Notes: generated by a model from the letters alone, not told the origin. 64,000 nt of DNA from Elsinoe ampelina (GCA_010093995.1 ML992511.1:1144172-1208171), one strand, 5' to 3'; positions 1 through 64,000 are shown, numbered from the stretch's first letter. Numbers and translations are program-made.

Positions 1-147
1 AAATCTACTCACACGTGTTCGATAGTCCACCACTTCGAGATCAATGCCATGGAACTCGGCCAATGCCTTTAGCTCAGGTAATCTGAAGCTCTCGTGTAGC
101 TGCACGAATCTGACAAGGTAGAGACCCTCGTCGAGTTCGGGAGACAT
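1..147 (-). CDS. TRM11: tRNA (guanine-10-N2) methyltransferase Trm11, first exon only (gene runs off the window)
   Basis: Hand translation of 147..13 gives MSPELDEGLYLVRFVQLHESFRLPELKALAEFHGIDLEVVDYRTR followed by a GTGAGT donor. The YLxRFxQxHExFRxxElxALA pattern matches fungal Trm11 N-termini. Not in the ORF track. Confidence 0.75.
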   Translation of the reverse strand, partial: MSPELDEGLYLVRFVQLHESFRLPELKALAEFHGIDLEVVDYRTRVSRF

Positions 148-747
148 GCCTGTGCCTTTCAATAACCGTGCTGCTAGGCTTCTTGGTTCGAATTTTCCGA
201 CTTGTTCGTAGCACACGCTGCCATGCCAGCAACGCTTATGTCGTATCGTTGGAAAACTTTAGTATTTTCTAATGAAGCTCAACTGTGCAGGACATACATG
301 CTGAATCGTCGAAGTCTTGTATATGATTAGAAGGGAGCAATTTTGTGGAAAGTGGTTGATGTATACAAATGCTTGGCGAAATGGGCGGCAACCACATCAT
401 AGATCCGCACGACAGGAATCAACAGCGAGAAACGGTGAAAAGACCAATACAATGACTTCATTCATCTTATCCAAACAGCGATCGACTATGCGTATACCCC
501 GTCGTAAACAAAAACGCCATCGCTCGTGCACCCACGCCCGTTCATAATCGGACTGTGTACCACCCAACTGTATCAAGAATATCTGTCTCAATTCCCTTCA
601 TCACTGCTCAACCACACTCCCCCTCTGCTCCTCCAGTCTCTCGCACAACCCCTCCCCATAACTCCCACACAACCTCCTCGTCACTCCACCCCATCTCACC
701 GTCCTCACTGTCCTCCTCCCCCTTCTGGGTCCCGGCGGCGCGCCCTC

Positions 748-3700
748 CTAAGACCCCCCGCTCATCGTCGTCGATCTACTCCCCGCCCAACTCGCGCTCC
801 CATCGCTCGGCGTGGCGGGCGTGCTCGGCTCCAGACTCAATTGACTCCTCAGCTGCATGATCCACTCATGGCCTAGCAGTTCTGCGGCCGAAGGGCGTTT
901 CGCCGGGTCGCGCTCGAAACATTTCTCAATGAAATTCAGTCCCTGTTCGGACAGCTGGTCCTGGCTGGGTAGCTGAGGCGGATTGCCCTGCGCGATGTTG
1001 TACATGATGGCCCACTCGTTATCGAGACTAGCCCATGGTCGACGACCCGTTGCCATCTCCAAGATGACGCACCCGAGAGACCAAATATCAACAGCGCCGT
1101 GGCGGGAGCCGGCATTGTTGCCACCCTTGATGACTTCGGGGGACATGTACATGGGCGTGCCGGTCATGGATTTTTGAGGTCCGCCGCGTCCGGGGTCGCC
1201 GACGAGGGTCTTGCCTTGTTTGGCAATGACCTTTGCGGCGCCGAAGTCGACGAACTTGATCACACCGTTGTGGTCCAGGAGGATATTTTCTGGCTTGATG
1301 TCTCGGTGGACAACGCTTGCTTCGTGTAGGTAGGCGAGACCTTCGAGCATTTGGAGGGCGTAGACTTGGACGACGGTTTCGTCTTCGATGCGGCCGTGTT
1401 CGAGGAGACCGGCGAGAGAGCCACCTGAGCAGTATTCCATAAAGATGTAGACCTTGTCTCGGTGGGGTTCGATACCGTAGTAGCTGACAATGTTGGGGTG
1501 ATCGAGGACTTGGAGAACACCCATCTCGTCCCGGATTTGTGAGACAATCGTCGGTATCAACTGTGGGTCTTGCAAGCGAATCTCTTTGACCGCCATGAGA
1601 TGTCCCGTGTCAAGATTGATGGCGGCGTAGACGGATCCAAAGGTGCCACCACCGACGAACTGCCCTTGTTGCCATCGTAGGACGACGTTGCCGGCCGAAG
1701 CGGACAGATACGTCAAAGCACGGTCGGCTTCGTTGCTGTCTTCCAAAACTCGACCCAACGCTTGTCGTTCTGCCTCACGCTCTTTTCGCACTTCATCTAG
1801 AGTGCGAAGTTGTTCGGCCCACTGCTCTCTAACCAAGCGGGATGACTCTTCATCGTCCTTGAGCTTGCTGACATCCATGCGGAGCTTACCCGCCATCTGT
1901 TCCAACCGCTGTTTCTCCGCTTGCGCTGCCACAGTTGATCGTGCGCCCATGATGTCGAAATGGGAGATGAGTAGAGACATGCAGCCTCCGACCTTTGTCC
2001 TGAGCTTGGCGTATTCGGACTCAGAAATGGACAAGATATTTTGCCCTCGAGTCATGACCATGGCAAATTCCAGCGCAACGACTGCCCATCGGAAAGTCTT
2101 TCGATCTGAGGCAATACAATCGTCGCAAATGAAGCTGACCCAATCTAGTGCAAGACGAGTCATTTTCAAGTTGTGAAAAGCTCGACGGTTGGGATCCATG
2201 TAGAGTACTGAACGTTGACCAAATTCCGTGGCGAAGGCGAAGCAGGTCTGAATCAGTTCCTGACACTCAAGTCCGATAGTCTGCTTCCGGACAATTTCGA
2301 CAGACTCCATGATAGTGTTGGACAGCTTGTAAGTGGTCTTCCTGATCTTGGCCAATTCCTGGTTCACTCGGGACAGATTCGCTCTCTGAGGAGTGATGAT
2401 GCTGAGATCAGAATGGATGCTGGCTGTGAAGCTCGCATTGGCAGATGCAAGACGTTGTTGTGCGCCATCTGCAATCAATCTCATGAAGCCAGTCTTGAGA
2501 TCGAGATGCGCTCCCTTGATATCTGAGCCTTCGAGCCTTGCACCGTCCCAGAAGATTGGAGCTTCCGTTCGCATGATCAGGACATAAGGATTGGAAGGAT
2601 CCTCGGGGTTGTCCTCGGCATGATAACACGTCCTGAGCAATGACTGTATCTCCTTGACACGGTTGTGTAGGGCCGGCGCGGCCACCACATAGGTGTTCGT
2701 ATCGTCGTCCTTCTCCTTCTCGGTCTCGACTAAGAAATGGCCAGACACAATGAGAGAGTCAAGCAACTCGCGCATGCCTGCAGGATCCAGGTTTATGCTA
2801 TATTCTGTCGCATTTTCGAAACGCTGGGTGAGTAGACGAGAGAAACGGAAGATCTTTCGCTGACGGACACGAACGGAATCAAGAATGTTTTTGTACCGGC
2901 GATCCATCTCTGCACCAGGAAGCTCATCAGGTCGTTTCTGAAGCTCTCTTTCGAAGTGAAGGGTCAATCGCGATAAAGACTTGGAGGTGAGGGAACTGTC
3001 AGACATTGTTAGCGGATTGGACAGTGTACATCGTGTTCAACCTACCTGAACTGTTCAGCAACCTCAACGTCGCCTCCTTCGAAATGCCGCCCTATGTCGT
3101 TGCAAAAGCCCCACTCTTGTTCCAAGATTTCAGCCTCCTTGAACGTGTTCTTGTTGGCCATGAGCTTCCAATTGAGCATCTTGAAGTAGAATTTCAAGGC
3201 ATCCAGTACAACAAGATCGAAGTTCTCGTCAATGCAGGGTGGGAGATCCCAGCCAGGTTCTGGATGAGCAATGAGAATGTAGGCATCCTTGATTCTCACT
3301 GCCAATGTGAGCAAAATCTGAAATTGCAGGATCATTTGCTCGACCATCATCGCGCTCTGCTGTGCCGGGTCTTTCATCTTCTTGGCGTAGTTTAGTCGCA
3401 TGCGAATGATTTCCTGGATAAGCCGGGAAGGAAAGTTGATCAAGGTTAGAAGCTCCTCAATGTATGGCGGCAGATGCCTGTCTGCAAATCCTTCTGCATT
3501 GCTGATGAGTGTCGATTTTGCCTTTTGAATAACCTTGTTAACGCCGTTTAGAAGATTATTGTCGCCTTGTAAAGACTTGAGACCATCCTCCTTGAGTATT
3601 CTGTCGATGAATGATGAGTCGTCAAACAACCGATTCGAGTTTTCTCCTGATGGTCGCGCTCGTGGCTTTGTGAAGTCCAGCTCTTCATTCCCAACCCACC

Positions 3701-4988
3701 CTTGCAGAATGGCAAGCTCGGTGTTGATGAGCTCGGTCGTATTGTGCCACGCAATGACAGCATCGCAGGCATCCTGGTAAGCCTGTGACGCTGCTCGAGG
3801 GTTCGCAGTCTGGAATTGTCCCCTCGTTGGATAAAGTCCTTCAATCTTCTCAATCTTCTGGACCACATCCTGCACTTGTTCGACCGCAGTTTTTCCGGCT
3901 TCTGCTTCTCCTTTGATCTCGAATGTTGTGATACCCTCGACTGCGGTCTTGACTTGTGCTCGTCCATCCTCGATCATGCGTCGCTGAGCCGCTATGGTCC
4001 TGCCGCAGACCTTTGCTCTGACTCCTATCCACACCTCGGTCTTCAACGTGCTGTCTCCTTGTTGTTCCGTTCCACCAATCAGACGCTTCTTCTCTTGCTT
4101 CACGACATCTCCAGTCAAGACACTGGCCAACATCGAATGCCACTCCAGCCGTTCTCGGTTCTCGGGTATCTTGAGCTCTTCGACAGATGGCTGCATGTCG
4201 TCATTTCCATAGTAGAGCAATGTCTCCTGGTCGTAAGGATCCTCGACGTACTCGCCCGTTTTTGGACTCTCATCGTCCGTCTCTGAGGACTCGGTGTAGT
4301 CAAGGTCGGGAGGTCGTGCATCCATGTAGTCATCATTTGGAGCATCTTGACGTATCCGCTGAACGTATGCCTTCTCTTGTGCGTGGTAGTCCTGATTTGC
4401 AATCTTCCTCGCTCTGTTTGTCGACCCTGTCCGTGTTCTCCCCCCATTCGACTGCATGGAGTACTGATGAGGTCTTCGAGGCGGATTGTATGCATTCGAG
4501 GGTTGTCTGAGGTTCGGCGGTCGTGCAGGTCTCTGCGACGGATGTAGTCCATTGGTGACCAGCTGTGGAGGCTCAAGTGTTTCTCCTCCACTGCCATTCC
4601 GCATCCTCCCAGAAGCAGACGTGTAGGTCGATGGTGCTGTCAAGGGCGTGACATTCTCGTCAATGTCGTCCCCACTCCCATCACCATATTGCACGCCCTG
4701 TCCTCCATTTATGAAGTACGCCGGGGTGGATTGCTGCACCGACTCCGTGTCAGTATAATAGTCGTCCGAGGAGCTAACAGTCTCTGAACTGTCTACAGCA
4801 ACCAGCTCCGGTCTCTTTTCTGACTCCTCCATGATGGGAGTGAAGATTTTTGGCGGCGACGGCCTCGTCGCATTTGTGAGCGGTATCGAGGACGGGGGCT
4901 GTTGTCGAGGGATTATCGAATTATCCTTGTCGACCAGAGGAGCTGGATCCGGCGCGGCGGTTGAAGACGCGGACACGGGGACGGCCAT
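748..4988 (-). CDS. SSK2: MAP kinase kinase kinase Ssk2/SskB/Wis4 (HOG pathway)
   Basis: ORFs 3042..4988 and 748..3006 join through a 50-nt GT-AG intron (3045..2996). Kinase motifs GGGTFGSVY, MAVKEI, HRDIKPEN, DFG, GTPMYMSPE, RRPWASLDNEWAIMY. Long N-terminal region with RLEWHSMLASVLTGDVV typical of Ssk2. Confidence 0.95.
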
Positions 4989-6030
4989 TGCTGCTTCTAG
5001 CTTTTGGGCCGATCACCGACCGATTTGGGGAGTCTTGCCGGGTTTGCCCTAGTCCTCCGATCTCTCCACCATCAAATCGTCTTTCAACTCGTGGTTCGGT
5101 GTGTTTGAAGAACGTCCAAACTGCCAGAAAAGTAGGAGAATAAACATGTTCATTCACGGTCAAGGTGGGTCCGTCGGCATGTCCACGCGCACACCAACCA
5201 AGCACACGCCATTGTTATCTTTCGTGCCGTGTCTCGATCGCAGCGACGTCGATGATGGAAATGTTACAAGCACAGGAGGCGTCACGCTATCGACAAACAG
5301 GCTCACAGAGGGCCTTTCCGCCCTGTTTTCCCTCTGCACAGCCAGCGCATTTGGGGAAATTCGCCTAGGTCACTAAGTCACTTGCCACACCTTCGTCTCA
5401 TGCAATCACCAAACACGGCTCGGTAATATTCTGTTCATTTCCAGAGACCTATCGGAGGTGTAAGCGACCTATACTAGCCTCATTTGCTCCAAAGTTCCTG
5501 CATGTCAACCTCCGCAAACGCCACAGGAGAGTGGTCTATGCAGATGGAATGTGGCTGCCTTTTTTCATGCTTGAAACGCGCATCTCCTCGACCTTTGATG
5601 CGATAAAGGGGCTCACAACTCTGGTGGGACCTGAAGACAGATCCATCAGCCGTGCCACATGCTCTGTCAGTAGCAGGTCTGGTCGTAAAGGCCATGTGAA
5701 TGGGATCAAATATTAATCGCAGACCAAAGGGCCAAAACATGGTAGTATTTTCGGGGCGATACTGCTGGTGATCATGGTTGCAGAGCCGCATGAAGCTTGG
5801 GCCATCCGCTCTCCGGTCCATCACAAAGCTCTTCTTTGCTTCAACTTGTTTCCTCCAACAACAACAACAATTTTGGTATGTGCTATCCTTCACGCCACGC
5901 TTCGCAGAGCGCATCACTGACATCTACACGTAGCTCTCTGCGCGGCTGCTTGCTGCGCTACTCGTGTGCCGTGTCTGTTGCGTTTTCGCACATCAAATTT
6001 CTGACCTTGTCTCTCAGGTGATACTATACC

Positions 6031-7386
6031 ATGGCGGGTGCAAAACCTTTGCCAAAGTCCGTTGAGGACTTCAAGGACGACGAGCGCGTCTCCTTCGACA
6101 CCTCCAAGGGGGTGTACATACTCGAGTCAGAAGCTGGCAAAGAGTATGAGTGGAATGACAAGTACTCCCATTGGGTGGAGCAGGTGAGCTTTCCTTGCAA
6201 CCTCTCATACTCGAGTGAAGACATCGCAAAAATTGTGAAGACCATGGGACAGCTCTAACTGCGCCCTTGCTTTAGATGGATGAAGAACTCGTCAAGGCAC
6301 AGCAATCAGCCTACCATACCGGTGTCACAGAAGATCAAGAAGAGACTCCACTGGAGCAATCCAAGAAGCGCAAAGCAGACGTCAAGGTGATCGAGTCCTA
6401 ACAAACATGCTGGACTTCACCTAACCCAACCGACCTAGTCCGCGTCTCAGAACAAAAAGGCAAAGAAGGAACCTGTCGAGCGCATGAACAGCAGCGTCTA
6501 TGTCACAGGTTTGCCTCTCGATGTCACCTTTGATGAGATCTTGCAGGCTTTTGAGAAGAAGGGTGGACTTATTGCCAAGAACATTGACAGCGAACAACCG
6601 AAGATTAAGATGTACGCCAATGACGACGGATCTTTCAAGGGTGAAGCATTGATCAGTATGCCATCTGCCAGACTACCAAATGCCAATCCTGACGAGCCCA
6701 GCTTTCTTCCGCCCCGAATCAGTCTCAATGGCGATCAATCTCCTTGATGGCACTGATCTCAGGACCTACATGTCCGGTGACATGCGCGTCCAGGAAGCCG
6801 ACATGTCTTTCAAGAAGAGCAAGGAGTATCAGCATAACCCGGAGAGAAAGGGCCGTTCTGGCAAAGATATCGCCAAGATCAAGCGTATCACCGAAGGCAT
6901 GAACGCCCGCCTGGCCGACTGGGACGATGACGAACCGCAAACTCTTGAGCTCGAGGTCAAGCCAGCCAGCAAATGGGACAAGACCGTGATCGTTAAGCAC
7001 ATGTTTGATATCAAGGAGATGGAGGCAAGTCACTTGTTATACATATTGCTTGGGCCACTCGTTAATTCGTCCAGGAGGATGAAATGGCCATCAGCGATCT
7101 CGAAGAAGATATCCGCGAGCAGGCCAAGAACGAGGAATGGGGCGACATTCAACACATCGAGATTTACGACCTGGAGCCCGACGGAGTCGTTCGAATCAAG
7201 TTCCGTGACGCGACCGCCGCGCAGAAAGCCGTCATGAACATGCACGGTCGTTTCTTCGACGGAAAGCAGCTTGAAGCCTACATTCCAAGCAAGAAGGAGG
7301 TCTACAAGAAAAAGCACCGTGACGAAGAGGAAGAAGAGAAGCGTCTGCAGAGGTATGGAGAAGAGCTGGCAAAGGGAGAGGCATGA
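6031..7386 (+). CDS. CUS2: U2 snRNP-associated two-RRM splicing factor (Cus2/Uap2/Tat-SF1 family), multi-exon
   Basis: Exonic fragments NSSVYVTGLPLDVTFDEI, KIKMYANDDGSFKGEALI, FFRPESVSMAINLLDG, RLADWDDD, TVIVKHMF, MHGRFFDGKQLEA. Several short GT-AG introns. Confidence 0.88.
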
Positions 7387-7615
7387 AAGAGCATGCCACT
7401 TGGAGCAAAGCAGACACAGTTCTCGAGGAGTCTGATGAGCGACATCACCGTCACAGCATGGCGGTACGAGTGTACATTGGCTAGGAGTTTCAGAGCATAG
7501 CATTGATGATGCGAAGAGATACCATAGCCACAGAGAATTCAAAAGGACAATTCCGTTCCAAACCACGACTCCATCGCCCTCCCCTCAACTCTCCAAGGAC
7601 AATAACTTTTACCAT

Positions 7616-9453
7616 CTACGCATTCCACCCCTCCACCAATCCCTTGAGGAACACCGCGCCCGCCCATGCACCGGGATCCATCGGCGTCCCCTTCCCCCTC
7701 TCCTCACCAACATAACTACTCCTCCCAAACTTCCCCACCATCCCCTCCGTCCTCCTCGCCCCTTCCTCCGCAGCCTTGACCGCCTCCGCCGCGCTCCCAG
7801 TCTCACTAAACCTGGCTGCGAACGGAATCAACGCATCCATCACAGTCCTACCCCCCTCTCTCGCCATCGTGTACCCCTTCAAATTCTCCAACGCCTGCTC
7901 CGCCGCCCTACTTATATCCTTTTCCCCCAACACCGTCTCAGTCCCTGCCGACGCAAAGGCTCTCCGTAGCGAGGACGTAAACCCCGCCGCATAAATCGCC
8001 AATATCGCCCCCAACGTACCGCCCACGTCCTCCACGGCGTCGGAAATGGCGTCCAGCACAGGGAACAAAGGGATCGTTTCGCCTGCTTCTTTCGGGGTGC
8101 AGATGCCTCTGTCGAGGAGGGACAGGATGGAGTGGCAGATTGCGTTGGTCGACTCCCCGCAGTCGCCGTCGCCGACGATCGTGTCCCATTTCGTAATGTC
8201 GGGTTCGGCGGCGATGGTGGCGTTGCTTGCGGCGCGGAGGGCGGAGGCGAGTGGCGAGGCGGGGACGGAAGGGCCGGGACCGCCGAGGGAGGAGGACGTG
8301 GTGGGGGGCTTGTCGGTTGTGGAGGCGGAAGGGGAGGTGTTCTTGTAGCCATTGCGGGGCCAGGCCGGGGCGGTGGTCTCGGCGTCGAGGAAGGAGAGGA
8401 GGGTGCTGACGGGGAGGGAGGTGGAGGCGCTGAGACCGGTGAGGTTGAGGAGGGAGATGGACCACCCCGGGGCGTTGAGGGAGGTTTCGAAGGTGGAGAC
8501 GTAGAGGCGGGTTGGGCGGATGGACCATTCTTTGGAGAGGGTGCGAATGGTGATGGTGCTGAGGGCTTCGAGTTCGAAGATGGACATGCCGCCGAGGTTG
8601 TTGATGAGGAGGACGCATTCGTCGTTGGGGTTGTATTTGACGTAGGCACGGTCGGTGTCGTTGGAATCTAGGAGGTATTTGAGGAGGGAGGAGACGAGCT
8701 CTTCTGGTGGTGGGATGGGGCTGAGCTCTTTCAGACCAGGCTCGTTGTGGATCCCTTGGGCTACAGAGTATGTGTCCGGCGGTAGTTGTTGATGATGTGG
8801 GCGACCAGGAAGATGGCAATAGTCGAGAGAGGAGCCAATAGTTCCACAATTGTCGTTGATCGAATTGCCGATCTTCATACATTGGTCAAGAGAATAGTTC
8901 TCAGCCGCAGCTTGTCCAACGATTTTCAGGATGAACAGATTACCTGCTAGCCCTCTGCGTCCAGTATTCTCGGTCTGCTTGCGACCCAAGCCTGTATCTT
9001 CAGCAAGACGAAGCATGCCAACCGTGTGACCGAGACCGACAGCTTTCTCCTTTGCTAGACCAAAATGAAGATTGTCGCCCGTGTAGTTGGTGATACAAAG
9101 GATGACTGCAACATCTGAAGGCACACGCTCAATGGCAGCAGAAATCTGCTTTGCGGATGGAGAAGCAAAGATCTCGCCACTGACTGAAGCAGCAAGCATG
9201 CCTTCGCCGACATATCCACTCCAACATGGTTCGTGTCTGTTGATCAGATCAGTCGACTGCTGGCGAGACTCATACATGAGACTTACCCTGCGCCTCCACC
9301 AGATATCAGAACAACTTTTGATCGATCATAACTTTTATTGTACACGACTTTGTTGGTAGAATCGAGACCGAGATGTGGGTTTCGGTAAACGACAGATTCC
9401 AGTCCAATCGAGACGACGCCAGGAGTATCCGAGAAGAAGTGCTTTGAAGACAT
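7616..9453 (-). CDS. DAK1: Dihydroxyacetone kinase (Dak1+Dak2 domains)
   Basis: Start MSSKHFFSDTPG at 9453, intron near 9286..9237. Motifs HEPCWSGYVG, GEIFASPS, NYTGD, GRRGLAG, GIHNEPG, GDGDCG, RTVMDAL, GRSSYV, DPGA. Confidence 0.93.
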
Positions 9454-9756
9454 ATTGGGCTCGCTAGTGACGGATATTCAGGCAAGAAGAACGAATAGTC
9501 TGGTCTAGGACTTGCAGGTGAGGGTATGATGTAGTAGGCGAATGGATGCCCCGCATCCGGATTACCGTTTCAGGCAATGCCGGCTCCGGAGTGGTGCGGG
9601 GTGACCAGCCCGCCGTGCCCGCATCCTACCAGACACGCAGAGAAGTAATTTGGTGTCCTCGATGGATTTCCGGCTGATGTGTCTGTCGCTGGAAGTGTCT
9701 CCAGTCCTATTACTACCAGGTTCGTCGGCTCTGGGGGTTCAAGTGACCCGTATCGC

Positions 9757-10509
9757 CTAATCTGCCTCAAGCGTGGCTGCTGCTTTCCGGACTCTAAAAC
9801 TTAGAGAGTGATGATTCTGGCTGTCCAAGAAGTGGATAAAGCGTTGATTGGGATTGCTGAATCGTGACCAGAGAGGTCCCGAACCCGAGCTAGAAATAGA
9901 CACTTCTGATATGTCTATGCTTTGCAAGGCCCCGGTATGGATCTCAGTATGCTTCGGCAATCTTGAGAGACCTTCAAATATTTGAGCTTTCTGCTCCGGG
10001 GCGCTCTTCGTACTGCCATCATGGAAGGAAATGAGGACAGTCTTGAGATGCCCGGCTGATGAAAGGGTTTGACAAATCTTGTCCAACCTAGCTGCGAGCT
10101 CCATACAATACATACCAACAGTCAGGCCTGGATATTCTAGCAAGAGTGCCCTGTTTATGGTGACAACCAGATGGATCTTGCGAAGATGCTGTACGAAGGG
10201 CCATGACACAAGCCCGTTAAGATCCGGATCCGCTCGGAAGAAGTTGAAAGCATACTGTATATTCACACACCAGAGAGAGTTCTCAATGAAGTACGAAAAG
10301 ACGTCAGCGGAAAGACTCTTGCTGACAGTGAGAACGACAGTCGAAGGTGGCTTGAGAGATACAGAGGCAATATCGGCACCCGCCACCGGAGAACTGATTG
10401 TCTCGCGACTGATCAAATAGCTATAGATCTGATGTCGAATCTCCAGAGGCAGTCTGAATAAGCCACAAGGGTCAGAAACCTCGAATGTTGGTAGAAGAGG
10501 TGTAAGCAT
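9757..10509 (-). CDS. Hypothetical protein with N-terminal F-box-like motif
   Basis: Open frame from ATG 10509 (MLTPLLPTF). LFRLPLEIRHQIYSYL resembles the fungal F-box-like LP.EIR..IY motif. Confidence 0.6.
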   Translation of the reverse strand: MLTPLLPTFEVSDPCGLFRLPLEIRHQIYSYLISRETISSPVAGADIASVSLKPPSTVVLTVSKSLSADVFSYFIENSLWCVNIQYAFNFFRADPDLNGLVSWPFVQHLRKIHLVVTINRALLLEYPGLTVGMYCMELAARLDKICQTLSSAGHLKTVLISFHDGSTKSAPEQKAQIFEGLSRLPKHTEIHTGALQSIDISEVSISSSGSGPLWSRFSNPNQRFIHFLDSQNHHSLSFRVRKAAATLEAD

Positions 10510-10882
10510 GGTCGATATGTTAGGAGACGTGGCGAGAAGACGAGGTGCGGGAGGCAAATGGCTACATCACCTCCGAAGTCCGGACGACTGGTGGCAGGCT
10601 TTTTCTGAGCATCTTTAGGTCATGGTCTCTTGAGAATACTTTGGCATAACAAGGCCATGGTCACTGTTGACATTTGATTGGGGACATTGCTGCAAGGCAC
10701 AAAGTATTGCATGTTGTCATTGCCATCTCATCAGCTGCTGAAGAGAGTGGAACGGCAAGGCGGGCCGAAATTGACACGCGTGGAGACGCGACAAAAGATC
10801 GATTCATCCACCATTTCCGGTCGCCCACTGGATTCCTACATTTGCTCCCCGATCATGATTGCTACCAAATTACGACCAGGCT

Positions 10883-13416
10883 ATGAACGATCTTGATCCT
10901 AGGCTCCATGAACCCAGAAAGAATGGCACTTTCGCTCGCCCCGCTGCCGCTCGTGGGCAGAAAAGGAAGCATGTTGAAGAGACGGAGCCGGAGCTGGATA
11001 GACGACCCATCCACATTACTGGAGGAAGTGCAGAGAGCCCAGAGACAATCGTTCTGCGGCCTATCAGGCTTATAGCACGAGCACAACTGCCGTTGTCATT
11101 CCTCTACCCCGGCAAGCTTGAGAATAAGCGATTCCGATCGGCAATATCATGTCTCGAAGGACGCGAGAATGCACAGCAGACGCCGCTGGTGCTACTCGTC
11201 GAAGATGACAAAAGACGATTGCATGCAGTGGAGCGAGTGCAAGAGAAGGTCTACGCGATCTGCCGGCTGGCCGAGCATATCAAGTCTTCAGATTTCCCTG
11301 GCAAGCCTATCGAGACGGGGAATTATAAGAAAACAAAGATGTCGACGCAAGACGGCCAGCCATGGTGGGCAAGCGCTGCAATCGAAATGCCAGTCCCGCT
11401 CCCGAATGTAACTCGCAAGGTGCCAAAACTTGACATACTGGTAGCGGCGAAGCAACCACTATCGACGAATTTGCCGGCTCTTTTAGACGAGACAAGTGCA
11501 AAGATCCCTGGAAACAAGACCGGCAAGGTGACGGGAATGAGTGATGAAGAGATCGACTCCGTCCAGGCGACCATTGCATTTGTCCAACACTATCTCGAGA
11601 TGCTGTACAAGTCAAAGATCTCGGTAGCGTACTTTGCCAAAGCTCACATACCGCGACTCCGAAACTCGATGCAAATTGAAAGCCGAGCTGGAAAAGTGGG
11701 AATGATAGAATTCCTGCAAGCGCTTATCCTCTCACCATCAACGTTTGACAAGAAGCACAAGTCATTGTGGCTGGAAAAGACAAAAGACATACTACCTCGG
11801 ACGATTTTGAAGTCACCAGAGAGTCAGGATAAGCCTGTTAAGAAGGCTAGCAAAAAAAAGGTCAAGGTCAAGCCCAACAAAGCGGGATGCTTACCGGACG
11901 AAGAAGAGCATTTCACTCACTGGTGGCTCAACGGAGAGGATACGCCAGCATCGAATGAGACGATTGAAGGTCGTTACAAGAGAAGGTCCCTCGGGTTACG
12001 TACTCGTGAAGCATTCCTCCAGCTCATAATCATGCTGGAAGTCTGCAGCCTGCAAAAGACACAGACAGCTGGCGAGCAGGGAGTGGAGATCGGAGAAGAG
12101 GCCCAACCTGCTAAACCAAAGGCCAAGGACAATACAGTTACTCTGGAGCTCTTATTAGACAAGCTCTGCATCTGGCACTCTGTCGACAGCACAATGTCAT
12201 CTGCATCAGACGAGAAGGATGCAACTGCGAAGAAGGCACCAGATCAGCTGCGCAACTTTTGCATCGAAGTGATAGTTCCCTTTTACATGTCGAAAGCGCC
12301 GGACGTCGCATTGAGTGTCAACAAGAAGCTTGGTGGACCTAGTGCATCATCAACAAAACGCAGGGGGACCTCTTCTTCCGAGACGACAAAGGCGTCGGGC
12401 AAGTCCAAACGAGAACCTCTGCAGCGGGTCCCGAGCGAGAAGATTTCTTCGAAGCGACAAATGACGCCGTCCCTGATCAGATCTGCAACAGACTCACAAT
12501 TGGTACCTGGTATTAAGCGAGAGCCGGGTGAGCTGTCTTTGGATTCTATTCCATTGAAGGCTGATCTCAGAGGTGAGCCAAGGCGATCCAGCACTCTCGA
12601 CAAGATGAAGTTGCGCCAGAGAGAAGTGGACTTTGATGCCATGTCTCAAGCGCAGGAATCAAGACGAAAGAAGCAGGTCGAGGTGGAGAATAAGCTGAAG
12701 GAAGCCATCAGTGCACTGAAGAAGCCAAATCGGGTACTCGCTGGGAAGGAGCTGGCAGATGTGGCAGAGCAGAGAGAACTCATGGCGCAAGCGAGAGAGA
12801 AAGGTGAGTCTACCATTGTTGAGATGCAGATCAGTACTGATCATGTACAGCTTCAAAAGCACAACGTGCACGCCAACGACAGCAGATCCAGGTCAATGCT
12901 ACTCCCAAGCACAGCCGCATTCGGCCTGACTTGATCACCACCACACCTCCTGCAAAGCATACGACGACTGACACCAGGCACCCACATTCATCCTCGACGA
13001 TTTCAAGAATTGCTTCTTCGGGCATACGACCTCACGCTCATGATTTTGACGAAAACGGCATCCTTGAGACAGGACATAGGCCGCGTCATCTGACGGTGGA
13101 GGCAACACCGCTGACGGGCATATCGAAATTTGTGATACCGGCATTACCGCAGTCGGCCATGAAGCAGCCACTCTTCACTTGCGCAGATGTAGGCAGTGGT
13201 CAGATCTTAGAGACTCCTGTCAAGATGCGCGATGATGTCGAGGCATTGGGAAAAGGAAATGGAGGCGGTGGAGTGTCTCTGGGATCGACCTTGGTCACAC
13301 CCAGCAAAAATACCCTGCAGCATCCGGACGATCCGGCATCGAGAGCCATGGTTGACGAGACGCCCAAGCGTGATGAGGATATTGACATCTACGCCGCTCT
13401 TGGGTGGGATGATTGA
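10883..13416 (+). CDS. SLD3: DNA replication initiation factor Sld3-like
   Basis: Long ORF with QHYLEMLYKSKISVAYFAK, LRTREAFLQLIIMLE, LLDKLCIW and DQLRNFCIEVIVPFY, as in fungal Sld3. Intron near 12804..12850. C-terminus rich in S/T-P sites, ending IYAALGWDD. Start codon is a best guess. Confidence 0.78.
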
Positions 13417-14156
13417 TGAGAAACGAAAATGAACATATTTGGTTGTGCAGGCAGCAGTATTCCAAACTGTTGCAGATCTCCAGTAGTGCTAAAGCATGGT
13501 TGCTCGTTGCCAGGTCAAGACCGGGATCTGTACGAGGTCAAGCCACTCTTCCGGCAGATCATGATTTACTGATGGAGCTTCGGTGTTTGGCAATAATAAT
13601 GCGCGCGGCTAGTGGCTGGTGGCAAGACCTATTCTTGTCAAAGTACAGATCAACTTGGCAAATCATAATGCATGTCGTTCGAACGTGTGGTCCAAGGTAC
13701 TTTCGTAGTCTGATCTTGACTTCAGATCTGCCGTCCACTTACGCTATTGCAATATTTTGTAGATCTGTGACGACCCGATCCGAGTATTCGCAGCGTTGAG
13801 AAAGAACAAAATGACACAGGAGGCGCAGTGACGAAAATGCCCAGTCGCCCAGCGAAAGCAACCTTGAAAAACACCCCAAAATGCCAGGAGCGACACTTGG
13901 CTGTCTGTTTGCAGCAAAGTGTCGCGTGACGGCGCTTGCTTTCTGTAGCATTTGTTTTGCATCGCCCACCACTCTGGCACGCTGACGAAATGAGCAGTTA
14001 CGCTTTCTGACCCTGTCGTTCTCTAGGATTATTACCTACAGTGGGGCGATCTTCAGCGGCTAAGCTAAGTATACCTTCTCCTCTTTCAGTCCTCTACTTT
14101 ATTCCTTACATCACCTCAACCGCTCCTCACGCTACTGACCTCTCATACCGCTCGTT

Positions 14157-15439
14157 ATGGCTCTCCAAAAGGGCTTTCCGTGGAAGCTCGTCTTTGCCTA
14201 TATCCTGGACTGGATCTATGTCATGTAAGCAGAATTGGCCCATTGCCCGACCACACAAGCTGACCTTCAACCAGCGCCATCGCCGCCGTCGGTGGAGGAC
14301 TCTCATTCGTGACTCCCTCCAAGCGCAACTTCAGTCTGGTCGACCTCAGAATATCGAACCCATACCGAGAGAATGAGATTGTCTCCACCGGTCTCCTCGT
14401 CGTCCTCTCCCTCATCATCCCCGGAATCATCATCGCTGCGGTCGTCACTCTCTTGTTCCCACCACCTTCGAGCTTCAAGGATCTCAAGACATGGAAGTTC
14501 TGGCAGCGCAAGATCTGGGAAGGGCACGTTGGCATCATAGGCCTGGCATTGTCTTATGCCATGGCTTTGACCATCACTCAGGTCTTCAAGCTCGGTGTCG
14601 GCAAGCCCAGACCAGACTTTCTCGCTCGATGCCAGCCGGACCTGTCTGACGTGCAGGACTATATCCGTGGTGGTTCCGCGACCGACATTTCGATCCGCTG
14701 GTCCATCGTAGACGTGGGTATCTGTAGGCAGTCGGACGCAAACGTACTCGAGGATGGCTTCAAGGCATATTTCTCTGGTCACTCTTCATCTGCCTTTGCG
14801 GGTCTCGTCTATCTCTCCCTCTGGCTTTGCGTCAAATTCAACGTTACCTTTCCCTACGTCCAACCATACACTGCCCATGAGCTGGCGACTGCTCCTGCTG
14901 AGGATCAAGCGACTCTGCCGACTTACAACAACCCGGCCAACATCGCCAGCCCAAGGAAATCTGTTCTTACCGACCGCCATCCTCTTCAGCTCTATCGCAA
15001 GGCAGGAGCCGCCCCTCCAGTATGGGGAATTGGCATTGCTCTCACTCCCATTCTCTTCGCTGTCTGGATTGCCTCCACCCGCTACCAGGAGTACAAGCAT
15101 GACGGATTCGATTGCATTTCCGGATCTCTCTGCGGTGTTCTTACTGCTTGGGTTTCGTTCCGTATGTACCACAACAGTATCACCCGTGGGCAAACGTGGA
15201 CTTGGGCACCAAGGAGTGGGGACAATGCGTTTGTGGCGACCAGTTCAGCCATACAGCGAATGACCCTCCATAAAAGGGGCGGTGACTCGATGGAGATGCA
15301 GCCAGGTGCAAAGGACCTCAGACATAGCGATGAAGAGAGACCTAGTGCGGACCTCGATCATCATGAGCAGTCAAGGTTGCAGCAGCCAGGGCCCAGTAGC
15401 CAGCCGAATTATTCTCAGTACTCTGGTAGAACCAGGTAA
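14157..15439 (+). CDS. PAP2-family lipid phosphate phosphatase (Dpp1/Lpp1-like)
   Basis: Exon 1 MALQKGFPWKLVFAYILDWIYV then a GTAAG intron. PAP2 motifs KxxxxxxRP (KLGVGKPRP), SGHSS and STRYQEYKHDGFD. Multiple hydrophobic segments. Confidence 0.9.
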
Positions 15440-15709
15440 AGTGGCAGCATGATTTCACGGCCGACTGTATTAGACTTCAGCATCGCATGGATGGAACTGG
15501 TCACACAAAGCTCGCACTATGCAAATAAAATAATATCTTCATCACCAAAGTTTCTTATCTCGCTTGAAATGCTATCATGAACTCCGCTGTCTTACCCCAC
15601 TAATACGGAGTTCACCTCCGATATCGATGATATATCTCCGCCCTCACCCCTCCATCGTCTGTCCATTCATCCACACCGTCGAACGTCTGACTCCCGAGGT
15701 CCAACAACC

Positions 15710-17647
15710 ATGTCGTTCCCCTCCCTCTCTCCTGGCGCCAAACCCACCATCTCCCCCACCGAACTCGAATCCTTCGCCTCCCACGCCGGCATCACCCTCA
15801 CCCACCTCTCTGGCAGTGACCAAACCACATACCAACACTTCGCCACCTCCTTCGACACATCCTGCACGACCCTCCTCTCCCTGGCCCCCTACTGCGACCC
15901 CCGCCTATCCCCCATCCCCACCACCTCCCCCCGAAAATTCCTCACCCCCTCCCCGTCCACCAACCCCCTAAACGCATGGTCCCAAACCTGCTCCCTCGCC
16001 GCATCGCACCCGACCTCGACCAAACTCGCCGGCAAAACAGTCGCGGTCAAAGCCAACGTGGCCATGGCGGGCGCGGACCTGAACCTGGGCACCCACCCGC
16101 GTTTCTTCCCGGGCGGACGGTTCCACGTGCCCACGACGTACGACGCGACGGTCGTGAGGCGGATCCTGCTCGCCGGGGCGGAGGTGAGGGGCGTCGGCAC
16201 GTGTGAGAATTTCAGTCTGTCAGGGGTGAGTGTGACGGCTGAGACGGGGCCGGTGGGGAATGCGTGGCAGGGGGCGAGGGCCACGGGGGGGAGTAGTAGT
16301 GGTTGTGGGACTTTGGTGTCATTAGGGGATGTGAGGGGGGTGGAGGGGAGGAGGGGGGAGGGGAAGGGGGATGCAGGGGGGGAAGGGAAGGAAGGGGAGG
16401 GGAGCGGGGTGGAGGGTGTGGATCTGGCGATTGGTGGGGACCAGGGGGGGTCGATTAGGTTGCCTGCGCATTTTGGGGGGATATATGGGTTGAAGCCGAC
16501 GTTTGGGTTGGTGCCGTATACGGGCATCGCGAGTTTGTTTAGTGCGATTGATCACACGGGGCCGATGGCGAGGAGTGTCGAGGATGTGGCGTTGCTGCTT
16601 GGGGTGATTGCCGGTGCGGATGGGGTGGATTTTAGACAGGGGCCCGGGGTGCCGCTTGAGGGACAGGGGGTGGATTATGCCGCTGAGGTGGAGAGGTGGG
16701 TGGAGGAGAAGAAGGGGAAGGGCGAGTGGGATGGGACTTCTGCTGCAAAGGGCTTCACTATCGGGGTGCTCAAGGAAGGCTATGAATCTGCTGGTCTGGA
16801 CGACGAAGTGGCAAAAGTCACGAAAGACGCCATTGCTCGCTTCAAAAGCATGGGCGCGACCATCAAAGAAGTCAGCGTCCCCATGCACACCCTCGCCCCC
16901 ATCCTTTGGTCCGTATGCTGCCGCCACGGCCTCTTCGACTGCGTCATGAACCGGCCCTCCTCCCTCCTAGGCTTTCCTATGCCCGGCTTTGAACCCATTG
17001 CCCGTGGCCCCTCCCAGCCCGGCACCGCCACCAACGCGACCGCCTCCGCCCCATCCCCTGCAGATCAAGGCAAATCCATCATGCAAGACCTCTTCGACTA
17101 CATCTCCCCCATCAACCCGGCCATCTCCAACGCTCTCCTCAACGCCCCTTTGCTCGCGGGCAAGTACGGCCCAGAAGTCTCCCGCAAAGCCCAGATGCAT
17201 ATCCACGAACTGACCGCTGCGTTCGACGACATGTTCGCCAACGAGGGAGTGGATCTTCTTGTCCTGCCTGTGTCTGGGAAGGTAGCGCCTGTCATTCCGG
17301 AGGGAGTGACGAAGGAGGTCCTCCATGATGGCACAGGGGAGGGGGTATTCGATAAGGAGGACCCGTATAAGTTGAGCACAAAGATCAAGACGACGCTGGC
17401 GCCGGGAGAGGCGGCGAAGAGTTTTGTCGGCGTGACGTTGAATACGGCGGGTTTCAATCTGACTGGGCATCCGGCTATGAGCTTTCCTTGTGGGTGGGCG
17501 ACGCCGAAAGATGGGGAGGGCCCAGAGTTGACCGGCGGGAAGATGCCGGTGGGATTGCAGGTTGTGGGAAGAAAGTTTAGAGAATTAGATATCCTGAGGG
17601 CAGTCAAGGCGTGGGAGGTAGGGGGGAGAGCAATTGATGAGGTCTGA
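15710..17647 (+). CDS. Amidase signature family protein
   Basis: Single 645-aa ORF with VAVKAN (catalytic Lys region), GGSSSG, GGDQGGSIRLPA, GLKPTFGLVPYTG, DHTGPMAR, FNLTGHPAMS, PVGLQVVG. Confidence 0.92.
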   Translation: MSFPSLSPGAKPTISPTELESFASHAGITLTHLSGSDQTTYQHFATSFDTSCTTLLSLAPYCDPRLSPIPTTSPRKFLTPSPSTNPLNAWSQTCSLAASHPTSTKLAGKTVAVKANVAMAGADLNLGTHPRFFPGGRFHVPTTYDATVVRRILLAGAEVRGVGTCENFSLSGVSVTAETGPVGNAWQGARATGGSSSGCGTLVSLGDVRGVEGRRGEGKGDAGGEGKEGEGSGVEGVDLAIGGDQGGSIRLPAHFGGIYGLKPTFGLVPYTGIASLFSAIDHTGPMARSVEDVALLLGVIAGADGVDFRQGPGVPLEGQGVDYAAEVERWVEEKKGKGEWDGTSAAKGFTIGVLKEGYESAGLDDEVAKVTKDAIARFKSMGATIKEVSVPMHTLAPILWSVCCRHGLFDCVMNRPSSLLGFPMPGFEPIARGPSQPGTATNATASAPSPADQGKSIMQDLFDYISPINPAISNALLNAPLLAGKYGPEVSRKAQMHIHELTAAFDDMFANEGVDLLVLPVSGKVAPVIPEGVTKEVLHDGTGEGVFDKEDPYKLSTKIKTTLAPGEAAKSFVGVTLNTAGFNLTGHPAMSFPCGWATPKDGEGPELTGGKMPVGLQVVGRKFRELDILRAVKAWEVGGRAIDEV

Positions 17648-18080
17648 CCGACGAAGGGATCATGTAGCTTGTAGATGTCCTGTCAGGATGTGGTTCGCTG
17701 AGTTTGTATATACAATTGTATATATATTCTGCTGCTGCATTGCCTCCTGCACCAGCAGACTAATTGATGTGTGAGTGTGGGCGGCTACGTTGTCAATTGT
17801 GTTGCTTCGAATGAGATGCGGGTCGCCCTGCGAAGCGAGGACCTCTAGCTACCCTTGCTTATACCTCGAGAGTCTGCAATTTCTCTGCTGGTGCCGACTT
17901 GTTGCCTTGCATGTCAGTATGAGCGACTGTCGAGCAAGTTCATCCGCATGAAGCAGCTCTTCCGTTGGCGTGGCCACCGATGCTCGGTGTGGCGACGATC
18001 TCGCCATCAGCATACAAGTCCTAACCACAACCTGGGCGACACGGCGAGGATGCCGTATGGTATATCCGCAACATCACCCC

Positions 18081-18767
18081 TCACTTGACCTCCACCCTCC
18101 CCAACCCCTCCACAATATCCTCCCCCTCATCCTCCTCTGCCGTGTTCCCAGCCAACCCCTTCAACCACAACTCCTTTCCCGTCATCTTCTTCTCCTCCTT
18201 GATCTTCTTCCGCTTTAACTCCTCTTCCCTCTCCCTCTCCAGCTTCTCCTTCTCCTCCTCCATCTCCCGCTTGAACTTCTCGCTCCATGCCAAAAACGTC
18301 TCCCGCGTCACCTTCGTACCTTCGAACTTCCGATTCTCTTCCGCTTCCGCTTCGGCTGCTTGCGCGTCGTGTTCAGCCTGTATCGATGCTCGGCGGTCGA
18401 GGACGAGTTGCTCGGCCGAGTCTTTGAGGGTTGTGACTAGGGTAAATACCATGGCCATGCCAAGGTTTTCTTGGATGGTGGTGTCGAGGCTGCTGAGAAG
18501 CTGGTCCTTATCCTCCTGCACATCGAGTTGAGGATGCTTGGCTGCATTGGGAGGTGCTTGGATGTCTAGCCGTGGTGCTTCGTCCGGATATGCTTCTGGG
18601 TATGATACGTGGAGGAGGAGAACCGGGGATGGAGGGTCTTCTTCTCCTTCCTCAGTGAGATCGAGGGCAATGGAGATGCGGTATTCCGTAGGAGATATAT
18701 CAGTGATTTCGTCGGGAAAGATCGAGTCAAGGACCTCGCGCTCTTCAACTTGGTCTTCACGCCCCAT
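18081..18767 (-). CDS. GIR2: RWD-domain protein Gir2/RWDD1 (DRG2/Rbg2 partner)
   Basis: MGREDQVEEREVLDSIFPDE, YPEAYPDEAP, ENLGMAMVF, GTKVTRETFLAW, KMTGKELW. Confidence 0.9.
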   Translation of the reverse strand: MGREDQVEEREVLDSIFPDEITDISPTEYRISIALDLTEEGEEDPPSPVLLLHVSYPEAYPDEAPRLDIQAPPNAAKHPQLDVQEDKDQLLSSLDTTIQENLGMAMVFTLVTTLKDSAEQLVLDRRASIQAEHDAQAAEAEAEENRKFEGTKVTRETFLAWSEKFKREMEEEKEKLEREREEELKRKKIKEEKKMTGKELWLKGLAGNTAEEDEGEDIVEGLGRVEVK

Positions 18768-19140
18768 GATGGTGAGAAGAGGCGGGGTCCGCGGAGAGCA
18801 GTGTGCTGAGTGTCGCCTCAATTCAGGTGGGCGTCTCGCTCAAGGGCCTGCATGTGTTTCCAGGGACCGATCGGTACTGATATGAGCCAGGAAAATGTCT
18901 GCCACCAATGCAATGTGGTAGAGTCCCAGTTCTCGAATACTCAAGAAGGTTGTCTCGCTCGGTTGAAGCTGGAATCCACGCTATCCCCAAAAAGGGAACT
19001 TTTCGACGGGCATCTTCCAGTATTCAAAAAAATCTCAGATCACTGTTCCCTATACTCAAGACAAAAAGGCTGCTTAATTTCGTCCAAGAAATCTGAGAGC
19101 CTCATAACAAGATCGCACATACATACAGATCTGTAACACC

Positions 19141-20340
19141 ATGGCCAAAACCAAGACAAAGACCAGGAATTCCCCGAGTCACACCCGCAAGCCCTCCAAA
19201 TCAGCAGAAGAGCTCTACGCCCTAGCCATAGAGTCATTCGAGCAATCAAATCTCGAAGCCGCCCTCAAAAATGCCCAGGATCTCCTCCGGACAGTCGACC
19301 CGTCCTTTGCGTCACAAAAGTCCAGCTCGCCACTACCTATTGCTCTCCCGGCTCTGAACCTCCTTGGTGAGATCAACATTGAAGCTGGAGACGAGGATGC
19401 TGCGAGGGAGTACTTTCTTCTTGCTGCTGGATTAGATGGCGATGGAGCCCTGCCCGAGGAAGCAGGTGGAGGGGCGGAGAAGTTCATGTGGCTTGCTCAA
19501 CTGAGCGAGGAAGGCGGATTCGACTCGGTAAAGTGGTTCGAGAAGGGCGTGGTATGTCTGAAGGGCCAGATCGAGTCGTTGAGTAAAGTAGTACCGCCAG
19601 GGTTGTCCAAGGACCAAGCTGAATTGATGCTGGAGGAGAAGAGGGAGCAGGTGGCGGATGCGCTCTGCAGTGTTGTCGAGATCTATATGACTGATCTGAG
19701 CTGGGAAGAGGACGCGGAGCAAAAGTGCGAGACCCTGATCACAGAGGCGATGATGTACGCGCCGGAGAGTCCTGGCGTGTTGCAGTGCCTGGCCAGCGTG
19801 AGGCTGAGCCAGGTTCGGGTCGACGAGGCGAAGAGCGCACTGAAGCGGAGTATGGCAGTCTGGAAAGACTTGGACCCAGATGATGAAAGCGTGCCCGATT
19901 ACGCGGCGAGGATCAGTCTGGCAAGGCTGCTGATGGAGGCAGAGATGGAGGAGGATGCGATGATTGTTCTGGAAAGACTTGCACTGGAAGACGACACGAG
20001 TGTGGAAAGCTGCTATTTGGGCGGGTGGTGCTTACATCTCATGGCAGAGAAGCGCCAGGGTACATTGCCTGACGGTGGCGAGACCGGCGCAAACGGATCG
20101 AATCTGGACGACGAGGCAGTGTCTTTACTGCAGGCAAGTCGGAAATGGCTCACGAACACGATCAATTTGTACAACCTCCAGCAATACGAGGACGAGAAGC
20201 TCCGTCAGCACACAGAGGAGCTACTACAGAAGCTCACGGACGTTTTGGGACCGGCGGATCAAAGCACCATGCCGGACGAGATTGAAGAATGGGTCGATGA
20301 GGAGGACAGTGGCGACGAAGAGATGGAGGGAGCAGATTGA
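19141..20340 (+). CDS. ACL4: TPR protein, assembly chaperone of Rpl4 (Acl4-like)
   Basis: 399-aa ORF with GAEKFMWLAQL, EIYMTDL, LQCLASVRLSQ, RISLARLLME, YLGGWC and an acidic tail. Confidence 0.82.
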   Translation: MAKTKTKTRNSPSHTRKPSKSAEELYALAIESFEQSNLEAALKNAQDLLRTVDPSFASQKSSSPLPIALPALNLLGEINIEAGDEDAAREYFLLAAGLDGDGALPEEAGGGAEKFMWLAQLSEEGGFDSVKWFEKGVVCLKGQIESLSKVVPPGLSKDQAELMLEEKREQVADALCSVVEIYMTDLSWEEDAEQKCETLITEAMMYAPESPGVLQCLASVRLSQVRVDEAKSALKRSMAVWKDLDPDDESVPDYAARISLARLLMEAEMEEDAMIVLERLALEDDTSVESCYLGGWCLHLMAEKRQGTLPDGGETGANGSNLDDEAVSLLQASRKWLTNTINLYNLQQYEDEKLRQHTEELLQKLTDVLGPADQSTMPDEIEEWVDEEDSGDEEMEGAD

Positions 20341-20741
20341 GGGTGATTTGCGGCCATATGAGCGGCACTTTTAGAGCTGGCATTCCAGACAAGACATGAT
20401 ACCCAGAATGAACGTTTTTTATGGACACGCCGCCGTCTCATATCGTGGCGTCTCCGTGTAGATCACCTTGGACGAGTAGAGTGAACTGCACATCTGGCAT
20501 AAAGCAGAGCGCACGGTCGTATCAATTCCGTGGTGTGACAGGGGAAGATCATTGAAGCCGTTTGATGCATTTGTGGTATCCGAAGTACTCTGTACTCTTA
20601 TCTCGGAGGAAAAAAAGAGTCGATGACCATTAGCCATGAAAATGTGCCATTCGACTCTGATGCTGCTTCTGAAACGCCGGAGGCCCTTTTGAACTTAACG
20701 CTCCTTTTTGCAACCTTTGAAATCACCAGAGATCCACACAT

Positions 20742-21270
20742 TCATGCCTGCAGTCCGTCAGAAATTGTACAAACCTTCCAGGGTATCCCTCATACCTTCA
20801 CAGCATAGTTCCTCTGAGGAAAGTGTGTCTGCTTCTTCTTTTGCTTCTCTGTGATAAGGTTCGCCTCGTGCTTTGTGAGCCGCCTGCGGATGGCGCGAGT
20901 CTGCTTGGCCCGGAGGTCGAGTGGCAGGTACTTCTTGTTCTTGTAGAATATCCTCAGTTGCGAGCGTTGGTTGATGTTGATGATGGTGAGCACGCGAGCG
21001 ATCGACTTGCGGACATCGTGGCTGGTCCAATGTTAGTCCCCCATACATGACCATGTTCGTCGCATGTCGTACATCTTGTTGAGCTTCGACGAGGCACCAC
21101 CGGCAATCTTCTGAGTCCTCAACTGAACCAATTCCGCCTTGAGCTCCTCCAACTGCTTTGACAGATCCTCCTTGTTCTTTCCCCAAAGCTGCTGCGCCTT
21201 GACCTTTCCGGTAGAAGCCTGTCAATTGTCAGACTGCGATCATTCGAGTGACGTACAAGTCTCGTACCAT
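20742..21270 (-). CDS. RPL35: 60S ribosomal protein L35 (uL29)
   Basis: ATG-only exon 1 (21270..21268), then [26 protein letters not shown] and [12 protein letters not shown]...[23 protein letters not shown]...[10 protein letters not shown]. Final micro-exon GCA TGA at 20747..20742. Confidence 0.96.
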
Positions 21271-21591
21271 CTTGTCGAAGTGTTGCGCAAGATTGTGAGT
21301 GGCTAGTCGGGATTTTGAGGCGAGGTGATGTTCAAAGATTTCGGCGATAGCATTTTCAAAAGTGCGCTGTGGGTGCAGCTCACACTAGACTCTTGGCATC
21401 GCGTCGGCCCGTCTTCGGTCATCCGACCATTGAACGTCAAGCCGTTCCTTGCTCCTTTGAAGGCAACCAAAAGGAAATGGTACTCTGAACAACTATAATT
21501 CTCCTCATCCCATCGGCTTTCTCCTACCTGCTTGATCTGGTCACCAACATCATTGCAGCCCAAGATCGAAGGGCCGCGACTACTCAGCACA

Positions 21592-22317
21592 ATGTCTTTG
21601 CAGACCGGCAGCTGGGCGCAACTACGGCAGCAGCTTCGCGCCCTCGAGACACAGGTTCGACATGATTCTTCTGATCTATGACCATCGCTGACCGTGATCC
21701 TACAGACCGAGAATCTCTTTCACACGTATTCACAATTCTCATCAAGCACCACCATATCCCCGAAGCCAAGCGATGAGGAAACGAGAACAGAATCGCAAAT
21801 CGAGGAGCTACTTGAGAAGCGATCGAGTCTCATTGGACAACTCGCAAGACTATTGGACTCGGAAGCATCGCAATCAGCGGTCAAGTCCTCGAATCTGGTG
21901 CGACATAGAGAGATTCTCTCGCAACATCGAACAGAGCTCTCGCGGATAAAGTCGCAAATATCCAGCACCAGAGACCGAACGAACCTGCTCTCGAATGTAC
22001 GCAGTGACATTGATAACTATCGTTCCTCGAATCCAGAGGCTGCGGAGGCAGAATACATGCTCGACGAGCGACGGCGGATAGATAACAGTCACAACGTGGC
22101 CGATGGAGTGCTGAGTCAAGCCTACGCTGTCAATGAGAGCTTCGGCTTGCAGCGAGAGACCTTGACGAGCATCAACCGACGAATAGTCGGAGCTGCGAGC
22201 CAAGTTCCTGGCATTAATAGCTTGATGAGCCGGATAGGGAGCAAGAAGAGAAGGGATGGCATCATACTGGGGAGTTTTATCGCATTCTGCTTCCTGGTAA
22301 TGCTCTATTTTACATGA
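21592..22317 (+). CDS. GOS1: Golgi SNARE Gos1
   Basis: Exon 1 MSLQTGSWAQLRQQLRALETQ, then TENLFHTYSQF, RHREIL, KKRRDGIILG and a C-terminal TM anchor. Confidence 0.93.
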
Positions 22318-22376
22318 AGCGGGATTGGGTATCTTGGGTTTTAGCGTAGGCGTTGGAGCATCGAGTAGCGCAACGG

Positions 22377-23351
22377 TTATGCTGGCGTTTTCATAGCTTC
22401 GTCCAGCATCGAGCTCTCTTGGGTAGCTGCAATGACATCTGGCACTGGCTTGTCCTCGGGCTCAACTCGTGGCTCCGATAGTAGCCTTTTGAGGTTCCTG
22501 ATCATGCTCGCCTTTTCCCACTCCTCCGGTAGCGCATGTCCAGCCCATCTGATCTTACACCTCTCATCAACCAGGTACACTTGTCCCACTTTCTCGTTCG
22601 GCATACCAATGGCCAGCCTCAGCTCTTGCGCAAAGCCTTTGTGTACAGTGAAATATCTCCCCCATCTGAACTGAGTCCTAATCTTCCTCTGTTGATTTGC
22701 AAACAATTTTACCAACCAGTACTTCCACGCATTCGGTTCATAGTTGATCTCGACCAACTGTGCCCTCCTCCCTTCCTTCCTCCCAGACCAATGATCCAGT
22801 AGACCTTCAAGAGCTGGGTTCTGCCGCTCTTGACACCACGCATCTGCCTGTTTCTGCGCCCAGCTCGAGCTCGCCACGCTCACGACACTGATCTGCCCCT
22901 GCAACACACTCGTCGTGTCCGCGTACTGGTCCTCCAGCGTCCGTCCTCTCAGGTTCGGAAAATACCGGGCAAACTGTGACTTGAACACTCGATCCGGCGC
23001 ATAGAAAACCTTGCCCTTGAAGTATTTCATGTCCGTAAAGTCCTTGAAGTAGGGACGGAAGAGGTCCTTGGCCAGCTTTTGTCGTTTCTCGAGGTGCTTT
23101 TCATGATTGACAAAGTCGTCGCGGCGCTGCTTAATGGTGCGATTATCATAGCCTGAGTTATCGCCTGGTCGAGGAGGAGTTGGAACCCCTAAAGGTCGAT
23201 TGAGAGGTTGTGGTCCTTGAGCTCGGTCTTCTTTGGAGGGATCGAGTGCCTCTTCAGAAGAGCTGGAGTAGCTTCTATGGGCCAATGGCGTTCGCTCGAT
23301 GTTGTTGATGCATCTCAAGACCCTTAGACACCTCATAGATGGGGCGAGCAT
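22377..23351 (-). CDS. ATP10: Mitochondrial ATP synthase assembly factor Atp10
   Basis: N-terminal targeting-like peptide, then PLNRPLGVPTPPRPGDNSG, RPYFKDF, YFPNLRGRTL, YLVDERCKIRWAG. Confidence 0.9.
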   Translation of the reverse strand: MLAPSMRCLRVLRCINNIERTPLAHRSYSSSSEEALDPSKEDRAQGPQPLNRPLGVPTPPRPGDNSGYDNRTIKQRRDDFVNHEKHLEKRQKLAKDLFRPYFKDFTDMKYFKGKVFYAPDRVFKSQFARYFPNLRGRTLEDQYADTTSVLQGQISVVSVASSSWAQKQADAWCQERQNPALEGLLDHWSGRKEGRRAQLVEINYEPNAWKYWLVKLFANQQRKIRTQFRWGRYFTVHKGFAQELRLAIGMPNEKVGQVYLVDERCKIRWAGHALPEEWEKASMIRNLKRLLSEPRVEPEDKPVPDVIAATQESSMLDEAMKTPA

Positions 23352-23521
23352 GCTGTCAGCCAATTGTTGTCGATGTTCTTGCAGAGCAAAGACGAAGAGC
23401 AGTTCAAATCACCAAATCTTCGAGCCAGCTTTTGCCAAGATCCGAGAATCATTGCTCTTTCCTCAACTCACCATCGACCTTGTCTCTTAACTTCTTTACA
23501 CAATCACCACTTTTCGTGGAC

Positions 23522-25698
23522 ATGGCGTCCGCTGATGAAGATGACTCTCAATCACGGTATGACGAGAAGGTGAGGATGTTCTCATTTCTCGATAATATTG
23601 ACGATAGCGACGAACGTGACTCGGATCTCGAGAGATCGATGGCTACCCTAAAGCGAAAGCGCGATGGGACACCCGTCAGGCAGGCACTACCTTCATCAAG
23701 CACTTCAAATAGAAGATCCGCTGCCATCAAGGACAAGGTTCAAGCTTTGAGCAGATCAGCGACCGCACCCGTGAATTCAACATCACTCCCAACAACAGAT
23801 CATGACAGTCAGACCCCGGAAGTATCGCGTCCAGCATTCGCGAAATTGAACAAATCTGCAAGTGTGATCGGCCACCCAAGTGCTGCGATACCTGCGAGTA
23901 CTGCCCCACCACGTGCTGCGGGCAAGATCTTCGACGGATGCCACTTCTGTAAGGACTACCGTTGGGAGTATGGCGAGATGGTTGTCTGACCTGACCAGAC
24001 TTCTTTCCCAACAACGACAACAATCCTGGACGAAATTTTCGCATCAAAAAGGCAGAAGAACATGGGGCTACACGCGCAAAGACATGGTCTGCGGAAGTCA
24101 CTCACTTGGTCGTAGACCGCAGTATGAATTATGACCAGGTTAGAGCTCATATGAAAACCTCTGAAGGTCTGGAGATCATTCCGGAACATGTTCATATCGT
24201 AATCGAGCATTATCCCGCAGAGTGCATTGCGTATCGCGCACTGCTTGACCCCCAGCAAGTACAGTATCGAATCAAGGGCTTCAATGTCCCTCCGATAAAG
24301 GCAACAGCTCCTGTCACGTCGGCAAAGCTTTCGCTCGAGCTCAAACCGGAAGGGAAACCTCAAGTTCAAACACCGTCCCAGAACACAGCGAAGACTGCCG
24401 ATTCGGAGCCGTGGTCAGGGCAGCAGGCCGCGAGTTCGCCCCTCCTGGACAAGACCAATGGCGTCTCTCGGGATCTGGATGAGCTTGACCAAGCGATCAG
24501 TGAGGCTAAGACAGCAAATGATTTGGTAGGGCAATGGAAGGATTCTGATTGTCCTTTTCTAATAACAAACCAGATGCTCGATGAGGATGACGGAGAACCC
24601 CGCCCAGGATCCAGCTCTAGTGACGAGGACAAGATGGTCAAAGCAACCAACGTTCCGAAATGGCAAGAGAAATTTCAATGCATGAAGGAGAACACAGTCA
24701 AGACGAATGACGGCCCAAACGCAGCTACTATAGCCATTCTACAAGAAATGGCAGAATATTACACGAAGATTCAGGACACTTGGCGTCCCATCGCATACCG
24801 AAAAGCCATCAACACTCTCAGGAACCACCCTGTCAAGGTCTGGACTGCAGAAGAAGCCGAGGAACTACCACATATCGGAGATAGATTGGCGCAGAAGATC
24901 GAAGAGATTGTTTGTACGAATGCTTTACGGAGACTCGAAAGCGCGAAAGCAGATCCGACCGATAAGATCCTGCAGCTCTTCCTGGGCGTTTACGGAATTG
25001 GGTATAATCAGGGAATGAAGTTCGTGGCACAGGGCTTCAAAACCCTTGAAGACCTTGCGCAAAAGGCCAGCCTGACGGACAATATGAAGATCGGCATCGA
25101 GCATTACGACGACTTCACCAGCCGTATACCCAGAGCAGAGGTCAAGGCCCACTCAGATACAGTGGATGAAGCCGTCAAGAAGATCGACAAAGATATTCAA
25201 GTCTACACCATGGGTTCGTACAGGCGAGGTGCGCAGACCTCTGGCGACATTGACCTGGTCATCACACATCCAACGTGGACAGTCTCTCACTTGCGGACAA
25301 TGCTGATCGATACGCTTGTACCAGTATTGTTCAAATCAGGATTTTTGAAGTGCTCGCTTGCGGCTACGAATCGGCTGGATGGCACTAAATGGCATGGTGC
25401 ATCTTGCCTGCCAACGTCAAAACAATGGAGGAGGATTGACTTTCTGCTGGTCCCGCCCGATGAGCTTGGTGCTGCTCTGATCTACTTCACTGGTAATGAC
25501 ATCTTCAACAGAAGCATGAGATTGCTCGCAAGCAAGAAAAGGATGAGGCTAAATCAACGCGGGCTCTATAAAGACGTCATGCGAGGAAAGGGGAGGGAGA
25601 AAATCACGGAGGGGTCACTCATCGAGGGAAGGGATGAGAAGAAGATATTCCAGGCCCTCGGGGTGCCATGGAGGGAGCCGCACGAGAGAATATGCTGA
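23522..25698 (+). CDS. POL4: X-family DNA polymerase (Pol lambda/Pol4) with BRCT domain
   Basis: BRCT-like segment (VTHLVVD), lyase domain WRPIAYRKAINTL, GSYRRG...SGDIDLVITH, RRIDFL, YFTGNDIFNRSMR, VPWREPHER. Introns near 23949-23999 and 24526-24573. Confidence 0.93.
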
Positions 25699-26223
25699 CC
25701 AGAATGAAAGCCCATTTGGTCCATTCCTCGCAGGAAAACATCCCGTAACCCAGAAGCCGATGACGACATGATCGTTGCCGCCGTTCGCGTTACAACTCGT
25801 AACCAGCGGTATAAATAACTTCAATTCGTGACCGGTGTCGCAAAACGACTTCCACAACGGCTGTCGAGCACAAGGCCGGCTTCCACAACCGAATGCCTGA
25901 ACATATGGCTGGTGGTCCCGACCAGTCTGGATCCTCTGCTGCTCATGATGGTACCCTTCTGGTCGCGAACGGTTCATCTGACACGTTCTTTGGCGACTTA
26001 AACATACTGATCACAGTAGCCATGAACGCCCTGCCGAGCGAACAGCGAGAACATGATGCGAAACCTTATGATGTCGATAGTTCAATGCAATCGGCGGACC
26101 ACATACGACGAGGCCAAGTAAAGCGAGCGTCGGTATAGGTAAGACTATAGTAAATAATCACTCAATGTGGCCCTTAGGTCTTCTTTTTAATCGCAGCATT
26201 CTCTTTTCAACATCGACAAACGC

Positions 26224-27263
26224 ATGGGTTTCGCCGCAATGGTTTTCACTACACAGACGAGCCAGACCAGTTATGCATACCTTTCAGACCTCACACAGAT
26301 CACGGACACGAACAAGACTGCATTTCTATGGATATGCGGGATTCTTACGCTCATGTACCCTCCTCTTTCAGTACTGACGAAGCTCATGCTCCACCGACGG
26401 AGATTGGGAGTAGAAGATTACTTGTGCTTCGCTGCTGCAGTAATACAACCACCTGTGCTCACTTGTCGACATGAGCTGACGATCGGAAGACAGTAGCCAT
26501 AGCCGAGCACATCTTGCTCTTTGCCTCCTTGAAAGCTGGTTTCGGCAAGACAGATGCCGCTTCGATTGAGTCGTTCAGCTTGACCAGCACTGGCAAAGTA
26601 CGTTCCATCGAAAGCCACTCCTCAATCCACTGACAATTTAGCTTGTCCAAGCGACCATGACCCTGCTCACGCTTGCCTACGGCCTTGTCAAGATCTCCAT
26701 GGCATTACTTCTCAGCTCGGTACTCGCCAGACATGTCCCACAGTACCACATCGCCGCATCCGTCGTGATTGCCTTTGCAAGTTTCTGGGCTCTCTTTTCC
26801 CTTCTCTTCCCGTACATCGACTGTCCGCTCAACACAGACATGTCAGACACCCTCAGCTGCTCAGATCATGTGAGTCCTGCGATCAAAGCAACGACCTTGT
26901 CGATCACTAACACCTTTGTAGGCACTAGAATGGTGGATCGTCGCCTTCTTGGACGCAGTCACAGAGATAGGCATTGTCATATGTGCGATCGTCATTATTC
27001 GAGCCATGTCGGTTCCCAGAACCACCAAGGTCGTTGCCTCGCTGCTCGTGGCGCCTCGACTTGTGCTGGTAGGATCGACTTTAGCAACGGCGTTGTCTTT
27101 GTCGAAGCTCATACCGTATGAGTCGATGGGTACTCCGCTATTCTTGCAGATCTTCGTCATGCAGATTGGGCTAGGATTGTCGTTTGCGACGGCCAGTCTG
27201 CCGTCGTTCAGGGTGGTATTAAAGGCTTTTGCGCTACCACATCATTCTTCAAGTCCGTCTTGA
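26224..27263 (+). CDS. PTH11-like (fungal rhodopsin-domain) integral membrane protein, multi-exon
   Basis: Hydrophobic exon fragments RRLGVEDYLCFAA, GLVKISMALLL, DAVTEIGIV, IFVMQIGLGLSFATASLPSFR, matching the D..D / K.S / P..R pattern of the family. Confidence 0.7.
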
Positions 27264-27539
27264 ACACTACGTTCGAGCTTGCAATACTCGAGTACTTGCA
27301 ACGAGCCATCTGGGAAAGAATTCTCTGAAGCTACAGCTTCCGATTTCAATCGAAGATTTGTCTCCAGCGCCCATGACAGAACTTCATCTATAGGACTTGT
27401 CAATGATCCAGTACGTCAATACATCGCCTTACAGTACCTCACTTGGTCGTATACAAGAGATTCCGGATGGATGCATGTCGATATCACATATGAAAGAGAT
27501 CTCGGTGCCTTCACATGTCGACATCAAGGCCTCTGCTGA

Positions 27540-28681
27540 CTATACATACCTCTTCTTCGCTCCGGCTTTTCGATTTGCGAGCTTCCATTCAATATCTCTC
27601 TCTTCCCGTGAGCTGCACCTCTTCAGCATCTCGAGAAACAGGATCTTCTCATGCTAGCATCGTCAGAAGATACCAAAGCGACCAGGACCTCTTCAATTTA
27701 CCCCTGTTTCGGCGACAGTTCTGCTAATCGTTCTCACCTGTAAGGCGCATCCAGGAGATATCATCTCTAAGTGCTAGCTTGGTCGAAAAAGACAGATCCA
27801 CTCAGCCTTTTCTACGCACGTCTTCCGTAGGTCACTGCAGTATCGACGCCTGACTGGCTGGCGCATCCCGAACCACATCATCTTTGTCTATTAGCACCGT
27901 CTCAACCGCCCTCTCGGGCGCGGCAACACATTGCCACATCGCATATCCCAACTTCCCAGCATTACCTTTGGCTTCAATCAAGAACCATGGCAGTCGCATT
28001 GACTGCAGCTCAGGCAGCAGGACAGTCTTTAAAGTTCTTGGAACTTCCAATCGAGGTCCGTTGCATGGTATACCCTCTAGTGGGACCGACCTTTAGAATT
28101 ACAGTCGATAAGGCAATAGAACCAGGGAAGTAGGACATCAAGTACATCAAAACCGATCTGGAAGAGTGGACTGCCTCTCTTCCCATGATGTGCTCAAAAG
28201 CGATCCGTGGCGAGATGCTGTGGTGGCTCGCAGCTCCCGGCGAAACCAGAGTCCCCGAGGTCTGGATCACTTCCAAGGAACGAGATAGGGACGTGTTTCC
28301 CCAGATCTCTATGAAGGTAGATGAAGATACCGCAGTGTTCCTCAAGTACCCGCCGAACAACCCCCCGGAGTTCAAGTCTATCCTGGTCATGATCCCCGGT
28401 TTCATGTTATTCGAGATAGTCTTGCATGGTACTCGGATCGTTTTGAACGATCAGTGCGACGCTCGATCCGATCGTCCAGATGTGATTAGGTTGATGAGAA
28501 TTACCCCACTGCCCGCTGTGTTGCCCCACCCAAGTCCCTTGGTCCCATCGCCGGCACGTCTTCCGATGTTTTGCTCCTTCTCTTCCTCCAATGCATCCAC
28601 ATCGACTTGCCGGTCTGGTGGCCACTCGTGGAATTGAACATGCGGGGTAGTATCTGTTGATTCGGCCTCATTGGTAGACAT
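27540..28681 (-). pseudogene. Probable degraded gene; fragment with PD-(D/E)xK-like FLIEAK motif
   Basis: Several short minus-strand ORFs in different frames (28451..28681, 28010..28405, 27832..28050). LPWFLIEAKGNAGKLGYAMWQC resembles the fungal PF(L/F)xxEAK...A..Q motif. I could not assemble a clean spliced frame. Confidence 0.3.
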
Positions 28682-28799
28682 CGGTAAGATGCCTCAAGAC
28701 ATCGATATCACTTGAGTACACTTCCTTGTACCTCGTCCTCTGTTGCAATCGCCATTATTTTCCGCCCCATTCATCTCCATTGCGGTTTGGCTGTACACC

Positions 28800-30257
28800 A
28801 TGACGACCACTTCAGCCACCCAATCCTCGGTGATCATAGTCGGCGCGGGACCTGTCGGTCTGCTCACAGCACTCAATCTCGCCCGCCTTGCCGTACCTGT
28901 TCTAATTCTGGAACGGGGACCTGGAATAGACCAGTCGCCACGTGCCACGTCGTACCAGCCATGTGCAATGGCCGAGCTGGAAGAAGCTGGCGTACTGGAC
29001 GACGTGCGAGCAAAGTCGATGGTGAACAATATCCTTTACTGGGTCGGACGTGGGAAGGACAAGCAGAGAGTGGCGATGGTGGAGAAGATGGAAGGCGGGG
29101 AGAAGTTCAAGAGCGGCATCAACTGTGGTCAGAACGTGTTGGCTGAGACCATTATGGAGCACCTGTTAGGGAAGTATGGAAAGGTGGCAAAAGTGGAGTT
29201 CGGGAAGACGGTAGAAGGTCTTGAGCAGGATGAGGACGGAGTGGAGATCACCTGCAAAGATACACCTAGCGGGGCAACGGTCAGGTATAGATGCGACTGG
29301 TTGGTAGGTACTGATGGAGCTGGTAGTGCTGTTCGAAGATCTCTGGGGATTGAGTTCGAAGGCTTCTCATGGCCCAAGGAGGACTTTGTGGCTACCAACG
29401 TCCGTTATCCATTCGAAAAGTATGGGTTCACGACTGCAAATTTCATCATGGATCCAGTACATTGGGCGGTGATCACTGTCATCGACGACTCTGGACTTTG
29501 GCGGTGTGCTTTTGGGGTCAAGGCCGGCATGACAAATGAGGAGATCAAAGCGGAGCTGGAAGAGCATTACAAGGAGATTCTTCCAGGTTGGCCCGGTGAG
29601 GGCTATGAGCTTGTCCAGCTGAACAAGTACAAGCCACACCAGAGATGCGCAAGTCAATTTCGGAAAGGCAGATGTTTTCTGGCTGGAGATGCTGCCCATG
29701 TGAGTACTACTCGGGGAAAATCATTTGCAATACTGAAGCACTACAGAGTAACAATCCGATTGGAGGTTTAGGTCTGACCACAGGCTTGCTCGACGGTAAG
29801 TAGGGCGTATCTAGATTCAACGATTTCGCTAATTGTCATATCAGCTGGACCGTTGGGCCGAGCTTTGGGCGCAGTAATCCGAGATGCTGCTCCAGATACT
29901 CTGCTCGACACTTGGGCAGAGTCTCGCAGGCATAAATGGCTTGCGTTTACGAACGGCTTCTCAATTGAGAATAAGCGCATGGTTCAGAGGGGAGGGTACA
30001 GCGACGATCCCCTAAGCATCTGGAAACTGGACGACATATCCCGCGAGCACGGCATGGATAACTGGATCAGAACAGCTATTCCGGACAAGAAAGAAGCAGA
30101 CCTGGCCATGTATGATGCTTTGCGCGACAAAGTTGTTCAGATGAAGAATCGCATGAAGCAGTGGGACATCGGTATGGACCCCCGATGGATGGAGCAGTAC
30201 GAAGATCACCATGTGGTTGAAACCAGGATCGCACTCCGACCCACAGCAACGACGTGA
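28800..30257 (+). CDS. FAD-dependent monooxygenase (FAD_binding_3, aromatic hydroxylase-like group A)
   Basis: IIVGAGPVG, LVGTDGAGSAVRR and FLAGDAAH motifs. Two short introns near 29700 and 29796. Confidence 0.9.
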
Positions 30258-31038
30258 GATCTGAACCTTCAGATCTCATGAGAATCTCTATGACCACGAT
30301 CTGACCATGTGGGTCGTGGCCGGATCTCCAGATCACCGCCGGGTCAAAGCCGTTGGCTTCGAATATAACGTCTTGTCTGATTGGGCATGCGACAGGCGGC
30401 ATACCATCGTTGGGCGCACCATATGGCGACGACAACAACCCTGAAATGACGTGTAGTACAAATTCCATGCAATATTGGCAGAGGCTCTGGGGATTGCCGA
30501 AATGGAGACAGAATGCGGACCGAACACAAAGTCTCCGTGACGGATAGCAGTCGCTCAACGACGGCAACGGAGACTCCAACGAGGATGGAAGTCATACCGG
30601 TCTAGACTCAAGCTCTCGGGATCGAACCTTGTGAAGAAACAAGCAAACCGAATCTGCTGTCGGTGCAGCATAGCGTAGCGCAAGAAGTGGCGAACGTATT
30701 CGCTACGTCATTCCCATGCCCTTCAAAGTCGACCTTGGACTGCAGCATTTCTTGCATCGCAATAAATGATCGATGCTGAATCCTAGCAAGTGTTTACTGA
30801 TCATTCTGCCGTGCGACACCCGATAGACTTTGCATAGTGATGAAGTGTCAACGGTCGCTTGCACTATTGCAACCGTCCTGATTATACAACGCTGTATGCC
30901 ATCATCAGTAACGACACCAAGTTACCATAATGTTGATCTTGGACGAGCCTTATATTACGTGACTCGCTGTCCTTTGGGAGGACTGCCGACCACAATCACT
31001 TCCAGCACGACTAACACTCCACACTTGAATCTTCCACA

Positions 31039-32225
31039 ATGGCAGACACTGGTATAGCAGCGGGCCAGGGCTGGCCGACGTACTTGACCGAGACCTGGGT
31101 ACGTATCCGTCAAGAGTGCATGATGAATAGCGCTGACCAGTGATGGGCATTGACCGGCATCGCTGCACTCCTCATCTTCATTCGTTGGGCTGTTCGCATC
31201 CGGACCGTCGGCTTCCGGGGATTCCAAGGCGATGACTATGTCAGCATTGGCACGCTCTGCTTCACGATCATGGATGCTGCCACAGTCACAGTAGCTTGTA
31301 TGTTGACTCTATGGTCGTGCTTTTGGAGCAAAGGCTTACATGAATTCCAGTCAAAAAAGGACAGAATGTCGATCTTTCGCCAGCCATGATCGAGAAACTC
31401 ACCGAAGCTGATATCGCCCGCATCACATGGGGGTCCAAGGTCGAATTAGCTGCGTGGTACAGCTACATCACCTTGATCTGGTGCCTGAAGTTTACCCTGC
31501 TGTTCTTCTATCAACGCCTCACCCTGGGATCTTTCAACGCCAAGCTTGTTAGGTACCTGTTCTGGATCATCGGCATCACTTATATCGCCCTCTTTCTGGT
31601 GGTTACCGTTGGATGCCGACCTTTCAAAGCCAACTGGCAAGTCTCACCCATGGCACCGTGGCAATGTTCGTTCAGACCTCAAAACCTCATTGCTACAGCG
31701 GTGCTCAACACTACCACTGATGCGGCCCTGCTCGTCATTCCAGTCATTCTGCTGTATCAGCTCAAGGTATCACTGAGCAAGAAGCTCGTCATCGGCCTCA
31801 TCTTGTCCTCTGGTGTCTTTGTCATCATCGCGGCCATCATTCGAGCTCAATTGTCGCTCGGCAACGCACCCACGGCAGCAAACATCAACAGCTGGGGCGT
31901 TCGCGAGACTGTAATCGGAGTCTTCACGGTCAATGTTCCCATCCTTCGACCGCTGTTCAGGCGTTCATTCTGGACGACTGGTGCATACAACCCCCAGTCG
32001 TCCTCGAAGAGATCTGCCAATGCTACGGGGCCTTCCCAGCACGCCACAGCCAGTCACCGTGCTCCGACTAGCACAGTCAACGACTGGAAGGATGATATCG
32101 AGAAGGGCCAAGCCTTGACCGACGCTGACGCCACCATCATCAAATCCAGCCAAGTGGTACATACTATCCACGTCCAGGAGGAAGACGAGGAGAAGTCTTT
32201 GGGATCGGAAAAAGAAAGTAAATGA
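31039..32225 (+). CDS. PTH11-like (fungal rhodopsin-domain) membrane protein; first splice junction appears damaged
   Basis: RIRTVGFRGFQGDDY, WCLKFTLLFFYQRL, GCRPFKANWQV, LNTTTDAALLVIP, WGVRETVIGVFTVNVPILRPLF. In-frame TGA at 31141 directly after the first intron acceptor. Confidence 0.75.
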
Positions 32226-32865
32226 GCTTGAAGCAAGTGTGTTGTTGCATAGCGCTGGTGTTCTTGTCGATCAATGTTTCTACTAATAGTGGTGTACCTA
32301 GTGTAAATAGACAATGAGTTTGACGGACCTTTCACACAGCTTCCTTGGTACGCTTCATTCGACGCTCTTAGTAAAGATACCAGCAGTACGATTTCGCCGC
32401 GTCCAGAGAAGATGTAGAAAACAAGTACAGAATCCGGAACCAAGACGGATCGTGGGGTCAAAACAAGGCCACCGAGCCCGTGCACTTGTTCGTCCCACTC
32501 GTAGACCCGTACCTGTCGATCGACATATAAGCGAGCTTTGCCCATTCTTGCCAATTTGCCAGCTTTTCCCTATCAAACCTCGCGCCTGACCTCGCCCCGG
32601 ACGCAGGACGATCCGAACTGGACTGGTAGCTTCACTAGCTCCAGGTCCGGCACCTCGACACGCCCTCACGCGACTGACTCTTGCCATCGGCCGACCACAT
32701 GGCCGCCGGCGTCATGGGCGAAATACGCGAGATGGCCGAAAATCCGTGCTTTGTGATCACACTAGTACTTCTAGTAATGGGGAAGTACAAAGTAGGAACG
32801 ATGTAGTAGGTCAGAAGTGTTTTTTTCTCTACTCGTCTAGGATTTATTCCCATTGCATATTCATC

Positions 32866-35518
32866 ATGGCGAGACTGCCAAAGAGACTACTGATATGCAT
32901 CGTGGTAGTGTGCTTGATCGCTGCCTCTCGTGGCGCACCACAGGCATCTCCTCCGCCTCCAGCTGCGACAAGCCCATCCGTCGGCCAAGCATCAGGTGCC
33001 ATAGCGAAGAATATTGTCGCCGGCAGCAACAATCCAGTCGCACAAGCTCTTGCAGCTCTCGTCAGCGATGCCGCGACCCTCGCAAAGGTCTTAGCATCGG
33101 CCTGGACATGGGTCGGATTCGCCCTGATCAAGCTGTTTACTCCTGAGCTAGCATATTCTTACGGCAAGAGTCCACCTGTGTATCCTACACGTAAGTCCTT
33201 GGAAGTTCTGATCTGCACCTACCACTAATTCGCCAAAAGCTCAAGGCACTGGCGACGATGGTGGTTGGGCCGATGCTTACAGCCAGGCAAAGGCTCTGGT
33301 GGCGCAGATGACCAATGTAGAGAAAGCAAACATCACCTTCGGCGTATCACAAACCAGAGGCTGCTCTGGCTTCACCGGCAGCGTACCTCGACTCGGCTTC
33401 CCTGGCATGTGCTTGAACGACGCTGAATCGGGTGTTCGTACTGGCAAGCTGGTGTCCGGCTATCCTGCTCAACTTCACGTCGGCGCTTCTTGGAACCGCG
33501 AGCTTGCTGGCGATAGAGCTGTTGCGATTGGCAAGGAATTCAAAAAGAAGGGCATCAATGTCTTGCTCGGACCTGTAGTCGGTCCCCTTGGCCGTGTCGC
33601 CAAAGGAGGTCGCAACTGGGAAGGCTTCACTAATGATCCTTATCTCGCTGGTGCTTTGGTCGAACCAACAGTAGTCGGAATGCAACAGTCCGTCATTGCC
33701 TGCGTAAAGCACTTCATTGTCAACGAGCAAGAGACAAATCGCAATCCTTTCTTGCAAGGGTTCATTCCTGGCTTTGCAAACGAGAGTGTATCCTCCAACT
33801 TGGATGACAGGACGATGCATGAAGCCTACCTCTGGCCTTTCTATGATGCACTCCGGGCGGAAGCTGGATCGATCATGTGCTCATACAACAAGATTAACGG
33901 ATCTTATGGCTGTGCCAATTCGAAGACTTTGAACGGACTGCTCAAGACTGAGCTTGGTTTTGAAGGCTTTGTAGTGAGCGATTGGTACGCTGAGCACTCC
34001 GGTGTCGCTCCAAGGAATTCTGGTATGGATATGGTCATGCCATCTTCACAGTTCCTCAATCCTGATTCACTGGCTGGCGCGGTCGCAAACGGATCAATTG
34101 CAGCTACTAGGCTTGACGACATGGCGACTAGAGTACTTGCTGCCTGGTATCGCTTTGCTCGTCTCAATGCCCCTGGACAGGAGCTCTACGCTGATGTCGA
34201 CGCGCGCGATCCTGCCGATGAGACTATAAGATTTCAGTCTGCGGTTGAGGGTCACGTACTGGTCAAGAATGTCAATAATGCCCTGCCACTCAAAAAGCCT
34301 GCTGTGCTGAACCTATTCGGGTATGATGCGGTTGGTGGGTCAAACACTTCAGGGCTTGATTCAACCCTGTACAATTTCGGACAGTCGAACACCAGGAGCT
34401 ACACAGACGGTAGACCGTTCACTGGTCTGCAGGCCCTACTTCTCTTTGCGTCAGTCCTACCAGCTGGTAGCGCTGGACCAGAGGTCGCCCTGCAAGGTAC
34501 CATGATCACTGGCGGTGGATCCGGGGCCATCACTCCAACTCTGTCATTCTCGCCTTATGATGCTTTCCGGATCCAGGCCGTTCAGGATGGGACGATCCTC
34601 AACACTGATTTCACGTCCCAAAATCCATCTGTCAAGTCGCCCAATGGTCCTTGCATTGTGTTCATCAACTCAGCAAGCAGCGAGGCGTATGATAGAGTGA
34701 CACTCGCAGACACTTACTCCGACACCCTCGTGACCAACGTCGCCAACAAATGTCGCAACACGATTGTAGTGATCCACAACGCCGGTATTCGCGTGGTAGA
34801 CCGCTGGATCAACCACCCTAACATCACAGCCGTCATCTACGGTCACCTCCCAGGCCAAGATAGCGGCCTCGCCCTCACAGAAATCATGTACGGCCGACAA
34901 TCCCCCTCAGGCCGCCTGCCCTACACCGTCGCCAAAACCGAAGCCGACTACGGCAGCCTCCTCAACCCTAGCTTCGCCGATCCCAACAACCTTCTGTACT
35001 CCCAATCCGACTTCACCGAAGGCCTCTACATCGACTACAAATCCTTCATCCAACGCGGCGTCGCACCCCGCTTCGCATTCGGCTTCGGCCTGACGTATAC
35101 CACCTTCACTTACTCCTCACTTACTACCAGTATTTCTTCGGGCGCCAACACCTCCCCTCTCCCACCCGACCGCGTCTCCCCGACCACCCCGGCACCTCAA
35201 GGCGGCCTCGCCTCTCTCTACGACATCATCGCCACGGTCTCCGTGACCATCGCAAACTCCGGCACTGTCGCCGCTGCGGAGGTCGCACAGCTGTACATCA
35301 ATATCCCCAACAGCGGTCTTCCCAAAGCGTTGCGTGGGTTTGACAAGCAGCTCCTACAGCCGGGGGAGGCGAAGGTGTTTACTTTTCCGTTGCGCAGGAG
35401 GGATCTGAGTATTTGGGATACGAGGCAGCAGCAGTGGGTTTTGCAGGCGGGGAGGTACGGGGTGGTGGTGGGGGGCAGTGTGGAGGATGTGAGAGCCGAG
35501 GGGACGATCACTATATGA
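32866..35518 (+). CDS. Secreted glycoside hydrolase family 3 beta-glucosidase
   Basis: Signal-like N-terminus, SPPVYP, GGRNWEGF, CVKHF, MCSYN, GFVVSDW (nucleophile Asp), PSGRLPYT and an FnIII-like LRGFDK...RRDLSIWD end. Intron 33191..33239. Confidence 0.95.
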
Positions 35519-35769
35519 TCTCGGATCTCGGGGGATGGACCATGGAAGAAGGAATGAATATTCTAGGTGTCTGAGGCTCCTGGCCCAGGTACCACTGGTA
35601 AGTGCTAGTCTGTTGTCCTCACAAATGAAAAGTAACGAATGTTTCTGGTATCCTTTTCCCGTCCGTGTTCTTTCCGTGCCTCGCGGCGTGTCCTGTATCG
35701 AGTGCACCATACATCGTGCTACTATAAACCCTTCAACTCCGCGAGGATCCACAATGCCTGAGAGAGCGA

Positions 35770-36979
35770 TCATGGCATCTCAGCAGCTTTCTCCAACCCG
35801 TCCGCCTCGACCACCTGGTGGATATCCCTCGTCATTGTGATTCCACCTACGCCTGACGAAGAACCTACCAGGCTCTCCTCGTCGCTAGCTCCGTCGTTGA
35901 CGACATGATGGGTTCCGACGGTGATGCCCTGCTTGTGCTTGGCCGCAGACATGGCGCTCATCTCGTTAACATTGCCGTTGACAGTGCCGTTGTGTGTCCC
36001 GCGATTAGTGGCGCCAGCAGTGACGGCTTGGGTGCCGCGACCGTAGCTGCCCGTGGCGGAGCGAATGCCGTAGAAGACCCTGAGGAAGAGAGGGCGGAGA
36101 GGAGGGAGGGACGAGAGAATGATGACAAGCCAAAGTTCGAGTGTGCCCCAGAGCATGAAGTGGCTGAAGTCATACGTAAGATCATCGCTATGGGCGATAT
36201 AAGGCAGCATCTTCATGCGAAGGATGACGCCGATGGTCGGAATCACACCGACGGCCATGAGGGAGCAGACGCCGAGCTTGATACGGAAAGAGGTCTGGAG
36301 GTTCCAGACGATGCTGATTGGCCATAGAGCAAGCGAGATGTCAGTAAGGGCGGCGAGGGCTGGAACAAAGAGTTAGCGCTTGACATGGAAGTTGACAAGA
36401 GATCCACAAACCGCCTTGGAAGTAAGACCAGTCGCCTGCGAGCTTGAGGCGTGGGCAGGAACCATCAAGGTAAGGAAACCAGAGCTTAGAGAGCGGTTCG
36501 CATTGGAAAAGAGACAGGAAGAATTGCACTGTGGCAGAAATTCCGATGAGGGCCCCCATGATGTAGAGGGCAATGGATCGCTTCTTGGCCGTTTTGCCTT
36601 GAATTTGCAGCAGAAGGGCGATGATGCTGTACTTGGCGAAGATTGCAGCCGGCAGGGAAGTGTACACAGAGATCCAGACCCATCTCAGCGCTTGGAAGAT
36701 CTGAGGGAAGGTGAGGTTGGCAACATGATTGCCCAAACCTTGAAGTAAAGCTATTATCATGGTAGTGGCGCTCGCCAGACCGAAGGCGAAGCCTATAGCG
36801 GCCATGATAAAGTCCATACGCCATTTCCCTGCAGTCTTGGAGGCCGAGTAAGCTCTCAAGATCATCAAGAAAGTGGCGATGGAGGCCAGGGTGATAATCA
36901 GTGACATCAACATCGGGCCAGCTCCTCCGTAGGGATTGGGTGGTGCGAGTGTCGCTGTAGAAGTGGTCGAGGACGACAT
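35770..36979 (-). CDS. PTH11-like (fungal rhodopsin-domain) integral membrane protein
   Basis: KWRMDF, GLGNH, AKYSIIALLLQI, QCEPLSKLW, intron, then WGTLELWLVIILSSLPPLRPLF. Confidence 0.85.
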
Positions 36980-37929
36980 GATGAAGAGGCCTGATAGAGG
37001 AAAGGTGAAAGAGAGAAGTTGGGTGAAGACCTAATGGACCAGAAATTACAAAACTAGGGCTTGGGGCCAGCTAAATAGACTGGTCACGAACGGAGAAGCA
37101 AGAAATGGCAAATCAACGTTACGATAGAAGCAATGAAGTGTCACTTCCACCACTGCATGAATGGCCGGAAGGAGATAGGATAGAGCATCCTTTCAATATG
37201 GTCGTATAGGCGGGTGGTCGTGTTGTAGTAACGTTTGAACGGCTATTCGTTGCACGGACAGAGCGCTGTTTGAAACAGTCCTGAAAGGTGGGGTACGCCG
37301 CATCCTTCAAAGCTAAGACAGAGTGGTGAATATGTGCCTGTGAGACACAAATTGAAGCCGAGAAGAGGTACCTGAGCCGACGGCGCCAAACAGATTCTAG
37401 CGCGTTCGGCGGCGACGCCTTCAACGTCGTAACGACCGCTTCGGCCGAGCCGTGAGGGTCGTCTCGACAATTGCGGATAAATACCAAAGTGGACGTGGCC
37501 GACGTTGAAAATATTGCTGTTCGATCAGAGAGACGTGTTTTAGTCTCGAGTTTCGAGACCAGCAAGGCGGCGTGGCGGGTGGAAGGGTCCCCTATCCAGA
37601 ATTTTAAAAGTGTCTCAGCGACAGGAACTACCAGAACTCTCTGACCGTCAGTCGTTCATCGTCTTGATGAGCAGTTACAGCCAGAATGCTGGTAGTGACG
37701 GCATACTACGATACAGTATCCGGTGCAGCGTCGAGGCTCTTCGTCGTTATCATGTGGTCTTAGAACTCGCATAGCCATTCCTTTGACGATCACTGAGCCC
37801 TATCTATGCTGACTCTAGTTGAGGCGACACGGCTTCTGACACAGTTTCAAGCCCTGAGGTATGCTTTCATCTTGGAAAATCTTGTGAGTATCCGTGTGTA
37901 AGGTTTCAGCGCGCAAGAACCAAAAATAC

Positions 37930-38218
37930 GGGATTTACTCTTTTCCCACCTCATATTTGCTAGTTACCCACCAATGAGCTTGCCCTCACTCTTTTGTGCC
38001 CCTACTCACGGTATATGCTTAACATCTGCCTAGCGGCGAGCGATCTAGCTAAGAATGTATCCGGCTTGTATGAGCGAAGCGACTTGGAGCAATTACCCTA
38101 CTATCGTACGTCGATAGAGAGGCGTAAAGGGCACAATAGAAAGTGGCTACCTGGGTCAATCGGTGGAGGTGGGTGGGTGGGTAACTAGCAAATATGAGGT
38201 GGGTAAATAGAGTCTCCC
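37930..38218. mobile_element. Non-autonomous Mutator-like MITE (289 bp)
   Basis: Ends GGGA...TCCC. Perfect 28-bp inverted repeat core CCCACCTCATATTTGCTAGTTACCCACC at 37945-37972 and 38176-38203. 9-bp flanking direct repeat CAAAAATAC (37921-37929) / TAAAAATAC (38219-38227). No coding capacity. Confidence 0.8.
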
Positions 38219-39049
38219 TAAAAATACCCGGATCTACTCCTGAATCATGTGAAGTGACAATATTGGACCGTAGATGCCTTGGTAGTAGTCAGTGCCCGGA
38301 ACACGTTGGACCATTTCTCAGCATAGCTTCATCTGAACAGTCTTTGATTTAGCCGTTGAAAGTCTATATGCTCTAAAGAGATTTCAGGTCTTCTGTTGCA
38401 TAGCGTAGATTTGGCTACGAGATTCTCACCATGGTGAAAGGTGACAAAAGCTGATATCTGGTAGTCCTCCTAGAGCCACCGCCATCATTTCGATCGCCAG
38501 GAAGAAGTCGTCGGAAATCTGGCCCAAAACGTGGATTTGATTCTGAATGACAACAAATGCCAATCGCCGACATCTTCACAGGCCGACATGTCTCTAGCCG
38601 ATGCCAGACAACGAGCGGTCGATATGTTCTGCTGTGTCCAGGCACACTGTTCTGACGGCCGCTGGTAATCACAGCCAACCGCTCAACGGACGGTTCGACC
38701 GCACTTGATAACGCTTTGCAGGACCGGCCGGCTGGAATTGAGCCAGGATTCGGCTCGCCGGTATGATTGTGACGACTGTTATTCCAATATTGAGCGACAC
38801 GGCGCGGAAACCGTTCTTCGTGGCTATAGCTCGGACTTGCCAGAGCAAGCTGGGTCAACCCCACATCACTGACACGCATGTGTTCTATATCGCACGCATA
38901 TCTGCTAGCACCGATGCATACTACCAGCACGATGTATGCCGAATGAGCGGAGCGGAGGACATATGCCAACTTGCGGTGAGACAGTATGGAGCGATACCTT
39001 GACAATGCCAAAGGCCTGCATCTCCTCCACCTCGGGACCGCACACCGTA

Positions 39050-39093
39050 CTCATCCGAGGCTCATCCGAGGCTCATTCGAGGCTCATCCGAGC
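39050..39093. repeat. Tandem repeat, 11-bp unit CTCATCCGAGG x4
   Basis: ctcatccgagg ctcatccgagg ctcattcgagg ctcatccgagc read directly. Confidence 0.85.
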
Positions 39094-39300
39094 TTGTTAT
39101 AGCCTCTCGTCTACCTGGTCTAAATGTGGACAAGCGCAACAGGATTATGGACCCCGCGGCTTACGGAACAACCATGTTCAACAGGCAACACGAGGTCTCA
39201 GAATAAGCATAGTTCAATAGTAGAGAAGAAGCCATCCGACTCATTTTTGGCTGTTTCATCTACCTAAACGCCCACCGGAACCCTGCTCCCATCTCCTCTC

Positions 39301-39588
39301 CTATCTGGTCAAGCCACAATCGACCTTTTCGTCACAAGCGATGCAAGTAAGGATATAATCCTGCACTTTATACTGAAAGCAGCCATCGAACTTGTCTTGG
39401 CCGAGCTTGTCGAAGACGCAGATGCCCTGGTAGTCGTAGTTGCTGAACCACTTGCCCTTGGCGACATAGCAACACTTCTCAGCCGAGTCCACACGTGTCA
39501 CGGGTCCACCGACGACACATGCTTCACCAGCCACTAGGGTCGCGAAGATAGATGAAAGGATGATGCTGAACGTAATTGAAAGCTGCAT
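39301..39588 (-). CDS. Small secreted cysteine-rich protein (95 aa, 8 Cys)
   Basis: MQLSITFSIILSSIFATLVAG signal-like peptide. Mature part has the pattern C..CC..C..C..CxxC..C. Single exon. Confidence 0.75.
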   Translation of the reverse strand: MQLSITFSIILSSIFATLVAGEACVVGGPVTRVDSAEKCCYVAKGKWFSNYDYQGICVFDKLGQDKFDGCFQYKVQDYILTCIACDEKVDCGLTR

Positions 39589-41120
39589 CTTGAGTGATAG
39601 TCTGGTCGTCGGGTATGCTGTGATCTGGATTAGCTCGGCCAAAGATCGAGATTGGGCTAGTTCACATCTCTGACAGTGGCAATGGCTCCCTCGATGCAGA
39701 AGACCTTGTCCGTGCGATTGATGGTTCTTGGTCTAGGAATTTTGCTTGCTGGAATGGACTTCTCTGGAGATACTTATGCGATTTTCCAACATGCTCAGAA
39801 CGATATCGCTTGCCACCGTAGAAAAGTCTAGATAACTACATGCCCTCCTGTAGTCCCCTCCATTCGCTGTCAAAGACATCTCGCCGGCCGCCACGACCGT
39901 CCCCGCTTCTTGGGATTGCTGAAAGGGAATGACTAGAATTCTTCCGCCTTGGATCGGGTCATGCAGACAATGGTAGCTTCTACAGACCGCCACGACCATT
40001 GATTGACCGGCTATGCATGTACCTGCAGAGTTCAGGCCCGTTAATGCAGGGAAAGCAGCGTGGTAGGAACAGAGGAGGGGAACAGGAACAGGGCTAGATC
40101 TGCATCGGGCAAGTCGGCGTGCTTCCTTCGCTTAGCCAGGCCATCCGGGCAACGGACCCGATTGTGACTTCATCTATTATGAAAACTCAGCTTCGCGCTT
40201 TCATTTCCAATCATGCGACGTTCTTTATCTTCACCCATACCAAGATGCAGGTATAGAATTTACTCAAGTCACAAGGTCAGCGCCATGGAATATGCAGGGG
40301 TTATGGCTTCTTCTTGGAAACGCCCTCCAGTTGGACCCTGCTGGTAAGTTCTATTGTGCTTCGAATTGGCTGAATACGGACGATACTCAGCCGAGGAGAT
40401 CGTGCAAGATCAGATGATTCTGGCTATACAGGTAAACCCCACAAGGTACACCAACCACAGCGATCGACCAAAAGTCTGGGGATTTGTCGATCTCCACGGC
40501 TACCAATCTGGACTTTTCTGGGCAACCCGGTAGCTTGATACCGTCGTCCTGGCACACTGCAGAAGGGCGATAGTGTGTGACAGACTTCATCCATCGCGGT
40601 TGAAGCGCCGAGTCTGCAATCTACCCGCATGGTATTGCCCTCGTGGCCAGATCAATGCATGAACCCTCGGTACAAACTTTCAGTAAGAGGTACAATTCTT
40701 CCGCTTCTCAATCTATCCGTATCGGAGCTCTGCATTAGACCGCTTCTCTACCACTGTTGAGTCTAATATGACCGAGGCATGGGCCTCTTGCGAGCGCCAC
40801 CAGCACATCTATCTCGCCTTCAGCCAGCGACGAGAGGGGTATACGGCTATACACGGACGCAAGAGACTCTTGCTTCGCACCATCAGGGATACGCTTCGAG
40901 CGAAACGAGACCGGTAGCTGCGGGACCGACTGGGATGAAGTCAACGCTGGTAGCGATGAGATGTCCAAGGATCCGGTCGGAGGCCATCGTACGGTCGGTC
41001 AGGGCGACAAGGGAAGGTATATAAAGGGCCTGATGTCCTGCTGGTGGCAAAGATCGACAGAGATCACCGACCAGAACACTTGTCTTCAATCTACCACGTC
41101 GATCTAGACCGCTGATCATC

Positions 41121-41865
41121 ATGCGTTTCTCCGTCCTTGCCCTTCCAGCACTCGTTGCTGCTGCACCAGCTGCAAGTCCAGCCGTCTGGGCCGACCCAAA
41201 TGCCCCGGATCCAACACAGGTGCAGATGACTGGTGTAAGTTGCCCATCTACCTGCCTCAACATGTTTACCTGTCGATCAGAACATGTGCTGAACATCCTA
41301 GCTCACCTATGGTGGTACTGGATGTCCCCAGGGCACCGTCGCCTCTGTCCTCTCGAATGACCGCACCTACATGACCCTGATCTTCGACTCTTACGTCGCT
41401 GCTCTTGGTCCATCCACCTCCATCCTCGAGAACCGCAAGAATTGCCAGCTCAACGTCGGTCTCCGCTACCCAGGTGGCTTCCAGTACTCGGTCTTCTCCG
41501 CCGACTACCGTGGCTACGCTGCCCTCGACAAGGGTGTTACTGGCACCCAGAAGTCTACTTACTACTTCTCTGGCCAGAGTCAGCAGACCAGCACCCAGAC
41601 CGACTTCTATGGTCCCATGAGCAAGGACTACCTGATCCACGACGAGGCTGAGGTTACCTCCACCATCTGGTAGGAGTATATGAATTTGAGGCAGGTATAC
41701 AAACTTACATATTGCAGGTCCCCTTGCGGTGCTCAGGGTCTCCTCAACATCAACTCCCAGGTCAGGCTTACCAGCACGGATTCCAAGGCCAAAGGTGTCT
41801 TGACCACCGACTCCATTGACACCAAGTTCACCCAGAAGATCTACTACAAGTGGAGGAAGTGCTAG
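41121..41865 (+). CDS. Secreted DUF4360-family protein
   Basis: Signal peptide MRFSVLALPALVAA, then YGGTGCPQGT, MTLIFDSYVA, RKNCQLNVGLRYPGGFQYSVFSADYRGYA, WSPCG. Two introns. TATATAA upstream near 41018. Confidence 0.88.
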
Positions 41866-42520
41866 AGGGTCGCAGTCGACACCCTTCTATCCAGAAACAG
41901 CATAGTCTTTTCACTCCTTCAGTACTTGATTTTCTGTCTATAGTTCCAATGGAAATCTTGCATGTCCCAACGCTCACAATACTTTCGCGAGCCCGAGTTT
42001 GCATGCCTGTGCCTCGACAAATTTGAGGACCAGCAATCATTGGCTGAACTAGGTGACCAGTGATAGCACACAAATGCTTGATATGTTCCTCATGCTCGAG
42101 CAAAGTGAGGTGTAGTAGTCAGCTTCAGGCCTACCATGACATATGTAAATGGGTCCTTGAGTTGCTCGTTCATCCATCAAAGGCACCATGTGGTCCAGTC
42201 TCGCAGAAGAAGGCATCAGCTACAAGATGCATCGATTTGTGGAGGTCCTTAGGCATGTCTCATCCCTGTCTTTTCAACGCGCGGAAGGCTCTCCCTTTCC
42301 TATCGTTATCATTCCCGGCCCGGGATTTGATGCGAAGACGTGATCGCTCGACACTGGAGAACCACAGCCCTAGCGGATTGCACCATTCAATCAGTAAATC
42401 ATGATTGGCGAACCCCTATGGACGTGGCCCAACATGCAATCACAGTCAAAAGGAGTACAGCCTCCAGCGTTTACGCGTACGTGTTGTAGGTACACTGACT
42501 GACCTTCTCGGTCTTCAAGT

Positions 42521-44441
42521 ATGGGTCAAAACGTTGAGGAAGCCAATGCTGTCACCTCTGGCATTGCAAAAAATACGAATGGACTGACGTACGGAGCTAG
42601 ACATGTCAATGGCAGCAAGCATGATAGTGTGCGAACATCGACTGTAGAGCTGCTGGACCCAGAAGTCCACACAGCCAACCTAGGATCCTCCTACCCCAAG
42701 TCGAAGTTGAAGCTGGAAGATCGCTTCATTGACGATGCTCGGCCTCTACGAATCACAGTAATAGGTGCAGGTCTTGCTGGCATCACTGCTGGCATACTGT
42801 TGCCGATCAAAGTGCCCAACATCCAGCTCACGATCTTGGAGAAGAACGAGGACGTGGTATGTCGTACATGATTCAAGCATAACGATACGTACTGACCCAC
42901 AGCAGAGCGGCACATGGCTCGAGAACATCTATCCTGGTGTCAGATGCGACATAACTGCTCATGTCTACCAGTCGACTTTTGATCCTCGCACCCAATGGTC
43001 TGAGAAGTTCGCACAGGGACAAGAGATTCGGGAATACTGGCAGGGACTAGCTCGGAAATACAATGTATACAAGTTGGTCAAGCTCAGTCGAAAGGTCATT
43101 GGGCTGAATTGGGACAAGTCGGCGTCTGTGTGGAAAGTCAAGGTTCAGGACACGAAAACCGGTCAGGTCGACGAGGAGGAGGCCGACTTTGTGCTGCCAG
43201 CTTTAGGTCGATTCAATGCGTGGAAGCTACCACACTACCCTGGCATAGAGGACTTTAAGGGATTGCTCCGCCACACCTCCAATTGGGACAAATCATTCGA
43301 TCCCAAGGATAAGAATGTGGCAGTCATTGGAAATGGTGCCAGTGGTATTCAAGTCGTACCAAATCTTCAAAGAGTCTCGAAGCGGGTGGATCACTACGCC
43401 CGATCACGAACGTGGATAGCCACGACATGGGCCGGAGATGCTCGCACATTTGAGGCTCAACCGTACACACCTGAGCAGCTGAAAGAATTCGAGGACCCGG
43501 CAAAGTACTTGAAATTCAGGAAAGAGCTGGAAGCCCAGTATTGGCGAGGCTCGCCTGCATTGCTCGCTGGCAGCGTAGCGAACAGAGCAAAGCGCGAGGA
43601 ATACATCAATGTACTCAAGCAGCGAACGACGAAGAAGCCTGAGCTGGTGAACAACCTGATACCAGACTTTAGTCCAAACTGCCGACGTCTAACACCGGGA
43701 CCTGGCTATCTTGAAGCTCTCGCCGAAGACAACGTCGAGCTCATCCAGACAGCGATCAAAAGAATCACGCCCACTGGCATCGAGACTGAAGATGGCAAGC
43801 ACAGAGAGGTAGATGCTATTCTCTGCGCAACTGGTGCGAATGTAGATATGGTCCCACCTTTTCCCATCACAGCAAATGGCTTGGATCTGAGAGAGGCATG
43901 GAGACCTGGTGGAAAGTACGGCTGGCCACACAGCTATCTCGGTCTCGCTGTACCTGAGTTTCCGAATCTCCTACTTGTTCATGGCCCTCACGGTACTGGT
44001 CCCAGTGGTACCGTGCCTCACGCAGTCGAAGTACAGCTCACGTACTACGCCAAAGTCCTCCGCAAAGTCAGCACTCAAGGCATCAAGACAATTACTCCAT
44101 CGAAGAAGGCTACAGACGACTTCGTTGAATATGCGGACGCCTTCTTTCCCAAGACTGTCTTCGCAGACAAGTGCAGCAGTTGGTACAATGGAGGCAAAGC
44201 TGGTGCCCGTATTCATGGGATCTGGCCTGGTAGTGCAGCTCATGTCACGATTGTACGAAGAGAGCCGAGATGGGAGGATTGGGAATATGAACATATCACA
44301 AACACTGGCAACCGCTTTGCCTACTTTGGCAATGGTTTCACGAGGCAAGAGCAGGATGAGAACTATGATATTACAGGATATCTCAAGCTACCCGGGCAAG
44401 ATCTAAGGGACTTGCACGAGAGGTGGTGGGATTTGCCATGA
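42521..44441 (+). CDS. Class B flavin monooxygenase (BVMO-like, StcW/MoxY-type)
   Basis: First Rossmann VIGAGLAG, GTWLENIYPGVRCD, BVMO fingerprint FKGLLRHTSNW (FxGxxxHxxxW), second Rossmann VIGNGASGIQ, CRRLTPG, CATG, CSSWY. One intron near 42857-42906. Confidence 0.92.
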
Positions 44442-45221
44442 GTCAGAGCCTGCTAGACACGCCCGCTCAAGATGAGAAGACCTTTGCAATGCACAGCAGC
44501 TCGAGTATCATTGCTCGAATAGCCTGCGGGCCAAACTCCGATGTCAATGCGTCCAGGGGTCCCTTCCATGCACGTATCAAGCTTTTCCATACACTTCCAA
44601 CCGCATGGCAATTCTCACGTGGCCGACGAAAGCACATGCATACGGATCTCACCGGTCGACGAATTATTCCCAGGCCAATTGTTGTCCGATCTCGGATGTT
44701 CCGATTACCCCCAAAATGCGTGGAAAACCTGCCCTAGTATCCCGCATTGATGCGCAACTATGGCGTGCTCCCCAGCAAATGGAAGTCTCCACTCCGACCT
44801 CCACTACTGCAACGCAAGCTTTGAAGACTGAGAGGTCCGATGAAACATTTCTGCTTATCGTCCTGGGAAATACGTGAGGGGCAGAGAATTTCTGTGCTGT
44901 TGCCATGCCGCCATTGATGATGCGATCGGACTGAAGACTGGATGTGGCCAAGGGGAGATGGTCGGGAACTGAGGCAGGGACTTGACTACGATTCAACGTG
45001 AGATGCTAGAGAGCGTGAGCAGGGTATATGAATGTGGCATGATTGTCGAATGGGTAAGTACACACTTGTGGTCACTTCGGTGGTCGATTGGAAGTTCTTT
45101 CATTGTCACCGTTTCTCTATCTTCCGGCCTCGACGCATACACCACTCCACAGTCCTAATACTACCACAACATTCAATCACACCAAGGTCCATCTGCTACG
45201 TTGCCGTCCCTGTCGCCCGTC

Positions 45222-46756
45222 ATGCCGGAATCATACATCATCGACGACATCCGAGGACCTCCTCCGAAGGATCAGAGACACCCGGTCAAATGGTACAGAA
45301 GCACACTCTTCAATGCAACCATTCTGGGTATCTGTAACTTCTCTGCGCCAGGGATATGGGGAGCGTGAGTTGTACCTTCGCATAAAAGCTGTGGTAGAAC
45401 CTGACAGGGCACAGCATGAACAGCTTGGGAGCCGGTGGCGCTCAAAAGCCTTACCTGGTCAACACCGCCAACGCCCTGACTTTTTGTCTCATGGTGGTCT
45501 CTTGCTACTTTAGTAGTGCAATCGTACACTATATTGGCATCAAGAACGCTCTTATCGTCGGCACATTGGGATATGGTACGCCATTAGCGTGGACGTATCA
45601 TGGATTACACTAATATTCCCTAGCACCATACGCCGCCGGCCTCTACACCAACAACCGCTTCGGCACAGAATGGTCCGTCCTCCTCGGCGCCGCCTTATGC
45701 GGCCTATCAGCAGGCATCTTCTGGATGGCCGAAGCCGCCATAGCCATCGCCTACCCAGAACCCTACAACAGAGGCAAAGTCCTCGGCTACTGGCTCACCT
45801 ACCGGCTCTTCGGCCAGATCCTCGGCGGCGCCATCAACCTAGGCCTCAACGCCGACCGCAACGAAGCCGGGAAAGTATCCTACACCGTCTACCTCATCTT
45901 CATCGCGCTGCAATGTCTCGGTCCCTTCGTCGCTCTCTTCCTCAACAAGCCCGAACAAGTCCAACGCACCGACGGCCGCAAAGTCGAGTTGTCCATCCTT
46001 AATAACCCGTGGTTCGAGATCCGTCAGACCACCAAGCTGTTCTTCACAAAGCGATTCCTCCTCGTGCTCCTCTTCATCGGACAGGCGGTCTACTCCGAAG
46101 CCGTCTTCTTCACCTACCTCTCGCTGTGGTTCTCGGTACGTGCCCGCGCTCTCGGCTCGTTCCTCTCCGGCATCATCGCCGTGACATGCGGCAACATCCT
46201 CGGGAACTGGCTCGACCGGACCAAAGTGCCCCTCAAGACTCGCTCGAGGTACGCTTTCGGCATCATCGTCGTGCTGCAGGGCGCCTGGTGGATCTGGGCT
46301 ACCGTGCTGGTGACCAAGTTCCGTCAGACCCAGCCGACGTATGATTGGGCTTCGGCTGGGTTCGGGCATGCTTTTGCGCCGTATATCTTCCTCTGCGCTG
46401 GGTTTCAGATGAATTACCTCTTCTTGTACTTTATCATTTCGAATTTGGCGACGGATTCGGCCGAGGTGATCCGGTATGCGGCCTTGTTGAGGGGGACGGA
46501 GTCGGCGTGGCAGGCGGTCAGTTATGGGTTGAACTCGATTGTTATTATTGCTGAGGTGGGTGGGGTGTACATCAATTTTGGGCTGTGGGCGGTTAGCTTG
46601 TACCCTGCTTGGTTGGTTTTGAGGACTTTCGGGACTGAGGCGCAGAAGTCAGTCGAGAATGGGAGTGACACGGATCTGGATCAGAAGGTACTTGGGGACG
46701 GGTTTGTGGGTGGTGAGGCGAAGGGGGCCAACAGTGTCAGCTCGGAGGTGAAGTAG
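45222..46756 (+). CDS. UNC-93-like (DUF895) MFS membrane transporter
   Basis: Exon 1 MPESYIIDD...KWYRSTLFNATILGICNFSAPGIWGA, then MNSLGAGG, AGIFWMAEAAIAIAYPEP, RTDG, FSVRARALGSF, LLRGTESAWQAVSYG. Many TM segments. Confidence 0.88.
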
Positions 46757-46963
46757 ATGGAATCCGCAGTGGGTATTATCAGGTTATAGAGGAGGTTCAC
46801 TTGAGATATCGATTTAGTCGGTGGGTGATAGTATTGGTATAGACGAATGTATCAAGTGCTCTGCCACTCTCAGCCTTGGAAACGTCATGCGCAGAAAGAT
46901 TGAGAGTTCTGTCGATCTATCAAGTATATAATCTGATACTCGAGAAGTGGGATTCATTTCGTA

Positions 46964-48223
46964 TCACCGGATGCGCGCGACGAGTCTCCCACCACTGATC
47001 TCGCCTTTCCGCATTCGATCCAAACCATCGTTGACCCCTTCTAAGCCGTCGACTACGCCAAGTATCCGTGGCGGTACGACAAGACTTTCCTTCAGCAGCC
47101 TCTCCAGCCACAAAACTAGCGCCTCTCCGACCTCCGGCACCTCATGAAACAGCTTGACTGGCACGCTGTGATGATGTGCACCAGTGACATGCTTTGGTAA
47201 CCCGGTCAACCCAGTGAGATGCGACCCTCTGATCTCAGATGTCTTATCCGCTGCGTCAGAAGGTGGTGTGCCCGGCGGCGTCGGATCCGTCACTCCATTT
47301 GCTTTGGCATCATGGCTTTGGAGACACTGCGCTAGATATTCAGAGGTTGTTTTGCCAACGACATCAATAGCGAAACGTAAGCTGCCGCCAGTGACTGATC
47401 TGACAATCTCTATCGCCCTTTCGGGATCGTGCGAGTCTACCACAAAGTCCGCCTTGAAGGCAGGATCAGTGGCTAGGGTGTTCGCATGTTTCCGCACATC
47501 GAGGACGATGATAGTCCGTAGTCCGGCAAGGCGGGCTAGTTGATTGATGATGAATGCGCAGGTCGACGAACCGCCCCAGATCGCAAGCCAGTCGCCTTCC
47601 CGCGGTCGATCGTAGGATGAGATACCTTCTACACATTCCTCTCTGACATCCTTTGGTAGCCGCGCTGAGTCGATCCTCCGAACAAGGTTGACAAGATCTG
47701 GGCCACCGCTGATGGGGGAGAAGTCCAAGCCGGTGCACACTCCAAGCGCAAGAGCGCCGGTGACGAATGCGACACCGATTGCTGCACCTTGCTCCGACGG
47801 TACTGATTGAGGAAGTCTGACGAGATTGAAGTGGCTTGAGATTGCATACTCCTGGTAGGTCGCCTTGCGAAGATCTCGGTAGTCTGTTGATATGAGAGCG
47901 ACTCTATCGCCCAGCTTTAATCGTTTGTTCGTTGATGCAGGGACAGTGACATGTCCGACAAGTTCTCTTCCGGGTATGTAAGGTAGTACCGGTATGCCAA
48001 AGCCATAATCACTGCATGCTGAGTCAGGACTCTGAACGAGAGGAGATGTATTTGCCACTCACGGTGCCTTCCAGTCTATCGGGTTCAGACCAATCACTTC
48101 CGTCTTTACAAGGACTTCATGTTCATGCTGGATAGCAGGAATCGATTGATCATGCTCTAGAACATACTTTTGACGAATGGCTGGTAGAGAGAGTACTCTC
48201 TGCGTTTGTGGTATAGAGGCCAT
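46964..48223 (-). CDS. MDR-superfamily (GroES-like) NAD(P)H oxidoreductase, enoyl-reductase/ToxD-like
   Basis: VIGLNPIDWKAP|DYGFG, PYIPGRELVG, YQEY, IWGGSSTCA, KGEISGGRLV. No obvious catalytic Zn cysteine set. One intron near 48010-48063. Confidence 0.88.
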
Positions 48224-48787
48224 GCCTGTAGTTAATGTGATGGTCAAAACATCAGAAATGCAGACACCAAGTCCAAAGGTCGATAGATTAGCGACCAATC
48301 CGAACGCGAGAAAACATCATCGTACATGAAAGATACTTCCTGAGCAGTACTCCTCACTTTCGAGCCCGCGGGCATCTCCTGTCCAGCGATACCGGCCTCG
48401 TTGGGCAGGACTCACGGATATTGGTTCACAAGAAACATTCGCAATTTGGGGCTGGATGCACGTTGACGCAAGCGTCCCACTCGTCGGGAATGGGAGATGT
48501 GATGGCGACGGATGCAGTGGTGATGGAAACGTAAGAGAGGAGATTCGGCCTGTGAGAGATGTCGTTGATGTCCCGAAGTGGTCTAGCGTCATGGCGTGAC
48601 AGCAGCTCGAATTTCACCATCCCTCATCAAACCTGGAATGTTATTCTTGCGATACAACGGCGAGATGTAAATTACCAGATCACCAGTCCTGCCTTGGAGA
48701 CAGTGAGGGGTGCCATGTTTCCTGCTTTGAACGTCTCTGCAGCTTGAGCCCAAACCCAGTTGAGCATATCGATCACTACCAGCAGTC

Positions 48788-50605
48788 ATGGCTACTGAGG
48801 ATGGCAGAAACGGCGTCAAGCCAAAGAAGAGCATCATTGTGAATGCATTTGTTGAAATGTGTAAGTGGCGGTCCAGCCTATCTATCAAGCCCACGTCCTC
48901 GCCACCTTATTCCACGTGCCTTAGTTTGCACTGCAGCACTAATCCATGGCAGGCAGTGGCCATCAGGCCCCAGGACTCTGGCGGCATCCTGAAGATGAGT
49001 CCTGGAAATTCAATGATGTCGATCATTGGGTGAAGCTAGCCCAGCTGTTGGAGGAAGCTTCCTTCCACGGCATCTTCATTGCAGATGTTCTTGGTAAGTC
49101 TGATCATCCCACGCTCCCACGCTTTTAAACACCCCTTGCCGAAATCCACATTCTCGTGTATAGCCCTGGGAGCCCACGTGACTGCCCTGCATTCCGGTCG
49201 TCTACTACATGCACTTGTCGGAACTAGAAGTCGCTTGGAATGACACAACAGTGAACTGACATCTATTGCAGGTGGCTATGATGTCTACAATGGCAACTTG
49301 GATGCTGCCAAGCGTAGCGGCGCCCAATTCCCAGTCAATGAGCCGCTGAGTGTCATACCCGCAATGGCAGCCGTGACTAAGAGCATCGGCTTCGGTTGTA
49401 CTGTATCAACCTCATACGAGTATCCTTACCACCTTGCTCGTCGTCTCTCTACAATCGATCATCTTACCAAAGGTCGTCTGGGATGGAACATTGTCACTTC
49501 GTACCTTGATAGCGCATCCCGGAACATGGTTGGCAAGGAACAATTGCCGCATGACGAACGCTATGCCAAAGCCGAGGAGTACGTCCAGGTTGTCTACAAG
49601 CTCTTGGAGTCCAGCTGGAGAGATGATGCTGTCAAACTTGATCGTCAAAAGGGCGTCTATACTCAGCCAGACCTGGTGCGAGAGATCAACCACAAGGGCA
49701 AGTTCTTTGATGTGCCAGGGCCTCATCTGTGTCAACCTAGTCGCCAACGGACGCCCCTTATCCTTCAAGCCGGTACCTCAAAGGCGGGTAAGGACTTTGC
49801 CGCCCGCCATGCTGAGGCTGTTTTCGTGTCGGCCTTCGGGCCGCAAGTAGTTGCTGGTAGCATCAAAGACATTCGTCAACTGACTGCCGCGAATGGGCGA
49901 GATCCGAAAAGCATCAAAGTGCTTGCTCTTGTGACTGTCATTGTTGACGAGACAGAAGAGCTTGCTCAGCAAAAGCTCAAGGACTATCGGCAGTACGCTT
50001 CGCTTGAAGGGGCGCTTGCCTTGATGGGCGGCTGGATAGGAGTAGATTTTGGCAAATACGGGCCTGATGAGGAACTGAGAGAAGTGGAGAGCAACGCTGT
50101 TAGGTCAGTGGGCTGACCGGCGAGCGTATGAGATATATTTCTGACAATTCCAGGTCGACAGCTCAAGCCTATGCTCGGTTTTCCCCCGGCGTCGGCAAGT
50201 GGACGAAGGATACGATCGCTGAGCACGTCAGTATCGGTGGCAATGGTCCAGTCCTCGTCGGTACTGCGAGTCAGGTCGCAGACGCGCTCGAAGTGTGGCT
50301 CGACGAAGCCGACGTCGACGGCTTCAACTTTGTAAGTTCTGCGTAAGCAAACTCGCCGTGTTTGACACTGATCACGATAGGCCTACACTGTGTTCCCAGA
50401 CTCTTTCAAGGACATCATCAAGTTCTTGCTACCAGAGCTTCGTGCTAGAGGTCTCTTTTGGGACGGCTACACGGTTCCTGGTGGGACATATCGAGAGAAC
50501 TTCTATCAGAAGCCTGGTCAGACTGGGCCGCCGGAAGAGCACTTTGCGGCCAAGTACAGGTGGCGAGCTGGAGTGGCGGATGAAGATGCGCCTGTGCCAG
50601 AGTAA
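48788..50605 (+). CDS. Luciferase-like FMNH2-dependent monooxygenase, DmoA/NtaA/SnaA/DszA family (copy 1)
   Basis: NAFVEMC|SGHQAPGLWRHP, FIADVLG, AQFPVNEP, PYHLARRLSTIDHLTKGRLGWNIVTSY, PSRQRTPLILQAGTS, FAARHAE, DVDGFN, LLPELRARGLFW. Four introns. Confidence 0.93.
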
Positions 50606-50723
50606 GCTTAGCAGTCGATCAAAACTGAAGCCTCTACACCGAAAATTGTTCACACTTGAAATACCAGGAATGTTTGAAAGCACTTTTGACTCATGTCTGC
50701 TATTTATCTAGCACTGTCTCGCA

Positions 50724-52453
50724 CTACTCCGCCTTCCAGTGATAAGCCGCAGCAGGATGATCAGCCGGCGGCCTCGCCACCCCCTTCTTACCATACAAGT
50801 TCTCCCTGTACGTCCCGCCTGGCACAGCATAGTCCTCCCAGAATAGACCTCTCTGCCTCAATACTGGTAGTAAATGATCGATGACCTCTTCAAAAGTCCG
50901 AGGAAATACCGCGTATGCAATGTTGAAACCGTCAACATCAGCCTCACTGACCCATCGCTCGAGGTCATCCGCAACCTCTTCTGCTGTACCGATGACAGTG
51001 GCGCCTAGCCCGCCAACCTTGATGTGGTTCGCCACTGCCGCTTTCGTCCACTTTGCCACTTTCGGAGAAGCTTTGGACCATCCCTCTACGGCAGAACGAA
51101 TGGCGTTTGACTCCACGTGGCGCAACTCTTGATCGTCGTCATATTGGGACAGATCAATCCCAGTCCAGCCGCCGAATAACGCAAGCGAACCGTCCTCTGA
51201 ACCATAGTTGAGGTACTCTTGATACTTGGCCTCGGCCTCTTCGTGAGTTTTGCCAATTATGGGGCACAACATGGCCAGAAACTTGATGCTGGTAGGATCT
51301 CGGCCGAATTCAGACTTTGCTTGGGCGCGTATCTCGGCAATGTTCTTGGCTACTACTGCTGGGCTGTGGCCTGCCACAAAGATTACTTCAGCATTGCGGG
51401 CGGCGAAGGCTTTTCCGGCCTTGGAGGTGCCAGCTTGCATGATAACAGGAGTACGTTGAGGCGATGGCTCACAGATGTGAGGGCCGGGCACCTGGTAATA
51501 TTTACCCACGTGGTCAATGGTGCGGACTAAGGAAGGATCGGTGTAGACTCCGGTCTTGCGGTCTAGCTTGACGGCATCATCACGCCACGACGATTGCCTA
51601 TATGCTGTCAGTGTGATGCGATAGAAGCACTCGGAATACCTACCAGAGCTTGTACATGACCTCGGTATATTCCTCGCAAATGGCATAACGCTGGTCGTGC
51701 TCCGGCTGCTGAGTATGTCCGAGGTTCCTGGCAGCAGAGTCAAGGTAGCCAGTCACAATCTATCTAGTCAGCTGCGAATAGTCCAGAGGTTGGTTAGAGT
51801 GACTTACATTCCACCCGACTCGGCCGCCACTCAGGTGGTCCGCGGTACTAAGACGTCGCGCAAGATGGTACGGCTATGGCGAGTCAGAGCTCTTTCCATG
51901 AGTTTCGAAACGTATGCACCTACTTGTTCGTACGTCGTAGCCAAAGTTACAGCGAAGCCAATGCTCTCTGTTGCCGCCGCCATGGCTGGCACGGTCAGGA
52001 GAGGTTCCTGTCACAAACATTAGTCTAGATGCCAACTAGCGGTACATGTAATGTGTTTTACATTGACAGGCCATTGAGCTCCGCTGATGATAGCAGGATC
52101 TGGATTGCGTGGTCCCTTGTACACATCGTATGCTCCCTGATATGTGGTCAACTTTTGGGCTTCATGTCTCAGGCGTAGGACAGCATTACCAGCACATCTG
52201 CTATAAAGACAGAGTGAAACTTTCCCTTCTCGAGTAGCTTAGCCAGTTCAATCCAATGCTTGATCGAATTGAACCCCGATGATCTGTCCTCCGCGTTCCG
52301 CCATCCTCCTGGACTCTGATGGCCACTGCCTGGAATAGGGTCAGAGAGTGTTGAATTAGCAGCACAGGTCGTCTTACATGATTCAACGAATGCACTGATG
52401 ATCAGCTGCTTCTTTGCATGGCCATTGGCACCGTTGGTCTGGGTGTCACTCAT
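50724..52453 (-). CDS. Luciferase-like FMNH2-dependent monooxygenase, DmoA/NtaA/SnaA/DszA family (copy 2)
   Basis: SAFVESC|SGHQSPGGWRN, FIADVL|GAYDVY, AQWPVN|EP, PYHLARRLSTADHLSGGRVGWN, PSPQRTPVIMQAGTS, DVDGFN, LLPVLRQRGLFW. Six introns. Confidence 0.92.
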
Positions 52454-53241
52454 GTTGCTGGTAGTGTTTGTTTGTAGCAACTCTCTCAGAAGCGATCAGA
52501 GCTCGACGTGGGGGGTCGGTCGGGTGCAAAGCTCAAGTCGAGGTCACGCTCAAGGACATCCCTGCTCTAGCCCGAGGTGACCGAGGGGCATATGGAGGAG
52601 CTAGTCCGGCCGGTAAGTGACCAAGCAGAGCGCCACGCCGGCGTGTTGGAATGAACCTTGGGTCTCCAACAGCCCTCATGGGGACTCATCAATCTCTCGA
52701 ACATGATTCGATAGATCGGGAACATGCAAAGGTTCACGTGGATGTCTTGGTACAGTACAGTATGAGGTTTGCTCGCCATCTAAGCAGGCATGGCGTGCTT
52801 CGGGTTGTGGTTCCACTTTTGCCGCTTGCGAGCCAATCACGTGGCTGGCGTCGAGGCTTCACTCCAACCTCACGACTTCGAATACACTTTCTTCCATCAT
52901 CAACGCGGTCCCCTTTGCTGCCAGATATCAACATGCGATATCGGTGGTCATCAAGAAACCATCGAAGCAATGGTCTAGGACGTTTAGTTCGACATTGGCC
53001 GGCGTGATTGCATCATGAGTGGCCACACCTCATGGCTGGCTCAGGGAGCGAGAACCATGTGGAGCAGCAAGAAGTAGGTGAAGGGTCAATGCTATCTTGC
53101 ATTCATAATGTCGGCAGATCTGCGTATCACATTGTAGCTTTCCAATCTGTCGGGATAGGTGCATTCGTCCTTTATTATTCTTTACTCTCTTCTCTGTCCA
53201 AACAAACCCACTTGTTTTGGAGTCACATTCTATCAGACACT

Positions 53242-55528
53242 ATGGCGGGCGGATCGTCAACATCTGGGGTCACCTCGACCGAAACTACCGTCGTGCCGCC
53301 GCTTTCCCAAGCGGTCGGTTACGTAGTGGTTGTAGTTATTGGCTTCGTTATCGCATTGATCATGATATGGATTACCCGACTTCTCAAGAGGACAGTCGGA
53401 GAGGACAATAAGAAATCAGAGATGTTTATTACAGCCAACAGGAGCATTCGAACTGGCTTGACTGCATCTGCCGTCATCTCGAGTTGGCTTTGGAGTACAG
53501 CTATGCTGGGCAGCACACTCGTCGGTTACAACTTCGGTGTGGCCGGACCTTTCTGGTTCGCTGCAGGGTATGGCATCCCACAGATATTATTGAAATATGC
53601 TGACCAGGCTTAGATGCTCACCCATGATTGTCTTCTTCTCGCTACTTGGTATCGCCTGTAAGATGAGGGTTCCCGAGGCACACACACTGCTCGAGATCGT
53701 TCGCATACGGTATGGGACATTTGGACACATTGTTTGGATTATACTTTGTTTGATCAACAATATTATCGCCGTCGCAAACATGCTTCTCGGCGCTTCCGCT
53801 GCCATTTCTGCCCTGTAGGTCAACTCGGACTGTGATGTAGGCTGTAGCTAATGGACCAGGACCGGCATGAATATTACAGCAGCTACCTTCTTACTCCCTA
53901 TAGGTGTCATCCTCTACACATTCGTCGGTGGTATCAAAGCGACCTTCCTCACGGACTACTTTCACACCTTCATCATCCTGATCATTGCTTGCTTTTTCAC
54001 GATCAAGACCTTTGTCACCCCCGAGATTGATTCTATTGGTCATCTCTATGATCTGGTAGTTGCAGCTGGAGAGGTTCACCCTGTTGACGGAAATGGTGGC
54101 GGTGGGTCGTACTTCACTATGGAGAGCCACGGCGTAAAGTCCATCATCTGGTCTGTGGAAATTCTGCTGACTTTTTTTTGGCAGGCATTGATGTTCGCAA
54201 TCATCCACGTGCTGGCTAACTTTGGTCTTGTTATCATGGATACGTCCTTCTTCGTCAAGGCCTTTGCCGCGAAGCCAGATGCTGTGGTCAAGGGCTACGT
54301 CGTCGGCGGAATCGCCTACTTTGCCATTCCTTGGGGCTTGGGTACCCTTATGTCCCTTATCGCTCTTGGTCTAGAAGGACAGCCACTCTTTCCTACTTAT
54401 CCTCGCCGTATGACCGCTACTGAAGTCAGCAACGGGCTGGTACTACCATACTCTGCCATCGCCATTGCTGGCAAGGGTGGTGCTGCTGGTGTTCTGCTGA
54501 TTACCTTCATGGCCGTCACTTCGACCCTGTCTGCCCAGGTCATTGCTGTCAGCTCGATCATCAGCTTCGATATCTATAGAACATATTTCAACAAGGCAGC
54601 AACAGATGCGGACGTCATTCGATGGTCTCACATCGGTGTTGTCTTCTTCGGCTTGTTCTCCGCCGCCTTCTCCACTGCCCTTCACTACGGCAAAGTGGAT
54701 CTTGGCTGGACGCTTTACTTCCTCGGTGAGAATAGATACTACCAGACGGGGTGGATCCGAGTGTCTAACAGCTTACAGGTGTTCTCACATGCCCTGGTAT
54801 CTTCCCTACCACATTCACAATCTTGTGGAAGAAGCAGTCAAAGGCAGCTGCAATCATTTCTCCTCTTCTCGGTTTGGTCACTGGACTCGCAACCTGGCTT
54901 GGTACAGCACATGCGTTTTATGGCGAAATCACGGTCAAGTCCACTGGCGGCACACTGCCATGCATGTACGGTACTGTGGCATCCGCCTTCTCTCCAGCAT
55001 TGTACTCTGTCGTAATCTCTCTCATCAAGCCTGCCAACTTCGATTGGAGAGACTACCGTAAGGAGAAGCTGGCTTTTGACAGTGATGAAGACATCCATCA
55101 ACCCCACTCCAACATCCTCGAGGAGGATGCCAACAGCTACGAAGCCAATAAGAAGAACTTTCGCCATTGGGGTAAGATAGCCGCAGCATGGTCTCTTGCA
55201 ACCTTTCTCGGACATTGGGTGTTATGGGTGAGTCTGCCATTGTCTGTGGATGTCTTGTAGTGGTAGGACTAATTTCATGCAGCCACTGCCCATGTACGCC
55301 GCCAGATACGTTTTCAGCAAATCGTTCTTCACGGCTTGGCTCGTCATAGCCATCATCTGGCTTTGGGGAACTTTGTTTGTTGCTGGCTTCTATCCTATCA
55401 TTGATGGTCGAGAGCAATTGTTGCAGATCTGGAAGGCTTGGAGGGGAAGGCCGGCTGATGTCAAATCAGAGTCGGATGGAAGTGCAGTGGAAGTTAGCAC
55501 AAAGGCAGACGACAAGGCTTTGCAGTAG
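53242..55528 (+). CDS. Sodium:solute symporter family transporter, Dur3-like (urea/polyamine type)
   Basis: PPLSQAVGYVVVV, EMFITANRSIRTGLTASAVISSW, AHTLLEIVRIRYG, YTFVGGIKATFLTDYFHT, FMAVTSTLSAQVIAVSSI, WPLPMY...YVFSKSFF. Several introns. Confidence 0.92.
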
Positions 55529-56054
55529 ACCGCAATAAGTATAGAATTGATAGAGTATACTGTAGACTGATGACATGGACAGCGATTCTGCCATCGTCCG
55601 AACAATGTGGTGAAACAAGTGGGGGCAAAGCCCTGGTAGTATGTGGGAACAGGTGGCGAACCTCGGCACGGCAGAAACGCCCATTATTTTGCTTCTCTGC
55701 AGAAATTGTAGGCAGAAATCCTACAGCGGCCCTAGCCCTCAGAGCCATGCATTCGGATGTCTGTCAAGACCTGGAACCTCGTTACTGTGGTTGAACAAGT
55801 CAGGATGCCCGCAAATTGACTTCCACCAAACGCCGCAACACATGAGGAGTTGTTTCACCTCGCCACTCAACCATCAATACATGCATCAGCCTCAGTTTCG
55901 TCCCTGGCCCATCACCATCCATTCATCTCGACTTCAGGGCTTCAGGGTCAGCAATGCGGACAAAAAAGCTGCATACCCAGAATGAGTATTCTACGTTCCT
56001 ATTCTCTCTTTTCACCGACCCGAGGGACCGGCGCCCCATTTTCGTTCTTTCACC

Positions 56055-57761
56055 ATGCGTTCGTTTTTGATTGCATCACTGGTAGCGACCACCTTCGCTC
56101 TCCCTGCTCCTTTGGATCTACTTCCACGCGATGCTTCTCCCAGCATCATTCCCGACGAGTATGTCATTACCTTGAAAGGGCACACAGATGATGTGGCGAG
56201 CTTCATCAAAGGTCATTCCGCCATCTGCGACAAGAAGCCTGGCAGGACGTACGAGATAGAGAGCTTTAGAGGCTTCTCGATGAATCTGACGCCAGAGGAG
56301 AAGAAGTCCTTGGAGGAGCACCCCTCCGTGGCATCCGTTGAGTCGGACATGCTGATCAAGGCGCATGCCATCACCTCGGTCAGCGCTGGCAACTGGGGGC
56401 TGGCTAAACTTAGTCAGGGCTCCGGATCAGCTTCGAATCAGTACAAATTTGATGGCTCGGCTGGTGAAGGGACATGCTCGTACGTCGTCGACACGGGTGT
56501 CTTTGTCGACCATCCAGATTTTGAGGGCAGAGCGGTCTTTGGTGTCAACTTTGAGCCCACCGACGGGACCGACGAGGATCTTGGTAGACACGGGACACAC
56601 GTAAGTACAAGTATTGTTGGGTCTGTAGCAATACGCTGACACTCATAGTGTGCGGGTACCATTGGCAGCAAAACCTTCGGTGTAGCCAAAAAAACCAAGA
56701 TCATTGCCGTCAAGGCCTGCAACAAGGATATCACTTGCCGTTATCAGGATATCGTCAGTGGCATCACATGGGCGACCCAAGACAGCAAGACTCGTGGCTG
56801 CCCTAGGGGGACCGTCATCAATCTCAGTCTCGGTGGTTGGGGTACCTGGGTTGCCACCCGTGAGGCCGTCAACGCTGCCACTGCCAATGGTATCTTCGTC
56901 TCGGTCGCTGCAGGGAATTCGTACAAGGATGCCAGCGATGTATATCCTGCTTCTGCACCTAATGCTTGCACGGTCGCTGCATCGGACAGCAGTAACAACT
57001 TTGCTAGCTTCAGCAACTACGGGTCCGTGATCGATGTGATTGCTCCAGGTGTGCAGATTACGTCGCTGGGTACAGATGGCGGAACGGTAAGCAAGTCGTG
57101 CATGCTGGGGTAACAAGGCTGATGATTACAGTACATCATGTCCGGAACATCAATGGCTGCCCCGTACATCGCCGGGCTTGGTGCGTACCTGCTCGGTACT
57201 GAGGGGGCAGCAGATCCCGTGGCTTTGTGCCAGAAAATCAAGGACCGATCTGTCAAGGGGGCGATTCGCAACGTGCCCAGTGGTACCAACAACTATCTGG
57301 CTTACAATGGCGCATCTGGTGGCGTGCCTGCCGCTGCCGCTGCTGCTGCTGCTGCTCCTTCTGCCCAGCAGCCTCCAAGCGGAACTGACTCCGGGAGTGG
57401 ATCTACAGGCGACTTGGCTGCCGATAATCCTGTCCGTCAGCCTTTAGATAGCTCGAACGGTGGCTTCTCTGGCACTGCTCCAGATGAATCACCTGGTGGC
57501 TCATCAGGCAATGGTAATGCGTGGGGTTTTCCATTTGGTAGCTGGTCGGCCGGGCTCTTCTCCGGCAGTCCAGACAGTGGCTCCTCTAGCACGTCTGGTG
57601 GCCAGCGAGCGGGTGGTCAGTCGGTCAGTCCCAAACCGGTATCAGAATCTTGGTCTAGTGGTCAGCCGCGTACTTGGTCAAAGACATGGTCGACCGGGGA
57701 CCTGTCTGGCAGTGACTTGAAGGAGTTGTGGGCGAAGATGACAGGCGCTGGGTCGTCGTGA
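56055..57761 (+). CDS. Secreted subtilisin-like serine protease (S8, proteinase K-type) with I9 propeptide and C-terminal low-complexity tail
   Basis: Signal peptide, catalytic triad VVDTG / HGTHCAG / SGTSMAAP, INLSLG, VAAGN, FSNYG. Two introns. Confidence 0.93.
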
Positions 57762-58730
57762 GGAATAGAGACGAGATTTTCGATCCGAGCTGTATTTGAA
57801 TGACATTCCACGTGGGGACACGTGATATTACATATCAAGTGTTTTTCATCTTCTTTGGACGGTCTCATTTAGCGATATCGTCGACTGCTCCCGACTGCTA
57901 TCTCCAGCACCCTGGTCAAGTGAGCCGAGCGAGGACGAGTGGACAAACGCCCATCTTCACGCGCACACCGCTAGTGGTGAAGATGTACAGTAAGAGATGG
58001 CGGTCGCCCAGCGTCTGCCAACAACAAACACTACCACCACTCAATCGACGATAATCTGAAGCGACACCAAAAAGTCTAATCTTACCTGTATTGGCAGCGC
58101 CGTACTTCCTACCTGCAGACGCAAACCCCGAACGTCGAGTCGGATCCTCGCGGATGCCAGGTATACTTATGTAAGAGTCCCTTTGCTGACATACGTCAAT
58201 TTAATGTTTCCCGTCTTTGTGTGATTCATATCTTTCCTTCTTTTCCCCATCACACCTCGCGTTCTTTCCATCATCGCAAGAACCCTGCCCTCCTTTTGAG
58301 CTCCACCGATCATGACCGTCCCAAAAGGCGACGATCAAAAGCGGGCAGGCCGACGTGGCGGCTCTAGCTCCGACTACGCCTCCTTCGTACACGCAGCCAC
58401 GCAGCTTGCCGAACAAATTTGTCGAGCCTTGGCCGTTCAATCGCTCCCATTTAGCCTTGGCGCAATCTCTGTCGGTTCGAGTGTTCGCAACGAAGCAGCC
58501 TGGCAACCTTCTGGATCCAGAGCAAGAGGCCCACTTTGTCCTGTCAGGTCCCTTTTTTGTGGAGGTAGGTTCGAGGGAAAAGCATGGATTCTGCCGGCTA
58601 TTGACAGCTGTGAATCGTGCGGCGTTGTTGCAGGGTCTGCTGGCCTTTCTGCTGTCTTATCTGCTTTGATTTGGTTACGGATTTTTTGTGGCTTTTGTCC
58701 ATACAAGATCTTTACAGTACCAGGTCAGCA

Positions 58731-60456
58731 ATGGGTCGAGAAGATGTTCTTTCCGCTTTTGAGGTTGAGCAGAGGATTGATGCTGGAGAGGTGCTCGTCG
58801 TCTTTGAGGGTCATGTCTTGCGAATGGACAAATGGTTGAGCAGGCATCCTGGTGGTCGACTGGCTGTGCTTCACATGGTGGGGAGGGATGCTACCGACCA
58901 AATTTCAGTGTAACTACCACCACCCCGAGCGACCATCATTGGCGTCTGGCAGAGAAGGAGAGTAGTACCCTTGGACATGTTCTGACCGTCGGTCAGATAC
59001 CATTCTAGGGATGTACAGAACCGCATGAAGGCTTTCCGGATAGGAAAGGTACAAGAGCCTTGGATCAACCTCACGCCGCCAATACAACGAGGACAGGAGA
59101 AGCAGGTTCTCTACGAATCGGACTCGGATGCGTCTACACTGTCCACGTCGTCGATTGAAAAGCAAGAGAAGGAAGTACACAACCGGAGACCTAAGCAGAC
59201 AGCCACAGACTCGTCGGACGACTACGCCGCCGAGGCTGTCAAGCAGGAGATCGCAGATGACCTGGCTGCATACCCGTCGTTGGATCCTGCCACACAGAAA
59301 GCAATCTCGGATCGTTACAAGGCATTGGCGCAGAGGGTCGAAGATGAGGGCTTCTATGACTGCAACTACATGGCGTATGCGAAAGAGTCCGTCCGGTATC
59401 TAGCACTCTTCGCCATCTTCCTGTTTGCCCTTCGGCATGAGTGGTACATCACTTCAGCATGCTTCCTCGGCTTGTTCTGGCAGCAGATCATGTTCACGGC
59501 GCATGATGCTGGTCACCTCGCCATCACCCACAACTTCAAGATCGACACAGTGATTGCCTGTTTTATTGCAGACTTCTGCTGCGGTCTCTCAATGGGCTGG
59601 TGGAAGTCTTCACATGTTGGTCTCTCCCCTCTTGCACCTCGATATCTGCTGATCCAGTTCCAGAACGTGCACCACCTCGTCACCAATCTACCTGTAAGCG
59701 ATGAACCTGAAATGGTTTTATGAATGTCATTGCTGACTATTGTAGGAACACGATCCCGATATCCAGAACGTCCCAGTCTTTGCTACTTCCCCTTCGTTCT
59801 TCCAGTCGGTCCACAGCTCATACTATGATTTCGACTTTGACTGGGATGCGGCCGCTGATTGGGCTGTGCCACACCAAGCCTGGTCATACTATCCAATTAT
59901 GGCCATTGCACGATTCAACCTCTATCTGCTGTCCTGGCTCCACATCTTGTCTCCACGATCTGTATCCTTTGGCTCGCGCCAATGGGTCAAGCCACTGGAG
60001 CTCGTCTTCATGTGCTGTTACTGGTTCCTCTTTGGATACTGCTTGCTTTGGTGCAGCATCCCGACCTGGACCATGAGGGTCATCTTTGTGCTGGTCTCAC
60101 ACATCATCACGATGGTCTTGCACGTTCAGATCACTCTATCGCACTTTGGCATGTCCACTTCCGACCTGGGTCCTGGCGAGTCTTTCGCGCAGCACCAGCT
60201 CAGGACGACTATGGACGTTGACTGCCCGGAATGGCTAGACTTCTTCCACGGAGGCCTGCAGTTCCAGGCAGTCCATCATCTGTTCCCAAGAGTGCCTAGA
60301 CACAATCTGCGCAGACTACAAGTCCTGGTCAAAGAATTCGCCGAGCAGATCAATGTCGAGTACAAAGTTCTGGGCTTCGTGGATGGCAATAAGAAAGTAC
60401 TAGGGAGGCTGTCCGACGTGGCGGATCAGGCGAAGCTGTTATATGCCTGCCGGTAA
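58731..60456 (+). CDS. SLD1: Delta-8 sphingolipid desaturase (cytochrome b5 fusion)
   Basis: HPGG heme motif and His boxes HDAGH, H|NVHH, QAVHHLFP. Also HVQITLSH and RTTMDVDCP. Three introns. Confidence 0.92.
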
Positions 60457-61230
60457 TGGGGTCACGGTATGAGAGGAATGGTCTCCAGCGAAGGCGTCAA
60501 CTGTACAGAAAAGCTTTCTTAGGTCGTGATGGTATTACAGGGATACAGGACAACCATGTCGATATTAGATCTCTTTATTTTCTTGCATGCGCTTCGAACT
60601 ATGGGACCCTTTGCGAACCCACAATCAAATGTCGATATCGCACTGCTGATCGGCTATGCGAATCTTCCATCTCTATACGGGTCTTCCCTATCAAGCTTCT
60701 TGATCAGATAACTTAAATCACCACAGTCTCAAGCACAGCTGCTATCGAAAGCCTCCCCGTCCGCGCGTCGTAGGTCCCAGCTCCGAAAAAACCCCTAACT
60801 TAATCCAAGTGGCAAGACCCAAATTCCCGCACGTGGCCGCGGCGAAATCTCCCAAGCTCCACGGCTCTCAACGGCGAATTAATGCAGGCATTGCAATTTG
60901 CAGGGCCCCTCGTCCTGCCGGCCGTTGATTTTCCTGCGCGATCTGGGCGCCCTACGAGACGAAACGTCGATCAATGCAAGGGGTCCACGACCGTGCCTTG
61001 TTGACGAAAGCTCGGATCTCTTCGTTCCGCACGGATGCGTGGAAGATCTTCTGGAACGACTGTCGATCGTGGCCTGATGGGTCGGGTGATTCCAGGTCCA
61101 CAGTCTCTCGGGGAGGGACGGCGAAGATGGAGCTCTTGATAACGCATGTAATAACTTATCCAAGTTACATACACACAGCACAATCATGCAATGCTGTATA
61201 CTGATTACAACGACCTGCATCTGCCTTGAC

Positions 61231-62641
61231 TTACAGCTTCCCCTCGTCCACCAGTCTCCTGATCGTATCGATACTGGCCTCTACAGCCAGCTGCGCGCCT
61301 TTGCTATTTCTCTCGTAAAACTCGTGTACATGTCCTCTGACAGAAAGCGGTTTTCCGTCAACAAGGATGGAGCCTTTGATTGTTCCATCGGTCTTACGTT
61401 GGGCCAACATATCCAAGAGAGTTGTTTTTCCGGCACCGGATGCTCCCATCAGAGCTCCCAACTCTCCAGGCTTCACCCACCCGTGGACATCATTGAGAAG
61501 TACTGGTGGACCGGAGGGGGTCTGAACGGTATATGTCAGATTCTGCCATGTGAAGGCGGACTTGTTACGATTCAGTTGTGTCTCGACACGCTGCAGACTG
61601 TTGTTGTCGGATGTACCACTCGAGACTGGTAGGGTCTTTTCGCTTGGCAGCTGCTCCTCATCGTTGGACTGCTGATGGGCCTTCTTGATCAATTCTCTGG
61701 GCACAAGTAGCATGCCATTTTGCGCAGAGGTCTCAGACCAACGCGAGGTGAAGAAGATGGTGAGGGCGGAGTAGAAGAGCCACCAGACCCTGGTCATGTC
61801 CATGCAGGACATCTTCATGCAGATTGTTTCAATTTACCAAACGATGCCGACACTCCTCCAGAGATCATCGTAACTGTATCGAAGACTGTCCGAGTATTGC
61901 ACAACGATCACAGCACTTGAACCGAGGGATGCTCCCAGAGCTCCAGTACAAGCTTGACTGAGAGCTGACTCGTAGCCTGGACTACCTGGGAACAAGATTT
62001 GTACCAACTCAAGATATCGTTTTATCATGGAACTCGTTGGCAAGGGTTGAATTGAAGGCGTACGAGAAAGTGTTGATCCAGTATATCCAGACGAACCACG
62101 GGTGCATGTCCGGCTTGGGGATCATGCCCAGGTAGGGAGCAGCGCAAGGACTGAAACATACCTGACAGCTTGGTTGCGGCATCGAAGTTGGGAAAGCCGG
62201 CGCCGATGGCTCTGAATAGAGAGGTAAGGCAGAAGGTTATGCCTACCAGAGTAAAGCAGTAGATGAAGAAGGCTTCAGCGCTGTAGATTAGTCCAACCAT
62301 AAAGTATACCACAAGAGACCAGACGGACACCTAAAGCAGGATGATTGGGGTATGAGTGATGATTTGGGAAAGGCACCATGCTGCAGAATGAAGGAAGGTG
62401 AATCCACGGTCTTTTGCTAGCACAGGTCGTCCAGAGAAAGAGTCCATGACTTCCAGTCGTGAGATGAGAGCGTTGAATAGAAGATGAACAGATTATTCCA
62501 GGTGACACCAAGTCTTCGGTGGACTCGGCTTGTACTTGAGCTGTCATGTGTATCCTCTCGAGAGGCCAGGCTGACTTCGTGCAGAAGCTGCCAGTCGTCC
62601 CATGTCGCGGCATCAGGCGACTTTCCGTCGTCTAACGACAT
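61231..62641 (-). pseudogene. Collapsed PDR-type (ABCG) ABC transporter pseudogene
   Basis: Ordered fragments RRLGVTWNNL, LLFNALISRLEVMDSFSGRPVLAK, an in-frame TAG at 62333..62331, [30 protein letters not shown]...[16 protein letters not shown]. Frameshifts and large deletions. Only about 1.4 kb remains. Confidence 0.85.
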
Positions 62642-63278
62642 GCCTGGTGGTAGGACTTGTCTTGAGCAGATGGGTTAGGAATAAAGGGTAGATTAAAGTG
62701 TGTATGCTTTGGCTGATACGACATGTCAGGGTGGCAAAGGTATAGTAGACAGATGAAAGGCACCTATGCCTAGGAGGTTGATGGCAGAGTAATTGAGGCA
62801 AGGTGGAATGCTGTATCTCTTGACCATCTTGGCCTGCAAACAATCGGTTATGCATGTTGATCCGATCATTCATGGAATCTGATGAATGGTGGTGATTCCG
62901 GTCGACATCACGTTGGTGTGGTAGTAATCATTTACGAAGGTTGGAGGCTCCGTGCTGCTACGGAACAGGGTGTAGTCGGACGACTGTAGCATATAGGGAC
63001 CAGGACACGGCCGCGTTTGTCCGCAAGCTGCTAGGATTGCTGCGACGTGTTCGCTCTTCTAGGCAGAACAGGTGGACGTCGTTACTAAGGCTCCCGTGTG
63101 GTTTACTGATCCTGCCTGAGCCAATTAGGTCCACGCGTGAGTGATATCGAACCTTGCCCGTTGGCCCTGGATTGATCGGATTGATCACGCCGTTGATGTT
63201 TGGCGAGTATTTCATGTCCACGATGAGTGTTGGAAGAGCGGGATCTCGAGTTGATAGACAGAGATGATTGAGCATAAA

Positions 63279-64000
63279 ATGTCATCAGCAACCACCAGCA
63301 AACCGGCAAAGTCCCACAAACCGCGTGCGTCAATCTCCGAACTCGATCCCGTGGCCGCTCAGGTACATTTCCTTCTTGCATCCGCACCTTAGCAACACGG
63401 CCGGCTCGCTGACTCTCTTTAGCGACGGAGAGCGCAGACATGCAAGGCCCAACGAGCCTACCGTCAGCGGAGGAAGGACGAGATCGAGTCCCTGAGTAGC
63501 CGCGTCAACCACCTGTCGACCACCATCGAGGACCTGACCCAATGCTTCCTCGGCCTGACAGACAAGATACTGTCTTCACCATGGATTCAAGAGCGTGCAG
63601 AGGTTGCGTCGGACGTGCAAGCGGGTATAAAGAAGTTCATCGACATCACTCAAGCCGCCGAAGCACATATTGAAAATGAACAAGAGGATGCTCCACAAGA
63701 CAAGGATGCGGGCGATACAAAGAGGTCTACGTCAATGGACATGAGCAACTCTTCTGGTAGTATTTCCGTCTTCGATACTACCAGTCCACAATTCTCTGCG
63801 CAGTCTGGCGAGTTGGTGCCGGCTCACTTCAACAGTGCATCCTTCACTGCTGGTAACCCATGGCTGTCTGGACCTTTCATCAATAGCACACTCCCGGTTC
63901 TGCCAGTGTCGCCGATGGAGAATGGACCCCTGGCTTTCGCTCGTCGACTGTTCTATACCTGCATTCAATGCGCATTCGACCTCGCTTCTCGACCAGCCGA
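63279..64000 (+). CDS. bZIP-like transcription factor (partial, runs off the window)
   Basis: Exon 1 63279..63362, intron 63363..63422, then RRRAQTCKAQRAYRQRRKDEIESLSSRVNHLSTTIEDL (basic region plus heptads). Frame stays open to the window end, including FARRL. Confidence 0.75.

Follow-up and report, generated by a model that had tools for sequence, protein, structure and literature searches.

A candidate sulfur-starvation cluster of flavin monooxygenases and transporters in Elsinoe ampelina

Gene content and family assignments

Positions 42521-55528 of the window (the whole 64,000-nucleotide stretch of Elsinoe ampelina DNA analysed here) hold six intact spliced genes, which translate without internal stops once the GT-AG introns are removed. 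They encode a type I BVMO-like FAD/NADPH monooxygenase (BVMO; 42521-44441, plus strand; exons 42521-42856 and 42906-44441; 623 aa), a DUF895/UNC-93-like MFS transporter (45222-46756, plus; exons 45222-45364, 45415-45575 and 45624-46756; 478 aa), an MDR of the zinc-free, LovC/enoyl-reductase type (46964-48223, minus; exons 48223-48063 and 48011-46964; 402 aa), two NtaA/DmoA-family FMNH2-dependent monooxygenases, LLM1 (48788-50605, plus; 5 exons; 482 aa) and LLM2 (50724-52453, minus; 7 exons; 476 aa), and a Dur3-like symporter, a Dur3/UreA-family paralogue (53242-55528, plus; 6 exons; 678 aa). The spacers measure, in gene order, 780, 207, 564, 118 and 788 bp, and MDR/LLM1 and LLM2/symporter form divergent pairs. 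Pfam, NCBIfam and PDB searches back the family assignments and, together with the gene models, bear out the initial annotation, which had described six contiguous genes with short spacers and two divergent pairs. Thirteen of the 19 predicted introns appear as joints in contigs of 4 public runs (from 3 studies, with RNA status guessed or not recorded), and 5 further joints were not displayed; all six LLM2 introns were confirmed in this way, and the joints shift the BVMO acceptor by 3 nt, to 42906, giving the 623-residue product. Two of the six proteins match Elsinoe ampelina entries at 100% identity, MDR being KAF2221199.

The cluster had been called synthase-free, and the 16 exons scanned between 36 and 60.5 kb indeed yielded no PKS, NRPS or terpene synthase domain, the remainder of the window being covered by ORF lists. 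Nor was any flavin reductase family detected in the window exons scanned or among 134 spare ORFs at 27 related loci. The flanking DUF4360 and subtilase genes are kept beside the cluster in none of 99 loci and are therefore not considered members. Among the best 150 matches from 1.84 billion representatives searched, no BVMO was fused to any of the other five proteins.

The best PDB match of the BVMO is PAMO (E 1e-40). Two GxGxxG motifs (residues 82 and 255) flank the sequence FxGxxxHxxxW[PD] at residue 230, which we take to be the type I BVMO fingerprint, and an arginine aligns with PAMO R337, presumably the catalytic arginine. The MFS transporter matches MFS_1 in Pfam; its DUF895/UNC-93 label, to which no Pfam match was obtained here, is our assumption, drawn from the sequence and from synteny with NCU05886. 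By order and annotation, the BVMO, the MFS transporter and MDR are the counterparts of Neurospora crassa NCU05885 (mox-5), NCU05886 and NCU05887, respectively, sequence orthology being established for LLM1 only.

Zinc-dependent alcohol dehydrogenases bind a catalytic zinc through Cys and His and a structural zinc through cysteines. At the zinc-ligand places, 84-85 of 85 MDR homologues carry Asp-Trp-Lys and Gly-Arg-Glu, and no CxxCxxC was found in MDR; with the zinc ligands lost, assignment as a zinc-dependent alcohol dehydrogenase was ruled out in favour of a zinc-free, LovC-like class. LovC-type trans-enoyl reductases and zeta-crystallin quinone reductases are the nearest proteins in both sequence and fold (LovC TM 0.73), and share with MDR the lack of zinc and a catalytic lysine (K54 of LovC). 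However, identity to LovC is about 20%, and MDR differs from it by an inserted segment (about 50 residues, containing an invariant Glu-Cys), by invariant arginines near the pocket and by the lack of a PKS partner, which is absent from the window exons scanned and from the spare ORFs of related loci.

On partial exons, LLM1 and LLM2 score 360.6 and 290.1 bits against TIGR03860, both above the curated cut-off of 279.7. The resemblance to DmoA, originally noted in the N-termini, was confirmed, DmoA (PDB 6ak1) being the best solved match of LLM1 over its whole length (469 bits, E 2e-139). LLM1 is 69.8% identical to N. crassa XP_959879, annotated as dibenzothiophene desulfurization enzyme A and by that annotation equated with NCU05888, and 74.1% identical to Trichoderma reesei 108781; the three form one supported clade (98/95), and from these sequences LLM1 is judged orthologous to both. 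LLM2, 60% identical to LLM1, falls in a separate clade. The tree, whose long branches join at its root, includes only rows of at least 330 aa. Partial-hit labels for LLM1 and LLM2 are unreliable (e.g., L020 versus L021), and clade calls follow the tree. A prokaryote scan found just 24 loci with LLM relatives, 21 of them in Rothia, so that a donor is not identifiable from it; given that 3 of these loci were inspected (containing SfnB, SsuD, MetQ-like and SsuABC genes) and that long branches meet at the root, we make no claim of transfer.

The symporter shares family and fold with Aspergillus nidulans UreA and AtDUR3 and retains AtDUR3 W93, W95, H222, N305, D312 and P342, but its substrate pocket is remodelled. 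Among the nine urea-pocket residues of AtDUR3 (W93, W95, T98, Y117, Q124, N305, Y315, W338 and Y461), three are kept (W93, W95 and N305) and six changed (T98A, Y117F, Q124M, Y315F, W338Y and Y461L, the mapping of Q124 presuming no gap), including 4 of the 5 essential ones; E402Q is a further change. None of six UreA-orthologue-specific residues is kept (Y106, A110, N275, A374, Y388 and Y437 become F, C, H, T, F and L, as mapped through the AtDUR3 alignment and the spacing of residues, with S446 outside the set), and the same replacements occur in all 5 full syntenic homologues. With six of nine pocket residues changed, urea transport appears unlikely; DMSO or dimethylsulfone as cargo is a guess. 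Sulfur-regulated Dur3 paralogues, related to the window symporter at least by family, occur in T. reesei and Candida albicans.

Linkage and sulfur control in related fungi

At least one partner gene accompanies MDR at 23 of 28 informative non-redundant metagenome loci; the linkage is not due to chance. The N. crassa layout is repeated on a Dothideomycete-like contig (L002), and the order BVMO-MFS-MDR-LLM1 is common to Elsinoe, this contig and N. crassa, which represent two fungal classes. The search for clustered orthologues that had been suggested as a check was therefore positive, and the cluster is a common one among Pezizomycotina. MDR is its hub gene: LLM2-Dur3-MDR occurs at 5 loci, MFS-BVMO-LLM1-MDR at L010 and L029, MDR-BVMO-LLM3 at L014, and MDR with SfnG-like or DszC-like genes at L050, L070 and L075. 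The window joins two modules found apart elsewhere, BVMO-MFS-MDR-LLM1 and LLM2-Dur3-like. All six genes occur together at none of 75 loci, and in 7 named genomes MDR lies far from the listed LLM match, as judged by locus tag; thus, the six need not form one pathway.

In N. crassa, according to Huberman et al. 2021 (PMC8550094), NCU05885, NCU05886, NCU05887 and NCU05888 (a flavin-binding monooxygenase, a DUF895 protein, an oxidoreductase and a DszA-like enzyme) are near-silent unless sulfur-starved, when they rise by 7.3, 8.4, 10.3 and 8.1 log2 units, respectively. The induction is lost in a cys-3 mutant, and all four genes are bound by CYS-3, with one peak common to NCU05887 and NCU05888, as expected of a divergent pair. 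T. reesei 108781, of the LLM1 clade, is methionine-repressed (PMC4536894, Table 1).

Promoters of relatives carry a matching signal. The top de novo 7-mer over 65 promoters was ATGGCGT (33 versus 6.0 in shuffles), and the published CYS-3 motif occurred 17 times in 49,099 bp of relatives' promoters versus 0 in 51,470 bp of control. In the window, three of the four promoters hold one predicted CYS-3/MetR-like core site each (ATGGCGTG, all on the plus strand), namely the MFS promoter (44760-44767), the divergent MDR/LLM1 promoter (48591-48598) and the divergent LLM2/Dur3-like promoter (52790-52797), a modest signal (P 0.033). No core site lies upstream of the BVMO, and the window promoters contain neither the exact published 11-mer nor an exact CYS-3 palindrome. 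The closest LLM2 relative (L032) is preceded by a site near-identical to that at 52790-52797. Core sites occur in 2 of 5 LLM2/Dur3-like spacers of relatives, and support for sulfur control is weaker for this pair than for the four-gene core. Taken together, the clustering of orthologues, their induction by sulfur starvation and binding by CYS-3 in N. crassa, methionine repression in T. reesei and the promoter motif favour the organosulfur role first suggested over a C-N one.

Proposed function and alternative readings

Intact spliced genes, family membership and core promoter sites are present in the window, and co-induction on sulfur starvation, direct CYS-3 binding and conserved linkage are demonstrated in relatives. 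Our preferred reading, with a probability of roughly 0.7, is a sulfur-starvation module, controlled by the bZIP factor CYS-3/MetR, for extracting sulfur from small C-S compounds. The two transporters would bring in small alkyl sulfides, sulfoxides or sulfones; with NADPH and O2, the BVMO would raise the oxidation state of the sulfur; and LLM1 and LLM2, with FMNH2 and O2, would hydroxylate the carbon adjoining sulfur and thereby break the C-S bond, releasing an aldehyde together with a thiol, sulfenate or sulfinate. Unlinked enzymes (SsuD/SfnG-like, TauD-like and cysteine synthase) could route the sulfur product into cysteine. The order of steps, BVMO first and the LLM pair next, is hypothetical. 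Substrates are most likely small methyl-sulfur compounds (DMS, DMSO or dimethylsulfone) or methionine- or plant-derived thioethers, and a second substrate is probable for the LLM2/Dur3-like pair.

MDR would spend NAD(P)H either on FMNH2 supply or on a carbon co-product. At 23 of the 28 informative loci, it neighbours FMNH2-dependent monooxygenases of three families (DmoA-like, SfnG-like and DszC-like) and may therefore be the missing FMN reductase that feeds them, a role that would account for all three kinds of neighbour alike and that we advance tentatively. SsuE, DszD and nitroreductase-type FMN reductases have a flavodoxin-like, split-barrel or nitroreductase fold; MDR, having the MDR fold, falls outside these families even if it reduces FMN. 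Counting against this role, the N. crassa nitroreductase NCU03696, CYS-3-bound and 7-fold induced, is a more ordinary source of FMNH2, a single reductase can supply many monooxygenases in trans (available text of PMC13352529), and at locus L028 there is a TauD-family neighbour but an LLM is lacking within 10 kb. The chances are about even that MDR reduces the carbon co-product, e.g., an aldehyde or enal, so that aldehyde handling, its originally proposed task, is just one of two options. A complete fungal DMS/DMSO/dimethylsulfone route, with a Dur3 paralogue carrying DMSO or dimethylsulfone and the LovC-like MDR as FMN reductase, two components for which no equivalent is described, is doubtful; in it, the symporter pocket would have traded hydrogen-bonding for hydrophobic residues, DMSO and dimethylsulfone being urea-shaped with methyls replacing amines.

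The genes might instead form a sulfur island, in which members of the same regulon act on different compounds and are joined only by shared promoters, the LLM2/Dur3-like pair being independent and maybe not sulfur-controlled. The free variation of gene content and order among loci and the weak motif signal in the LLM2/Dur3-like spacers fit this reading, but the BVMO-MFS-MDR-LLM1 order is held across two fungal classes and the four core genes are co-induced to a similar degree, and we consider it possible but rather unlikely.

Three other readings were rejected. Nitrogen scavenging, with NtaA/EmoA-like LLMs cleaving C-N bonds of amines or polyamines imported by the Dur3-like transporter, would suit a transporter family that carries urea and polyamines and a TIGR03860 family that takes in NtaA; it is nevertheless very unlikely, as NtaA (149 bits) and EmoA (99) score far under DmoA (311) in the PDB search, the urea-pocket residues are gone and the relatives are CYS-3 targets, while the GATA-like sites of the spacers (3 in the window's LLM2/Dur3-like spacer) are roughly as dense as the background (125 in the window). 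Long-chain alkane catabolism, with LLMs hydroxylating alkanes, MDR oxidising the alcohol and the BVMO handling ketones, has in its favour that LadA ranks second among the PDB matches of LLM1 (423 bits). Yet LadA His311-Tyr312 is replaced by Leu-Met in LLM1 (Leu in 94 of 94 LLM1 homologues) and Leu-Phe in LLM2, resembling Leu-Tyr of DmoA, the zinc ligands are missing from MDR, and a carbon-catabolic pathway would have no reason to be under sulfur-specific control; the alkane role proposed for A. flavus LadA homologues comes from in silico modelling, with sulfur unmentioned in the available text (PMC9468676), and we find this reading highly improbable. Still harder to credit is a cluster that tailors or detoxifies a secondary metabolite or a plant defence compound, with MDR as trans-enoyl reductase for a distant PKS: the closeness of MDR to LovC and its catalytic lysine speak for it, whereas the low identity, the lack of a synthase beside the 27 loci with scanned spare ORFs and the near-silence of the N. 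crassa genes outside sulfur starvation speak against it.

Relation to known systems and significance

The closest known system is N. crassa NCU05883-NCU05888 of the CYS-3 regulon (PMC8550094, available text), which shares with the window four adjacent genes, their annotations and order, the divergent MDR/LLM pair, LLM1 orthology by tree and CYS-3-type promoter sites. Beyond the BVMO, N. crassa has a Seo1-type MFS (NCU05884), absent from the window, and another LLM (NCU05883), whereas beyond LLM1 the window has LLM2 and the symporter. The available text of that article presents the genes as regulon members, uses "cluster" twice in its main text, never for them, and reports no substrate test for NCU05883-NCU05888. 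The initial view that this gene set lacks functional characterisation thus holds for chemistry, in that the open-access literature yielded neither an account of this cluster as a pathway nor, for any of its six genes, a substrate, a product or a mutant phenotype, but not for regulation, which is already published.

DmoA of the Hyphomicrobium sulfonivorans DmoA/DmoB system belongs, like LLM1, to TIGR03860, but the system differs in that no DmoB-type flavin reductase gene adjoins LLM1, and DmoA itself serves carbon and energy use. In the bacterial sfn/msu/ssu and dsz systems (SfnG, MsuC, SsuD and DszA/C), flavin monooxygenases likewise carry out sulfur oxidation and C-S cleavage when sulfur is limiting (PMC13352529, available text), and the bacterial LLM relatives inspected sit inside sfn/ssu-type operons. 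Unlike these, the window is eukaryotic, with introns; a single-component BVMO replaces DszC/MsuC, MFS and Dur3-type carriers replace ABC transporters, and MDR stands where bacteria have SsuE/MsuE/DszD. The regulation of the four-gene core is thus already known and its chemistry has bacterial precedent; added here are the union of two modules, the remodelling of the symporter pocket and the zinc-free, LovC-like nature of MDR.

Soil sulfur is mostly organic, and both DMS and DMSO support the growth of moulds. According to a 2018 review, fungal FMNH2-dependent monooxygenases were uncharacterised genetically and biochemically, and no FMN reductase was tied to sulfur assimilation (PMC5857272); in Aspergillus fumigatus, a DMS-opening enzyme is only proposed in the available text of PMC6794476. 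The conserved cluster supplies candidate genes for fungal use of C-S compounds, directly testable because N. crassa is a model host. If true, a flavin reductase of new fold or a Dur3 paralogue carrying sulfur compounds would each surprise specialists.

Gene structure and surroundings of the cluster

The cluster consists of genes for a Baeyer-Villiger-type flavin monooxygenase (BVMO; window positions 42521-44441, + strand), a DUF895/UNC-93-like MFS transporter (45222-46756, +), a zinc-free LovC-like reductase (MDR; 48223-46964, -), 2 luciferase-like monooxygenases (LLM1, 48788-50605, +; LLM2, 52453-50724, -) and a Dur3-like symporter (53242-55528, +). In the spliced models all 6 are intact, with clean GT-AG introns and no internal stops, and the spacers, from BVMO to symporter, measure 780, 207, 564, 118, and 788 bp, bearing out the initial annotation of 6 contiguous genes separated by about 0.1-0.8 kb. 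Thirteen of the 19 predicted introns appear as joints in contigs from 4 public runs, the RNA status of which is a guess or unrecorded, with 5 further joints undisplayed; these spliced forms indicate that transcripts of the cluster exist. The same contigs moved the BVMO splice acceptor by 3 nt. MDR and LLM1 match Elsinoe ampelina KAF2221199 and KAF2221200, respectively, at 100% identity. Upstream of the LLM1 start, at window 48693, contigs of 3 of the 4 runs carry 18 extra bases and the fourth matches the window, probably reflecting a strain indel.

Both LLMs score above the NtaA/DmoA family cut-off in profile searches. The best solved match is DmoA (469 bits), in line with the resemblance noted in the initial annotation, followed by LadA (423), DszA (245), and CmoJ/MoxC (213). 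With 60% identity and differing intron sets, LLM1 and LLM2 are old paralogues; their second introns (phase 1, window 49094, and phase 0, window 52189, respectively) are offset by a single base at one shared codon boundary, as intron sliding might produce. BVMO contains both Rossmann motifs, the type I fingerprint and the aligned catalytic Arg. MDR lacks zinc ligands, retains the LovC lysine and is nearest to LovC by profile and by fold (TM 0.73, approximately 20% identity; model pLDDT 91), with R69, a YRD-R loop and E179-C180 as invariant family-specific residues.

Elsewhere in the window, 3 genes within approximately 10 kb (26642-27121, 31344-32225, and 35770-37030) presumably encode PTH11/fungal-rhodopsin-like membrane proteins, one of which was confirmed as PF20684, and nearby lie what we take to be an FAD monooxygenase gene (28716-30257) and a GH3-like gene (33212-35518). 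Housekeeping genes comprise those for a presumed Ssk2-like MAP kinase kinase kinase (748-5012), a presumed family X DNA polymerase (23339-25698), and a fatty-acid desaturase (58300-60456). At 39301-39732, a short ORF rich in cysteine begins with a signal-peptide-like stretch and matches no Pfam family, resembling the small secreted proteins of plant pathogens, and fragmentary ABC-transporter-like frames interrupted by stops (61090-63100; Walker A motif near 61600) are apparently a decayed gene. The cluster is flanked by a DUF4360 gene and, directly after it, by a subtilase gene (55986-57761) whose product combines an I9 propeptide with a long tail rich in Ser and Gly; neither flanking gene is conserved beside the cluster elsewhere. 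Secreted proteases of Neurospora crassa are induced by sulfur starvation (PMC8550094).

Conservation and modular organization

When metagenomes were scanned with the MDR alignment, 75 loci were recovered, which fall into 51 non-redundant groups. Clustering of orthologues across fungi, raised in the initial annotation, is indeed observed: at least 1 partner family is found beside MDR in 23 of the 28 informative groups, defined by at least 2.5 kb of sequence on one side of MDR (NtaA/DmoA LLM in 20, BVMO in 10, MFS in 9, and Dur3-like in 5). None of the 75 loci carries the full 6-gene set. Instead, 2 modules recur, BVMO-MFS-MDR-LLM1 (loci L002, L010, and L029) and LLM2-Dur3-like adjoining MDR (L025, L026, L042, L058, and L069, with L025 and L058 being close kin), and both are fused in the window. 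For 11 of 14 MDR-LLM1 pairs from named assemblies (one from E. ampelina itself), the accessions or locus tags are consecutive; the pairs were pre-selected and thus provide no rate. Of the others, 2 are 3 apart, and the E. batatas pair is 184 apart. In 7 further genomes, MDR and the listed LLM matches are far apart; several of these belong to Fusarium relatives, in which MDR may be part of the second module. LLM2 forms a separate clade, in which 5 of the 7 metagenome members have the same divergent Dur3-like gene, 1 has another Dur3 paralogue, and 1 has none. In a third clade, which is distant (L002, L014, and L061), the LLM genes adjoin members of an MFS family that the window lacks. Genes for PF04082 fungal-specific transcription factors, possible substrate-specific regulators, flank the cluster in L014 (18831-20969), L033 (3018-4670), and L036 (1539-3140), with none adjacent in the window.

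LLMs of the NtaA/DmoA family require FMNH2 from a reductase; a search of the window cluster and of 134 spare ORFs from 27 loci revealed no flavin reductase gene. In 23 of the 28 informative groups, MDR has an FMNH2-dependent monooxygenase in its vicinity, 20 of NtaA/DmoA type and the rest SfnG-like (L050 and L070) or DszC-like (L050 and L075). Among the other 5 groups, 3 have less than 400 bp on the usual LLM1 side, 1 contains genes for a DUF895-type MFS and an amino-acid permease, and 1 contains a TauD-family gene. MDR might tentatively be considered an FMN reductase for its neighbors, a doubtful assignment, and its neighborhood also fits a role on a shared aldehyde product. No MDR-type flavin reductase appeared among the open-access papers listed for this subject; a CYS-3-regulated nitroreductase of N. 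crassa could supply FMNH2 in trans (PMC8550094). The fungal-looking contigs L050:4158-13291, L070:1-2658, and L075:2033-6089, in which SfnG-like dimethylsulfone monooxygenase and DszC/MsuC-like genes lie beside the same MDR, possibly represent a fungal dimethylsulfone pathway; the SfnG-like match scores 381 bits on a fragment against a cut-off of 383, and in L070 a perfect CYS-3 palindrome lies between these genes.

Sulfur-dependent regulation in relatives

NCU05885-05888 of N. crassa, annotated as a flavin-binding monooxygenase, DUF895 membrane protein, oxidoreductase and dibenzothiophene desulfurization enzyme A (PMC8550094), match the BVMO-MFS-MDR-LLM1 order of the window. Upon sulfur starvation the 4 genes are induced by log2 7.3, 8.4, 10.3, and 8.1, respectively, in dependence on CYS-3, the bZIP factor of the sulfur-starvation regulon, which binds all of them (PMC8550094). 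The block is extended by NCU05884 (Seo1 MFS) and NCU05883 (another LLM), the latter rising from FPKM <1 to 141-376 (PMC8550094); the third LLM clade and its MFS may correspond to this pair. LLM1 shares 69.8% identity and a clade (support 98/95) with N. crassa XP_959879, equated with NCU05888 by the shared annotation. Trichoderma reesei 108781, repressed 2.5-fold by methionine (PMC4536894), falls in the same clade. SfnB, SsuD, MetQ-like, and SsuABC genes were present in the 3 inspected bacterial loci of LLM relatives.

The top-ranking 7-mer in 65 promoters of relatives, ATGGCGT (33 versus 6.0 expected), is the core of the CYS-3 motif as published. In its exact form, this motif was counted 17 times in 49,099 bp of relatives' promoters versus 0 in 51,470 bp of control, the control being non-coding DNA of the same loci, not purely promoter, and the loci not fully independent. 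Core sites are found in LLM1/MDR spacers of 14 of 15 relatives versus LLM2/Dur3 spacers of 2 of 5. In the window, 3 promoters have 1 core site each (P 0.033), with no exact motif in any cluster promoter and no core site upstream of BVMO.

Proposed function and alternatives

We consider CYS-3/MetR-controlled C-S scavenging the probable function (roughly 0.7), with regulation and linkage taken from relatives and every chemical step from family knowledge. CYS-3/MetR would switch the cluster on at sulfur shortage, the 2 transporters would bring in small C-S compounds, BVMO would oxidize the sulfur, and the LLMs would hydroxylate the adjacent carbon, breaking the C-S bond; unlinked enzymes would complete the path to cysteine. 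The products of DmoA are described as methanethiol and formaldehyde. A figure legend gives the product as DMSO (PMC13352529), so that the closest model is itself described in 2 ways. A co-regulated sulfur island without a single pathway is a clearly less probable reading of the same genes.

The symporter bears on substrate. Aligned with the urea symporter AtDUR3, whose pocket and essential residues served as reference (PMC11840088), it keeps W93, W95, and N305 and carries T98A, Y117F, Q124M, Y315F, W338Y, and Y461L, plus E402Q, changes that include 4 of the 5 essential residues; 0 of 6 tested residues specific to orthologues of the urea symporter UreA (PMC4077062) are retained. All 5 full syntenic homologues have the same residues at these positions, indicating that the changed pocket is under selection. 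From its sequence, the symporter would not carry urea; a pocket with the tryptophans and one amide, without hydroxyls, would suit a methylated urea-sized molecule, such as DMSO or dimethylsulfone. Among possible counterparts of the window gene, Dur3 paralogues of Candida albicans are upregulated under sulfur limitation (PMC13170222), and those of T. reesei are methionine-repressed (PMC4536894). Nitrogen scavenging is rated improbable, alkane use by the LLMs even more so, and a tailoring cluster the least credible of all.

The initial annotation regarded the gene set as lacking functional characterization. This stands for the substrate, as no account of a cluster with a substrate was found in the open-access literature, where just 2 papers mention any of 5 NCU numbers queried, although later subscription work is possible; it does not stand for regulation, already published for N. 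crassa, where the genes are known regulon members. The fungal FMNH2-dependent monooxygenase family was described as uncharacterized as of 2018 (PMC5857272). Probable scavenging of C-S compounds by this cluster marks a real, widespread, and tractable gap in fungal sulfur metabolism, accompanied by 2 bold, unproven extras.
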